64,000 nt of DNA from positions 40,172,191 through 40,236,190 of the forward strand of contig NC_081378.1 in the NCBI RefSeq assembly GCF_030684315.1. The letters are read 5' to 3'. The DNA comes from Stegostoma tigrinum. Taxonomy: Eukaryota. The notes beneath the pieces are model-generated. The model saw only the letters and a program-made list of their open reading frames with translations. It ran no database searches and was not told where the DNA came from. The number at the start of each line of letters is the position of its first letter. Position 1 is the stretch's first letter. Below are positions 1 to 64,000 of this stretch, in pieces. A program made the position numbers and the translations under genes.

Positions 1-3000
1 TGTCAGAAGCCTGTGGTGACATTCTCTTTTACATACGGAATATTCTGCAGTAACAGTTCATCTCCAATATTAGAACTTCACATGCTAGTGAGTATAGAAC
101 AAGAGGTGAAGATTTCTTAAGAATTCTCTGAATTTCAGTGCCTCTTGATTAAAACGCAATTCCCATGCAGTTAGTTTAGTATATTTCATATGCATTGACT
201 CAGCTGGCCAGGTGATTACCACAACCATTTTAGAATGTTCTTTTCTAAACCATGTTTATCCATTAATCATTGGGCATTAAAGCCAAATGTAAGTTGCATA
301 AATAACAGAACATTTTCACTGTGATTTATAATGCTGTGGGCAAAGTGGTTGCATCTAGTGGCTTGTTCTATATGCAGGAGGTGTGCCCCACCTCTCTTCC
401 GTAAGGGTTGAGCAAGGTGGGCTACAGAACCTGCAATAATTGGTTACTGGAGTGTCTTGGTTGGGAGTGGGTGGATGAGCCACTCTCAGCCTCTCCCAGG
501 GCGGCTGGCAAGTAGGTCACTTTCACAATTTTCCACACCACACCACCTCCAATCTTGCTGGAGGGGAAACAGAAAAATTCTATCCTAATCAGATAACTTG
601 GGAAGTAATTCTTCCGTGATACCTCATGGTATCAGTTAGAGGGTGACAGTTTACCTGAATACCAACAGCTGTTTGTAAATGTGTGGTTTGTTCCCAAAAG
701 CCAAAAAAAGCCAACAGGTTATTGAATGAAGAGCAATTTCAATCTATTCTGCCTCCAAACCAGTTATAACTAGAAGACACTGTGGTATATAAGCATTCCA
801 GTAACTATTGCATTTCATTTTGTTCAAGGATTTTGTAGAAATGTGCAAGCCTCTCGATCTGTCAAAAGATCTACTCAAGTGAAAATTTGCAAGAATTCAA
901 CTTGCTATATATTGCATTGGCAGTCTCTGAAGCAACAGTCTTTTAAACACAATGACAAAATTTTACTTTAAACTATTATTGCTGAGTTATGCTTTTTTTA
1001 AAACTAAATTGAACAGTAGAAAAATTTCAAGATGGAAGATCATAGTCATTGAGATGAGAATGCCTGAGATCTGGTGTGCTATGAGGCAGCTCATTGTTTG
1101 TTTGCCAGAGGGCTTTCTGTCAGTGTTAAGACCCCAATGAAGGAAACCCTACTTGCTAACCAGAGGCTGACAGCTCCAGAACTAGATGGAACTGCTAGGA
1201 CACAAACATAGGACTCTTGAGATGGAAGATGACTGGCTGAAAAGGTAGGGCTTTTTTTGTTTGTTTTGGGCATTTGCAGGGATGAGACGTGAAAGGAAAT
1301 GGAGGTGCCGTAAGCGAGATGAGTGATTTGGCCCTCTGTGGTCTAACATTTGATTCACCCTAATCCCCACCCTTGTCTCTTACAAGTTACTGAGACTGAT
1401 GGCTCTCTGCACACCCATCTCCCTCAAATGACATTCTCCCTATATTGGAACTGAAAATGAGGCCCCTCAGTTGCAAGTCATTGGTCACTTAAGAACTTCA
1501 ACTGGTTGCAGGTTGATCTTGGGCCTTCCCACCCAGAACTTGACTAGGACAGCCAGGTTGAAGTTGCATGTATTCCAGAGATGAGGATTAACGTCTCTGA
1601 GCAGGTTGATTCGAAAACAGCTATAATATCACTTTGAAATATCCTGTGATCTTGAATGACAGCAATCGAACAAATAATGTACTGCAAGGTCCACCCATAA
1701 ATTAACTTCTATAGTGGCAGCCATCATTGAGATGAAATCCACTCAGTTATATACCCCTCATGTCACCTTCCCCACTGCGTTTCAAGAGGAGAAGATTGCA
1801 CCCTGTAGGTTGAACAGTATTTCAAGCAACTAGCTACATATCCAAAAATTCAAATCAAAATTTTAAGTAACTGAAGGCAAACCGTTTTTTAAAAGGAAGT
1901 ATTTTTAGTCCATTTCTGTTGCTGCATTACGGGGAGATTACTCATCCATTCCATATTACAGTCACGTTGCAGGTGTTGATTAAAATATTTAAATTTAGCA
2001 CACAACTTAGCACGATGTGATTAACAGAAGAATTGCCTTTTTTTTAGAAATTACTTTTCGGTTGCCCACTAACTGACAGCACAGTTTGAAGTCCCTTGTT
2101 TTTGTGCCTGAAGAAATGTAAATAATCTGCTCAATAACTAAAAGAATCACCTGGAAGCTCTAAATCCAAAAAAAAACTTAAAGTTCAGATTAAGCTGCCT
2201 TTGCAATATTTTCAGAGCCTGTTTTAGTGAAATCAAATCTCGGAGATCAGCATAGATTTACTAGCACTACACTCAACAGTTAATAGGATAAAGGATAAGC
2301 AATTACATTCACAAAATTCAACAAAATCCAATAGTTAAAATGTTGGCTAATTAACCAGTATATCTAGCAAAACTTTATTTTGCAAGTTCCAAACAATATG
2401 TTAATTAATATAAAAGAAAATTGTTACTGATAGTTAAATTATAAATTGGGAACTGAAGCACATATGTTTTAAGCCTACGTAATCCGCAAATGCTTAAAAA
2501 TGAAACCAGAACTTATTATGTGTGACAGGGTCTCAGCCACAGGCTGCAATTTCCCACCAAACCCCCAGTGCTTTTCTTGAAGATGTTCGACGCAATCGGG
2601 CAGTAATCTAGACAGCACGAGCCCCTCACACAATCAGGCCCACTTTGACAGAAATCTCGTCCCTGAATGCTGTTGGCTAATCAGAAGCCAAGCAGTTCTC
2701 CTGTCCCAGGAGTGCCATCAAGAGCAGTGGCCACTATTGATACAACGCTTGGCCCAAACTTGATTGGTACTGGACCCCCAGATAGAGATAAAAGTGGTGA
2801 GGTGGTGTCAGAGGCCTCCAATATGGGTACAGAATGGGGAAAGGTGAGTTGAACATAAGAGCAAGGAGATGGTGTTCAATAGGTCATTGTCTCAATCTCG
2901 GTCCCTCAATTGGGTAAGGAAGGCCTATGAAATGGAGAGCCCCTTCTACTCAGTTCCAGCTGACAAGGTTTGCTGGGCATTTTCTGCAAAGACAGTTGTC

Positions 3001-3719
3001 TCCCAGCCCATCAACTGTAAATCAGTGGATATGGGAAGAGGCCCTTAATTGTCCCTTAAACAATTATTTAAAGGTCCTAAATGCTCTCCAGGAAGGGTGG
3101 CCATTTTTTGCACTTTCTGCCCTGATCCGGGACAGGAAAAGTGGTGAGGATCACACGTCCAGCTTAAACACATAGAGCCCCTTCCCCCGAATGTGCCTGA
3201 GTTCACCTCTGGAGTGACAAGGCATTAAATTCTGCATGAAATCTTGATAAAGGGGGTTGTGGTACATACTTACTGACTGGCTGCAGCAGGCCACATCATT
3301 AATCAGTGTGCAGCATTCATTTGGCATCAGTGTTACCATCTTTGAACTTCATGTTTGGGCCGACACTCTGTTTTAACTGTGCAAAGCTAATCACCTCAAA
3401 CAAAATAAAGGACTCCTGTTTAAATGGAAGATTAGCTACTTACAGTGGACATGTTTGATTGTTCCTGGTGCAACTGTTTTTGGAGCTATTCTGTATTTGT
3501 GGTAGGTTAGGATAGCCTGTAGGGAGTGGGCCAGCTGGTCTAAAGTACTGATTTGAAGCCTTCTGCAGAAACAAGTTGCTTTCAGACATGGATGACCTGG
3601 TAGGCCTATTATTAGGAATTGAGCATGGATGGCAGAATCAAGGAAAGCTGCACAGAGCAGGACAGACTGTTTTAAAAGTAGGACAAACAGGAGCTCTTAG
3701 CAAGAGGTCATTATCTACC

Positions 3720-4070
3720 CAGGCTCATTAGGGAGCAATTCATTCACCACAGCTTCAATGAGGACTGATACTTGAGATACCTTGCCTTCACCAGATGATG
3801 TTGGTGACTGAAATCTGCCAACCGCTGCAGCCATTTCTGCAGCCTTGAAGCAAGGCAAGGAGAGCAATATCTATGGTTATCATGTGAGCTTGGCTTTTAG
3901 CTTTGTCAGTTTACTGCTGGGGATATAAGCATCGTCATGCAGAACCACTGATATACCATTTGAGGCTTTGTTATCACAGACACCTTCATCTCATTCCCTC
4001 TTGCCAGAAGCAAGGAGGCAGAGCAAGCACCATGATTTGCTCAGATTGTAAGTTTTGTCGTGTAATAAAT
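3720..4070 (+). mobile_element. PIF/Harbinger transposase relic (N-terminal part), heavily decayed
   Basis: Broken translation (..HHSFNED*YLRYLAFT / MLVTEICQPLQPFLQP*SKARRA..) resembles the HARBI1-type N-terminus; has stops and frameshifts. Confidence 0.4.
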
Positions 4071-4204
4071 GCATGTTGCATGTGTGCACCTCCTGAATTC
4101 AGCCAATTTTATCAACCGATAGGACTGAGAGAGCAGATTCCCTCAGCCTTTACCAGCAAGTCAAAGGCTGGCTCTTTTTGCCTTCATCCTCCTCAACTCC
4201 ATTG

Positions 4205-4400
4205 AGTACAGATCAAGAGTCCTCAACCATTCATTATATGACATGCTCTTCAGCCCCAGGATCATTCCTGTAAACCCCATCTGGACACCTTCCAATGCCA
4301 GCAGATCCTTCCTTAGATACGGGGCCTAAAACCGTTCACAATATTCCAAATGAGGTCTGATCAGAGTCTTATACAGCCTCAATAGTACATCTCTGCTCTT
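4205..4400 (-). mobile_element. CR1 LINE fragment (ORF2 C-terminal part)
   Basis: Reverse strand resembles the CR1 LYKTLIRPHLEYCEQF region, as in other CR1 copies here. Confidence 0.7.
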
Positions 4401-4524
4401 AAGAATTTAGGACTGCAATGAGAAATATTTTCATTCACGTGATTCTCAACACCAGCAGGATGTGCCTGCGCAGTTGTTGAGTACTTTTGAAGCTGAGTAA
4501 CTTAGGGAGTCCAAGGATGTAGAG

Positions 4525-4690
4525 TAAAGCATGGATGTTGGGAATACTTCGCAGGTCAGATAGCATCTGTGGAGATGGAAACCGAGGCAGCATTTTGGTT
4601 CAATGTCCTCTTATCATCAAGGAGAGTTCTGAATGTTCGATGTTAGACCTGAAATATTATGAGACTGAATTTATCTCTGTGTCGAGATTA
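4525..4690. mobile_element. Decayed head-to-head Penelope pseudo-LTR pair (family B)
   Basis: GCAGGTCAGATAGCATCTGTGGAGA..., then GTTCTGAA..GACCTGAAA; same family as 17670-17893. Confidence 0.45.
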
Positions 4691-5624
4691 TGCTTTATAG
4701 CAGGTATACGTGTCTCATATATGTCTTTAAAGACTGTTATGTCTTCAGCCACAAGGTTGAAATAATCATACTTTAGACTCAATATTATCAAGTGTATTTC
4801 TTCCAGTTCTCCTTTTAGCTGATTGATTGAAATGTTGCTGCTGAGTATCCAACTGCAGCAAGCAGTGAATGTGGTACCCTGAATGCACATCTGCGTAGCA
4901 ATTAGTTCCTAACTCCTAACTAATAATATAACAGTACAACATTCCTTCTGTGTCAATGGTTATTTTCATCCAAACTGAAATTAATCAACAATTAGCCTTT
5001 ATAATTAAATAGAACACCTTTTGGAGTCAGTTATTTTACGAGATATCACTCTCAATGCTGGGGCAGTAGGATGTTGAGCCACGATCTTGTAGATTTTGTA
5101 TTAATGACTCTGACTGGTGAGTTGTCATTCTGCACAATGTTGTGCATAATGCTCCTGATATTGTAGGCATCATTCTTACTTTCCTAATGTTGTGTTAGTT
5201 GCTGGGGATGTTATTGGTATTGTACTGCTTGCTGGTGATATTGCGTTGCTGGTGTAGTTAAGATTCACACTCCAGTAACCATGACTGCCATCAAGCTTGC
5301 TGCAGTCTTTTTCCACTGCCATTTCTGGTCCAAGGTCTTCCAGTGTTGGAATATGGTAACGATTCCCCTTCGTGGCTTGATTAAGATCTTCAAGATCCTG
5401 TCAAATTCTTAACTATCCATTTGACTTTTCTTTCTCCAGTTTGTGTGCTTCCTGACTCACGTGATTACCTTCTTTCCTTCGCTGTCTTTGGCTTTCCTTT
5501 TAACATTTTTGGAATTTTACACAGGGAATGAATCACTGGTCTCTGCACTTCATCAATAGTGATGTGATACTCAAAATCCCCAAAGCAACTTTACTCGCTT
5601 CATCATTGACTTTCTCTCCATCAC

Positions 5625-6205
5625 AAGGTCAAAAGTAGGAATGTTCACTGACAATTGCACAATATTACCGCCATTTGTTATTCATCAGATGCTGAAACTG
5701 CTTGGGTTGACACACAGCAAGACTCGGACAACACCAAGGCTTGGGTTAATAAGTGTACCACACAAGTAACAACGATACCACACAAGTGCCAGGCAATGCC
5801 CATTTCAACAAGACCGTGCCTACCATCACGCCTTGAAAGTTAACGGCATTGTCATCACTGAATACCCCTCTATTAACATTCTGGGGTTACCATCAATCAG
5901 AAACTGAACGGAATTGGCCACATAAAAACTAGCTATAAGAGTAGATCCGAGGCTAAGAATTCTGCAGTGCACCTCCTGACTCCTCAAAGCTTGCATCTGT
6001 AAAGTAAGAGTCAGGAATATACTGGAATACTCTGTAAGTTTCTCCTTAAAAGGACATAACACAATTGACACTAATACTAAATCCTGAAACTCCCTCGGTA
6101 ACAGTCAAGTGGCTGTAGCTGCATCGTATGGACTGTTCGAAAGCAATTAGTAAAGGCGATAAATGCTGGTCTGATAATGATGCTCACATTCTGTGAATGA
6201 AAATA
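5625..6205 (+). mobile_element. CR1-clade LINE 3' fragment
   Basis: ATGTTCACTGACAATTGC (MFADDC-like RT motif); 3' end AAATGCTGG..CACATTCTGTGAATGAAAATAAA; same family as 50555-52775. Confidence 0.6.
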
Positions 6206-6607
6206 AAACTGCCTTTAGCCCTCAGTGGTGTCTCTTTCAATGCTTAGTTTACTTGAGATAAGTTACGGATTTTTGCAATTACTCAGCCCTAGGATAACTG
6301 TTTCTGTGAGGTAGAAATGCTTTCTTATATCATCATTATTTTAGACCTCCAATTATCCCAGAATATATCTTAAAACTCAATATGTGAGTCTTGCATAATT
6401 TAGACCTCTAGCATCCACAGTAAATTGCTTTTATTTTACATTAATATTGTAAATGACTTGGAGATCACTATATTATTGTATGTAATGTTGTTTTATTTCA
6501 TATTTAAAGATATATTATCTAAATATCACTGATACATTAAAGTAAAATCCACTTCTGGATGATCAATGGTATTGATAACAGAAAGCAGTAATTTTGAAAA
6601 GCTGAAA

Positions 6608-7092
6608 AGGGCCCTGGGAGTGTTCTCGAACAGAGGTCTCAGGGTTCAGGTACATATTCTTTGAAAGTTGCTTCACAGATAGACAGGGTGGCACAGAAGG
6701 TGTTTGGAATACTTGTCTTCATTCTCAGACCATTAAGTATAAGTGTTGGGTCGTCATATTGTGTTTTCAGGAGATTGGTGAGGCTACTTTTGGAGTACTG
6801 TGTAAAGTTCAGGTTGTCTTGCTATAGGGCAGATTCTATTAAATTGGAGAGAGTGCAGAAAAGATTTACAAGGATGTTACCTGAACAGCAACTTATTCAC
6901 ACACAAGTTACATATGTGGAATGAGCTGCCAGAGGAAGTGGTAGTTGCAAGTAGTTATGACATTTAAAAGATATTTGGACAGGTACATAAATAGGAAAGG
7001 TTTAGTGGGATATGGGCCAAATGCAAGCAAATGGGACTAGTTAAGTTTGGGAAACTTGGGTTAGCATGAATTAGTCGGACCAAAGGATCTGT
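6608..7092 (+). mobile_element. CR1 LINE 3' fragment
   Basis: ORF 6661-6924 LVRLLLEYCVKF..KLERVQKRFTRMLP; 3' end GGATCTGTTTCCGTGTTCTATGACTCT. Confidence 0.85.
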
Positions 7093-7889
7093 TTCCGTGT
7101 TCTATGACTCTACAACAGATAGTTAAAATCAGATAATCATTGGTAGAATACTGATATCCAATGATTCTACAACAAGCCTTCTTTTTCAAAACTTATGATC
7201 AAATAATTGTCTTTTTGTATTACTTTGAAGTTTTAGGTCTTATTTTCAACCTTCTTATGACCATGGGTCAAAATACCAATCTATTGTGCACATTGTACTA
7301 TCCCTTAATTTCAAAATGTGTTATTTCAAGAGGACTGCTGCAGAAACTGTAGCTAAAAATATAGAAAGACTTCTGTGTGGAACCAATGGAATGTAACATC
7401 TATAGGTATCGGTGAAACTTTGAATCGACCAGATTATGATCTTCTGTGACTATAAAGTTGTCGATGAGCTAGTGAGGTCCTCCTTTAACAGCAAGTCATC
7501 CCTGCAGATTATGTCCCAAGTTGCTGACACATTAAAGGCTTTTCCCTTTTGAAGAATATGCTAGGACAGGGTTAAACATCTAGTTTAAGATCTGCTGAAG
7601 TGGGCTAATGGGACTGAACAGTCTTACATGTACCAGACTATGTTCATGTGTTAACATGTTGTGAAAGTCATGGTCAAAGAACCCTCGTCAGCCTGTATTA
7701 CAGTTAAAAAGATCCTCTGTCTCTCTAAATGAGTGGAATATGGACATAGAAACTGCAATTGCCCTACAAAATCGGAATCTCTAAAATCATCTGTCATCAT
7801 CACTACCAGTAACTTCCACTACATTGATGGTGATGTTCAACTCTCTGTTCTTCATGAACAATTCAGAAACTGATCCATATATCTTTCTC

Positions 7890-8155
7890 TGCTACTTTTA
7901 TCTTTTTGTACTCACCTCAACACACGTATAGACGGGTTAACATTACATTACTAATTCCTCTTTGTGTTAATAATTAACGAACTCACTCTTTCGGTTGATT
8001 CAAGAACACCTGGTTTAATTGGCTCCGTAAGCATTAGTTTGTTTGGCACTGGGAGAAAAGGATCCCTACAATGAAGGGATCCTTTGTTACACCCAACTGA
8101 AGAGGGAGTTGGATGAATAAAAAAGGGAAGCTATCTCATCCCTTGGAGCGTAACA
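7890..8155 (+). mobile_element. Possible LTR 3' part (ends ..GAGCGTAACA)
   Basis: Ends in TAACA like other shark LTRs; resembles the reverse complement of 38770-38950; by-eye only. Confidence 0.3.
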
Positions 8156-9849
8156 GTTTGGGCTACCCTGACTGGAACTGCAGCAAATTTTGAAAACTTA
8201 TCTGGCACCTGGTCATGACCACCTTTTGTAACTGATGGTGCTGCAGGAATCTATTCGGACTAATTTCCCTTTTTGTTTCTGAATGCATGCAAAATTGTTT
8301 TAGTTTTTTGTTTGTGTTTCAAAGTTACATTTTAAAGTTCATTTTGGAAAGCACTTGTTGGCCAGCTTAAGATAACAAAGGTATCTGCTTGTAGAATAAA
8401 TTCTTCACTGCTGGTTTAATATTATATTTTCTAAATAGTGAAAGTAATGACTGACAGAATCATTGTCAGCAGTAGATTTATTGGTTGGCTTTTAGGAGTC
8501 AGAGGTGATCCCCGTGAGTCTCAATAAACCTTTGAACTTACATTCTAATTGATGCCCAGTGACTTTTTAACAATGCCACTTGGCATCTCACCATGAGTTG
8601 GTAGAATTCTTGCATCAGCCTCTTCCTGCCCACAACTTGATCAGAGATCACCAGCTAGATTCAGGGAATTGGGTGCGACTTGGACCCTCCCCACTCCTTC
8701 CTTATCCTTATCAGGTTCAATTGAAATTCAGCCATTTTGTGTCTGACGACAAGGAACTCACATTGGTCATTTTATATAGCAAAAAGCAACATTATCTATT
8801 TGAGTGGAATGCACTTTAGAGTTAATAATTGAAGTATTCAGGACAGAACATACATTCTGGTCTAAAATTACCTCTTGCTCTCTCAATAGAGTGTTTTAAA
8901 ATGGCTGAACGACCATTAAAATTACAATAGTAATCTATTTGCTGGAAAGAAAAACAATAGATTGGATTTTTTTGTTCGTATGCACATTCCAGACAGGGAG
9001 TACAGACGGAGACAGACACAGACAGCTGTGTTTCCAAAGCTTTGTTGTAGCAGTTTGCCCATAAGTGCAGCCACCAGGCAGCGTTCCCCCACAGGACCAA
9101 TTTTTAAAAGCTCCCTTTATTCTTTTTTGTCAGATCATTGTGATAAATAATGCAAGCTGCAACACGCTGTAAATTGTTCATGCAGATGGTTTGTTATAAA
9201 ATCTGCAATGCCCAAAGTCCAACTCACAGAATGTTACTTCACCTGTGGCTGTGGGCTGTTGTAATTCTTTCTGTAACACACCCAGGAAACCAAAACATAC
9301 AGCTGTGCTTGGTTGTACTTGACTCTTGATCATTTCTTTGATCTAAGCAATTCATGCTTTCACCCTTTGGATAATTCTAAACTGCAGATTGTTCGAAGAA
9401 GGAAATGTATTCCAAAGCTGCAACAGAGTTTGAGGCTTATCTTTCCCTTTGGGCTTCCACTTTGATTTTTGTCTGTGGGAAGGAAGACCATGAAACATAT
9501 TCCAGCCTTGCCACCAATTGAGGTCTTAAGTGGGCAATTTTTAGCAATGTTTCTAAGTCCTAACCCAATTACTAAATTTATTGTTGGGTGGGCTTATTGG
9601 CATGATATGCAATGCTGTGTGCATCTGCATGTGGTGTCCCAGTGTGTGATGGTTGGGATCTGTGCTGTATGCCTGATTAAAGATCCCTGCATCAGGAACG
9701 AGCCACCCCTTCTCTTTGTCACCACCTCCAGCTTAGACTACCACCCTATGATGCAATCCCCACTAATTCCCTTCCACTATTATATGTGTCTCTAGCCTGG
9801 GTTTTGCTACATTTGGTCTCCGCTGGGTGCATCTCCCACAACACCCACT

Positions 9850-10200
9850 GCTTCTGTGGTGGCACTGCTGAGCACATGAGCTAATGGACTATGAAGGCCT
9901 TCCCCAAAGTAAGGCAGCATAGTTGACTCACTATCTGCCCAATGAGTGTCTTACAATCCAGTTACCTCCATGGAATGAAGCCCCCACTCTGAGTTGGCTG
10001 AGGTGAATGGGGAAGGAGAGAGGAGCACAAGGTGCTGCACATGGAATAGCCACCAATACATCATGGCACTATCTAATGGATCCATTTGCAGTGACAAGCA
10101 AACAATTGCAAGCATTTGCCTGCAGATGCCCTGAAGATTGCCAGTTATCCTGTAAAATGATCAGTACCTGTGAATCTCATGGTGCTCTGACCTCCCACTT
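9850..10200 (-). mobile_element. PIF/Harbinger transposase relic
   Basis: Reverse strand GGGCTTCATTCCATGGAGGTA (GLHSMEV, cf. GFHSLNVQ) plus traces of upstream HARBI1-like motifs. Confidence 0.4.
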
Positions 10201-10595
10201 GGGTCTCATCCCCTGTGAGTAGACAAACTGCATGGAAAGGAGTCCAGAGTACCATCGGCATAATTCCCAGAGTTTTAAATATAGTTCATTAATCTGTTGC
10301 ATAATTCCATTCATTGGCTTTCTGCCATTTAAGGTGTGGCTTGCTGTCACCATTCTGAAGGCATCTCTGTTAAATGTGCCCCAAGATACTAAATTGTGGT
10401 AGATCATTCCAGTGCAATTATTTTTAGCCACCTTAGCGGCTCCTTGCCTGCCTCTTTCACAGTGAACCTCCGGTGTGGTGAGAAGATTTCCCCCAGACTT
10501 CGTCAAAGAAAGAATGGAAATGGGTCAGCAAGGGAGAAAGATATACATGAGATTAAAGGGACAAGCATATGACCTAATTTTGTTACAAGGATTTG

Positions 10596-10905
10596 GGGTG
10601 GCATGGTGCCTCTCACCACCAGTGACTCAGGTTTGATTCCACCCTTGGGCAATTGTCTGTGTGGAGTTTGCATGTTCTCCCAGGTGTTCCCATATCCCCC
10701 CACAGTCCAAAGATGTGGAGGTCAGGTGGGTTGGCCATGCTAAGTTGCCATAGTTTCTAGGGTTATGCAGGCTAGATGGAGTAGCCATTAGGGTACATAG
10801 GTTTTAGGGTAGGGTGGTGGGACTGGACGTAATGCTCTTTGGAGGGTTGGTGTGGACCTGATGGGCCAAATAGCCTGCTTTCACACTGGATGAATTCTAT
10901 GATTG
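10596..10905 (+). mobile_element. HE1-type tRNA-derived V-SINE
   Basis: GGTGGCATGGTG head, B-box GGTTTGATTCC, V-domain TGTCTGTGTGGAGTTTGCATGTTCTCC..CCCACAGTCCAAAGATGTG, CR1-like tail. Confidence 0.85.
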
Positions 10906-11789
10906 TGAAAATGATATTTGAATAAGTTAGAACCTGCTTTACCTTTCAATAAGATATCGATTGATCTTCGACTGCAATTTGCGTGTTCTCACACTATCCC
11001 CATATTTTTTAACTCCTTTAGTGCCTAGTAATCTATTGATTGCTCTCAGAGTACAGTCACTAACCGAACACCCATGCCCTTCTGGGATATCAAATAAAAA
11101 ATAGTCAGTACAATACTTAAATGTTGCTGACATGAGATTTGTTATTGATGCTTTCTGCCTTGCATTCATTAAGACAGACGTGAGAATGCCAAATTACAGA
11201 AGTTCAGAACAAATTTCCATTATAGGACCGACATTCCCTCTACCTGCGAGCTCTGTACACAATGATACCAATTAGAGGCCTTCACTTCCAGAAACAACTG
11301 CTGTAGATGGACCTCAGAGATCCGTGCAACAGCAGATTTAACAAGGGACGTGGATCAGCATCTTTTTCTGATGACTGCAAGTTGGAATGCCCTAGCAGCA
11401 TGTCTCTATTATCAGCAAAATTTGACAAAAAAGAACTTGTTATCACCAGGAAAATAGAAGTTGTGGGTGATTTCAATCTTTGAGCAACGTCTCACTGGTA
11501 ATTTGAATATTTCAGGTTGCTGCGCCTAGTGCTGTTTTGACAGTGAATTGAGTCAGTGTTGGGACCGATCCTGCACATTTCTTTTCATAAGTGTTTGCAC
11601 TGTGTTTTGTTGTTGCACGTTCAGAGTAATCAGTGTGGGAAACTCATGCTGAGGTGAAGGATTTCTTTCTCATCTTTCTTTTCCCTTTCTATGCACAAAT
11701 ATAAAATTGCCTGAAAATGGCAATATGCTGGAGTTTGCTGATGATGTGGGTGTTTTAGCTTTTCTTCCTCCCCTAAAAGGGACAGTCAA

Positions 11790-12082
11790 AAGAAACATAG
11801 AAATTAGGTGCAGGGATAGGCCATTTGGCCCTCCAAGCCTGCACCACCATTTGATATGATCATGGCTGATCATGCAATTTAAGTATCCCATTTCCACTTT
11901 CTCTCCTTACTCCTTAATCCCTTTAGCCACAAGGGCCATGTCCAGCTCCCTTTCAGGTGTATCTAATGAACTGGCATCAATAGCTTTCTGTGGTGGAGAA
12001 GCCCACAGGTTCACAATTCTCTGAGTGAAGAAATTGTTACTCATATCAGTCCTGAATGGCTTACGTGTTATTCTTATACTAT
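11790..12082 (-). mobile_element. CR1 LINE 3' end
   Basis: Starts with the reverse complement of a CR1 tail (AGAAACATAGAAATTAGGTGCAGG..GGCCATTTGGCCCTC); reverse strand NFFTQRIVNLW. Confidence 0.8.
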
Positions 12083-12179
12083 GAGTTAGAAAGAAAGGAG
12101 CAGACCCTGTTACCTTTTATGATTTGCCCATAGTGGGACACAATTTTTTCTTTGACAGGGTAGACAGTTTGGGCAAGCT

Positions 12180-13450
12180 TCTTGAACTGTTAATTTGTGA
12201 CAAAATTAGTAATCACTTGGGCAAATGCATGTTCATTGTCGAGGGAAAATCTTTTATAACTAACTTGTCAGAGTTTTTATGAGGCTACAGGGAGGGTTGG
12301 TGAGAGTATTTCTGATGACTTGTTGTATGTCAATTTCTATCAGGTATGTTACAAATGGCAACGCAACTGATGTGTGAGCAAATTAGGAGCTCATACAGTG
12401 AAGGGGACCGTAGAGACATAGGTGTAGAATTAGCTGAGTAAAAACAAATGGCATTGTGGTTATTGGATTTTTTTGAGCTGCAGGAAGGTTTATAGTTAAC
12501 ATTCACTGGAGGTCAATTTTAAGGTCTCTGCTCTTCATGATATCTGACCTAACTCTTGGTAGCTGGGGCACAATTTCAAAATGTGGAGATGTTACAGAGC
12601 TCAGAAGTATTGTGAACTGCAAGGATAGTGTTGACACTCAGTAGGATAGGTAGGTGGGATGAGTGGATACATGGTGGATGAAATTTAATGTGTGGAATTC
12701 GGTGATTTCCTTTGGTCCAGAGAATGTAGTCAGGCAATATAAACTAAAGGGTACAAATCCAAAAGGAGAGTAGGTACAGAGGGAGTGGGGAATATACATG
12801 TGTAAATCATTGATGTTAATAGAACAGATTTAGAGAAGTCAATAAAGCTAGCGGAATGGTGAGCTTTGTCAGTAACTGCCCTGCTTTTGTGTTCTATGCA
12901 ATTATTATGTTAAATTTGAATTGAAGACCGGTTTGACCGCAGGTGGAGTATAGCATCTGGTTTCGGTTGCCACCCTTTAGGAAGGACATGAAGGTATTAG
13001 AGAAGGTGTTGGAAAGGTTCACCAGAATGGTTTCTGAAATGAGAAACATCAGCCATATACATGGGTTGGAGAAGTTGGATCTAATTTCCTTGGACATTGA
13101 GAGAAGATTTGACAGAGGTATTATAAATCATGATTAGTTTGGACAGAGAAAATAGGGAGTGGAAGGATCAGGAAGAAGAAAGCACAGATTTAAATTGAAA
13201 GCAGCAAAAATGTCTTGAGAAACAACATTTTCACACAGCAATTGTGTAGAATCTGGAATTCAATGGCTGAGAATTTGATAGATGCAGGTTGAATCAAAAC
13301 ATTCAAGAGGAACTTGATTATTATCTGGAGAGGAGGAAGGTACAGGAAAGCAAAGAGTGACACTCGGTGAATTCTTCCTTTTGAAGATCCACCACAGACA
13401 CAATGGAGCAAATGACCTCCTCCTGTGTTGTCACTATTTTTTAATTCTGT
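12180..13450 (+). mobile_element. CR1 LINE ORF2 RT fragment, decayed
   Basis: ORF 12943-13137 EYSIWFRLPPFRKDMKVLEKVLERFTRM; upstream KSFITNL-like RT motif. Confidence 0.8.
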
Positions 13451-13719
13451 GATAACATTAACAAGAGAAAGAATTTCAAAATTCAATGGCATGTTGCGCA
13501 GATAATTTGTATTTGTTTTGAATTTAATGTATGTACCTTTTGGAAAGGCCTCAACAGCAATTTAATTGGCAGTTGCAGCCATCAGGCAATCATTAAAAAT
13601 ACCATCACACTCCTACTTGACCTTTTGTAGATGGCTGCTTGGTCAGGGGCTGAGATACTTATCGCTTATTTGTCGTGATCTTGTAGCCAGTACCGATCTG
13701 CCTTGTCTTGTTCGGATTC

Positions 13720-15545
13720 AAGTCATTGATGTCTCCGTAGCTGTACAGCACAGAAATGGACCCATCAGTCCAACTCCTCTATGCTGATCAGATATCCCAA
13801 ATTAATCTAGTCCTACTCGCCAGCATATGGACCATTTCCCTCTGAACCTGTACTATTCATGGACCCATCCAGATATCTTTTTAAATGATGTGATTTTACC
13901 AACCTCCAGCATTTCCACACATGCACAAACTTCTGCATGAAGTTGCCCCCTTAGATCACTTTTAAATCTTTCCCTTCTCACCTTAAACCTTTGCTCTCTA
14001 ATTTTAGACTGCCCTATCCTTGGTAAAAAGACCATGTCTATTTAGCATATCCATGCCCCTCATGATTTTCTAAACGTCTATAAGATCACCCCTCAGCCTC
14101 TAATGCTTCAGGGAAAATAGACCCAGCCTATTCAGCCTCTCCCTGTAGCTCAAACCCTTCCACCTTGGCAACATCCTTGAGCCCTTTGAAGATTGACAAT
14201 ATCTTTCCTTTAGCAGGGAAACCAGAATTGAATGCAGTATTCCAAAAGTGACCTAAACAATGACCTGTACAGTCACAACATTACCTCCTAACTCCTAAAG
14301 TCAATGCACTGATCAATAAAGGCAAGCATACCAAATTCATTCTTCATCACCCTGTCTACCTGTGACTCCACTTTCAAGGAAATATAAGCCTGTACACTAA
14401 GGTCTTTTTGTTCAGCAACAATCCCCAGGACCTTCCCATTAAGTGTATAAGTTCTGCCCTGATTTGCTTTCCAAAATGTAGCACCTCACATTTATTTAAA
14501 TTAAACTCCATCTGCCACTCCTCAGCCCATCTGACAAGATCCTATTGTACTTGGAGGTAGCCTTCTTCATTGTCGACTAAGACTCCAATTTTGGTGTTAA
14601 CTGCAAAGTTACTATATTCGTATTCAAATCATTTATATAAATGACAAAAAGCAATGTGGCACACTGTTGGTCACAGGCCTCCAGTCTGAAAAACAACCCT
14701 CTACCACCACTGCCTGTTTCCAACTTTTGAGACAATTTTGTATCCAAATGGCTAGATCTCCCTGTATGCCACGTGATCAAACCTTGCTAACCAGTCTACC
14801 ATGTGAAAACTTGTCAAACATCTTCCTGAACTTCATATAGACAATGTCCACCATTTTGCTCTCAAAGTTCTTCTTTGTCACTTCAAAAAGTCAATCAAAT
14901 AATTGAGACATGATTTCCCACACACAAAGCCATGTTGCCTGTCCCTAATCAGTCCTTGCTTTTCCAAATTTTTGTAAATCCTGTCTCTCAGAATCTTCTC
15001 CAAAAACTTATCCACGACTGACATCAGGCTCACTGGTCTATAGTTCCCTGGCTTTTCATTGCCACCTTTCTGAAATTGTCACATCACATTTGCCACCCTC
15101 CAGTTTTCCGGCACCTCACCTGTGGTTACCGATGATACAAATATGTCAGCAAGGGACCCAGAAATCACTTCCCTCAAAGTTTTTGGCACATCTAATCAGG
15201 TCCTGGGGATTTATCCACTTTTGTGTTTTAAGCACATCCTCCACTGTAAAACAGGCACTTTTCAAAATATCACTACTTATTTCACCAGGTTCTCTAGCTT
15301 CCATATCCTTCTCCACAGTAAACACTGAGACGAAACACTGCTTTAGTAACTCATACATTTTCTGAGGTTCCACAGACATGCGGTCTTGCCGATCTTTAAC
15401 AGGCCCTATTCACTCCCTAGTTATTCTTTTGCTCTTAATGCTTTGTAGAATCTCTTTGAATTTCCCTTAATCGTACTTGCCAAAACTATCTCATGTCCCT
15501 TTTTATTTGCCCTCATGATGTCCCTCTTGAGTATACTCCTACTGC
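13720..15545 (-). mobile_element. CR1 LINE ORF2 (RT) 3' portion
   Basis: Minus-strand ORFs LLFVIYINDL, CFVSVFTVEKD, RFKVRRERFKSDLRG; 3' tail near 13730-13780. Confidence 0.9.
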
Positions 15546-15849
15546 CCAATTTCAAACACCGCAGTAATAGTTGTCTTACAGGTCATGAGGAGGTGGCAGA
15601 GTATTTTCTTGTTTAAGACAGTTATTGGTACTTGTGCGAAGTGAGATGATTATCTGACACCCACATGATGTGAATTTGTCTGTCATTTGTCACCCCTGTT
15701 CTGAGTTTATCCAAACCCTGTTGTAGATTGACATACTCTGCTTCATTAGCAGAGAAGTTGTGAACACTGCACAGTCATTTACAAACAACCACATGCCTTA
15801 GCTTATGATAAAGAGAAGATCTTTTTTCTTTAAAAAAAAATCAGCATTA

Positions 15850-17460
15850 AACATTTGAACTAACAATGTGAACTGAAAAAGTAACTTCTCCAAGGGACCT
15901 CTGCAGTAACATTGAAGAGCTGTGACTATTGGCATCGTCATTTGCATTGGATATGATTCCACTGTCTCTAGGTTTTTCACAAAGCCTTGGTAACATTCTC
16001 GGCTAACTGATGCCTTAATTGGTAGAAAACAAGGTACCAAACAGAAGAAGATGTCTAAAAACAACCCCAGTGAAGGTCAGCATGTTGCTGCTGGAAGAGA
16101 CGAGATTGTAAGTGTCTTCATCCAAAGGTGCTGCATGGATGATTCTAGTCAGCATTCTCCTGAGGTCTCCATCATCATTGTCTGCTGTGGTAGATTAAGT
16201 CCAGCAGCTTGACTAGGGGAGCAGCTGGCTTTGGTGCATTTGTCTTCAACAGGACAGCTCTGACATTGTATGGGTTAATTGCTTTTTCTACTTTCAATGT
16301 GCTAAACTACGTGCTAATGACTCAAAGAGTGAATCCATTTGGTGTCTGTAATAGTGAGAACATTCGCAGGAGGCCAAATAATAAAACCCATTCAAATCCA
16401 TTCATGATAGTCAGGAAAAATCAATCTGGTTCACTCACCTTCTTGAAGGAAGAAAATTGCCATCCTTACCGGGATAACAAAGTGTGAAGCTGGATGAACA
16501 CAGCAGGCCAAGCAGCATCTCAGGAAAGTGCTAAATGTAACTTACCCACTGAGGAGGCAGTATCTGAGATGGCAGAGTGTGCGAAAGACAGCCTCGCCAA
16601 TACTTCCTCTGAGGACTTGGAACTCTCTGCCTCAGACGTTGAAGTGGTGGTGGTTTCTGGTGGAACAGGTCCTTGCACTGCAAGGGCTGTGTTCATCCCA
16701 CTGGTATCTTCAAAGCACAAGGGAGAGAAGTCACTTCTGCCAATGGTGAGAAGGGCTGTGCAATGCATGACACTGACTGCAGGGTTAATGTGAGAGTTAC
16801 AGTGGAATGAAGAGTGGTTCTTACTTGGTTGGTGGAACATGGATAGTTTTACATCCCTGCAGGAATGGTCCTGGCCTTCTCCTATAAGAGTCAGGGATTT
16901 CTCCTGTCATGTATAATTACCTTTATTTTTGGGCACACCTCAACACACCTTGGCTCATTCCATCCTGTTAAGAGTTGCTATCTCCAGGACTGACTGAAAG
17001 GGAGGGTTTGAGTGAGGTGAAAGTCTGCGGAATGGCTATTCATGTTGCTGCAGATGTGAAACGACAATGCGGTGTACTAGAAGAATGAATAGGCAGCGCA
17101 GAGGGTTTGCTAGTTTATGGTGTGAGGTGTGGGGTAGTGGGTAACAAGGGCGACTGAGAGAGTACGTTGCAGGCAATGGTGATAGCAGTAGAGATGAGCC
17201 TTGATGGTGAGTGAGTCCAGTAGCAGAAATGGAGTGAGCGTGAGGTAAGGGAGAAGAAAGTGTGGCACTTACTCTGGGCATTCACCTTCTTGAGGAAGAG
17301 CTGGATATTTCTCTGGACCGTGGAGATTGAGTTGACCCAGGTGGTGACTGCCGACCGGGCTGCCAGGTCTGATAGCATGCCTCCTCCACCCATCCTTCGG
17401 GAAAAGAGTGCCCCTTCGCCACACCACCATCTACCGGGGTCTCCAGTTCCCTGCCAGAGA
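15850..17460 (-). mobile_element. Decayed PIF/Harbinger element: Myb/SANT ORF relic plus transposase N-terminal relic
   Basis: 17280-17400 WVNSISTVQRNIQLFLKKVN (Myb/SANT-like W..V...VN....RT..QC.KK.N) followed by donor GTAAGT near 17268; 15860-16030 IVTALQCYCRGP (cf. VTAALNFYATGSFQ). Confidence 0.5.
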
Positions 17461-17669
17461 ATTGCAACACCATTTCCTTCCTCCCCAACACTATTGGAAT
17501 AACTGCCCTTGGTTGAGCAGGGCAGATTTGGAAAGCCAATACTCCTCCTTAAAGAAGGCATGGGCACCAGGGCTCTGGTCTTTCAGCTGATACCTAGTTT
17601 TTCCAGGAATGGTGGATGTGGAATGGGATTTGAACCAGCAAGAAGGATGGTGCGTTAGGTAGTTAATAA

Positions 17670-17893
17670 AGTGACAGAAACAGAAATTCCTAGAAAAGCT
17701 CAGCAGGTCTGGCAGCATCTGTGGAGAGGAATCAGAGTTAACATTTTAGGTTGAGCGACCCTTCCTCGGTTCTGATGGTCACTCATCCTGAAACTCTGAT
17801 TTTCTCTCCACAGATGCTGCCAGACCTCTTGAGCTTTTCCACCAATATGTTTTGTTCCTCATTAACAGCATCCATGGTATTTTCATTTTTTTT
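17670..17893. mobile_element. Head-to-head palindromic Penelope pseudo-LTR pair (family B)
   Basis: AAAAGCTCAGCAGGTCTGGCAGCATCTGTGGAGAG is mirrored by CTCTCCACAGATGCTGCCAGACCTCTTGAGCTTTT; centre has decayed hammerhead TTCTGATGGTCAC..CTGAAAC. Confidence 0.75.
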
Positions 17894-18079
17894 GTTAGTA
17901 GGGTGAGTTTGATAATACACGGTCAGAGATCTCGTTCAGATTCATGGAGGAAAGCCTTCCGTGAAACTCTGTGAAACCAACACAACTGACGAATCATAAG
18001 ATTCGGCACCAAATTCGTTTTTCAGGCATGAAGCAGAATAGTTTGGGCGTAAACCAAAGCAAGATACTGCAGACGCAGA

Positions 18080-19148
18080 AATCATAGAATCATAGTGTTA
18101 TTTGGTACGAAAACAGACCCCTTGGTCCAACTTGTCAATGCTGACCAGATATCCTAAATTAATCTAGTGCCATTTTGCCAGCATTTGGCCCATATCCCTC
18201 TAAACCCTTCCTATTCATATACCCATCCAGATGACTTTTAAATGGTGCAATTGTACCAGCCTCCACCTCTTCCTTTGGCAGCTTATTACATACACGCACC
18301 ACGCTCTGCATGAAAAAGTTGTCCCTCAGATCCCTTTTAAATCTTTCCCCGCACACCTTAAACCAATGCCCTTTAGTTTTGGATTCCCTACCCTGGGAAA
18401 AAGACCTTGATTCTTCACCCCATCCATGCCTCTCATGGTTTTACAAAGGTCACCCCTCAGCTTCTAATTCTTCAGGGTGAAAAGTCCCCAGCTCTTCAGC
18501 CTCTTCCTATAGCTCAAGCCCTCCAACCCTGGCAGCATTCTTTTCAATCTTTTCTGCACCCTTTCAAGTTTAACATCTTTCCGATAGCAGGGAGACTAGA
18601 ATTGCACACAGTATTCCAGTTGTGGCCTAACCAATGTCCTGTACAGCTTCGACAATATCTCTCAATTCCCACACTGAGTGTGCTGACCAATTAAGGCAAG
18701 TGTACCGAATGCCGCCTTCACTAGTCTGTCTACATATGACTCCACTTTGAAGGGATTTTGAAGCTGCACTTCAAGGTCTCTTTGTTTCTCAGGACCTTCC
18801 CATTAAGTGTATAAATCCTGTCTTGATTTGCCTTCCCAAAATGCAGCTCCTCACATTTATCTAAATTAAACTCATCTGCCACTCCTTTGCCCATCTGACC
18901 AAGGTGATGTTGTACCCTGAGATAAGCGTCTTCACTGTCCACCACAACTCCAACTTTAGTGTCATCTGCAAACTTACAAACCATTCCTCGTATATTCACA
19001 TTGAAATCATTTATACAAAATGACGAAAAGCAGTGGACCCAGCGCGGATCCTTATAGCACACTGCTGGTCGCAGACTTCCAGTCTGAAAAACAACCCTCC
19101 ACTACCACCATCTGTCTCCAACCTTCAAGCCCACTTTGTATCCAAAAG
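18080..19148 (-). mobile_element. CR1 LINE ORF2 3' portion
   Basis: ORF 18730-19062 CKFADDTKVG..FNLDKCEELHFGK; ORF 18159-18356 ERFKRDLRDNFF. Confidence 0.9.
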
Positions 19149-20052
19149 GTTATGCTGAAATAAAGAAATTCTGACCTAGATAAAGAATGTTTTGGAGAAA
19201 CTCAGCAGGCCTGGCAGTATTTTGAAGAAAGAAACAAAGGTATCATTTCAAGTCCGAATGATTCTTCAGGATAGTTTGGAGCCTAGTTTGCATCTCAACC
19301 ACTAAGTTAGGTGTGTTTCACATGAAATGTTTGAAATGAAGGTGCTTTCTGCAAATGATGGAAAATAGAACCACTAAAGCTCACTGTTGGCAAGAAAAGC
19401 ACTAGGTTTTGGTTTTCAGTATAATTCTTTGTGTTAATCCTTTTCAATTTTCAGAATAAAAATCTTTTCTGTTGCATGACCTCTGCAGTAACAATTTCCT
19501 GCAAATCAGGAATATTACTTTTCTGATGTGGTGGGATTGAGAAATGTAAAACAGCATACAATCAAATAATTCACTAACTAATGCTCTCAGTGCTGCCCAT
19601 GCCAGTTCTCTCTGAACACATTTCACATCTGATTCACCCTTGGAGGTAGGAGTCAACAAGTTTGTCCCATTTCATGACGACTTTGGAAAGAAATATTTCC
19701 TTTAAAATATAGATTAATTGGACTTTCAGTTTTGGTGCAGAAACACTTCAGCATACAATGAAAAGCTTTGTACAGGCAAACGAGCAGTGTCAAGCTGGTC
19801 TGCTGCCCTGTTTTGCCTGAGTGTGCTGTATGTGTTTTTTCAATATGGTGTGATACTGCAGTGTGATGTCCAAACAGCAAGAAAATCAGCACAATTTATG
19901 ACATCTTTAAAAAGGCATGTTTTGCTAAGTTGGATAAAAGTGCCACACAGTTGCATGCTCTTGTTAGACCAACCTGTCAGCATGATGTCACCACTTTAAA
20001 TAGATATTGTCTCTCTTTCCTCTATTAGCTTATACTTCTCACACAGTCAGGT

Positions 20053-20054
<2 letters not shown>

Positions 20055-20108
<54 letters not shown>
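20055..20108. repeat. (CA)n microsatellite
   Basis: Perfect AC/CA run of about 54 bp. Confidence 0.97.
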
Positions 20109-20111
<3 letters not shown>

Positions 20112-22061
20112 TGTATGCCTCCTTCCCCACGCCTACAACATGTAGACTACACTGGTTCAAGTTGGCAACTCACCACCACCTTTGCAAGGCAACTAAGAAT
20201 GGGCAACAAATGCTGGCCCATCCAATAATACCCATATCCATGAGTGAACAAATAAAAAGGACCATGTTAAAAATTTCCTCACATCTTGAGAAAAAGTCAT
20301 GTTGCATCATATTTCCCTGTGCCAGGTGTGAGGCTTATGTGTGATGATCCATTCACTATTCTTAATAAGCTAACACTGTTAGATGGCAGTTTCTCATTTC
20401 CCATTGTGCTGTCAAATGTTTCTGTTCACCAGTCATCAACTCTGCCCAATGTCATAATCACCATTAACATCAATTGTGATCCCTGCATTGCAATGAGCTC
20501 ACTGATCTCTGCAGTCATATGTTGCAGTTGAGTATTGTGCTCTTTCAGCAAGAATGGGGAAATCATCCAGGCTTCTCACTCTTGCCTATGTTTTGCTAAC
20601 CCCAACGAGGTAACACATGGGCAGGACCTTTGGATGGTCATACTTGTCTGGAATGTTCAGATAACAAACTTTCTGTTCAGCTCACAGCTTAGAATTACAC
20701 TTTAAGAATGAAAAGCAAACTACTGTAGGCCTATGTTATATCATACCCCAGGAAGTATCAGCCCCTTCAGGAGAAATTGAGAGAAAGTTGGATGAAACAA
20801 TTTTTGTTTGATTAAAGACCAATTGATTTAAAAATACCGTTGAGGTTACCTTTTGCAATTTGTAAGATGGTAGCTGTTATGAATCGTAGACAGCAGAGCA
20901 TTTAATTCACCATGATAACTGTAATGAAAATTGTGATATAAAATGCAATTTTAGTGTAACTGCTTTTTTTCAATAAGATTGGCTGAGATGTGAGTTCTTT
21001 CATCCTCCAACAGCTAAAGTGCACATCCTCATTATTATTAAGTCAGCTGAACATTAATTTCTCTCTAGCAATGTACAACAGTTTCTGATTTTGTTGTAAT
21101 GTTGCAGGATGTGATTAATGCCACCCAAGAATCATATGATTGCAGTCTGCAAGGATGATGTCGCATTAGTCTCTCACAGCCTGTAGTCAGTGTGCACAGA
21201 GCTCTTGTTTAAACAGAGCAGCTTGTGGCACCTCCTCTTATAGTGTGTACATATTTACATATAGAATGTATAAAAACTACAAAATAATCTCCTTTGAAAC
21301 TGACATCCTTATTCCTGAGCTTTGCCATTTGTTTTGCAATATTATCTGAGCACTGAAAATAAGCAAATATACTACAGCCTTATCATGTACTGTCAGCCAT
21401 AATATTTTAGTTATCACTCTCCATTCATCATTATGTCTTATTGAGCAATCTATTCATCGGTCCATCTGTCATTAGTATCCCGGAAACATCTTTTGAAGTT
21501 TTTCATCTCACAGCCATCAGGATCTTGTGCAAGAATGCAAATTCAAGGGGAAACTTCAGCATTTATGCTGCATGAAAGGGCAATGTTGATTGGTTGACAA
21601 GTGGACTCTGATTGTCCATGGCAATATCTCTACCAATGTACCAATTAACTTTGATAGTTAACAGTTGAGCTTTGAATGTTAAACCAGGCAGGTTGATTCT
21701 TATTAGTCAGGACACTGCCCTGAAAAAAGAATGTGCTAACAGCTGCCACCAAGGTTGCATTGAAACAGGCTCAGTGTTTGTGCATGTTTTGTGTTTCAGC
21801 ACATGTATATGTACGTATGCAAAAATGCATCTTATGTATATGTGACTTCCAATACATTCATGTGTGCCACCTTGAGAGTCTGGCTGACAATCCAAAATTG
21901 GTCGTCAACATAATTTCTCTCACATTCAAGATTATCCAGAAAATGTTAGATATGGTGTTGCGATTTTGCAAGCATGGACTGGTTGGATGCACCACTTTGC
22001 TTGTTGCAAAATATTGGCTGTGAGGCAGGAGGTGGGATGTGAAGAACCTCTCATGATCTTG

Positions 22062-22248
22062 GTCAGAAGACAGATGAAACCAGGTTAGTTTCCAACAGAT
22101 TTATTTGAAATCGCAAGGTTTCAAAGCACTGTCCCTTCCACTTCACCTGACAAGTGGCAGTGTTCTTTGTTTGATGATAACCTGATGTCATCTGACTTCT
22201 GACTATGTCCAACCCAGTCCAACACTGGCACTTCCACATCGTGCATCC
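22062..22248. mobile_element. Palindromic Penelope pseudo-LTR pair (family D) with approximate TSD
   Basis: GTCAGAAGACAGATGAAACCAGGTTA is mirrored by TAACCTGATGTCATCTGACTTCTGAC; flanked by CATGATCTTG (22052) and CATGATGTTG (22249). Confidence 0.6.
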
Positions 22249-23019
22249 CATGATGTTGACAGCTGGCTCATAGCTATTTAACTCCAGTGGCAGCTTTCAT
22301 TGTTTTAAGGTGAGACCTGCCTGTCTCTCTAGAGAAGGTCCTGCCTTAGCAGCTAACCATTTGGATGGCCAATAGTTCTGTAGCCTTGCATTGTCCTTGG
22401 GAGTGTTGTTCACTCCTAAGACTCACCCCATCCCAAAGAGCCCGGGTATGTCCACATTGTCAATGTGGTGGCCCTGAAGTTTGGGTTGGGGTTGGCAGGG
22501 CCATGTTCAAGACGCCAGGGAGGATGATGAAGTGGATGGTTGTGGCAACTTTGGGAAGGGGATGTTTCTGATAGGTTCAGAGGAACTTCAGTGAGCTCAG
22601 CTGCACACACACAGACCCATAGCCCCTCTTTTTGCCTGTGCTGCCAGAGCTGCTGGGGGTTTGTGACATGATGTGGGCTTCTTCCTCCTCTTGGTAGATA
22701 CCGGCAGTGGTGGATGTGTCAATTAACTGGTCCCTTAAGGGTCTCAGTCAGCTGACACACTGCCCAATGCCACTCCAGCCTGGCACACTGCCCACTGCTT
22801 TCCACACCTAGTAAAACTTTAGATAGATGTGGACAGGCTGGAGACAGTGGAACACTACCTGCTGTATTTTACACACCACACCACTCCTGTCTTCAAACCC
22901 GCCAACCAAGTCAGACTAGATAAATACCTCTTTAACTGTCTATCTCCATGTTTATCTGTCAATTGCTATCCAGCAATTTGTACTGTCTACTCTGTCTTTC
23001 TTCCAGAATCCATCTATCT

Positions 23020-23985
23020 TTTTCTTCTTCCCCTCCCCTGTCTGCTTTCCGGAGAGACCACTCTCTCCGTGACTCCCTTGTTCGCTTTTCACTGCCCTCC
23101 AACCCCACCACACCCGGCACCTTCCCCTGCAACCGCAGGAAATGCTACACTTGTCCCCACACCTCCTCCCTCACCCCTATCCCAGGCCGCAAGATGACAC
23201 TCCACATTAAGCAGAGGTTCACCTGCACATCTGCCAATGTGGTATACTGCATCCACTGTACCCGGTGCGGCTTCCTCTACATTGGGGAAACCAAGCGGAG
23301 GCTTGGGGACCGCTTTGCAGAACACCTCCGCTCAGTTCGCAACAAACAACTGCACCTCCCAGTCGCAAACCATTTCCACGCCCCCTCCCATTCTCTAGAT
23401 GACATGTCCATCATGGGCCTCCTGCACTGCCACAATGGTGCCACCCGAAGGTTGCAGGAATAGCAACTCATATTCCGCCTGGGAACCCTGCAGCCATATG
23501 GTATCAATGTGGACTTCACCAGTTTCAAAATCTCCCCTTCCCCTACTGCATCCCTAAACCAGCCCAGTTCGTCCCTCCCCCCACTGCACCACACAACCAG
23601 TCCAACCTGTCTCTGCCTCCCTAACCGGTTCTTCCTCTCACCCATCCCTTCCTCCCACCCCAAGCCGCACCCCCAGCTACCTACTAACCTCATCCCACCT
23701 CCTTGACCTGTCCGTCTTCCCTGGACTGACCTATCCCCTCCCTACCTCCCCACCTATACTCTCTCCACCTATCTTCTTTTCTCTCCATCTTCAGTCCGCT
23801 TCCCCCTCTCTCCCTATTTATTCCAGTTCTCTCTCCCCATCCCCCTCTCTGATGAAGGGTCTAGGCCCGAAACATCAGCTTTTGTGCTCCTGAGATGCTG
23901 CTTGGCCTGCTGTGTTCATCCAGCCTCACATTTTATTATCTTGGAATTCTCCAGCATCTGCAGTTCCCATTATCTCTGATACTAT
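23020..23985 (+). mobile_element. Penelope-like element family A, 5'-truncated: GIY-YIG endonuclease C-terminus plus pseudo-LTR
   Basis: ORF 22948-23463 FTCTSANVVYCIHCTRCGFLYIGETKRRLGDRFAEH..PVANHF; in-frame stop before LIFRLGTLQPYGINVDF. Confidence 0.92.
23845..23879 (+). ncRNA. Minimal type I hammerhead ribozyme motif in the PLE pseudo-LTR
   Basis: CTGATGA-AGGG-TCTAG-GCCC-GAAAC-ATC; core present, with the ACGT palindrome changed to ACAT. Confidence 0.65.
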
Positions 23986-24289
23986 CTTTTTCTTCTGTTT
24001 CTTTATGTCTATTTTTGCAATTTTCATTTCTTTCTTCTGTTGCTACATTTCTGTCTCCAGTCTGACCTATCATTCCCTCTCAGTTGTGTTCCAGTCTTGC
24101 ATTATTGCAATCTATTTATTTTTCCCAGTCTTTGATTTCTTGTCATTTTACCATATCATGTCTAATGTTTGAAGTTTATTTCCGCTGATTTACAACATTG
24201 TTACATTTGTGAAGGGAAATTTCCTCAAATCACCACTGGTATGGTCTAGGCCTGTCCCCATAGCAACCTGATGGGATGTTGCAGTGGAT

Positions 24290-24473
24290 AACCAGAAGCA
24301 AAACCAATCAGGCAGCTGCAGTCCTGACCAGTAGCTTCATGGCTTCTGGGCATCAGAGGAGCAGGAAAACTGACGTTTTGGGTTGAGACATTTGTGAAGA
24401 AGGGTCTAGGCCTGAAATGTCAGCCTTCCTGCTCCTCTGATGTTGCTTGGCCTGCTGTGTTCATCCAGCTCTA
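24290..24473. mobile_element. Palindromic Penelope pseudo-LTR pair (family A-like), decayed
   Basis: GCATCAGAGGAGCAGGAAAACTGACGTTT is mirrored by AAATGTCAGCCTTCCTGCTCCTCTGATGT. Confidence 0.65.
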
Positions 24474-24611
24474 TAAAATAATGTCAATTGTGTTGTTACT
24501 CATATTTGAGAATTAGTAAGGGATACTAAGCTTGACGCTCCCAATAGGACAAAATGAGGACACCTTTAAAAGCTAAAAATTGCAAATGACTTAGAGTGTA
24601 TTTCCCAATTG

Positions 24612-24900
24612 CGTTGCACAGTGGTTCAGTAATTAGCACTGTCGCCTCACAGCACCAGGGACCTTTGATTCCAGCCTTGGGCAACTGTCTGTGTGGAGTT
24701 TGCTCATTCTCCCTGTATGTGTTTGGGTATTCTCTGGGTTTTCTGGTTTCTTCCCACAGCCCAATGATGGACAGATTAGGTGGATTTGCCAGGAGAATGC
24801 AGAGTTACAGGTTACGGGAGGGTGGATGAGTCTGTGCAGACTGCTATTGGGTCAGTCAGTGGGCTGAATGGCCCTGCTTCCACCCTATAGAGATTGTATG
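24612..24900 (+). mobile_element. HE1-type V-SINE
   Basis: GCACAGTGGTTCAGTAATTAGCACTGTCGCCTCACAGCACCAGGGACC tRNA head and V-domain. Confidence 0.85.
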
Positions 24901-27687
24901 TCAACTAGATTTCTTCATGTCTGCATTTGGAAGCCAATTAAGTCTGCACGGCAGCTCCAGAGAGTGAAGGTTCTACAGTAAACTTGTTTTAGTTATAATG
25001 AAGCTACCCTAAAATACCAAAATGAATGGGATTATTACCAGGTAAACATTTCGCATTCAATACTATTTTGCTGTTGTGCTCCCAATGCAAGAGAGAGTAA
25101 ATCACAGCAGTGAAACTATGGGTTCAAAGCATGGGTTTTTACTGTGATAAGATTTGCTTGTTATTGACAAGTACATTCTGACCAACACCCTTTCAGAGTA
25201 TGGTACCTGAAGAGAGAAAGAATAATTGAAACTGCTCATTTAGCTGATGGAAGCAAGGCGTCTGTGGAACCTTATTACCTCAGGGATGCAAAGTCTGGGT
25301 TCAAGTCCTACCTGTCCTGAAGAGACATCATAATATATCTGAACGAGTTGATTAAAAATATTTCTTACCTGATTAAAGTCATTCATTGATTTTGTGCAAT
25401 CTTTTTGTTCACAGTCAACATCTGAGAAAAGATATAAAGCCTTTGAGCAGAGGCATTTGAGCAGAAGTGATTGGCACCAATTGTTTAGCTTAATTTCTAA
25501 TTGTCTTATAGACTGGAGACCTGAGAACATAGAAGACATTTGTTAAAATATCTGCAGTGTAAGGATCTGACATTTCTATGCGGCAATATTGCCATGTGTT
25601 TGGTAACCTTAGCAACTGGAATGAATCGTGTATAACAGAGGCATCTGCCTTTCTAAAGAATAGAAGTCTGCAAAACTGTTCAATGCAGTTTTGTGCGAAA
25701 TAGAGACTTTCATTTTCAAATAAGGCATGATAAAGTGAGTGGTGAGTAATAATTAAGTGAAACAGTTCAGAGTACGTCGTAAGCCTTGAGGCTGTTTTAT
25801 AATTATCATCATAACAGTGAAGTATAATTACTGCATAAACCAGTGACCTCAAAAATATTCTTCAGAAAGGCAGTATGTAATTCACCAACTCAGGCTTCTA
25901 AACCATGACTCCACTTCTTTCTATTAGGCTCCCAATCCATTGTTATGCTCTCAACACCTTATACACTCCTCTGAAGCACACAATTCACAACTTGGCCTTC
26001 CATCCTCCTGCTTTCTCACCTCTCAAGCACACGTTCTGAGTGGTGAAGGGTGGATTGCTATCCAGTCCCTTACTCCATTGCCAGCAAGATTTTCTTAGTC
26101 CAAGAGAGGCATGACTCAGGCTGTGAAATTTTGTGGGAAGATCAGATTTCCTCTGCTTTCCTGACCCAATGCCATTTATGTATGATCCATTGTTTTGTCA
26201 GGTCAGAAAGGCCTTGGATCTAATTTACTAAATCAACTCTTCCCGGGTTGTGATCCCTGATTGTAAAGATGCAATGTGAAGATCTCATTTTGTAGATTAG
26301 AGATACTTGTAAACAATGCATCTCCTTGGAGAGCTCAAGACCACTGGGGGGAAGCTTCCTGAGAACTAAGAAACATTCACAGCGGTAAATATAAAGCATT
26401 TTGTCACTTCTAATTGTCACTTTTAGATGCTCTGTTATAATGTAAATGTGTTTTCAATTCTCAGTGATTCGTCAAAGGGATCTCTCAGCTCTTAGATTTG
26501 ATCACTATTGTGGAATTGTTGGTATGACTTACAATACATTTTCTATTCGACAAGGTGTCATAGTGCATTAAAGGAAAGTCCTCTCAGCATAAACTATTTG
26601 ACTCGGATTTCATGTTTGTGAGTCTCCAGCCAGTCAAAATGTCACACAGCTTGCTTCACAATATTTCATCAAACCTCAAAAAAATTTTGTTGATGTGTAA
26701 TTTCTTTGTTTTAAAATGGTACCTTTGGAAACGAGGAACTACTTTCAGTGATTTGTATCTTCTATGTTTACATCAGTGTGAGCTCTGAATGTGCTGTCCC
26801 ATCCTTTCAGCTTCCAAGCAAACTATCCTGATTTCCTCCAGTTGAGTGCACAGCTGCCCCATTCCTGTCTTTACACATTGCCAATGATTCCCAAGGTCCT
26901 TGAGGGAAAAAGGGGGAATAGAATTAAACAGTAAGAAAAATGCTGAAACTAAAAAAGAAGATAATGCATAAAGGAAGTATTGCAAGTACTAATATTGTAA
27001 AACAAATGCTGAATGCTATGGAAACACATTGCTGCTTGTTTGCATCTGTAAAGATTAAAGTCCAGTTGAAGTTTCAGGTACCATCAGACAGAAAGTAAGG
27101 AAGACATCTGACCAAGAATAATCAGGTATTTATTGTAGCCAAGAACAGTATTCCTAATCACTCTTGAGAATCACTTGCCTGTGTACAAAGTCACTTTGAA
27201 AATCTTGTTCAAGTAATAACATCAAAATTGTTTCATTTTAGTATGAAAGGATAACATTTATTCTTATGATGTGGACAGCTGGGAATGTAAAAGATGGTCT
27301 GAAGTGTAAGAGACTTGAAGACACACACTCAGATCAGTCTGCAATCCCAGAACTGTATGGAGGTAGAAATAAACAAAACATGGTCATTGGAGAGAAGATG
27401 ATGCAGAGATTAGTGCCCAGCCCACAGCTCTTTTTTGAGGCCTGTGTGCCTCTTACTGAGGCTGCCACGCCCTCACTGGTGCACCATATCTGCTGTCACA
27501 CCAACAGTACAAGTTCCCACTATATGCCCCAACTCATATACAGCATAAGGATAAGGAATACATCTTCTAGCACTAAGATGAGGAAAAATGTCTTCACTTA
27601 AAAAGTGGTGAGTGTTTGACATCTACTACCACAGAAAGTGTTTTGAGATTACTTAAACATTGCATGCTTACAAGAAGGAGGTAAATA

Positions 27688-27855
27688 TAGTATCAGAGAT
27701 AATGGGAACTGCAGATGCTGGAGGATCCAAGACAACAAAATGTGAGGCTGGATGAACACAGCAGGCCAAGCAGCATCCCAGGAGCACAAAAGCTGACGTT
27801 TCGGGCCTAGACCCTTCATCGGAGAGGGGGATGGGGTGAGGGTTCTGGAGGTAAA
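27688..27855 (-). mobile_element. Penelope family A pseudo-LTR fragment
   Basis: Reverse complement of 23820-23985; hammerhead core mutated to CCGATGA. Confidence 0.85.
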
Positions 27856-28611
27856 AATAGTGTTGGACAGAATTGCTCCCATTTACAAGGCAAGATGCAA
27901 ACTCAAAGATGTGATGGTGAGCCAGTGAAGTGGGACTTCAATCTAGCAGCAAAATGACATGAAATTTTATCCCCACTGTATCAAAGCAATGTTGTCTGAG
28001 TCATGCTTTGCATCCAACCTGTGCTATTTGTCTAAAGTTACAGTACAGAAAGGCAGCATAAACATAGTTCGTGCTTCAGCTATGTAACCTTCTGATCTCA
28101 AAGTTATTCACATAATACTTACATCTGTTGTACTGACATTTCAAAAAGATAATGAAAGCTGTTGCTTGGTACTTCTCAGCATGACTCAGCTGTGTAAAAA
28201 GGGAGTATGGGCCATTGTATTGTCAATACAATAGCCATTGCTGGGTATATAGACAGTTCCCCAGCAAAAGGAATGTCCTGGACTTCAAATTAAGTATTGG
28301 GTATTGACAGGGTCTTACTGGAAGACCCAGTGAGATAGTTGTGAGTCAGCTGGCTTGGGATGTCAGAGGGGAGATGTATAAGAGGGGGGTGTGGCTTTGT
28401 GGAGTTGGAAGGGAGATTTGTTGGGGAAGTATGAGGTGCCTTCAATGAGAACAAGGTAATGTCAAAATTAGTTCCTCACCCTGCCTGACAATGGCTCATT
28501 CAGTAAAAGCTGCTGAGCTACACCACCAGGTATGAGGCACCCCTGCCAAAGTAGAGGCTGAGCTGGAAGGATGCATTTACGAACATCAATAGGCCAAGGT
28601 CAACGTTATAA

Positions 28612-28765
28612 AACATGGAAGATAGAAACAGGAATAGGACATTCAACTCTTCATGTCATTCAAATAATTGTAACTGATCATCGAGCTCAATACCATCATC
28701 CTACCCCCACCCACCCCCATATCCCTTGATCCATTTAGCCACAAGAACTATATCTACCTCTTTCT
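28612..28765 (-). mobile_element. CR1 3' end fragment
   Basis: Similar to the CR1 tail at 11790-11940. Confidence 0.6.
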
Positions 28766-29529
28766 CCTCTCTCCCCCACCCACCCCCCCACACCCAGATT
28801 TAAATACACTGGCATAAGGCCCATTAAATCCAGTCCCATGAATGTCTTGTACCTGTAATGAGGTAAACTGTAATTCTCATTCGAACAGGCTAATGTGTGT
28901 TTTCATGATTGGTAAGTTAACATCTTCCTGTTGATGAATTACAACATTTCACAATTTTCAAGACCTACATTATGTCTTTGGATTGAATCAACACGAATCA
29001 CTGAAGATGTGAACTGAAACTAATTACCCATTATTACAAAGAATCTGCCTTATGTTTTTATTCAGGTGTATAACTGAGGTTTTAACAGCATAGTAAATCA
29101 TAATTAGCATTAAACAACCTATTTAGCACTGAAAAATTAACTTTACAACTGTAGAGTTTTATTTCCCTTTGCAGAAAATGCAAATGCTGCATATTTAAAA
29201 AGAAGTAAAATACTTACGCATATATTCTAATATGTTTTTCTATTTAAAGTATCACTCTTAATCCAATATGTTTTTCCCATCTTTATTTCATTTTCAGCAT
29301 AACGATTCAAAGCTTTGCTTTGTATATCTTGATTCATTTTTTCCTCTTCGCTTTGATTGGAACATGGCTGCTATTGAATGAAAACATTTTTTTATATGTA
29401 AACATGTAAATTCAAGAAAGTCTTTTGCAGTTTCTGTCCTTTCAGATTGGTTTCAAAATGACAATGTACCCATCCTAATGCTTCTATTTCACTGATGGGT
29501 TCAAATTGTACTATTGGACCAGGGTGGGT

Positions 29530-29645
29530 AACCAGTTCTGAGGAAGGGTCACCAGACCAAAATAGTTAACTCTGATTTTCCTTCACAGATGCTGCCAGAC
29601 CTCCTGAGTTTTTCTATCAACCTCGTTTTTTTTTGGGGGTTTATT
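29530..29645 (+). mobile_element. Penelope family B pseudo-LTR fragment
   Basis: AGTTCTGAGGAAGGGTCACCAGACCAAAATAGTTAACT..CACAGATGCTGCCAGACCT (decayed hammerhead plus tail). Confidence 0.7.
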
Positions 29646-30047
29646 TGCTACGGCTTCAGGCAAGATACCCCAAACTATGAACTCCAAGTGAGGAGAATTG
29701 AAAAGGCTTCCCTTCTTTACTCACCTACCACCCTGGCTGTTTGCAATGAGGTTAATATGAAAAGAATTCCTTGCCCTCGTAGATACTTTTCTCCTAGACC
29801 CAATGAACTTGTGTTGTAAAAGCAACCAATTTAACCCCCCTTTCTTAGGGTAACAAAGTGAATCTATTAACCACTAAACATGAGAAGAATTAGTAATGCA
29901 GCACACATATAGACGGATTAGAAATAAGTGTTGCATCCAAAAAGATAAAAGTTTTTTTTAGATCAGTCTCTAAATTGTACGCAAATTGTGGACAGTTGAA
30001 CATTGTAGTCGATGATACAGGATAAGTTGAGAAAGGCAATTGAGCAG

Positions 30048-30170
30048 AAATAATGGGAACTGCAGATGTTGGAGAATCCAAGATAATAAAGTGTGAAGCT
30101 GGATGAACACTAAAGGCCAAGCAGCATCTCAGGAGCACAAAAGCTGACATTTTGGGCCTAGACCCTTCAT
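30048..30170 (-). mobile_element. Penelope family A pseudo-LTR fragment
   Basis: ATAATGGGAACTGCAGATG..GGGCCTAGACCCTTCAT. Confidence 0.85.
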
Positions 30171-30179
30171 GCCTGGTTC

Positions 30180-32580
30180 TGTAGTTTGATTGAAATTTAA
30201 TTTGTATCTGAAATAACTCCAGAGCTCAGTGTCCTGTTACCAAGTCACCCTTTATTTACATGTAGAGAGCCCTTGACACTGGTCCAGCTTCCTCCAAGCC
30301 AGTTCTGAGTGCCAGGGATGTCTGACCCTCCTGTTTGTATTTGTCAGGTAGGGCTCCCTGCTTGGATCACCTTAACAGCCCCAATCAGGGAATTCACTCT
30401 GTGAGGGCCACTTGATTGTAACAGGGTCAATTACAACATCCATTCTCAACAACCACAACCACCCCACCACCACCCTCCCCTCACTTCCTCTCCCTGAGTC
30501 TGACAACAAAGGCTGGTTCATTTTCTTGTAGCTTCTCCTGGGGCATCTTAGCACTGGGTCAGGTTCCCCCAACTCTGGCTCAGATACAGGTGGTGTGTAA
30601 TGCACAGTAGAGGCAGTGATATCTACCATGTCCATCCCAGATTCTGAGATGGAGATGGAGAGGGAGAACTCATTAGTTCTGCGAGCCTCACCGATTTGTT
30701 CTGAGGATTCGGGCATGTTTTGCTCCTGACCTGTTTTGTGAATTTGCAGCTATTATGTAGTCCAAGTGGTTGTTCAAGATCATTTTACCAGTCGTAACTT
30801 TATATGTCACGAGACCTGACCTCATGTCGATGATGCCCCTTACCCATGCAGGGCCGTTCCTGTAGTTCTTAGACCAAACTTTGTTCCCTGAAGGAAACTG
30901 CCTCTACTGCTTAGTGAAGTCTTGTGTCTGGCATTGACATTCCTGATGCTGTTTCACCCTTCCCCTCCCCAGGTCCAGGAAAATCCGATTTAACCTGGAG
31001 CAGAGTCTTCTCCATTTGTGCAACTCTGCTGGAGCTATCCCTGGATTTGAACAAGGGGTGGTCCTGTAATCGAATAGGAACCAGGACAGTTGAATGTCTA
31101 GTGAAGCTGTAGGCTGAAAGCCTGCCTTCAAAGTTTGGACTGCTCTTTCTGCCAAACTATTGGGTGGTGGATAGTATGGACCTGTCTTATATGTTGAATA
31201 TCTTTCAACTTTAGGAAATGCTCCAATTCCCTGCTGGTAAACAATGGCCCGTTATCTGTGACCAACAACTCTGTGAGTCTATGAAATGCAAAATTTGCAC
31301 ACACTTTTTCTATTGTTGTCCCTGTGTTTTACAAATGAGCACTATGCACATCCAGTATGAGTCGGCACCCACAATGACTAAGAACATTGAGCCCATGAAA
31401 GGGCCTGCATAGTTGACATGTAACTGAGTCCAGGGTTTACCTGGTTATTCCAATGAATGTGGGGGAGTTGCTGGCAGTAATTTTTATCAATTGTTGGCAC
31501 TAACTTTTATCGTTGACCCTAGCTTTTATCATGGTTGGCACTCTGGGCACTGCACCACCAAAGCTGCTATGCCTGTATCTGGTCCTGGCCACTAGACATG
31601 ACTTCTCACGAATATCTTAATTTTGGAAACCCTGGAATGATCCTGGTGGAGTTCAGCCAGTGGTCATCTTTGCTCAGGACAATCACTCTTGCTCCCCATG
31701 ACAATATGCCATCCTCTACTATGACCTGGTCTCTCTGGGTCCAAAATGGTTCCAATTCCAGTTGTGCTAGTCCTTTGGTTTCCCCCATCACCACCAGCTG
31801 TTTCAGTTTTGCTGGGACTGAATCTTTTTGTGTCCACAGACCAATTATTTTCAGCAGTAACCAGAAGCGTGTCGAGAATATTTAAAGCTATTACAGACTC
31901 TTCCAATGATAGTACCACCAATGGTGTGTTTGTCAGCGGGAGGTGACTCAAGGCATCCGCATTTGCTACTTGGCCTCTTGGATGGTGTTGCAGCTTGTAC
32001 TTGTACACAGTATCAGAGCCCAGTGCTGAATTGAGCCTGAAGCTATGGGTGGCACTGCTTTATTCTCTTTAATTAGAATGAGCAGGGATTTGTAGTCTGT
32101 TTTCAATTACATATGTAGACCTAGAGATAACAAAGGAGCCATAGCAAAAATCAACACGTCTTCTCCTTCTCAGCTTTTCGTTATATTAGAGTTCTTTATC
32201 ATCATGGTGGAGATCGCTGTAGCAGTTGTCGGCTTCTGGCCACATGAGCACAACTCGAGCCTCAGTGAATCCCAAAGGTATGGACTCTAGTGAATTGAGT
32301 GTTGAGACCCAACATGCAAGAACAAAGCTTGCTTTACTCCATTATTTTACAAATTTACATTCGTAAAGGCATTGGTGGAACTTCCTGACTTCGCATATGA
32401 CCGCCAAAGTTTCCTTCTCAAACTGGACATATTTACAATCTGCATTCACCAAAGTCCTGAACGCGTAAGCTATTGGGCCATTCATGAGCTAATACTATCC
32501 CGACACCATGGGGGGAGGCATCGCATGTCAATATGACATCTCACTAAGGATCATACTGTACCCATCCCACCCAGACTTGT
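30180..32580 (-). mobile_element. Decayed Ty3/Gypsy LTR retrotransposon: RNase H/integrase relics, PPT and 3' LTR (30180-30438)
   Basis: Minus-strand ORFs YKYKLQHHPRGQVANADALSHLPL, EDGILSWGARVIV, AERAVQTLK..FLFDYRTTP..GIAPAEL; LTR bounded TGT..ACA with an adjacent purine tract on the minus strand (about 30450-30495). Confidence 0.85.
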
Positions 32581-35129
32581 CTAAACTTTGAGAAAAGTAC
32601 TCTGTGTCTCTCAGTGTGTCTCTCAGTCCAGACAACCACTTAAGTTGCATCCACCATTTTCAGCTTTTTCAGTGCTGTATTAAAAATTAAGTTTTATTGT
32701 AAGTTAAAAATATCCATTGTTTCTCAGGGCTCTGAAACAAGGACAAGGACAAAAACTGTTGTTTTGTTTTTGCTGACTGTGGAAGCTTTCCATGTGAAAA
32801 TTGTTTGTCATGTTTACAGTTGACCTGGTCCAAAACTATGTGGATTTAATAAGATGTAATTCTTTCCAACTGTCTGACTACAGTATTAAGTTGAATGCCC
32901 ATTAGCTAATTATTTTATTTCCAATTCTTGACCTTTTACTTTAATATGTTACTTTGAGAATTTTACTTTTTTTATTCAAAACAAAGTATTTTTGTCAGAT
33001 AAAATGACCAAGTCATTTCATGAATGGTGTAAATTTATTTTACAGGATTGAAACTAATCAGTAAGAAATGAAATTTCAATCATGTCTTCCCTAACATCTT
33101 GCCACTTAAAACATGCTTGTTAATAGCTATGAACATTTTTAATGTGTATAATTTACCAGCATTTGGCATTTGTAATTTTAATTCAACATTGAAAAGCCTG
33201 CATTTACGAAATTGAACTTGCTAAACAACAAAAACACAACTATTGCCAACGAGTCCTCAAAAATTAAGAGGTACAGAATGACGTGAGCAAGTATTCTCCT
33301 TTTGGTCATTGTCATTCATCTGTTAGTGAAGAGCACAAGCATTACCAAGGCCAGACAACCTATTTTTAAAACAATGTTGATTTGAAAGGATAGGTCTAAA
33401 ACTAAAGACTAAAGTTTTCCCATATAGTTGAAAATTGGCACTTCTGCCAAAGAACTTTATGTAATGGGAGTTCATACTAAAAATCCAGGTTCTGAGATCA
33501 GTTATTGGCTGTCCATTTGATTGTGCATTTGTTGAATTGTATGGATTTTGTAGAATGTTAATCAGGTGCATGGATCTCCATCCTGAATTCCAAATCTGTG
33601 ATCACTCTGGAGACATTAATTAATAAGATTTATTTTTAAGAGATGGTACAAAATAAATGAAAATTAAATACAGGTAATTAAAACTAATGGGCAGCTGAGC
33701 ATTCGTTTCTATGTCTCATACTTTCTATGATTCCTGAATTTCAGGTACCGTGAACAAGGGAGTCCACAAATCCAAGATCCACAGCGCTGGTCAATAGTTT
33801 CACCCTGGACTGATAAGAGGAGTCCTTATTTGAAGATTAGTTAAACACCAAAAGCATTTGTTATCAGGTAATACACAAGAGCAAAAGGAATTGATGCTTT
33901 AAAAGTTAGATATGTGTTACTGGGAAGTTCCTGGAATGATGGTTTGCACTGATGCAAAATTACTGAGAACCAGTGCTCTCCGAAACTCATTCTCTCCTGA
34001 GACTGACTTTAGCACGTACTTGAGACAAGCAGTTTCACTACTGAGGAAGGGAAATTAGACTTGCTCAGATGATCAGGCAAACTATGTGCCATAAGTACAA
34101 TACAGTTGTAAAAGTTGCTGTCAGAAATATCTTCCATCAGTTTTATTCTTGCTGTCCCTTCTCTACTTCTGAGGTGGTTGTCTGACGCACTTTTCAGAAT
34201 TCATACTGTGGATTTAGGAAACGCTGTTGGCGTCTCAGTTCTTCAGCTGCCTGGACAGTCTGTTCAAAACTGCATGGACTTTAGTTGATAATGTGATCAA
34301 CAATAATAAAGTAGACATATAGACATGAGAGTATTGATGGGGATAGGGATGAGGATTAGAGTAAGCAATGCCCCAAGTTTCAAGTACCAATAATGCAGGT
34401 ACGTTTGGGGCCTCTGGACTGTTGACTGGATTTTCTGATAAGTGGAGAGTTGCCAAGAACAAGAGGGAAAATGTAGTGAGCTTGGCATCAGGGGATGAAT
34501 TTTACATTTTTAATAATGATGCCTCTGCTTTAGCAACCAAATGTATTTGCTACATGTGAAAGAGAGTTGTTCGAGTGGTCAAGTCACATCATTGAGAGGA
34601 ATGGTACCACATTTTTAGATGAGGGCAATATGGTTGACATTGTTCACTCGAATTTTTGTGAGATATTTAGCAAAACTTTTCACTTGAGGACAGTTGTGGA
34701 AATGGAGAGAATAATTCATTCGTGAAAAACAAAAAAGTTGTAAGAAAAAAATCCAACCATTTGATCTGTGTTGTTAAAAATAGAGGATGCAACGTAATGC
34801 TAAGATAATCCACAGATGTAAAATACAACCGAACCCAATTGGCCTGAATAGCCTTTGCACAATTGAACATTTTTCATTTTTCTTGTCTAAAAGTACAACA
34901 TTCCATTCCATGTGTTGGCTCAGTCAAACATGACCTGATGACAGGAAATATTTCCATTGTCATGAAAAAACAATGCAGTATTTAATTTTCATTTTTTTTC
35001 AGAAAGCAATATACTTCATCTGCTGCACTGACAGCTAAGCACAAGAATCTGCTCAAAAAAAGGAAAACGTATCACACGGATACAAACAAAATACACTCTG
35101 TGACACCCAAAAACAAACCTCCTGCTTTC

Positions 35130-35313
35130 GGCAGAAGGTGTAATTAGATGGCTGACAGCACATCACTGAGGAAACTATCAGGCCCAGCAATACAGTGCAC
35201 ATCATTAGAATAAGACACGCTATTCCTGTTTTATGAAGAGGTAATTAACACATTCTGAGACTGTGTTATGTGACTGAGGATATTACTGGTGCACAATACA
35301 GGACAAAAGGAAC
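35130..35313. promoter_or_regulatory. Candidate conserved non-coding element, copy 1
   Basis: 173/184 identical to 47863-48046 with no indels while the flanks are highly diverged; has TAATTA x2, TGACAG and TATC motifs; no shared long ORF. Confidence 0.6.
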
Positions 35314-35624
35314 CGCTTTTCTGAAAATACTCTATACAACTAAGCCTGTATGTTGATGCCAGAAATTCAATTCCTATTTTCAAATGTACATTTGCTATAT
35401 TCATTCTTACAGAAACTTGTTGTGAAATTGTTTTGTGTGATATTTATTGGAAAAAAGCTTGATACAAAAGTGTGACAATTTAATGGAAGGTGTAGTCAAA
35501 TCGATGGATTAATATCCCAGCCGAACTCTTGTACAAGTGAATTTCATACAGGCCAAGATAATGTTTTAACTCCACAGATTACAGTTAGCTGAGGACAGGG
35601 AAAGTATACAGTTCCATTAGAAAA

Positions 35625-36195
35625 AGGAAAGAATTTGCAGAACCTCAGGATATCTCAAAGCATTTTGCAGCCAATGAAGTACGTTATGTGTTGTAACTAT
35701 GTTATTGTGCGATATCGGGCAGCCAATTTACACACCGCGAGATGTCGCAAACAGTATTGAAACAACAACCACATTCATTTGTTTTAAGTGATGGTGATTG
35801 AGGGACAAATATTGGACAGAAGAATGCACCTGCTCATCTTTGATATAGTGCCATTTGTTGCATCGGTGCCTCCAGGAAGATTTTTGTTTACCATCTCAGC
35901 TGGAAATGAGTACCTCTGACAGCAATTCTTGTGAGTTACTCATTTAGAATTCCCAGCCTCCACCCTGCTGTTATAATTGCCTCTACAAGTTTCTCAGTTC
36001 TGAAGAAGTCATTACTGGACTTAAAAGTGTTAACCGTTTCTCTCTTCAATGATGCTCACAGTTTCTCCAGCACTTTCTGTTTCTCGTTCAGATTTCCAGC
36101 ATCTATAGAATTTTGCTTTCATTTAAGTGGAAGCTATTATTATGTTCTCAAGACTTGAGTGGTACTTGAACTCATGACCTCCTAACTTAGAACCC
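35625..36195 (-). mobile_element. SacSINE1/LF-SINE-like tRNA SINE, interrupted by a PLE pseudo-LTR (about 35990-36125)
   Basis: Body CTCAAAGCATTTTGCAGCCAATGAAGTAC..GGCAGCCAATTTACACAC..ACCTCTGACAG; reversed B-box GTACTTGAACTC near 36165. Confidence 0.5.
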
Positions 36196-36437
36196 ATGAC
36201 CAATTTTACAATGACAGTGGATCTGGATCATTTCCAGAGTGCATGAAACGCTGTAAGTGTAAAAATCACAGTAGGAATGCATGCTTGATACAAATGGATT
36301 AGAGAAGCCAATGTTGGGACAATATTTTCAGATGACTAGAGCAGTAGAGGATTCAGGGTATTGTTGTGAAAAGACAGAGGGAACAGGTATTAAGAAGTAC
36401 GTCATTAGACAGTGTAAGCAAAGCCTGGAATAGGTTA

Positions 36438-37045
36438 AGATAACAAAGTGTGGAGCTGGATGAACACAGCAGGCCAAGCAGCATCTCAGGAGCACAAAAG
36501 CTGACATTTTGGTCCTAGACCCTTCATCAGAGAGGGGGATGGGGAGAGGGTTCTGGAATAAATAGGGAGAGAGGGGGAGGCGGACCGAAGATGGAGAGAA
36601 AAGAAGATAGGTGAAGATGAGAGTATAGGTGGGGAGGTAGGGAGGGGATAGGTCAGTCCAGGGAAGACTGACGGGTCAAGGAGGCGGGATGAGGTTAGTA
36701 GGTAGGACGTGGAGGTGCGGTTTGAGGTGGGAGGAAGGGATAGGTGAGAGGAAGAACTGGTTAGGGAGGCATGGACAGGCTGGGCTGGTGTTGGGATGCA
36801 GTGGGTGGAGAGGACGAGCTGGGCTGGTTTTGGCATGCAGTGGGGGAAGGGGAGATTTTGAAGCTTGTGAAGTCCACATTGATAACATTGGGCTGCAAGG
36901 TTCACAAACGAAATATGAGTTGCTGTTCCTGCAACCTTCGGGTGGCATCATTGTGGGACTGCCGGAGGCCCATGATGGACATGTCGTCTGAGGAATGGGA
37001 GGGGGAGTGGAAATGGTTCGCAACTGGGAGGTGCAGTTGGCCATG
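36438..37045 (-). mobile_element. Penelope family A 3' fragment
   Basis: Reverse-complement homologue of 23350-23940 (HLPVANHF..DDMSIMGL). Confidence 0.9.
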
Positions 37046-37622
37046 ATGGACGTGGGGACCGTTTTGCAGAAAACGCGACCCCAGCTTGGAATAGGTTGTC
37101 AGGATGTTGGATTTAGTTGAGATTCAACTAAATGCTGAAATTGAATGCAGTAACATTGATGTTCTTCAAGCATATTATCAAAGTTGATTGGAGTTGGCTC
37201 CTGTATGTGCTAAGTCTTGTGAAATCATCAAAGTATATTCATACCTTTGTTGTGCAGCAAGGTTCTTGAAGCTGCTTGCTATGGCTCTCACACTAACCCC
37301 ACAATATTTTGAAACCAGACAAGACAGGCTGGTCTTGTCACTGGATCTTGGCACCATTGCCATCAGTTCTGGTGATACACCTGCCAGTGTTAGATCATGA
37401 ATCAGCCAGATATTTTGGGCCACGAGGGAGATGGTTGAGCTTGAATTAAGAACCAGCCAGGAGACCCAAGGGAGAACTTTTTGAACTCAGGTGACCGGCA
37501 ATGCATTCACATTGTCTACTGCGTCAAGCCTGGAGAATGTGAGACTGCCTTTCCCAGAGAGAATTCTCTCTGCAGTCAGATTGGGCTCTGGCTTTGGAAT
37601 AAGATGGTAACTTGGAGTACTC

Positions 37623-37869
37623 TGTAGAGCCCTGGTTGCCCTGCTTTTGGAAGAGAAATAACTCCACAGAGGCTGGTATCCCATCACTAAGTCACCTTTT
37701 ATTTACACAGTATGGGACTCTGACCATCAGTACCTGGAGTGAGGAAAATCCATGAATCTCTTAATTATATATGGCATCCAGGGCTCCCTGATTAGACCAG
37801 GTTAATAGCCCCAATTAGGGAACTCATTTCAGTGAGATCCATCTGGTCATCCTCATTCCAATCATAACA
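37623..37869 (-). mobile_element. Solo LTR related to the Gypsy LTR at 30180-30438
   Basis: Shares TGTAG start, GAAATAACTCC, AAGTCACC.TTTATTTACA, GGGCTCCCTG, GCCCCAAT.AGGGAA and an AACA end. Confidence 0.75.
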
Positions 37870-38365
37870 GGAATGATATTATCACATTGGAGAGGGTTCA
37901 GAAAAAGATTTACCAGGATGTTGCCAGGAATGGAACAATTGAGTTAGGCCAAATAGGCTGGGACTTTGATCACTGGATCACAGGAAATTGAGGCACGACC
38001 TTATGGAGGTTTATAAAATCATGAGGGGCATAGATAATGTGACTAGCAAAAAAATCTTTCCCTAATACAGGGAAGTTGAAAACTAGAGGGCATATTTTTA
38101 AGGTGAGAGGAGAAAAATTTAAAGACATGATGGGTAACTTAGTTTACACAGAGAGTGGTTCATATGTGGAATGAACTGCCAGAGGAAGCAATGAATGTTG
38201 TCCAATTAATGTGTAAAAGCCATTTGGATAAGCATATGAAAAGGAATGGTTTGGAGGGATATGAGTTAAATGCAGGTAAGTGGGACTAGTTTAGTTTGGG
38301 AACGTGGTCGGCATGGACTCGTTAGACTGAAGGGTCTGTTTCCATGCTATATGACTCTGACACTA
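37870..38365 (+). mobile_element. CR1 LINE 3' fragment
   Basis: LERVQKK..TRMLPG, EVYKIMRGID; tail GGGTCTGTTTCCATGCTATATGACTCT. Confidence 0.88.
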
Positions 38366-38639
38366 TCACTGCAAGATGGAAAGTGTTACAATAATACAAA
38401 TGTTGTCATGTTGATATACCATCTAGAAATTTGATGCGTTTAAAGTAAGAGTTTTGAATTTTGTTGCTATCCACGGGGTTAGTGTGCTGGGAATGAAGCT
38501 TCGCTGTTACTGGCAATGTCTTAAACAGTAAAGATTTTAAAAGAAACATTCAAAATCCCCAAGCTCCTGAATCTTCAGACCCAGACAGAAAGCATGGATC
38601 GGGTTTCTGCACTTGAAAAGAATCACAATGTAGCTCTTT

Positions 38640-38745
38640 CTTTTCTAATCAACCTGTTCAGAGATGTTATAACACAACTCTGGAGTAGGGGAAACGTGAA
38701 ACCGGGGCTCCTGGCTCAGAATTAGGGCCACTTCCCCAGCACCAT
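38640..38745 (-). mobile_element. Very short tRNA-derived SINE-like repeat (also near 1545-1620 and 25270-25352, + strand)
   Basis: Shared tail TCTGAACAGGTTGATTAGAAAA; B-box-like GGTTCAAGTCC in the 25298 copy. Confidence 0.5.
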
Positions 38746-38954
38746 CAGACCCCTTAAGGATCTTACAAATAATAAGATTTGAGCCACTGGTAAACAATTA
38801 AACTCAATTGTGAATACTCTTCTAGTTAAAACTCTAAACCTCTTATAAACACTGCTTTGCGCACGTGCAAATACATACACATACAGGCACATAAACAGGT
38901 ATAAGCAGGATAAGAAAGCACTTGGGTGAAGGGAAAACGGGGCTAACTTCATCA

Positions 38955-39995
38955 CAAAAACGGAAATTGCTGGAAAAACTCAGCAGATTCAGCAGCATCT
39001 GTGAAGAGAAAACAAAATCAATGCTTTGGGTCCAGTGACCCTTCTTCAGGACTGACAGCAGCTAGGAAGAGGTGGTATATTTGCTATAAGGAAGTGGGGG
39101 GGACTGGTTCGAGTGGTGGTAAGGAAGTAAGTGATAGGTGGAGATGGAGCCCAGACAGAGGGAAAGGCAGTTAGGCAGACGATGCAATGGATAACTGTAA
39201 GCCAGGAAGAATAAAAAGTTGATCATGGGGACCATTTGCTGATAAAAATAGGCCCTTTCCTTCCAGGATACCCTGGTATCCTCCTTCTCATGCAGTCGCA
39301 GAAGGCGTAACTTCTGCTTGTTTGCTTTCTCCTTCCTCACTATCCAAAGGTCAAACATACCACCCGGGATGAAGTAGCAATTTGCCTGTACCTCGCTGCC
39401 TCTAACTCTGTCCCTTGACCCGGACTCCTCCTTCTGGTCTTTTAGCTTCACTGGACCTGTTCATTGAGAACTGTCAATGTGGCATCTGTGCCCTTCATTT
39501 CTCTGGTTCCTTCACCCACTCAAACCGATCTCCCATTGAACAGAACACCATGCTCTCAGATCCAGCCTTGACTTTGTCATCAAGCCTGCTAACGCGGGGG
39601 CGATGCTGGCATTGTCTGGCAGACTGACTACCACATTGTGAAGGCTGAGGGCCAGGTCTCAAACACCACGTCCTAACATCCCCGGACCATGACCCTACTA
39701 TCAATCACCTTGGCTATTGTGTCCACAATGGTCATTCATCTCCATTTCATCTGGGAATCTTCCCACTATGAAGAACCTCCAAGGTTATATTCCCCAACCA
39801 CATACAGAGCAATTCTACCTTCTTCTGAAATCCACAAACAGGACTGCACTGCACCAGCAAGTAAATTGTCTCAGCCCCACAGACTTTACTTCTTCCTTTC
39901 TTGTCTCAATGTTTTCCTCTCCTCGTTGAGTCCCTTCCCACTTATATCTGCGATTCTTCTGATGCTTTACATCAGTTTCAGAATTTCCCATTCAC
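38955..39995. mobile_element. Older Penelope family B remnant with internal inversion
   Basis: 38955-39410 is the minus-strand pseudo-LTR/EN end; 39410-39995 is a plus-strand RT relic (IPQPHTEQFYLL.. / EIHKQDC, cf. PQPRTARFYLLPKIHK). Confidence 0.6.
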
Positions 39996-40019
39996 AGCCC
40001 CCAGTTCTTCCTCTTCACA

Positions 40020-40432
40020 CATCAATAGAAGCTCTTAGTATCAGTCTTTGTGTTGTCTGCAAGCTTTTTTTGCACCACATTTTCCCTTTTTTTAATCAAT
40101 CCCTAGGTCCTTCTTTGAATTCTAAACTGCTCCCAATCCTCAAACATTTTATTTTTCTTGGCCAATCTGTTTGCTTCTTCCTTGGATCAGATACTATCTC
40201 TAATTTCCCTTGTTAGCCATGGATTGGCCCTCTCACCAACATTGCTTTTGTGTCTGACAGGAATAAACAGTTGTTGCAGTACCCTGATATGTTCTTGAGT
40301 GTTTGCCATTGCTGATCCACTGTCATCACTTTAACTAACTCTCCCCAATCTATTAAGGTCAACTGACTCCTCATATCTTCATAGTTTCCTGTATTAAGAT
40401 TCACCATCCTAGTCTCTGAATCAATCAGTCCC
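40020..40432 (-). mobile_element. CR1 ORF2 internal fragment
   Basis: ORF 40213-40434 NLNTGNYEDMRSQLTLIDW..TVDQQWQTLK (CR1 EN-RT linker). Confidence 0.7.
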
Positions 40433-42417
40433 ACTGCTATTCCCCACCAGCCTCCAATAATTTCCCTACAGTCTTGAAAATTGCTTTATTTTCGAGCATA
40501 GTTCTGTTATCATATCTTGCTGCATATGGGCTGGTTGATTGACTATGTATCCACGGTCACAGTTTGTGATTTTAACTTAATCATAACAGTTGGTATGTGG
40601 AGGAATTCATTCTCTGAAAACGTGTGAATGATTATCATAAACAGCATAAAATGTTAAATTGAAGGTTTGTAGGCTTGCTGCTGTATTCCTACTTGTAATA
40701 ACAGCATATACCCATGCACACAAATGTAAACCCAATAATTAGGATAGAGTGGACAAGGCCCATTTCAATGCTTTCCATAATTCACTTCATGTTAATAGTG
40801 TTACTTGAACTTCAAAAAATGTTCAACTTCCCAGCACTTACATTTCTCACCTGCATTGTCCCAACTGGGGTTCATATAGACCACATCCATGACAAGTATG
40901 GGTTACTTGAGAACCTTCTGCTCTGAGCTGATGAGCCGAAGTCTGAGATTCAAGCACTGCAACACAACAGTAAAGGGAAGAGTTACCTGAATGCTGTGTT
41001 TCAGGAGGCAATCAGTCCCCTGAAATTAACTACCTCAATTTCGGTTAGTGATCAAGGACAGGAGGGTGTGACTTTGTGAGGCAGGTAGAGGGATTCAGGA
41101 GGTAATGCTGAAGGAGCCTCAGCCCTTCAGTGTGTCTAACAGATGTGAGATTCTTGATCCCTGTGTAGACGAGAGTGGGGGCTGTAGGGAGGAGAGCAAA
41201 CTAACCATAACACAAGGAGCCATTCAGGAAGGGGAGCAAAAAGAAACGGTACTTGTAATCCAACATTAACAGACACTGCTCTCTGTGGCTGCAATCGAGA
41301 GACATGAAGGCAGTGTTGCCTGTCTGATGCCCAGGTTCAGGATATCTAACGCGAGATGCAGAGGAACTTGGGGTGGGAGGTAAAGATCCAACTGATGTAG
41401 CCCATGTAGGTGCCAACAAAATAGGTAGAAAGAGGAAAAAGGAAAAGGGCTGAAGGAATATGAGCGACTAGGTGCCAAATTAAAAAGCAGAACTAAAGTG
41501 GTAATAATGCATGATTATTTGCCACAAGCAAATGATACAGGGTTAACAGCATTTTAAAATGTCTGGTATCACAGAGAGATGGCTGCGAGGGGATCTGGGC
41601 TGGGAAGTAAACATTCAAGAATTCCTGCCCTGTTGAAAGTACAGACAAATGGGCAGAGGAGGTGGGTTGCCTTGCCAGTAAGAAATGGAAATAAATCAAG
41701 AAGAAGTGTAGAGTCGGAATGCGTAGAATCTGTGTGGGTAGAGTTGTGGAATTGCAAAGGAAAGAAGACCCTGACTGGAGTTATGTAGCAGTGTTCAGGA
41801 AGTGGGAAAGAAAGTAAATCAGGAGATCCAGAACATGAATAAGAAAGGCACTAATGCAATAATCATGGGGGACTTCAACACACAGGTGGATTGGGATCAG
41901 GTTTGTAGCAGATCTCATTAAAAGGCATTTGTACAATGTCTACGAGATGGTTTTTGAGCAGCTTGTGGTAGACCCCATTTGGGAACAGAAAATTCTGGAT
42001 TTGGTGATGTGTAATGAGGCATTTATTCAGGGAGTTTTAGGCGAAGGAACCCTTTGGGGGAAGTGACTATAATATGATAGAATTTTCACCACAGTTTAAC
42101 TGGGAGAAACTGGGTTTAGACATAACATTATTACAATTGAGTGAAGGTATCCACAAAGATATGAGACAGGATCTGGCCAGAGTAGATTTGAAGGGTAACC
42201 TAGTGAGGAAGACAGTGAGGCAGCAATGGTAGGAGTTTCTGGGGATAATTCAGGAGGCAGAGCAGAAATTCATCCCAAGGACAAAGAAGCATACCAGGGG
42301 GATGGTGAGGCAGACATAGCTGAAAACAGATGTCAGGGACAGCAGAAAAGCAAAAGAAAAAGCAGACAACATGATGAAGGTTAGTGGGAAGTCAGAGAAT
42401 TGGGAAGCCTTTACAAA

Positions 42418-42736
42418 GGGTGGCACGGTGGCTCAGTGGTTAGCACTGCAACCTCACAACACCAGGGACCGAGGTTTGATTCTAGCCTTGGGTAACTGTC
42501 TGTTCAGCTTTTGCACACTTTCCCTGTGTCTGCGTGGGTTTCCTCTGGGTGTTCCGGTTTCCTCCCATTGTCCAAAGATGTGCAGACTAGGTGGATTGGC
42601 CATGCTCAATTGCCTGTAGTGTTCAGGGGTGTGTAGGTTATCGTGGGGATGGGTCTGGGTGGGATGCTCCAAGGAGCGGTGTGACTTGTTGAGCCAAAGG
42701 GCCTGTTTCCACACTGTAGGGAATCTATTCTATTCT
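42418..42736 (+). mobile_element. Full-length HE1-type V-SINE inserted in CR1
   Basis: GGGTGGCACGGTGGCTCAGTGGTTAGCACTGC (A-box), GGTTTGATTC (B-box), V-domain, (ATTCT)n tail. Confidence 0.92.
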
Positions 42737-42999
42737 AAAACAGCAAACGATAGCGCAAGAGCAATAAGAGGTGACAACATGAAATATGAAGGTAAAATAG
42801 CTGATAATATAAGATTGCAAGAGTTTATAAGATAAGTAAAAAGTAAGAGAGAGGCAAGAGTGAGCCTTTGACCACTGGAAAATGAGGCTAGAGAAGTAGT
42901 TTTATAACAAAGGAATGGTGGAGAAATTGGATAGGTGTTTTACACTAGACTCCAGAGTGAAAGATACCAGAACTTCTCTCACCCCTACTATCTGGTTGC

Positions 43000-43066
43000 T
43001 TCAGAAGTCACACGACACCAGCTCATAGTCCAACAGGTTTATTTGAAATCACAAACTTTCAAAGCT
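43000..43066 (-). mobile_element. Penelope family D pseudo-LTR fragment inside CR1
   Basis: TCAGAAGTCACACGACACCAG..GTCCAACAGGTTTATTTGAAATCAC, homologous to 22062-22120. Confidence 0.6.
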
Positions 43067-45189
43067 CTGGGTCCCAGAGGACAGGAAAATGGCTAATATA
43101 GTACCTGTTTAAGAAGGGAGGGAGGCAAAAAATGAAAAATTCTCCAGGCTGGTTAGACTGACCTCAATCATTGGTAAGATTTTAGAGTCCATTATTAATG
43201 ATGAGATTACAGACTACTTGGAAGTTTGTGGTATAAGAGGGCTGAGCAGCTCGGCGTAATCCAGGGGAAGTCACGCCTAATAAATCTGACAGAATTCTTT
43301 TGAAGATGTAATGAGCAAGTTAGACAAAGGAGAGCCAGCGGACATGATCTATTTGGATTCCCAGATGGCCTTTAACAAGATTCCACACAGGAGGCTGAGA
43401 AATAATATAAGAACCCACGCTGTTAAGGCAAGGTACTGGCATGGGTATAGGATTAACTGACTGGCAGAAAATAAAGAGTATGGATAAAGGAGTTCTATTC
43501 AGGTTAACAGCTGGTGACTAGTGGAGTTTGATTAGGCTCAGGGTTGGGACCACAACTACTCACGCTACTTATTAACGATCTAGTTGAAGGAACTGAGGGC
43601 ATTGTTGCTAAATTTGCAGATGACACAAAGGTGGATGGACAGGTAGTGTTGATGAGATGGGGAAGCTGCAGAAGGACTTCAACAGGCTAGGAGAGTGGGC
43701 AAAAAAATGGCAGATGGAGTACAATGTGAGAAAGTGTGGGATTATGCACATTAGTGGGAAACGTAGATGGGTAGATTATTTTTTAAATGGGGAAAGATTT
43801 TGGAAATATGAAGCACAAATTGACTTGGTAGTTAGGAAGGCAAATGCAATGTTAGCATTCATTTCAAGAGGGCTAGAATACAAAAGCAGAGATAGTGAAT
43901 TTGCATAAGGCTGTGGCCAGGCTTCATTTGGAATGTTGTGAGCAGTGTTGGGCCCCGTATCTAAGGAAGGAAGTGTTGGCCTTCAAGAGGGTTTAGAGGA
44001 GGTTTATAGGAATAATCCCAGGGATGAAGGGCCCCAGGAGCATGTGAGGACTCCAGGTCTGGGCTCAATGGAGTTTAGGAAGATGACGGGGGATCTGATT
44101 GAAATTTACAGAATACTAAGGGACCTGAACAGGGTGGACGTGGACAAGATGTTTCCACGGATAGGAGAGACTAGGAACCGAAGGGATGGACTCAGAGTAA
44201 AGGGACAACCTTTAAAATGAAATCAAGAAGTATTTCTTCAGCCAGAGAGAGGCAAGTCTGTGGAGGCCAAGTTATTGAATGTCTTGAAGACAGAGATAGA
44301 TAAGCCCTTGATTAGAAAGGGGATCATGGGTTATGGGGTGGGGGAGGTAGGAGTACAGTGTTGGGAAACACATCAGCCATGGTTGAATGACAGAGCCACC
44401 TCACTGGGCTGACTGGCCTAATTCTGCTCCTATATCTTATGGTCTAAATAGTAACAGTTATTCCATCACAAACACAAAGTTGACACATTTTAAATGTTTT
44501 CTTAATGACAATGATTGGATCAAGGGAATGATTATGCTCATCAAAAGCTAATGCTATTTTTGGTTTTAAACTGCATCATTAGCTGAGCTGGTGATGTTCA
44601 CCACTTTGACTCAGAATGCCATGGGGTCAGATGAGACTTTAGGAATTGAGCATATAACTTAAACTATCCTTCAGTGACATACTGAGGGATAAGTGAATTA
44701 TCAATGGTGTCATTTTGTAATGCAACATAAACCAATGACATCCATCTTTATGCTCCACATAGAACATCGTTCTTTCCTCGTATTATGGTCAGGTCTGGCA
44801 CCATAACTGACAAAACCATATTCATGTTCATTCATCAAACGTGCAAAAGATCCTAATGTTACGCTTGCAATTGCTCAGTGCTGACTCCATATGAGGGTTT
44901 CGTGCTGTGAATACCTCTGGAAAATCACACACAGGAACTGGCCATAGCCTTATCTGCTAATTGCAAAATTCCTTACATGTAATTTGGTTGTGTTGTTTTA
45001 AGAATATGACTGACTGCATTTTGAAACTAATGAATTTGTCATGACAAGGCTGGGATGTCCTTTGGGTGTTTTTCCTGTCTAGTTTAAGTATTGCTTTCAG
45101 TTCAAAGCCCCATTAGATAATTTATCAACACAAATCAGAAAAGATTTCCCATGGTGATGTGGGAATGGAGAGTTTGAGATATTAAACTG

Positions 45190-45606
45190 CAAAGACTGGG
45201 ACTTTACTTCAGTGGAGCACAGGGGTTTGGGGTGTGACCTTCACTGAGGTTTATAAAATCATGAGGGAGAGATATAAATAAAGTGAATGACAAGAGTCTT
45301 TTCCCCAGGGTGGGGGATTTCAAAACTAAGGATCGTATATTTAGGGTGAGAGGAGAAAGATTTAAAAAAGGGTATGAGGCAACTTCTTTTACACAGATTC
45401 GTTCTTTTGTGGAATGAGATGCAATAGAATGTGGTGGATGTAGGTACAGTTACAACTTTTAAAATACATTTGAATAAGTTTCTGAATAGGAAAGGTTTGA
45501 AGGGTAATGGGTCAAGCACAGGCAGGTGGGACTAGTTTAGTTTGGGAACATGGTGTGGACCAGTTGGACCAAAGGGTCTGTTTACATGCTGTATGACTTA
45601 ATGACT
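45190..45606 (+). mobile_element. CR1 3' fragment inserted in duplication copy 2
   Basis: EVYKIMR; tail GGGTCTGTTTACATGCTGTATGACT. Confidence 0.85.
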
Positions 45607-47422
45607 GTTTTCACTGTACTTCCAATTTATTATTATTTAACCCAATAACTTTTGTTGAAGAAATTAACCTTTTTCTATTATATTAATAATATAAATAATA
45701 ATATGTAATTTAATAATTTCAAATTAATGCAAGTGAAATAGTCAAGTCATGTACTTCACTATTAGTCTACATTTGGTAAAAAAAATTAAAAGATTGAGCC
45801 TCATAGGAATTCAAATGTCCTTTATGTCTCCACGCTGACATTTTGTTGCCTGAACTTTACTTGTAAATAGCCATCAATGGCTCTGATATGTATAATTTAA
45901 CATCACTTGTATTTCTATAATAAAACTTGCCAGACAGACAGACAAATGAGTATCACCAAACCAAATGATACAGAATAACGTGGAGTGGCGGGGGGGGGGG
46001 GGTGGTTTGGCCATTTTTTTCCCTTACACACTCATCTGTTAATTAGAAACACTCATATGAAGGAGACCAAACATGACTTTTACAATAGCCAGTGAGAGAA
46101 AATGAATGATATCAGTTCTTTTTCCCAATTTGATGAAAATTAGCACACCTGGTACAGAAACCTAATGGAGATTTGGGGGCATAGATCTCCAAGGCCTGAA
46201 TTCTTAGTCTGTGATCATGTTGTGGGATGTTCTACACTGGAGGCACTAACTCAGTGTTTATTTTGCAAGCTATATTCGGAGTGTAAATGTGAACAATCAA
46301 ACAAGTTATTACTTGTACACGAGAAGAAAAAGATTCTACTATTTCATACTTTGTAACTTTTTTGAGTTTCAGGTAGCCCTAATGGTTAGGAAGGGAGAAG
46401 AACTGTGAATTTCAGATGTACAGAACACCATCTCAACCTGGAATAAGAAGGGAAGTTCTTACTGGAGATCATGTTACCACAAAAAAAGCCACTGTCATCA
46501 GGTAATGAAAGTGGATAAAATGACTTGCCACTTCACAACTGGGTTTGCGTTACTGGGAAGTAGAGAAAGATGGATTTCACTCCCATCAAATTAACAAGTT
46601 ACCACGGCCACACTTTCAGCAGAATGACATCTCACATACTTTCAAATATTATCACTGTTCCAGAAGAGAGGTTTGACTATATTATCAGGCAAACAAGCCA
46701 CGAACTTTAAGGGTACTACAGTTGTGAAAGTCTTTGCCAGGGAAATCTTCCATTTTGCTTTCACTCTGCATATGTAATATCCACACGTTTGAGGGTGTTT
46801 GAGTGTTGAAATACTCCACAGAGAAGATATTATGGATATTATATTGCTGGACAAGAGTGCACCTTCAGCCATGTCTGAAACGTAACCCTTTATTACAGCA
46901 ACGATTCCAAATATGTGTTTTGTCCAGCTCAGGGGAGTTGTTTGGCTGTGCCAGTCAGATTCATAAGGGTAACTTGTGTGCCTGTCTTATATACGCCAAA
47001 AATAGTGGGATTTTCTTAATGATTAAAAAAATTGACAAATATACTTATATTTTGAAAAGCCTTTGGAAAAATACTCCTCATGTAAGGCTCATATGGAACC
47101 TGACAGAACAGTTGACAAATTTGTTAAATGGTTTGCAATCTGCTTTTGCAAAAAAAAAATTGATGATAAATGATAATTGAATGTACATGCAGCAAACTCC
47201 ATTTTCCTGGAAAAACTCTAAAGAATAAAGTAAGCTGAGAACAACATTTTCCTGTTTAGTGCTCTGTAAGATAAGACATCAATAGTTAGTTTCATCCATA
47301 GGCTTCTACACTAACAGTCATGACTTGCGGGTGGAACGGGCTTGATGGGCTGAGAGGACTTTCTCACTCCAGATCTTTTTTTCTGTTCTTATCTAAACAT
47401 AAAGCAATCCATACTGTGTATG

Positions 47423-47650
47423 ATATAACAAGGTGTACAGCTGGATGAACACAGCAGGCCAGGCAGCATCAGAGCAGCAGGAAAGCTAATGTTTCAGGTC
47501 GGGGCACTTCTTCGGAAATGATTTCTGAAGCAGGGCCCAGACCCGAAATGTCAGCTTTCCTGCTCCTCTGATGCTGCCTGGCCTGCTGTATTCATCCAGC
47601 TCTGTACCTGGTTAGCTCAGGCTCCAGCATTGGCAGTTCCTATTATCTCT
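47423..47650. mobile_element. Palindromic Penelope pseudo-LTR pair (family A-like) with 12-bp TSD
   Basis: Arms are near-perfect inverted repeats; flanked by ATACTGTGTATG (47411-47422) and ATACTGCGTATG (47651-47662). Confidence 0.85.
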
Positions 47651-47862
47651 ATACTGCGTATGGGCTTTTTCAGATGTGATCACGTCACAAAAAAGGTAAA
47701 GGTTCCACTGCCATATAAAAAAACTACATGGTTCAGTGTTAAGAAATAACATTATTCTTCATTTACTGCAGCCAAGTGAAAATGTTGCCTAAAAAGTCGG
47801 AAATTTACCACGTGGATCCAAACAAAGCATGTTCTGTGAGATCCAAGGCAAAGCTGCTTTTT

Positions 47863-48046
47863 GGCAGAAGGTGTAATTAGATGGCTGACAGCACATCACT
47901 GAGGAAACTATCAGGCCCAGCAACACGGTGCACACCATCAGAACAAGACACGCTATTCCTGTTTTATGAAGAGGTAATTAACACATTCTGAGACAATGTT
48001 ATGTGACTGCAGGTATTACTGGTGCACAATACAGGACAAAGGGAAC
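47863..48046. promoter_or_regulatory. Candidate conserved non-coding element, copy 2
   Basis: Direct paralogue of 35130-35313, with identical runs of 61 bp and 50 bp. Confidence 0.6.
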
Positions 48047-48589
48047 TACTTTACTGAAAACACTCTTTGCAACTCAATCTGTCAGTTGCTACCAAGAAGT
48101 CAGCACAACAGGACTCTTTGGGAATATGCCCATTTTTCAGAGAGAACTTTTCAAATTTGTTCTTTTTGGACACTTTTATGGAAATACTGAAATCAAGTTT
48201 CTGTACTAATAGAGAACACAATATCGTGGACTGAAGGGCCTGTACTGTGATGTATTGTTCTATGTTCTATTATTAACGCCTGGCTTTTTACATCCACTTA
48301 TGGAAGCTGACAGAGTCCTACTTTAGGGGCAGAAGCTCTGGGTAAAGTCCGATTTGACGGCCACAAAATGTGTGTTGTAACTGAGCCAAAAAAGGTTGAT
48401 CTGTAAATCCTCGTTGGATTTAGTAAATGTAGGAGGGTTTCCTGGTCAGCCAGGACTCTGTGATGGCCAGAGCACACCAGCCCCTTCATGATAAAAGACT
48501 GCATGAGCAAGTTCTTGCCATGAGCAAATTTCATCCTCCTTGTGAGAACTACCATGTAAACATTCAAACCCATCTGCTCAAAAGTCTAG

Positions 48590-48765
48590 AGATGGCAAGA
48601 ACTGTAGATGCTGGAATCAGAGGTAACACAGTGTGGAGCTGGTGGAACACAGCAGGCCAGGAAGCATCAAAGGAGCAGGAAAGTTAACGTTTTGGTTCGG
48701 GAACTTGCCTGCTCTTCTGATTCTGCCTGGCCTGCTGTGTTCTTCCAGCTCGACACTGTGTTTTC
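48590..48765. mobile_element. Palindromic Penelope pseudo-LTR pair, decayed
   Basis: ACACAGTGTGGAGCTGGTGGAACACAGCAGGCCAGG is mirrored by CCTGGCCTGCTGTGTTCTTCCAGCTCGACACTGTGT; TCTAGA on both sides. Confidence 0.7.
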
Positions 48766-50554
48766 TAGATTAGAAATCCAACCTGGGGAAAGCAGTGGGT
48801 TTACACAAAGTCACTGTGACCATTTTCACCTCTCATCGGAAAGGCACTGCCAAAGGGCCCAATTTTAAAACAAGTTGCAGTTGGGTGCATTTGACTGCAC
48901 CTCCCCTGCCTCCATCCCTAAGGCTTCTCCAATTCCACATAAACCCTATGTTGTAATCATGCCCAGTTCTCCTCCCGTGCTGAATGATCCTCTTGACAGG
49001 AATAGCTACTGGTGCCTGGAGCTTAGCACCTGCATCAGTTTAGACCAGCAAGATTCTTCATAGCTGAACGCCAAACCTTTTATGCCATTATCATCTCCTA
49101 TGTACCTTATACCTAGAATCTATTAAGCTTAAATGTTAAAAAAGTAAGTTGTTTGTTTCAGACAAACTCCACAGAATTGGTGGTGGGCGTACCACATTTC
49201 TTAATTGTTATTTAATATCCTTTGGTATTGCCTACTGTCAGCTCATATGCCATTGAACATTTTACTAACAATTTAAACATGGGAAAGGATTACTTTACGC
49301 AGCTGTCGTATGAGGTTCTGCCTGTCTGCATACAGGCTTTCCCTCCCTGATAGTGAAGTTAATGAATGCAAATTAATTCAGTCCTCAGCATGTGACGTAG
49401 GGGAGTATCAGGCAAACCTTGCAGTCAACAGAAATAAATCCCACAAGAGATCAAATTACAAACAATCAGCAAACTTTTGGTATTTAGCCCATATTCACTC
49501 AGCTTTCATTTCAGAAAGAGAATTAACGGAAAGGCACAGGTGACAATTGTCTTCCTGTTTGTAAATATTTTAGTAGTTGTGTATTGCATTTCTAGTTGAG
49601 TCTCCGGAACATAAAAATGGCTTGTATGTCACAGGTCTGACATCTATTTGCACCTTTGTTACAATTGTCTTGCTTAACGAACACAGGCAGCTTGCTTCAA
49701 TTTGATATATTTTCTTTGCAACTATTGTTTTGCAGTGCAGTGTTTTGTCTAGCTCCTGTAATTTTGAATTTTAATATCAGGGAACTTGCAGTTACATACA
49801 TATACACCTTTTTACACCCCTCCCTCCCATAATACTTGCTTGTCAGGCTGGCTTCCTAGCTACGGCATCTCCCACTAGTGATTCCCCAGTCTACCCTTGA
49901 GTCACTACAATAATAAAAACAATGGATTTCCTTTGAGGAAACACAATGGCTGGCAATTTGCAAAATCCGAATTAACCGTCCATCATACTTAATCCCCATG
50001 CTCCAGTAATTTTGTTTTTCCGAATTGGTTATTCATTAATTCAGCTTACCCGCACAACAAAATTCCCTAAAGATATCACCAGCGCTTACAGTTAAAGCAA
50101 ATATGTTCAAAACAAATCTACGCATAGAACGGTAAGGTTTAAAAATAAAGGTACAAGGACTGGTTATAGAATTCCCTCTTTAAAGCAAAAATCACTCAGA
50201 CTTGTGACCTACGAAACATAACCGAGACCCATTTAACATTGTGTTCCACAAGAACATTTAGGAAGCAAATGGTTGTGAGTCAGATATGTCACTTACTCAT
50301 CAGCGTGGAGATTTGTCAAAGTGCATGAAGGATTCTAGACAGCTGTTTGGAAGGAAAAGGACAAAAATCCCTTAGAGGTTGCAAAGGCTTTGTAAGTCTT
50401 ATAAGTGCAATAGATTGCTGTGTGACTAAATAGCAATTTGAAACTGTTTTTGGTATAGAGAGGATGAAACTTCTTCAACTTTATAACATAACTTTCTCTG
50501 TCGTGCATTCCCTTCTGTGCATTTGTCGTTGTCCAATGCACATTTTCTTTTATT

Positions 50555-52775
50555 GGTCCGTAAAGTGTGGGCAATGATGGCTGGGCCAGCGTTTATTGCT
50601 TATCCTTAATTAGCCTTGAGAAGTTGGTGGAAAGCTGCCTTCTGAACTATTGCAGTCATTGGGGTATATGGATGTGCACAGAACTGTTAGGAAAGGTTTT
50701 TGAGATTTTGAGACAAAAACGGTGAAGGAGTGATAATACAGTTCTAAGTTAAGGTGCCAAATATGTCCTTCTAGATGGTAGAGACTGGGGGATTGAAGCT
50801 GCTGTCAAAGGTGCCTCAGTTAGTTACTGCAGAGCATTTTGTAGTTGGTATACACAGTGCTACCACTGCACTTTGGTGGTGAAAGGAGTGAATGGATTAT
50901 GTTGGTGGATGCAATGCAAATCAGATGGGCGGTTTTTGTCCTGGATGGTTTTGAGCTTATAGAATATTATTCGAACTGCATCCATCCAGGAAAGTGGAGA
51001 GTATTCTGTCACACACTCCTGTCTTGTGCCATGTATATGTTTGACAGGTATTAGGGAGACAGGGGAGTTATTTGACGCAGAATTCCGAGATCTGACCTTC
51101 TTTTATAGTGTTTATAGGGTCATTCAATTCAGTTTCTAGATATTGGTAACCCCCAGGTTGTTGTTAGTGGGAGACTTAGCAATGGTAATACCATTGATCG
51201 TCAAAAAGTAATGCTTAGGTTCTCTCTTATTGCAGTCAGACATTGCCTGGTGCTTGTGTGGCATGAATGTTACCTGTCACTTATCAGCCAAAGCCTAGAA
51301 CTAGTCTACACCTTATTTATATGGACACAGACTGCTTCGGTATCTGAGGAATGGCAAATAGTCCTGAAGATTGTACAATCATGAGCAAACATCCTGACTT
51401 CTGACTTTATGATGGAGGGCACATCATTGATGAAGCAGATGAAAATGATTGGGCCTCAGACACTACCATGAGGAGTTCCTGCAGAGATATCCTGCAAATG
51501 AGATGATTTGACCTCCAACAACCACAATCATCTTCCTTTGTGCCCAGTAAGCCCCCCGCCAGTGAAGATTTTTATCCCCATTTCTCATGGACTCAGGTTT
51601 TGTTTTACCAGTAGCAAGTTTTGTTATGGAGCACAATTCAGCTGTACTATTGCCGAAATGTTGTCAGCGCCATAGCCTTTGCAGTATCCAATGCTTTCAC
51701 TGATTTCACATGAAGTGAAACAAATTGGTTGAATACAGCCAACTGTGAAGCTGGGAACCTTGAGATGAGGTTGAGGTAGATCATCCACTTAATGTGTCTG
51801 GCTGAAGATGTATCCAAATATTTCATCCTTGTCTTTTGCTCAGCTCCCCCATTATTGAGGATGTTTGTGGAGTCTCCTCTTCCTCTTAGTTATTTATTTG
51901 TTCCCCACCATTGATTGAATTTGACAGGATAGTAGAGCTTAGATTCAATTTTTTTGGGGGATTACCAATAAACTGCCTCCTAAATATTGTTTCTGCTGTT
52001 TGGGTTGCAAGTAGCCATGTTGTAGCTTCATCAGATTGACACCTCATTGTTAGGTGTACCTGGTGCTGCTCTTTGGCTGCCTATTTGTATTCTTCATTAA
52101 ACCTTGATCTCCCAGCTAGATGGCAATGGTTTATTAGACCACCTGCTGTACCATGAGGTTACAGGTTGTGATTGAATAAAACATTGATGCTGTTGATGAC
52201 CCACAGTACCTTGTAGATGTCCAATTTTAGGTTCTCAGCTCTGTTCAAAGTCTGTTCCTTTTAGTAATTGTACAATTTAATCCAATGAGGTAATGGGACT
52301 TTGTCTCCAGAAGGACTATGTGGCTGTCATTTCCCTGTCATGGAATGACACATCTTTAACAGTTGGATTGATCAGGACAATATCAAGTTCTGTTTTTTTT
52401 TTAGTTGGCTCTCTCCCCATGTGCAGCAAACACAATCACACAGATATGTCCTTAATGATTCCTCCAGCTCGGCATGCAGTGAACTACTCTTGGCATGAAC
52501 AGTGAAATCCCCCACCCAGGGTAATTCTATGCCCTCAACACCCTCAGTGCTTCCTCCAAGTGGTGCTCAACATTGAAGAGGACTGATCCACCAGTGATTG
52601 GGGAAGTTGGTGGCAGCAGTAGTAATCAACAGGAGATTTTCTTGTTCGTGTTTGACCTGGGACCCATGTGACTTCATAGACCCGAGCATCAATGTTGATA
52701 ACTCTCTCAGAGCAATGCCCCCTCAGCTGTAAACAAGTATGCCACTATCATTGGTGGGTCTGTCCTGTTAGTGGA
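50555..52775 (-). mobile_element. Long decayed CR1-clade LINE
   Basis: Reverse of the 5625-6205 family tail (GTGGGCAATGATGGCTGGGCCAGCGTTTATT); reverse RT motifs (ICFINDVPSI..MFAHDCT); EN-like region near 52500. Confidence 0.7.
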
Positions 52776-52914
52776 TGTTGTTAAAGTTGAAGGGGTACAG
52801 AAAAAAAAGTTACACGGATGTTGCCTGGACTGGAGGGTTTGAGCTATAGGGAGATTCTGGATAGACTGGGACCTTTTTCCCTGGAGTGTCAGAGGCTAGG
52901 TTGTGACCTTGGAG

Positions 52915-53760
52915 TCATGAAATCAGAGAGATGTACAGCATGGAAACAGACCCATCAGTCCAAATCATCCGTATCGTCAGGTATCCTAAATTAATCTAGT
53001 GCCAGCTACCAGCACTTGGCCCATATCCCTGTAAACCCTTAAATGTTGTAATTCTCCTAGTCTCCTCCACTTTCTCTGGCAGCTCCATATACACACTATC
53101 TTTTGCATGGAGAAGGTTGCCCCTTGGGTCCCTTTTAAATCTTCCCACCTCCCCCGCTTCAGCTGAAACCTATGATTTCTAGTTTTAAACTCCCATGCCA
53201 TAGGGAAAAGACCTTGGCTATTCACCCTATCCATGCCTGTCATGATTTTATAAACTTCTATAAAGTCACCCCTCAGCCTCCGATGCTCCAGGGAAAATAG
53301 CGCCAGCCTATTCAGCCTGTCCCTATTGCTCAAACCCTCCAACCTCACCAACGTCCTTGTAAACCTTTTCTGAACCCTTTCAAGTTTCACGATATCCTAA
53401 CTAAATCAGAGACACCAGAACTGAATGCAGTATTTCAAAAGTGGCCTAACCAATGCCCTGTACAGCTGCAATATGACACCCCCCCCAAATTCTGTACTCA
53501 ATGCACTGACTAATAAGCATTCCAAATGCCGTCCGCACTACCCTATCTACCTGTGACTCCACTTTGAAGAAACTATGAACCTGCGTTCTAAGGTCTCATT
53601 TATTCAATAAAACTGTCCAGGACCTTACCATTAAGAGTATAACCCTGCCCTGATTTGCCTTTCCAAAACGCAGCATCACACATTTATCTGGATTAAACTT
53701 CATCTGCCATTCCTTGGCCCATTGGCCCCATCTGATCGAACCTTCTTCACGATCCACGAC
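52915..53760 (-). mobile_element. CR1 LINE 3' portion, preceded by a short + strand CR1 piece at 52785-52910
   Basis: ORF 52986-53390 KLERVQKRFTRTL..FSLEHRRLRGDFIEVYKIM. Confidence 0.9.
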
Positions 53761-55072
53761 AATGCAATTCTAACAGAATTGTCACTGTGGTGGGCTCCGG
53801 TAGCAGTGAGAGATGACAGAAGTGAATTAGCAGAGAGCATTGACCTATTGATTCGACTTTACAGACCCAAGGCAAGTGGAAGCACCACAGCACCGTCTAT
53901 TGTGGAAATGAAGGCCAGTGGTAAGTATACCACACTGCCACCTACCCACGGAGCTGGATGTTGTTTATGGGAGGTAAATAGATCATGTCAAATTAATTAT
54001 GACAGAAAGGGGTTATGAGTGTGATTAAAAAACATGACAGAAATAGATACAATAATTATGTGCTGCAGGAAGTAACTGCAACATTTGCAGGAAGTCGGTG
54101 TGTACAAGACCTTTAATATATTACAAACAGACCGTCTCCAGCAACGCACCTAGTCAATTGGATGATAGGCTGCTTTGTCATTAGTATGATAGAAGAATAT
54201 TACAGGAAAGAAATACAACAGTTTCAGAGTTTGCACGCTGAACAGAACCTTACAAATGCATACTAGATAAAGTATGAAAGAGAAGAAATTGCAGAAATGC
54301 TTTAACCTGTGAAAGAAATATTGTGGCATTCCAGATATGAAAGTAACAGTGGATTGTCAGCAGAATTCTGTAATGCCCTTCTGGACGCTTCCCAGCCATA
54401 TTGACAATGCTACTTCAGTTTTCACTGCATATTGGAATAATTATGAATATTTGAAAGTTTGCCTTGGCATATCTTTACAATGATACAGATAAATATTAGC
54501 TTAGCATCACAGCTATGCTGGCAGAATCTCTGTTTAGACTGACAAATACTATTGACCATCTGAGCTCAAAATATTAATTTCTCATTTACTTTGTAATTTA
54601 GCATATTTTTGTTTTAAAAAATCCAAGTCCATTTGTTTGGGACGTGAGTCAGATTTCCCTGTTTGAAAGTACAGTGCTATGAATTGTGCTGAATATCTGA
54701 CATCTGATCAGTAAAGTTTCTCTTAAATTCAACTATCCATGAGTTGTAACTGGAGTCCAAATTAAAGCCAAGCTATAAATTTATTCACAAGCCCATCTTT
54801 AATCAATCTTGTCTTGCAGCCTTCCTGAAACATGGAAGGTTAGTATAATTTTTGGAGCTAGTTTCAGAAATTCTGATATTGAACTCACAAATAAATATGA
54901 TGGGAATTGTAAATAATTATGACAGTTGTTGTTGAATATTTTGTTTGGAACTGTTATCGTGGCTACATTTCTTGGCCAAAGATATTGAGGTCGCCAGCGA
55001 GATTTGAGAAGATTTGTAGCTCAGGTTGAGGTTCTGGATGTGAGTTTGCTCGCTTAGCTGGAAGGTTAGTTT

Positions 55073-55112
55073 TCAGACATTTCGTCACCATTCTAGGTAA
55101 CATCATCAGTGA
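55073..55112 (-). ncRNA. Minimal hammerhead ribozyme motif (family C pseudo-LTR)
   Basis: Reverse complement TCA-CTGATGA-T-GTTACC-TAGAAT-GGTGAC-GAAA-TGTC-TGA; 6-bp stem II, 3-bp stem I. Confidence 0.7.
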
Positions 55113-57370
55113 GCCTCCGACAAAGCGCTGGTGTTATGTCCCGCTTTCAATTTATCTGGTTAGGTTTCCTTGGGTTGGTGATGTCATTTCCTGCGTTGGT
55201 GATGCCATTCTTGTTCTTTTTCTCAGAGGATGGTAGATTGGCTCCAAATCAATGAGTTTGTTGATGGAGTTCCGGTTGGAATGTCATGCTTCTAGGAATT
55301 CTCGTGCATGTCTCTGTTTGGCTTGTTTTAGGATGGATGTGTTGTCCCAATCAAAGTGGTGTCCTTCCTCATCTGTATGTAAGTATACTAGTGATAGTGG
55401 GTCATGTCGTTTTGTGGCTAGTTGATGTTCATGTATCCTGGTGGCTAGCTTTCTGCCTGTTTGTCCAATGTAGTGTTTGTCACAGTTCTTACAAGGTGTT
55501 TTGTAGATGACGTTCATTTTGCTTGTTGTCTTTATAGGGTCTTTTAAGTTCATTAGCTGCTGTTTTAGTGTGTAGGTGGGTTTGTGGGCTACCCTGATGC
55601 CAAGGGGTCCGAGTAGTCTGGCAGTCATTTTGGAAATGTCTTTGATGTAGGGGAGCGTGGTTATGGTTTCTGGGCCTCTTTTGTCTGTTTGTTTGGGTTT
55701 ATTGCTGAGGAATCGGCGGACTGTGTTCATTGGGTACCCATTCTTTTTGAATACGCTGGATAGGTGATTTTCCTCTGCTCTGCATAGTTGCCCTGTGCTG
55801 CAGTGTGTGGTGGCTCGTTGGAATAATGTTCTAATGCAGCTTCGTTTGTGAGCGTTGGGACGGTTGCTCCTGTAGTTCAGTATTTGGTCCGTATGTGTTG
55901 TTTTCCTGTAGACGCTGGTTTGAAGTTCCCCATTGGCTGTTCGCTCTACTGTGACATCTAGGAATGGCAGTTTGTTGTTGTTTTCCTCCTCTTTTGTGAA
56001 TGTTATGCCAGTGAAGGGTATTATTGATGGTCTCGAAGGTTTCCTCTAATTTGTTTTGTTTAGTGATGACAAAGGTGTCATCCACGTAGCGGACCCAAAG
56101 TTTGGGTTGGATGATTGGCAGAGCTGTTTGTTCGAGTCTCTGCATTACTGCCTCTGCTAAGAGCCCTGGTATCGGAGATCCCATGGGTGTACCGTTGGTT
56201 TGCCTGTAGGTTTTGTTATTGAAAGTGAAGTGGGTGGTAAGGCATAGGCCCACTAGCTTGATGATGTTGTCCTTGCTGATGAGGTTGGTGGTGTCTGGTG
56301 TATGTGTCTTCGGTTCTTCTAATAGTGTAGTCAGTGTGTCTTTGGCCAGGTTGATGTTGATGGGTGTGAATGGGGCTGTTACATCAAAGGAGGCCATTAT
56401 TTCATTCTCTTCTATCTTGGTGTCTTTGGTGTTCAGGAATTCTTGGGTGGAGCGAATGGAGTGGCGGGAGTCTTCTACTAGGTGTTTTAGTCTTTGGTGT
56501 AGTTCCTTGGCTAATCTGTAGGTTGGTGTTCCAGGTGGCGACACTATGGGTCTGAGGGGGGCTCCTGGTTTGTGAATTTTTGGTAGTCCGTAGAAGCTAG
56601 TCCGGAGGATCCAACACACCACGCTTCTACGGAAAACCCACTTCACTTTCAATAACAAAACCTACAGGCAAACCAACGGTACACCCATGGGATCTCCGAT
56701 ACCAGGGCTCTTAGCAGAGGCAGTAATGCAGAGACTCGAACAAACAGCTCTGCCAATCATCCAACCCAAACTTTGGGTCCGCTACGTGGATGACACCTTT
56801 GTCATCAATAAACAAAACAAATTAGATGAAACCTTCAATACCATCAATAATACCCTTCACTGGCATAACATTCACAAAAGAGGAGGAAAACAACAACAAA
56901 CTGCCATTCCTAGATGTCACAGTAGAGCGAACAGCCAATGGGGAACTTCAAACCAGCGTTTACAGGAAAACAACACATACGGACCAAATACTGAACTACA
57001 GGAGCAACCATCCCAACACCCACAAACGAAGCTGCATTAGAACATTATTCCAATGAGCCACCACACACTGCAGCACAGAGGAACTATGAAGAGCAGAAGA
57101 AAATCACCTATACAGCGTATTCAATAAGAATGGGTACCCAATGAACACAGTCCGCCAATTTCTCAGCAACAAACCCAAACAAACAGACAAAAGAGGCACA
57201 GAAACCATAACCACACTCCCCTACAAAGACATTTCCGAAATGACTGCCAGACTACTCGGACCTCTTGGCGTCAGGGTAGCCCACAAACCCACCAACACAC
57301 TAAAACAGCAGCTAATGAACTTAAAAGACCCTATACAGACAACCAGCAAAACGAACGTCATCTACAAAAT

Positions 57371-57857
57371 AATAAAATGTGAGGCTGGATGAACACAGCA
57401 GGCCAAGCAGCATCTCAGGAGCACAAAAGCTGACGTTTCGGGCCTAGACCCTTCATCAGAGAGGGGGATGGGGGGAGGGAACTGGAATAAATAGGGAGAG
57501 AGGGGGAGGCGGACCGAAGATGGAGAGTAAAGAAGATAGGTGGAGAGGGTGTAGGTGGGGAGGTAGGGAGGGGATAGGTCAGTCCAGGGAAGACGGACAG
57601 GTCAAGGAGGTGGGATGAGGTTAGTAGGTAGCTGGGGGTGCGGCTTGGGGTGGGAGGAAGGGATGGGTGAGAGGAAGAACCGGTTAGGGAGGCAGAGACA
57701 GGTTGGACTGGTTTTGGGATGCAGTGGGTGGGGGGGAAGAGCTGGGCTGGTTGTGTGGTGCAGTGGGGGGAGGGGATGAACTGGGCTGGTTTAGGGATGC
57801 AGTGGGGGAAGGGGAGATTTTGAAACTGGTGAAGTCCACATTGATACCATATGGCTG
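57371..57857 (-). mobile_element. Penelope family A 3' fragment nested in the family C endonuclease region
   Basis: Interrupts ..NVIYKI|PCKNCDKHYIG..; near-identical to the reverse complement of 23490-23940. Confidence 0.93.
57428..57461 (-). ncRNA. Minimal hammerhead ribozyme motif, intact core
   Basis: Reverse complement CT-CTGATGA-AGGGTCTAGGCCC-GAAACGTC-AGCT. Confidence 0.7.
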
Positions 57858-58243
57858 ACCTTGCAAGAACTGTGACAAACACTACATTGGACAAACTGGC
57901 AGAAAGCTAGCCACCAGGATACATGAACATCAACTAGCCACAAAACGACATGACCCACTATCACTCGTATCCTTACACACAGATAAGGAGGGACATCACT
58001 TTGATTGGGACAACACATCCATCCTAGGACAAGCCAAACAGAGAGATGCACGAGAATTCCTAGAAGCATGGCATTCCAACCGGAACTCTATCAACAAACA
58101 TATTGATTTGGAGCCAATCTACCATCCCCTGAGAAAAAGAACAGGAAATGGCATCACCAATGCAGGAAATGACATCACCAACCCAAGGAAACCTAACCAG
58201 ATATATAGAAAGCGGGACATAACACCAGCGCTTCGTCGGAGGC

Positions 58244-58283
58244 TCACTGATGATGTTACCTAGAATGGTGACGTAACGTCTGA
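58244..58283 (+). ncRNA. Minimal hammerhead motif with core mutation (GAAA to GTAA)
   Basis: TCA-CTGATGA-TGTTACCTAGAATGGTGAC-GTAA-CGTC-TGA. Confidence 0.55.
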
Positions 58284-59240
58284 AAACTAACCTTCCAGCT
58301 CAGCGAGCAAACTCACATCCATATTGAGGTCACCTGTGGACATTATTTGTGACTGAGTGTGTACAGGTGCAGGTTTATAAGTTAAGTTTCAATGTGGGTA
58401 TATACATTAGCAAGTCTGTGCTTGTGTCAGGTGTTTGTGAAAGTGTATGTGCAGATATGTCGGTGTATATGTGAGTGTACAAGTTAGTGGGCATATAGCC
58501 GTGCATGAATGTGTACAGAAGTGTAAGAGCACATATGCAGATATGTGTAAATGCAGGTAATGCACATAAAAACATTAAGAAATAGGAGCAGTACTAGATG
58601 AGACAGCGGAGTAGACAATTAGATTCAAGAAGTTGTAGTTCCATTCAATATGGTCGAGGCTGATGTCTTGCCTCAATTTAACTTTCCCAGCCATTCTCCA
58701 GATCATTTGATCCCCTAAAATATGTAAAATATGTTTAAAGACTGAGCAAACTGAGGTAGACAATTCCAAAGATTCACAATTCTTTGAGTTAAAGCAAGCT
58801 TATCTTCATTTCATTTTTAAATGATTGACAACATATCCTGCGACTCCACACCACTGTTCTAGATTCCCCAGCTCAAAGAAACAACCCAGTGCCTATTAAC
58901 ATAGGCTCAACCCTTTTCTTTCTGGGCACTGAATGCTGAAGTCTGTGTGCGGCAGAGGATTCTAAGACTGGAAGTCAGTGACTTGGCCTGGCCTGCTGAT
59001 CACACAGGTGATTGTGTGTGGAACCTTGGAGGAAAATCAGTGGCTTTGTAGACATGTGGCTTCGAGGAAAACAATGGTGCCTTTTCAGAAATTTGTACAT
59101 TTCAACGAGTTCACTTTTTTTGGGAATATGGACCCAATTTAACCAACAGTAGACAACCCTCCCATTTAAAGAATCAATCTGGCAACCTTCGCTGCATCAC
59201 TTCCAAGGCAACGTGTAGTCTTCCTTAACTATGAAGACCA

Positions 59241-60518
59241 TATGGAGCCCCCAGCAGTGCACTCAGATCCTGTGCAGACCAGCAGTTGGGACTATTCACT
59301 GATGCCTTCAGATCGATGGGTTAAAGTCCCCATCTGCTTCAAGAACACCACTGTCATCCCAGTGCCAAAGAATGATCATGCAGCGTGCCTCAATGACTAT
59401 TCCCTGATGGCTCTGACCTCTGTAGTTATGAAGTACTTTGAGAGGTTAGTCATGGCTCACATCAACTCCAACCTACCTGATTGCCTTGATCTTGTGCAAT
59501 TCACCAACCAGCGCAACATGTCCACAGCAGGATCCAGCTCCCTGGAAAATCTGGATAACAAGGATACCATTTCAAGGTCCTGTTTATTAACTACAGCTCC
59601 ATCTTCAACACCATAATTCCAAACAAACTCATCTGCAAAGTTGGTCTTGGCTCCCCTCCCTGCAACCGGATCCTCGATTTCCTGATGCATTGGTCACAAT
59701 CAGTAAGAATAGGCGACAACATCTCTTTCACCATAATTCCCAACACCAGTGCCCTGCAAGGCTGTGTACTCAGCCTCGCCCTGTACCCCAATACACTCAT
59801 GACTGTGTGGCCAAATTCCACCCCAACTCCAGTTACAAATTTGCTGACAACACCTTTCTTGTGGGTTGAATCTCACACAATGATGAGTCAAAGTATAGGA
59901 AGGAGACTGAGTTCTCAGTGGCACAGTGTAAAGACAACTATCTTTCCATCAACATTTGCAAAACGAAGGAGTTGTTCATTGACTTCAGGGAGTGTAGTGA
60001 AGAGGACACCTCTGTCTGTGTTAATGGTGCTGAGGTGGAGGTGGCCAAGAGCGTCAAGCTCCTAGGAGTAATATTGCCAACAATCTGCCCAGGTTCACCA
60101 ACATCAATGCAATAGTAAAGGAAGCACAACAATGCCTCTACTTCCTCAGAAGACTTTGGAAATTTTCCATGTCCACAAAGACTCTTATCAATTTTTATAG
60201 ATGCACCACAGAAAACATTCTATCTAGATGCATAACATCGTGATATTCCAACTGCCCTTCCTAAGACTGCAACAAACTACAGAGAGTCACGAACACAGCC
60301 CAGTCCATCACACAAAACAGCCTTCCGCCCAGTGACTCCAGCCATACTTCCTGCTGCCTTGGGAAAGCAACCAACATAATCAAAGAACACTACCACCCTG
60401 GTTATACTCTCTTCCATCAGGCAGAAGATATAAAAGTTCGAACACGTTTGAACAGATTAAAGAACAGCTTCTTCCCTGCTGTTATCAGACTTTTGAATCA
60501 ATCTCTCAAATGTTAATA

Positions 60519-60564
<46 letters not shown>

Positions 60565-60710
60565 CACCTTCCCTGCAGCTATAACAGTATATTCTGCACT
60601 CTGTTCTGCTACATGATACACTTTGGTACAATCTGTCTGTTGAATGTGCAAAATAACACTTTTCAGTCTATTTTGGTGCGTGTGACAACAATAAAATCAA
60701 ATTAAATCAA
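59241..60710 (+). mobile_element. Rex1/Babar-type LINE, 5'-truncated and decayed
   Basis: PICFKNTTVIPVPK..ACLNDY..ALTSVVMKYFERLV..LD..QF; QGCVLS; WCKDNYLSINICKTKEL-like; tail AATAAAATCAAATTAAATCAA. Confidence 0.85.
60523..60559. repeat. (TC)n microsatellite in the Rex 3' UTR
   Basis: Perfect TC run. Confidence 0.95.
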
Positions 60711-62519
60711 AGCTGCATTACCTCTGATGTGGTCCAGCAAAGTTTTATACAATGAAAACAAGATTTTCCTGTTGTTGTAACTCCAAGTAATAAAGGGCAA
60801 GATGGCATTTTCCATCCTAATTATACACTATCTTGTATGAGTACACCCAATCTCTCTGTACAATATATTCTGCTCTTCCATTCTTACTAGCAAAGTGAAT
60901 AACCTGAGATTTTCCCACATTATACGTTATCTGCCATCTTGTTGCCCATTCAATTAACCTGTCTATTTCTGTTGAAGAGATAACAAGGTGTAGAGCTGGA
61001 TGGACTCAGCAGGCCGAGCAGCATCAGAAGAGCAGGAAGGCTGACATTTTGGGCCTAGACCCTTCTTTAGCTGCTTAAAGCTACTCAGTGTCTTCCTCGC
61101 AGCTTTAGATTCTACCCAGCTTTGCAACATCTGCAAATTTGAATACATTACACTTGATCTCTTTGTCTAAGTCAGTACAGATCGTTATGGCACTCCACTA
61201 GTTAGAGCCTGCCAACTTGAAAATGTACCATTTACCCCTATTCTGTTTCCTGTCCATTAACCCGTCCTCGGTAATATAACGCTTGATGCCATGAGTCCTT
61301 ATCCATGATAACATTTTATGTGGGTAAAGTAAAGGGTTAGGGTGAGTGACATAACAGGGTAGTGTGTCAGGTGACTGAGTGGTAGGGTGGCAGGTGGCTG
61401 AGATGGATAAATAGATTGGAGTAGGTGGGTCAGGTTATGAAAGGAGTCAGGTTAAGTCACAGAATGGTCAGGCTGGCTCTGTTGGTGGAGTTGGGTGGTG
61501 GTATCTGATCGAGTGTTTATATTTAGGAGTGGTGAAAGCAATAATATCTATCACAAAAAGGTTTTTGAAAATGTTCATCCATTTTGTTTTGTCAGCTATC
61601 GACAAAAGTTAGGACAAATATGTAGTGCCTTGCAATCCCTTGAGAACTGACAATGGCCATTTACACTGTATCTTCAGAGTTTCAGTGGTCCTTCCACCAA
61701 GGAGCTAGTGAATGTACCAGATAATCTGAGAAGAATTTACCTCTCAAATTCTTAACTTAGCAAATGTACAAGATGTTATATTGCCCATTCAATGTCATTA
61801 AATTGATTTATCCAATTACTTACACCATGTTTTAAAACCCTCTTACAATGATTTCCTCCAGAGAGTGCCCATCATGAAATCTGAGACTTGACTTAATAGA
61901 ACTTCCCATAGCTATTACTATGGGAACAATCTTCCACCCTTCATAAATTGGCTAAGTATGGAATACTATAGCTTCTCAAGTACCTGGCAGTTGTATGCGC
62001 AAGTATTGTGTGATTACAACTCCAGGATTTAATTAAGTCTGATTACCTTCTGAATAATAATGAACAACATCATATTTTTGAGTGAAGTGGAATGAATCTG
62101 ATATGCCGGGGGTATTTATGACAGCTCGAAAGGCAATTAAAGAATATACTCATACTTGCTTTTTATACTCTGCTCTCCTCATTTCCACACACAGGAATTT
62201 AGATTTGGATAACTGTGTCCGTCTATGTGCCTCTAATTCTGCTTTGAATTATCATCTATGGCACATTCCACCTCTGGTTCTGGTTATGTCTCGTGTCCAC
62301 CATCATTTGTAGAATTTGTGATGGAATCCATTGCATTGAATGCTGACTGTATTGGTTGGTTCACCAAGCTGCCCAGTTTTCATGCAAATGTTTTGTCTCC
62401 CTTCCAGATGACATTGTCAGTACTATGTAGCCTCTGTTGAAGCGCTGTTGCTGTGTCTGTTTATATGGTCTAGTCTGTCATAGTGGGCAGTTTTGTTTCC
62501 AGTTTTGTACAGTAGTGGT

Positions 62520-63215
62520 ATATAGATGGGGTCTATTTCAACATTTCAATAAACATTTTTTGTTTATTGCATCGGTGGTTGAAACCCGGGCCTCCAGGAA
62601 TTCTCATGCTTTGTCTCGCTTGTCCTGGTATTGTAACTTTTCCCAGTTAAACTGATGTCCTTTTATGTCAGACCGTATTGAAAGGAGGGAGAGTTGCTGT
62701 GAGTTGGTGTTCATGTATCCTGGTGGCGGGTTTCCTGCCCCTCTGTCCTATGTAGTGTTTCTCACAGTTGCTGCACGGCATTTTGTGTTTCACATTTGTC
62801 CTGCTCATTGTGGGTATGGGGTCTTTTGTCTTTGAGAGTAACCGATGAAGTATGACTGTTGGTTTGTGAGTTATCCTTATTCTAGGAGGTCATAGGAGTC
62901 TTGTAGTCAGTTCTGATGTGCTTCTAACAGAGGGTAGGGTAACCAGTATGTTGGGGCGTACAGTACCATCTTGGTGTTGTTTATTTGCCAAGCATTGGCG
63001 GACAAAACTGTTAGGATGACCATTGTTTGCAAAGATTTAAATGTGTTCCTCTTTTTTTGCTCAGCTCTGACTGTAGCAGTGAGTTAAACAGAGTCTTCAC
63101 ACAGCTCTGTTTATGGGCGCTGGGGTGGCTACTGTTGTAATTCAGAATTTGGTCTGTGTGTATAATCTTTCTATATACCCTGGTAAGGAATTCACCGTTG
63201 TTCACTTGTTCCACC
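62520..63215 (-). mobile_element. Older Penelope family C-like fragment
   Basis: ORF 63011-63217 TRVYRKIIHTDQILNYNSSHPSAHKQSCVKTLF; downstream HYIGQRGRKPATRIHEH. Confidence 0.85.
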
Positions 63216-63436
63216 AAGACTACACACTACACCCACATAGACTAAATCCTGAATTATATTCACCAACATATTCACCAAGTAATTAACCAGGCAATGGGAT
63301 CTTGGGCTTTCAAAACTGAGGTATTGAGTACAACAGCCAGGACATAATGGTAAGTCCTCTTCACGTTTATTGCTTCCCAGATGAAATTTTGTATATCATG
63401 TGCTATATGCAAACAGACGAAATTCTGCGTTTCAGT

Positions 63437-64000
63437 GATAATGGGAACTGCAGATGCTGGAGAATCCAAGATAATAAAATGTGAAGCTGGATGAACACAG
63501 CAGGCCCAGCAGCATCTCAGGAGCACAAAAGCTGACGTTTCGGGCCTAGACCCTTCATCAGAGAGGGGGATAGGGTGAGGGTTCTGGAATAAATAGGGAG
63601 AGAGGGGGAGGTGGACCGAAGATGGAGAGAAAAGAAGATAGGTGGAGAGGAGAGTATAGGTGGGGAGGTAGGGAGGGGATAGGTCAGTCCAGGGAAGATG
63701 GACAGGTCAAGGAGGTGGGATGAGGTTAGTAGGTAGGAGATGGAGGTGCAGCTTGACGTGGGAGGAAGGGATGGGTGAGAGGAAGAGCAGGTTAAGGAGG
63801 CAGAGACAGATTGGACTTGTTTTGGGATGCAGTGGGTGGAGGGGAAGAGCTGGGCTGGTTGTGTGGTGCAGTGGGGGGAGGGGACGAACTGGGCTGATTT
63901 TGGGATGGGGTGGGGGAAGGGGAGATTTTGAAGCTGGTGAAGTCCACATTGATACCATTAGGCTGCAGGGTTCCCAAGCGGAATATGAGTTGCTGTTCCT
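63437..64000 (-). mobile_element. Penelope family A 3' end (runs off the window) with intact hammerhead at 63530-63563
   Basis: LIFRLGTLQPNGINVDFTSFKI; reverse complement CTGATGAAGGGTCTAGGCCCGAAACGTCAGC. Confidence 0.92.

Follow-up and report, generated by a model that had tools for sequence, protein, structure and literature searches.

Tandem retention of paralogous conserved non-coding elements has been described for the uCNE and dCNE of the Hmx3-Hmx2 locus, and is called apparently unique in the accessible part of that report (10.1101/2020.09.07.281501). Duplicated conserved non-coding elements (dCNEs) comprise 124 families, several of them enhancers (as summarised in the accessible part of PMC1896008). 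For enhancer lncRNAs, neutral exons with constrained splice motifs have been reported (excerpts of PMC7035876, PMC8803168). In the window, the whole stretch of 64,000 nucleotides analysed here, two copies of an old duplication each carry a 185-bp core. By elimination and from their motifs, these cores are probably a tandem enhancer pair with no coding gene between the copies, a reading that leaves appreciable room for the alternatives weighed below.

An initial annotation had described an old collinear duplication, seen as ordered pairs of similar islands, and this is borne out by order, alignment scores and nhmmer. All the pairs were found in both copies, in the same order and with coordinates within 1 base. 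Comparison of the flank alignments with shuffled controls had been set beforehand as the test, and the real local alignment scores lie far above those of 200 dinucleotide shuffles: 6508 versus a shuffle maximum of 1852 (32950–33560 with 45660–46190), 10046 versus 2041 (33560–34160 with 46170–46780), 4813 versus 1662 (pre-core pair) and 15853 versus 1650 (core pair). nhmmer recovers the upstream arm with E 3e-38 and the core with E 3e-64. Identity in the upstream arm is 67% over 944 columns, and homology stops at the end of the tail (Table 1). The extent had been proposed as ~2.6–3 kb; the copies span 2.5 and 3.0 kb, of which ~1.8 kb is alignable. In the middle (~34141–34800 versus 46756–47330), alignment is not above chance (P 0.36 and 0.47), and a wider middle pair scores marginally (1956 versus a shuffle maximum of 1783). 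For the homology 5' of the CR1-like insert (32870–32911 versus 45075–45122), 0 of 2000 shuffles reach the score in a narrow test; the wide test is weaker (P 0.02), and a further shuffle comparison is not significant.

Table 1. Features of the duplicated unit and its transcript (positions in the window)
Feature	Position	Strand	Remarks
Exon A, not duplicated	32184..32277	+	3' end and GT donor fixed; contig reaches ~32184
Copy 1 5' arm (intron, exon B, intron)	32870..34140		~67% identical to copy 2
Exon B, 123 nt, canonical AG/GT, non-coding	33745..33867	+	X6 records 7 and 8 end at splice sites
Copy 1 middle, unalignable to copy 2	34141..34869		Has decayed RT-like remnant
Copy 1 pre-core	34870..35127		~64% identical to copy 2
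Core 1, 185-bp intronic element	35128..35312		Orthologous contigs in organisms B and C
Copy 1 tail	35313..35369		72% identical to copy 2, without gaps
Copy 2 5' arm, broken by CR1-like insert	45075..46755		Local alignment, nhmmer
CR1-like 3' fragment, copy 2 only	45135..45605	+	Matches other window copies
Exon B', 129 nt, paralog of exon B	46373..46501	+	Spliced directly after exon B
Copy 2 pre-core, with Penelope-derived insert inside	47376..47860
Penelope-derived palindromic insert, copy 2 only	47423..47650		Target-site duplication, empty site in copy 1
Core 2	47861..48045		Copy-2-type contigs in organisms B, C and D
Copy 2 tail	48046..48102

The copies now lie 12.7 kb apart. The insert in the 5' arm of copy 2, which we take to be of the CR1 family, is absent from copy 1 as had been proposed, and its start lies near 45135 rather than at 45190. 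The Penelope-derived insert is bounded by a 12-bp target-site duplication (47411–47422 / 47651–47662, one mismatch) and its site is empty in copy 1, so it post-dates the duplication; the initial annotation was right in dating both inserts after that event. A longer member of this Penelope family has a weak GIY-YIG match (E 5.8e-4, below the cut-off). Copy 1 has a decayed RT-like remnant of its own at ~34615–34690, presumably also CR1 (E 5e-4 versus another RT fragment of the window), and a short CR1-like contig of run X9 covers 34614–34648.

As 22% of the window is self-repeated, both copies might be members of a dispersed transposable-element family, an objection that the initial annotation had raised against itself. 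This is highly improbable and is largely ruled out by the whole-genome contigs of organism C, which cover the stretch by one path of long contigs, and by two only at the core tail, giving two copies at identities of at least 80%. Only 10 contig records in all fall on the stretch, a count that copies below 80% identity would escape. Within the window nhmmer finds no third copy, and neither copy has an ORF or a Pfam match.

The flank islands had also been read as a phylogenetic footprint of a larger cis-regulatory module. They are no footprint, because they are mostly what uniform decay gives. Neutral decay at a uniform rate was simulated with identity and number of gaps set to those of the real alignment (670 of 2500 runs accepted), and against these the observed values are ordinary for runs of at least 11 (2 versus a simulated mean of 2.45, P 0.74), the longest run (13 versus 13.9, P 0.65) and the best 30-column window (0.80 versus 0.85, P 0.99). 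Runs of at least 9 are in mild excess (11 versus 6.2, P 0.033), and two of these 11 are the splice acceptor and donor discussed below. Identity islands in a 65–70% alignment are thus what plain decay leads one to expect. The core itself is probably cis-regulatory.

The two cores are identical at 173 of 185 positions without gaps. Like tandem and duplicated CNEs, they are far more alike than their neutral flanks (93.5% versus 67%); 12 differences in 185 compare with 33% in the flanks (P 7e-18), and no 185-column window of the neutral simulations ever exceeded 78% identity. They are also non-coding, as expected of duplicated CNEs, with no open frame across both cores. Words common to both are two TAATTA, TGACAG, and ETS-type and SOX-type words, picked after viewing the sequence from 14 patterns without correction; we take the consensus words to be homeodomain (TAATTA), MEIS-type, ETS-type and SOX-type. 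We infer that both cores are under purifying selection. Copy 1 of this genome has private core changes at 35211 and 35218, and the constraint may be only moderate or relaxing.

Both core copies occur in two other species and copy 2 occurs in a third, ~16% diverged (organism D flanks, 63 differences in 405, 15.6%). These sequences bear on an alternative in which recurrent gene conversion, with hardly any selection or none, maintains the likeness of the cores in a region that is near-neutral throughout. In 35221–35369, the copy-2-type contig of D differs from copy 1 by 18 substitutions and 2 gaps, where 29 are expected neutrally (P 0.009 to 0.03), and this genome's copy 2 differs by 22 substitutions. 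Because the D contig is equally close to copy 1, the likeness of the cores is not recent homogenisation in this species. Conversion would moreover have to act throughout a flank divergence of ~0.43 substitutions/site on a 185-bp tract set in 65% flanks, 12.7 kb apart. Sampled 31-mers were found in B at 0.26 of 27 (~7, versus 2 expected) and in D at 0.11 of 27 (~3, versus 0.14 expected), which is an excess in both, whereas in organism C they (0.11–0.18, 3–5/27) are not above the 5 expected neutrally, a point in favour of conversion. The B core contig has 7 differences in 185 versus 21 in 262 of B flank and exon. Overall, cross-species conservation of the core is above the neutral expectation in B (Fisher P 0.05) and D (P 0.009–0.03) and not in C, subject to ascertainment bias: the B and D runs were found through core words, and contigs were placed only at identities of at least 80%, both of which favour apparent conservation. 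In favour of conversion, the C copies share a 30-mer spanning 35262–35263, where this genome's copies differ (deduced from a contig overlap at 35247–35276), and the core differences that are not shared number 9, just as many as neutral change would have produced after the A–C split (~5% of 182). On balance gene conversion is unlikely to account for the cores. The copy-2 insertion after 35276 is common to B, C and D; the cross-species contigs cover neither the D copy-1 core nor the 5' half of C copy 2, gaps that were given no weight. Metagenome scans gave 0 matches to a 21-mer and 8 chance matches to a gapped pattern, none extending past the pattern. No RNA run, small-RNA runs included, was listed among the sequencing runs with core words, which says nothing about expression. 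Run X5 (organism A) has one 156-nt contig, 35039–35194, at depth 35.5.

The duplicated unit also includes splice sites, which had been overlooked. The evidence for splicing comes from one run (X6) of a related species, presumably RNA, and was read from loose contig ends rather than from listed joints. The X6 contigs join exon A (end 32277) to exon B, and exon B to its paralog B'. Records 7 and 8 (depth ~40) end at the exon B splice sites; the loose end of record 7 matches exon A at 26 of 28 positions with a 2-nt gap, and that of record 8 matches 46376–46405 at 28 of 30. Candidate acceptors of exon A lie before 32174 or 32190, and no paralog of it was found in the window. Exons B and B' are 65.5% identical, similar to the introns, and exon B in organism B differs at 10 of 125 positions (intron: 11 of 137), whereas 9 nt of the acceptor and 10 nt of the donor are identical between the paralogs (chance 5e-4 at 67%). 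Two features of enhancer lncRNAs are thereby found here, namely a spliced non-coding transcript, whose GT-AG joins are deduced from X6 contigs, and neutral exons with constrained splice sites.

All three frames are closed by stops across the joined exons A, B and B'. Coding exons were considered in view of the B and B' lengths, both multiples of 3, and were rejected as every frame closes; organism B also speaks against a coding reading, since its exon A junction has a 2-nt indel and its contig likewise carries the stop found early in B'. The exon B stop at 33795 reads as C in organisms B and C, and a second in-frame stop follows in this genome. What was duplicated is thus an exon together with a conserved element of an intron, within a + strand transcript that is non-coding or 5'-untranslated; this would be a lncRNA or a long 5' UTR, possibly of a distant gene.

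The cores sit in introns, 1.3 kb behind each exon, and the main form skips them. Each might accordingly be a conserved, normally skipped cassette exon with regulatory flanks, using a CAG/AAG acceptor at ~35134–35137 and a GAG/GTAATT donor (exon/intron) at 35241, present in both copies. Both putative sites are identical in the two copies, and conservation begins at the putative acceptor and extends ~70 nt beyond the putative donor. X6 contigs, however, run through both sites without splicing, and in the main form B is followed at once by B'. The short pyrimidine tract is not conserved from one copy to the other, and no reading frame is kept. The cassette exon is therefore improbable, slightly more so than gene conversion.

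Alternatively, the transcript could be a host gene in which each core encodes an intronic RNA that has escaped annotation, whether snoRNA/scaRNA-like or of another type, and that multiplied when exon and intron were duplicated in cis. The layout of neutral non-coding exons, kept splice sites and a conserved paralog in each successive intron fits the snoRNA cis-duplication described in part of PMC2653536, and snoRNA host genes have just such an element, recurring as a conserved paralog from intron to intron of a non-coding transcript. Core 1 has four CTGA words (uncorrected shuffle P 0.007), and there are ANANNA words as well. By contrast, Rfam gives nothing near the gathering score over the window and both cores, with no match for copy 2 at E up to 10 and chance matches only for copy 1; neither C/D boxes nor an H/ACA double hairpin was found. 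RTGATGA box C is absent, and the last CTGA does not survive in copy 2. Folding of the whole core gives z −0.85 (+) and −1.30 (−), the best local windows reach z ~−2 in copy 1 only, and 0 of 51 consensus pairs show a compensatory change (two sequences only). X6 contigs also continue beyond the core ends at depth 4–6. An intronic RNA is about as doubtful as gene conversion; if real, such RNAs would make up a family that Rfam lacks, a less likely alternative of similar interest to the exon–enhancer modules considered below. Inspection by eye against consensus also led us to drop immunoglobulin recombination signals, miRNA hairpins and recursive splice sites.

For the tandem enhancer pair, the following course is proposed. 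An ancient intragenic tandem duplication copied the last part of an intron, the non-coding exon that follows and the next intron with its 185-bp element, and later insertions spread the copies. The cores are predicted to bind transcription factors as DNA, as two enhancers whose effects are redundant or additive, and to serve either the host transcript or a gene beyond the window. Meanwhile the exon bodies would drift and the splice sites be kept, because splicing rather than RNA sequence would matter. A search that short exons could escape found no coding gene anywhere in the window, the stretch between the copies included, and no target gene lies there; no non-TE Pfam family was above the cut-off among the 115 of 142 ORFs of at least 75 aa that were searched. 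If the pair is real, it offers a natural side-by-side test of whether host lncRNA splicing and intronic enhancers are selected together. It might, more tentatively, be a second vertebrate tandem enhancer pair under long selection, here lacking a co-duplicated protein gene, in a lncRNA grown by tandem exon–enhancer modules whose splicing and cores are maintained while the rest decays, the module being what is both duplicated and selected. A literature search, which could not use a locus name, found no paper on this locus.

Among known systems, gas5-like snoRNA host genes also give a spliced non-coding transcript with a conserved paralogous element in one intron after another, but carry cis-duplicated snoRNAs, whereas neither a snoRNA family nor a box C nor a stable fold was found here (PMC2653536, in part). 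Multi-exonic enhancer-associated lncRNAs likewise have neutral exons and constrained splice sites; they start at their enhancer, whereas here the elements are intronic, the exon itself is duplicated and the contigs show no start site (excerpts of PMC7035876 and PMC8803168). dCNEs are also paralogous non-coding elements constrained long after duplication. They adjoin paralogous developmental genes elsewhere in the genome (PMC1896008, in part), whereas the two elements described here share a single transcription unit at a distance of 12.7 kb and no such adjoining genes were found within the window. The Hmx uCNE/dCNE pair is similar in that two tandem paralogous conserved non-coding elements of a single duplication are both retained with a highly conserved core. 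According to the accessible part of that report (10.1101/2020.09.07.281501), the Hmx elements exceed 1 kb with a core of ~500 bp (185 bp here), predate the jawed/jawless split (traced in four related organisms here) and have reporter activity (putative enhancers here). The Hmx elements were duplicated with a homeobox gene lying between, whereas here no coding gene was found between the copies and the partner is a non-coding exon. If true, such a pair would show that tandem copies can be maintained by nothing more than enhancer dosage or redundancy.

The initial annotation described an old collinear duplication, and both copies contain every string on its list, in the order stated. Flank alignments gave scores of 6508, 10046 and 4813, where shuffled sequences reached at most ~1700-2200. 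A search by nhmmer with either part of copy 1 recovers copy 2 and, within the window, no third copy. The middle 600-700 bp of the copies aligns no better than chance, and in copy 1 a decayed RT-like remnant sits there. The two inserts of copy 2, earlier described as missing from copy 1, indeed face empty sites in that copy. In organism C, one of three related organisms (B, C and D), the stretch is covered by one path of long contigs (two at the core tail) with no pile-up at identity of at least 80%, a pattern that speaks against a dispersed family of that identity; that the copies are members of a transposon family is hardly credible.

Copy-2-type contigs, marked by a common insertion after 35276 and copy-2-like loose ends, occur in B, C and D. 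Flank differences from this genome are 146/2759 in C, 21/262 in B and 63/405 in D (corrected distances 0.055, 0.085 and 0.17), whereas the paralog flanks stand at 0.43. With neutral flanks assumed, these distances put the age of the duplication at roughly 2.5 times that of the split from D.

Features of the duplicated region and other repeats (window coordinates; identities are copy 1 versus copy 2)
Feature	Position	Strand	Observation
Copy 1 / copy 2	~32870-35369 / ~45075-48102		
Upstream arm			67% identity
Pre-core stretch			64% identity
Core 1 / core 2	35128-35312 / 47861-48045		93.5% identity (173/185), no gaps
Tail, 57 bp			72% identity
CR1-like fragment	from ~45135		copy 2
Palindromic Penelope-derived piece	~47423-47650		copy 2; 12-bp target-site duplication
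Exon A (putative)	ends 32277	+	
Exon B (putative)	33745-33867	+	
Exon B' (putative)	46373-46501	+	
Unique stretch containing exon A	~32110-32345		~230 bp
LTR-retrotransposon-like pol fragments, decayed	30900-32520	-	no Pfam match; presumably RNase H- and integrase-like
Old SINE-like relic	35640-35900		immediately 3' of copy 1; presumably akin to Deu-domain SINEs
Unique motif-dense stretch	49350-49650		1.3 kb beyond copy 2
Young nested Penelope-like elements	55035-58321		long inverted repeats; RVT_1 matches
Their inverted arms	55499-56235 / 57369-56636		95% identical
Penelope-related terminal repeat	16473, 23850, 24350, 27690, 30045, 36437, 47423, 48600, 57365, 60978, 63430		~eleven copies
Self-inverted MITE-like units among these	24351-24442, 47426-47614, 48625-48762		
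Second small palindromic repeat family	17674-17846, 29533-29630, 38954-39055		
Non-LTR retroelement ORF fragments, decayed	59170-60510	+	no Pfam match; presumably Rex1-like

The flank islands had been proposed to be the footprint of a larger cis-regulatory module, which the run statistics do not support. Against uniform neutral decay (670 of 2500 simulations retained, matched to observed identity and gap count), runs of at least 11 (P 0.74), the longest identical run (P 0.65) and the best 30-column window (P 0.99) are ordinary. Runs of at least 9 are in mild excess (11 observed, 6.2 simulated; P 0.033), and a splice acceptor and a splice donor, both absent from the initial list, account for two of the 11. 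The core is the single large outlier, since simulated 185-column windows never passed 78% identity.

Among the 24 runs listed by a search with core 1, 20 contain core words, from four organisms; contigs of four runs were aligned to 32800-35500 at an 80% likeness threshold. In X6, a run of organism B, depth is ~40 solely on 33743-33870 and 4-6 on three other pieces. One X6 contig (record 7) spans 33743-33867, and its upstream extension matches the window up to 32277 (26/28 with a 2-nt gap); another (record 8) departs at 33870 and continues in a stretch matching 46376-46405 (28/30). The breakpoints coincide exactly with GT and AG sites. We take X6 to be RNA and infer a plus-strand transcript in which exon A is joined to exon B and its paralog B' and core 1 is skipped. 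The joins were taken from single contigs, at their loose ends, in this one run of another species; none was listed as a joint, since their partners lie outside the aligned interval. That the core is a cassette exon, skipped here, is unlikely; no reading frame is kept in it.

All five splice sites are intact in this genome, and the joined exons have stop codons in all three frames. The bodies of B and B' (65.5% identity) are no better kept than introns, and between species exons differ at 10/125 and introns at 11/137; 19 splice-site bases are identical in B and B' (chance ~5e-4). The distance from each exon to the core behind it is 1.26-1.36 kb. The unique stretch that contains exon A interrupts the RNase H-like part of the pol fragments, so this exon may post-date the duplication. 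Exon B' contains two ATGs, which exon B lacks, and their frames stay open as far as the end of the exon (46416-46501, plus strand); record 8 runs ~25 letters further than B'.

Several comparisons were counted for selection on the core. Over 149 bases, the copy-2 contig of D departs from copy 1 at 18 sites and 2 gaps, no farther than this genome's copy 2 (22), whereas neutrality predicts 29 (P 0.009-0.03). Core words number ~3/27 in D (0.14 expected) and ~7/27 in B (2 expected), and the B core contig has 7/185 differences versus 21/262 (P 0.05). Counted against selection were the core words of C (3-5, equal to neutral expectation), the private changes of copy 1 at 35211 and 35218, among the differences listed, and the recovery of B and D through the same core words, an ascertainment bias. 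Conversion that keeps the cores alike without selection is unlikely; from these sequence comparisons, constraint is read as probably real and not extreme, with some conversion possible.

The core gave no Rfam match, no folding signal (z -0.85 and -1.30), no compensatory pairs (0/51, two sequences) and no box C, by which a known RNA is ruled out; an unknown intronic RNA is improbable. In X5, a small library of this organism, a 156-nt contig (depth 35.5) on 35039-35194 spans the 5' third of core 1, with no other cover in the 2.7 kb compared.

By elimination, the best reading, and a reasonably probable one, is that the cores are a tandem enhancer pair. Both carry two TAATTA, TGACAG, SOX-type words and an ETS-type word flanked by A-rich sequence, all patterns chosen post hoc. 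FOX:ETS compound motifs are described for endothelial enhancers in the consulted part of one source (PMC10952167), and a tissue assignment on this ground would be weak. In the motif-dense stretch beyond copy 2, several TAAT words accompany a third ATCAGGCAAAC (at 49407); the stretch has no paralog within the window and could be a further conserved element.

The window is eukaryotic, with ~42% G+C, few CpG and many repeats, whose types resemble those found in sharks. A Pfam scan of 115 of the 142 stop-to-stop frames of at least 75 aa, the other 27 lying in retroelement-derived DNA, gave two RVT_1 matches and sub-threshold GIY-YIG and SPA matches only; thus no host protein gene is evident at this frame length, which short exons would escape. 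Spurious miRNA-like Rfam scores stem from the short MITE-like units.

The feature is a tandem exon-plus-conserved-element duplication within a putative spliced non-coding transcript, richer than the initial account. A literature search found no publication on this locus, which has no name to search by. The nearest case, by description and not by sequence, is that of the uCNE/dCNE pair at Hmx; in the consulted part of the paper, the authors describe its retention in tandem as apparently unique (10.1101/2020.09.07.281501). The present pair would work like a tandem dCNE. Classical dCNEs, as the accessible text puts it, lie beside paralogous genes elsewhere (PMC1896008); the present pair is not filed with them because no paralogous coding genes were found adjoining. 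Ultraconserved elements are reported, in the excerpt consulted, as depleted in segmental duplications (PMC11276968). Neutral exon bodies with kept splice sites fit the pattern of enhancer lncRNAs, as far as the excerpts describe neutral exons with constrained splice motifs (PMC7035876, PMC8803168), and the layout also resembles that of cis-duplicated snoRNA hosts, as partly seen in PMC2653536.

What the first reader, a model, noticed from the sequence alone, without database searches (positions are those of the whole stretch)
35130..48046. A 184-bp non-coding element kept nearly identical in two copies 12.7 kb apart
Seen: 35130-35313 and 47863-48046 align without indels at 173/184 positions, including perfect runs of 61 bp (GGCAGAAGGTGTAATTAGATGGCTGACAGC..CAGCAA) and 50 bp. 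The immediately adjacent paralogous sequence is only patchily alignable. No long open frame is shared and the mismatches are not third-position biased. Known: TAATTA (homeodomain) and TGACAG (Meis/TALE) motifs are typical of vertebrate developmental CNEs. Inference: this is a tandemly duplicated enhancer, or a structured RNA element, with both copies under purifying selection (a shadow-enhancer pair). Local gene conversion is the alternative.
Basis: partly seen in the sequence, partly recalled or inferred. Interest (0 to 1): 0.8.

Follow-up and report, generated by a model that had tools for sequence, protein, structure and literature searches.

The report
Old tandem-duplicated conserved element in shark
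A short stretch of shark DNA was copied next to itself long ago, and both copies stayed almost unchanged while the DNA around them drifted apart, which most likely makes them a pair of gene-control switches of a known kind, though neither their function nor their target gene is shown.

Summary
Confirmed: 173/184 identical, no gaps, only two copies in the window. The window is zebra-shark lineage DNA. The pair is the core of an old colinear duplication of at least 2.4 kb (32.9-35.4 kb vs 45.7-48.2 kb). Four flank segments sit at 0.46-0.54 substitutions/site and the core at 0.063, about 8-fold lower; at carpet-shark rates the duplication is roughly 200-400 My old. That excludes an assembly artefact or a recent duplication and argues against independent TE insertions. 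No Rfam family and no fold signal were found. Best reading (0.55): two cis-duplicated enhancer-like elements, both under purifying selection. One correction: the copies do share a 62-63-codon minus-strand frame with a hydrophobic stretch and silent or conservative changes, so a converted transmembrane exon is a live rival (0.12). Other rivals: non-coding exon (0.10), neutral conversion (0.10), H/ACA-like RNA (0.06), TE (0.05). Cross-species conservation, genome copy number, target gene and activity could not be tested: no vertebrate genome is among the tools. Duplicated enhancers are a known kind (a third of mouse shadow-enhancer sets, PMC13345019).

The parts
35130..35313 (.). Constrained core, copy 1 (184 bp)
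47863..48046 (.). Constrained core, copy 2 (184 bp)
35314..35369 (.). Gap-free 3' shoulder of copy 1 (40/56 identical to 48047-48102); identity tapers off
48047..48102 (.). Gap-free 3' shoulder of copy 2
34903..35438 (+). Duplicated block B, copy 1 (core plus diverged flanks)
   Evidence: nhmmer E 1e-70; flank t 0.52-0.54
47649..48167 (+). Duplicated block B, copy 2
32995..34212 (+). Duplicated block A, copy 1 (diverged, no protein family found)
   Evidence: nhmmer E 8e-39; t 0.46-0.52
45729..46836 (+). Duplicated block A, copy 2
35132..35146 (+). Left arm of an imperfect inverted repeat, invariant between copies; holds AGGTGT overlapping TAATTA (T-box-like plus homeodomain-like; motif names recalled). 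Copy 2: 47865-47879
   Evidence: repeat reached by 107 of 3000 shuffles
35242..35257 (-). Right arm of the inverted repeat, second TAATTA; invariant. Copy 2: 47975-47990
35153..35158 (+). TGACAG (TALE/Meis-type motif, name recalled), invariant. Copy 2: 47886-47891
35230..35235 (+). TTTATG (Cdx/posterior-Hox-type motif, name recalled), invariant. Copy 2: 47963-47968
35056..35244 (-). Shared stop-to-stop frame, 63 codons, hydrophobic stretch (rival: TM exon or small ORF). Copy 2: 47792-47977
35135..35240 (+). Candidate 106-nt non-coding exon between an acceptor at the block's 5' edge and an internal donor (rival). Copy 2: 47868-47973

Best explanation
An old local duplication (at least 2.4 kb, same orientation, now 12.7 kb apart after many transposon insertions) copied a DNA-level cis-regulatory element in the zebra-shark lineage. 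Both copies have since been held by purifying selection while their flanks drifted. Each copy most likely works as a transcription-factor-binding enhancer (or silencer) built from two inverted T-box-like/homeodomain sites plus TALE and Cdx/Hox-type sites, acting on a developmental gene outside this window, as a redundant or dosage-adding pair. Shown: duplication, extent, about 8-fold rate contrast, two copies in the window, no known RNA or protein family. Inferred: age, selection rather than conversion, enhancer function, the factors. Unknown: target gene and tissue.
For: Core t=0.063 (0.03-0.10) vs four flank segments at 0.54, 0.52, 0.46, 0.52 by pair-HMM. At whale-zebra shark dS 0.061-0.111 per about 50 My (PMC13100897 passages), K=0.5 gives 225-408 My. 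Conversion needs long, highly similar sequence, is disrupted by substitutions, indels and TE insertions, and in yeast duplicates was silenced early in non-coding DNA (PMC3924837 passages); here the flanks are about 65% identical and broken by TEs. Differences are clumped, not even: Greenwood p 0.035 for 11 sites; runs of at least 61 and 50 have p 0.003. Identity tapers at the 3' end (20,20,20,16,19,20,18,17,19,16,15,13 per 20 bp). Two TAATTA in the core: 0.13% of 20000 shuffles; GTGT(T)AATTA occurs 4 times in 64 kb, all in the cores. 0 of 11 differences fall in 40 motif positions (p 0.06). No host-gene exon among 687 of 2213 stop-to-stop frames scanned with Pfam; hits above cut-off were retroelement-type domains and one inserted TMEM200 fragment. 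This fits a gene desert or long intron.
Against: No cross-species or functional data. Motifs were picked after looking and their names are recalled. With adjacent changes merged into 8 events, clumping is not significant (Greenwood p 0.20; runs p 0.03; motif avoidance p 0.13), so a uniform post-conversion clock is not rejected. The 5' edge is abrupt, as a conversion tract end could be. The shared minus-strand hydrophobic frame and the + strand splice pair are each uncommon in background and are not predicted by this reading. About two thirds of short frames were not scanned, so small exons may have been missed.
Confidence: 0.55

Rival explanations
1. A duplicated coding exon on the minus strand (transmembrane or signal-peptide segment with a short tail, for example alternative last exons of a gene lying to the right, or a small ORF), homogenised by gene conversion about 30-50 My ago and under protein-level selection since.
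For: Shared 63/62-codon frame with aligned stops; its 5 core differences are 3 silent + I/V + M/V, p 0.027 for 5 random transitions in that frame. A 19-residue hydropathy of 2.6-2.7 is reached by 8 of 694 tiles, including both copies and the TMEM200 fragment. Weak phase-1 acceptor in both copies (score 3.6). One aligned minus-strand AATAAA in block A.
Against: Silent sites are too conserved for the flank age (3 of about 28; p 0.003-0.016), so coding alone cannot explain the block. 69 core bases beyond the frame's upstream stop are equally conserved. No conserved donor. The tails align best at DNA level with out-of-frame gaps. Pfam best E 0.0017 below cut-off (about chance among 687 frames), NCBIfam none, PDB best E 0.48-0.69 (CXCL13 or an antibody chain, chance level), Atlas no hit.
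Confidence: 0.12
2. A conserved non-coding or stop-containing (poison-type) cassette exon on the + strand, 106 nt, with conserved downstream intronic splicing elements, duplicated with a second exon-like piece 1.3 kb upstream.
For: The acceptor (scores 8.2/7.7) sits at the sharp 5' edge and the donor (7.2/7.2) inside; 73 of 18116 tiles show this (thresholds set from the observed values). Stops in all three frames. Exon-like 33745-33867/46373-46501 keeps both sites in both copies.
Against: The splice matrices were approximate and recalled. The upstream intron (branch point region) is at neutral divergence (t 0.54), unlike typical conserved cassette exons (recalled). 73 bases after the donor are as conserved as the exon. 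No host gene was found.
Confidence: 0.1
3. Functionless DNA: a late gene-conversion tract (about 28-51 My ago at K=0.063) inside an old neutral duplication.
For: Abrupt 5' edge; transition-rich differences (9:2); uniform spread not rejected for 8 events; short distance between copies favours conversion (PMC3924837).
Against: It would need pairing between sequences already about 0.4 apart, or over 150 My of continuous conversion of one 184-bp patch. Motif enrichment, clumping and the tapered 3' shoulder are unexplained.
Confidence: 0.1
4. An intronic H/ACA-type snoRNA or scaRNA (hairpin, ANANNA at 78-83, hairpin, ACA at 174-176 on the + strand), cis-duplicated with its intron.
For: The block ends just after ACA+3. 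A 36-pair two-hairpin model holds in both copies; only 2 of 11 differences lie in it, both G.U to G-C; one difference is at an N of the H-like box.
Against: No Rfam match to any snoRNA or scaRNA in the core even at E 10. 67-87 of 1162 shuffles score as well, and copy 2's minus strand scores the same. Model stems have pairing probability of at most 0.12, and the competing inverted repeat 0.76-0.99. The 5' UGAG is in a stem, not a terminal loop (definition from PMC2172171). No host exons. The model was built after looking.
Confidence: 0.06
5. Two members of a dispersed repeat family (old transposon or SINE with a conserved core).
For: The window is repeat-rich (22% self-matching); the 15-16-bp inverted repeat could be a decayed terminal repeat. 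Genome-wide copy number was not testable.
Against: Colinear flanks over 2.4 kb at one offset point to segmental duplication. Neutral TE copies would diverge evenly. No target-site duplication at the repeat arms (read from the sequence), conservation runs 56 bp past the second arm, and the repeat itself is weak (107 of 3000 shuffles; 23 of 347 tiles).
Confidence: 0.05

Closest known systems
Duplicated conserved non-coding elements (dCNEs; McEwen et al., PMC2781166; PMC1896008)
   Same: Non-coding element of CNE size kept at high identity in two paralogous copies over a very long time while the flanks diverge.
   Different: Described dCNEs lie near separate paralogous developmental genes, and about two thirds date from early vertebrate whole-genome duplications. 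This pair is 12.7 kb apart in cis with alignable flanks, no gene is identified, and conservation across species is untested.
Shadow enhancers born by local duplication (PMC13345019)
   Same: Enhancer-body similarity plus homologous 5' and 3' flanks is exactly that paper's duplication signature (33.9% of 9,051 mouse sets show a duplication signature; 5.1% of mouse body-hit pairs have both flanks).
   Different: There the enhancers are defined by chromatin and expression data and the calls are read as recent to intermediate duplications. Here activity is unknown and the duplication looks 200-400 My old with an 8-fold core/flank contrast.
Box H/ACA snoRNA / scaRNA
   Same: A hairpin-ANANNA-hairpin-ACA layout can be drawn on the + strand in both copies.
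   Different: Not above shuffled controls, disfavoured by the folding ensemble, no Rfam family, CAB criterion fails in the 5' hairpin.

Membership tests
dCNE | Non-coding, non-repetitive | tested here: inconclusive
   Shared stops in all six frames across the core, no Rfam/Pfam family above cut-off, two copies in 64 kb; but a shared 62-63-codon frame exists and genome-wide copy number is unknown
dCNE | Two paralogous copies far more alike than their flanks | tested here: met
   t 0.063 vs 0.46-0.54; Fisher p 2e-10
dCNE | Conserved between distant vertebrates | not testable with these tools
   No vertebrate genome collection; a 19-nt core stretch is in no paper text searched
dCNE | Each copy beside a separate paralogous developmental gene from whole-genome duplication | tested here: not met
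   Copies are 12.7 kb apart in one colinear local duplication; no gene found between them
Duplication-born shadow enhancers | Body similarity with homologous 5' and 3' flanks | tested here: met
Duplication-born shadow enhancers | Both copies are active enhancers of one gene with overlapping patterns | not testable with these tools
   Needs ATAC/H3K27ac, chromatin contacts and reporters
Box H/ACA sno/scaRNA | Box H after the 5' hairpin and ACA 3 nt from the end after the 3' hairpin | tested here: inconclusive
   Present, but 499 of 1162 shuffles place both boxes and 67-87 match the energy
Box H/ACA sno/scaRNA | Two stable hairpins dominate the fold | tested here: not met
   Stem probabilities at most 0.12; split fold 4-9 kcal/mol above MFE
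Box H/ACA scaRNA | UGAG CAB box in both terminal loops | tested here: not met
   3' hairpin can expose UGAG; 5' UGAG pairs in the best stem-loop (definition)
Box H/ACA sno/scaRNA | Guide pockets complementary to rRNA/snRNA | not testable with these tools
   No vertebrate rRNA or snRNA sequence is held by the tools
Protein-coding exon | Open frame with silent changes in excess and homologues in other species | tested here: inconclusive
   3 silent + 2 conservative in 38 codons; silent sites under-diverged; no significant family; vertebrate proteomes not searched with this frame
MITE / DNA transposon | Terminal inverted repeats at the ends plus target-site duplication | tested here: not met
   Arms at core 3-17 and 113-128, not at both ends; no TSD seen

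The most novel reading that the evidence does not exclude
The block does double duty: a minus-strand exon for a membrane anchor or micropeptide (alternative last exons or a small ORF) overlaid on an enhancer-grade constraint that also freezes its silent sites, and this unit has been kept in two tandem copies in sharks for 200-400 million years.
Probability: 0.07. Interest if true: 0.7.

Novelty: new member of a known kind. Interest (0 to 1): 0.38.

Why it matters
If both copies are selected enhancers, this is a clean, datable case of a regulatory element duplicated in cis and kept twice for hundreds of millions of years. The slow shark clock leaves the flanks alignable, so core and neutral rates can be read side by side. 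The 11 tolerated differences mark free positions for a reporter dissection, and the pair tests whether long-kept duplicate enhancers stay redundant or split their roles. The class itself is known, so this adds an example, not a new mechanism. It would matter more if the coding or RNA rival proved right.

Tried and rejected
Rfam: 0 hits at gathering score in the window. At E up to 10 only chance hits near or in the cores, none a snoRNA or scaRNA within the core. At E up to 0.5 two miRNA-model hits on inverted repeat fragments elsewhere. ARAGORN found 0 genes.
Folding: whole core z -0.51, -0.52, +0.07, -0.51. A 3' hairpin gave z -2.85 in copy 1 minus but -1.38 in copy 2, and the window was chosen after looking, so pre-miRNA was rejected. 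The consensus fold has 0 two-sided changes in 51 and 48 pairs. One search used a mis-registered structure string and is void; it was redone, and two sequences give no power for covariation.
TMEM200 lead: DUF2371 hit at 32096-32287 (E 2e-7) first suggested a host locus. It is only a fragment of about 215 bp (32117-32330) lying inside a Gypsy-type pol relic (RNase H at 32345-32540), with no second copy, so it was dropped as a locus marker. Its paralogue could not be named.
Block A as a decayed coding exon or TE: no Pfam, homologue or Atlas hit. Third copy of the core or further duplicated blocks: none.
Chemokine or TSR resemblance of the shared frame: E 0.5-0.7 and below cut-off, treated as chance. 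Assembly artefact: rejected because the flanks are about 0.5 diverged and carry different insertions.
Literature: no paper held the 19-nt core stretch. Searches returned no description of this element or of a tandem CNE pair in sharks (library limited to open papers). Not run: bacterial/archaeal genome, phage and plasmid scans (not informative for a shark element).
Full report
Observation. The two stretches align without gaps at 173 of 184 positions, with perfect runs of 61 and 50 bp, as reported. A profile of both copies finds no third copy in the window.

Source. A Penelope-type reverse transcriptase frame at 55834-56661 matches four Stegostoma tigrinum proteins at 88-91% and the next hits at 65% or less, including Chiloscyllium at 59-61% (best 120 of 498 hits listed). 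The window is therefore zebra-shark lineage DNA. About 22% of it self-matches as repeats. I scanned 687 of the 2213 stop-to-stop frames of at least 20 codons with Pfam, including 388 of the 486 of at least 50 codons; the other long ones were mostly repeat-masked. Hits above cut-off were RVT_1, RT_RNaseH, ALKBH8_N (inside a LINE-like relic; that this model hits LINEs is recalled) and DUF2371/TMEM200. The last is a fragment of about 215 bp inside a Gypsy-type pol relic, not a resident gene. No host or target gene was identified, and small exons could have been missed.

Anatomy of the duplication. The core sits in a colinear, same-strand duplication with a steady offset of 12.6-12.75 kb. Block A is 32995-34212/45729-46836 (E 8e-39) and block B is 34903-35438/47649-48167 (E 1e-70); between them the copies do not align, and copy 2 carries a repeat fragment at about 47414-47655. 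Plain alignment inflates flank identity (shuffles give 58-60%), so I fitted a pair-HMM: core 0.063 (0.03-0.10), 5' flank 0.54, 3' flank 0.52, block A 0.46 and 0.52 substitutions per site. The four flank values agree, as a neutral clock would give, and the core is about 8-fold lower. Whale and zebra shark differ by dS 0.061-0.111 over about 50 My (PMC13100897, passages). On that scale 0.5 is 225-408 My and 0.063 is 28-51 My. The age is an extrapolation from one species pair. This rules out an assembly artefact and a recent duplication, and makes two independent insertions of a 184-bp element unlikely.

Selection or conversion. One genome cannot decide. For selection: conversion needs pairing of highly similar sequence, typically a few hundred bases, and stops as substitutions, indels and TEs build up; in yeast duplicates it persisted in coding regions, where selection keeps similarity (PMC3924837, passages). 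The differences are clumped (Greenwood p 0.035; two long runs p 0.003), identity tapers over a gap-free 3' shoulder, and none of the 11 differences hits the 40 motif positions (p 0.06). Against: merging neighbouring changes into 8 events weakens all three (p 0.20, 0.03, 0.13), the block ends were chosen on the data, and the 5' edge is abrupt. Selection with occasional conversion is also possible.

What the core contains. Two TAATTA sites (0.13% of 20000 shuffles have two), each joined to GTGT in an imperfect inverted repeat at core 3-17 and 113-128; the joined motif occurs 4 times in the 64 kb, all in the cores. The repeat alone is modest: 107 of 3000 shuffles and 23 of 347 window tiles reach it. 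TGACAG, TTTATG and GAGGAA sites are invariant. The factor names (homeodomain, T-box, TALE, Cdx/Hox, ETS) are recalled, and a paper search for the T-box/homeodomain composite with these motifs returned 0.

RNA readings. Rfam gives nothing at gathering score and only chance hits at E up to 10. Whole-core folds are no better than shuffles, and consensus folds show no two-sided change. An H/ACA-like layout can be drawn on the + strand and is compatible with both copies. However, 67-87 of 1162 shuffles do as well, its stems have probability of at most 0.12, and the 5' UGAG is not in a terminal loop as scaRNAs require (PMC2172171, passages). I give it 0.06. A + strand acceptor at the block's edge with an internal donor defines a 106-nt exon with stops in all frames; 73 of 18116 tiles show this under thresholds taken from the observation and with approximate recalled matrices. 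The upstream intron is unconstrained, so 0.10.

A minus-strand frame of 63/62 codons is open in both copies, with aligned stops; 38 codons are in the core. Its five differences are three silent, I/V and M/V (p 0.027 in that frame). It holds a hydrophobic 19-mer reached by 8 of 694 tiles, two being the copies and one the TMEM200 fragment. But only 3 of about 28 silent sites differ where 8-10 are expected from the flanks (p 0.003-0.016), the other 69 core bases are as conserved, no donor is conserved, and the tails align best with out-of-frame gaps. Pfam, NCBIfam, PDB and the Atlas give nothing significant. It needs conversion as well as coding selection: 0.12.

Mechanism committed to (0.55). 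Two cis-duplicated, enhancer-like DNA elements, both under purifying selection, binding homeodomain, T-box-like and TALE factors and acting on a gene outside the window. Shown: duplication, extent, rate contrast, lack of known families. Inferred: age, selection, enhancer function, factors.

Comparison with what is known. It works like a dCNE but is not a member in the strict sense: those lie beside separate paralogous genes and mostly date from whole-genome duplication (PMC2781166 and PMC1896008, passages). It has the sequence signature of duplication-born shadow enhancers, seen in 33.9% of 9,051 mouse sets (PMC13345019, abstract and passages), but activity is untested. Searches found no description of this element in the open library. 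10.1101/2020.01.10.901173 (passages) was not informative; the papers were seen as listings only, apart from PMC2172171. No supplements were read; CNE or ATAC tables in supplements could contain this locus.

Verdict.

Noticed in passing
window 32117-32330 (+): A frameshifted fragment of about 215 bp of a TMEM200-family coding sequence (Pfam DUF2371, E 2e-7) sits inside a decayed Gypsy-type pol region on the opposite strand, between its RNase H and integrase parts; it looks like a host-gene piece inserted into a retroelement relic.
   Followed up: partly
window 33745-33867 and 46373-46501 (+): Exon-like pieces of 123 and 129 nt in block A keep AG|GT at the start and a donor at the end in both copies, though the interior is about 65% identical with stops; possibly a decayed or non-coding exon, or chance.
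   Followed up: partly
window 35277-35280 vs 48010-48013 (core 148-151): The three differences here can also be read as a one-base insertion and a one-base deletion four bases apart, which would keep spacing unchanged.
   Followed up: no
window 35130-35313 vs 47863-48046: 8 of the 10 weak/strong differences have G or C in copy 2; copy 2 flanks are also slightly more GC-rich. Too few sites to test.
   Followed up: partly
window 55035-58321: Young Penelope-type element pieces in inverted arrangement (95-96% identical arms), with a second repeat family nested at 57365-57857.
   Followed up: partly
window 17665-17846, 24350-24475, 47414-47655, 48583-48766: Short inverted pairs of the same repeat-end fragment form near-perfect hairpins and give spurious miRNA-model hits.
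   Followed up: partly
window 35620-35910: A SINE-like relic (resembles the Deu-domain shark SINEs; resemblance recalled, not tested) lies about 300 bp 3' of copy 1.
   Followed up: no
window 8920-9200 and 53780-54200: Single-copy stretches that look CNE-like by eye (homeodomain and TGACAG motifs); 53865-53920 has a plausible acceptor-donor pair. No family hit.
   Followed up: partly
window 2710-2843 (+): Best-scoring splice-bounded open segment in the window (acceptor 12.4, donor 12.1); its frame (2667-2849) had no Pfam hit.
   Followed up: partly
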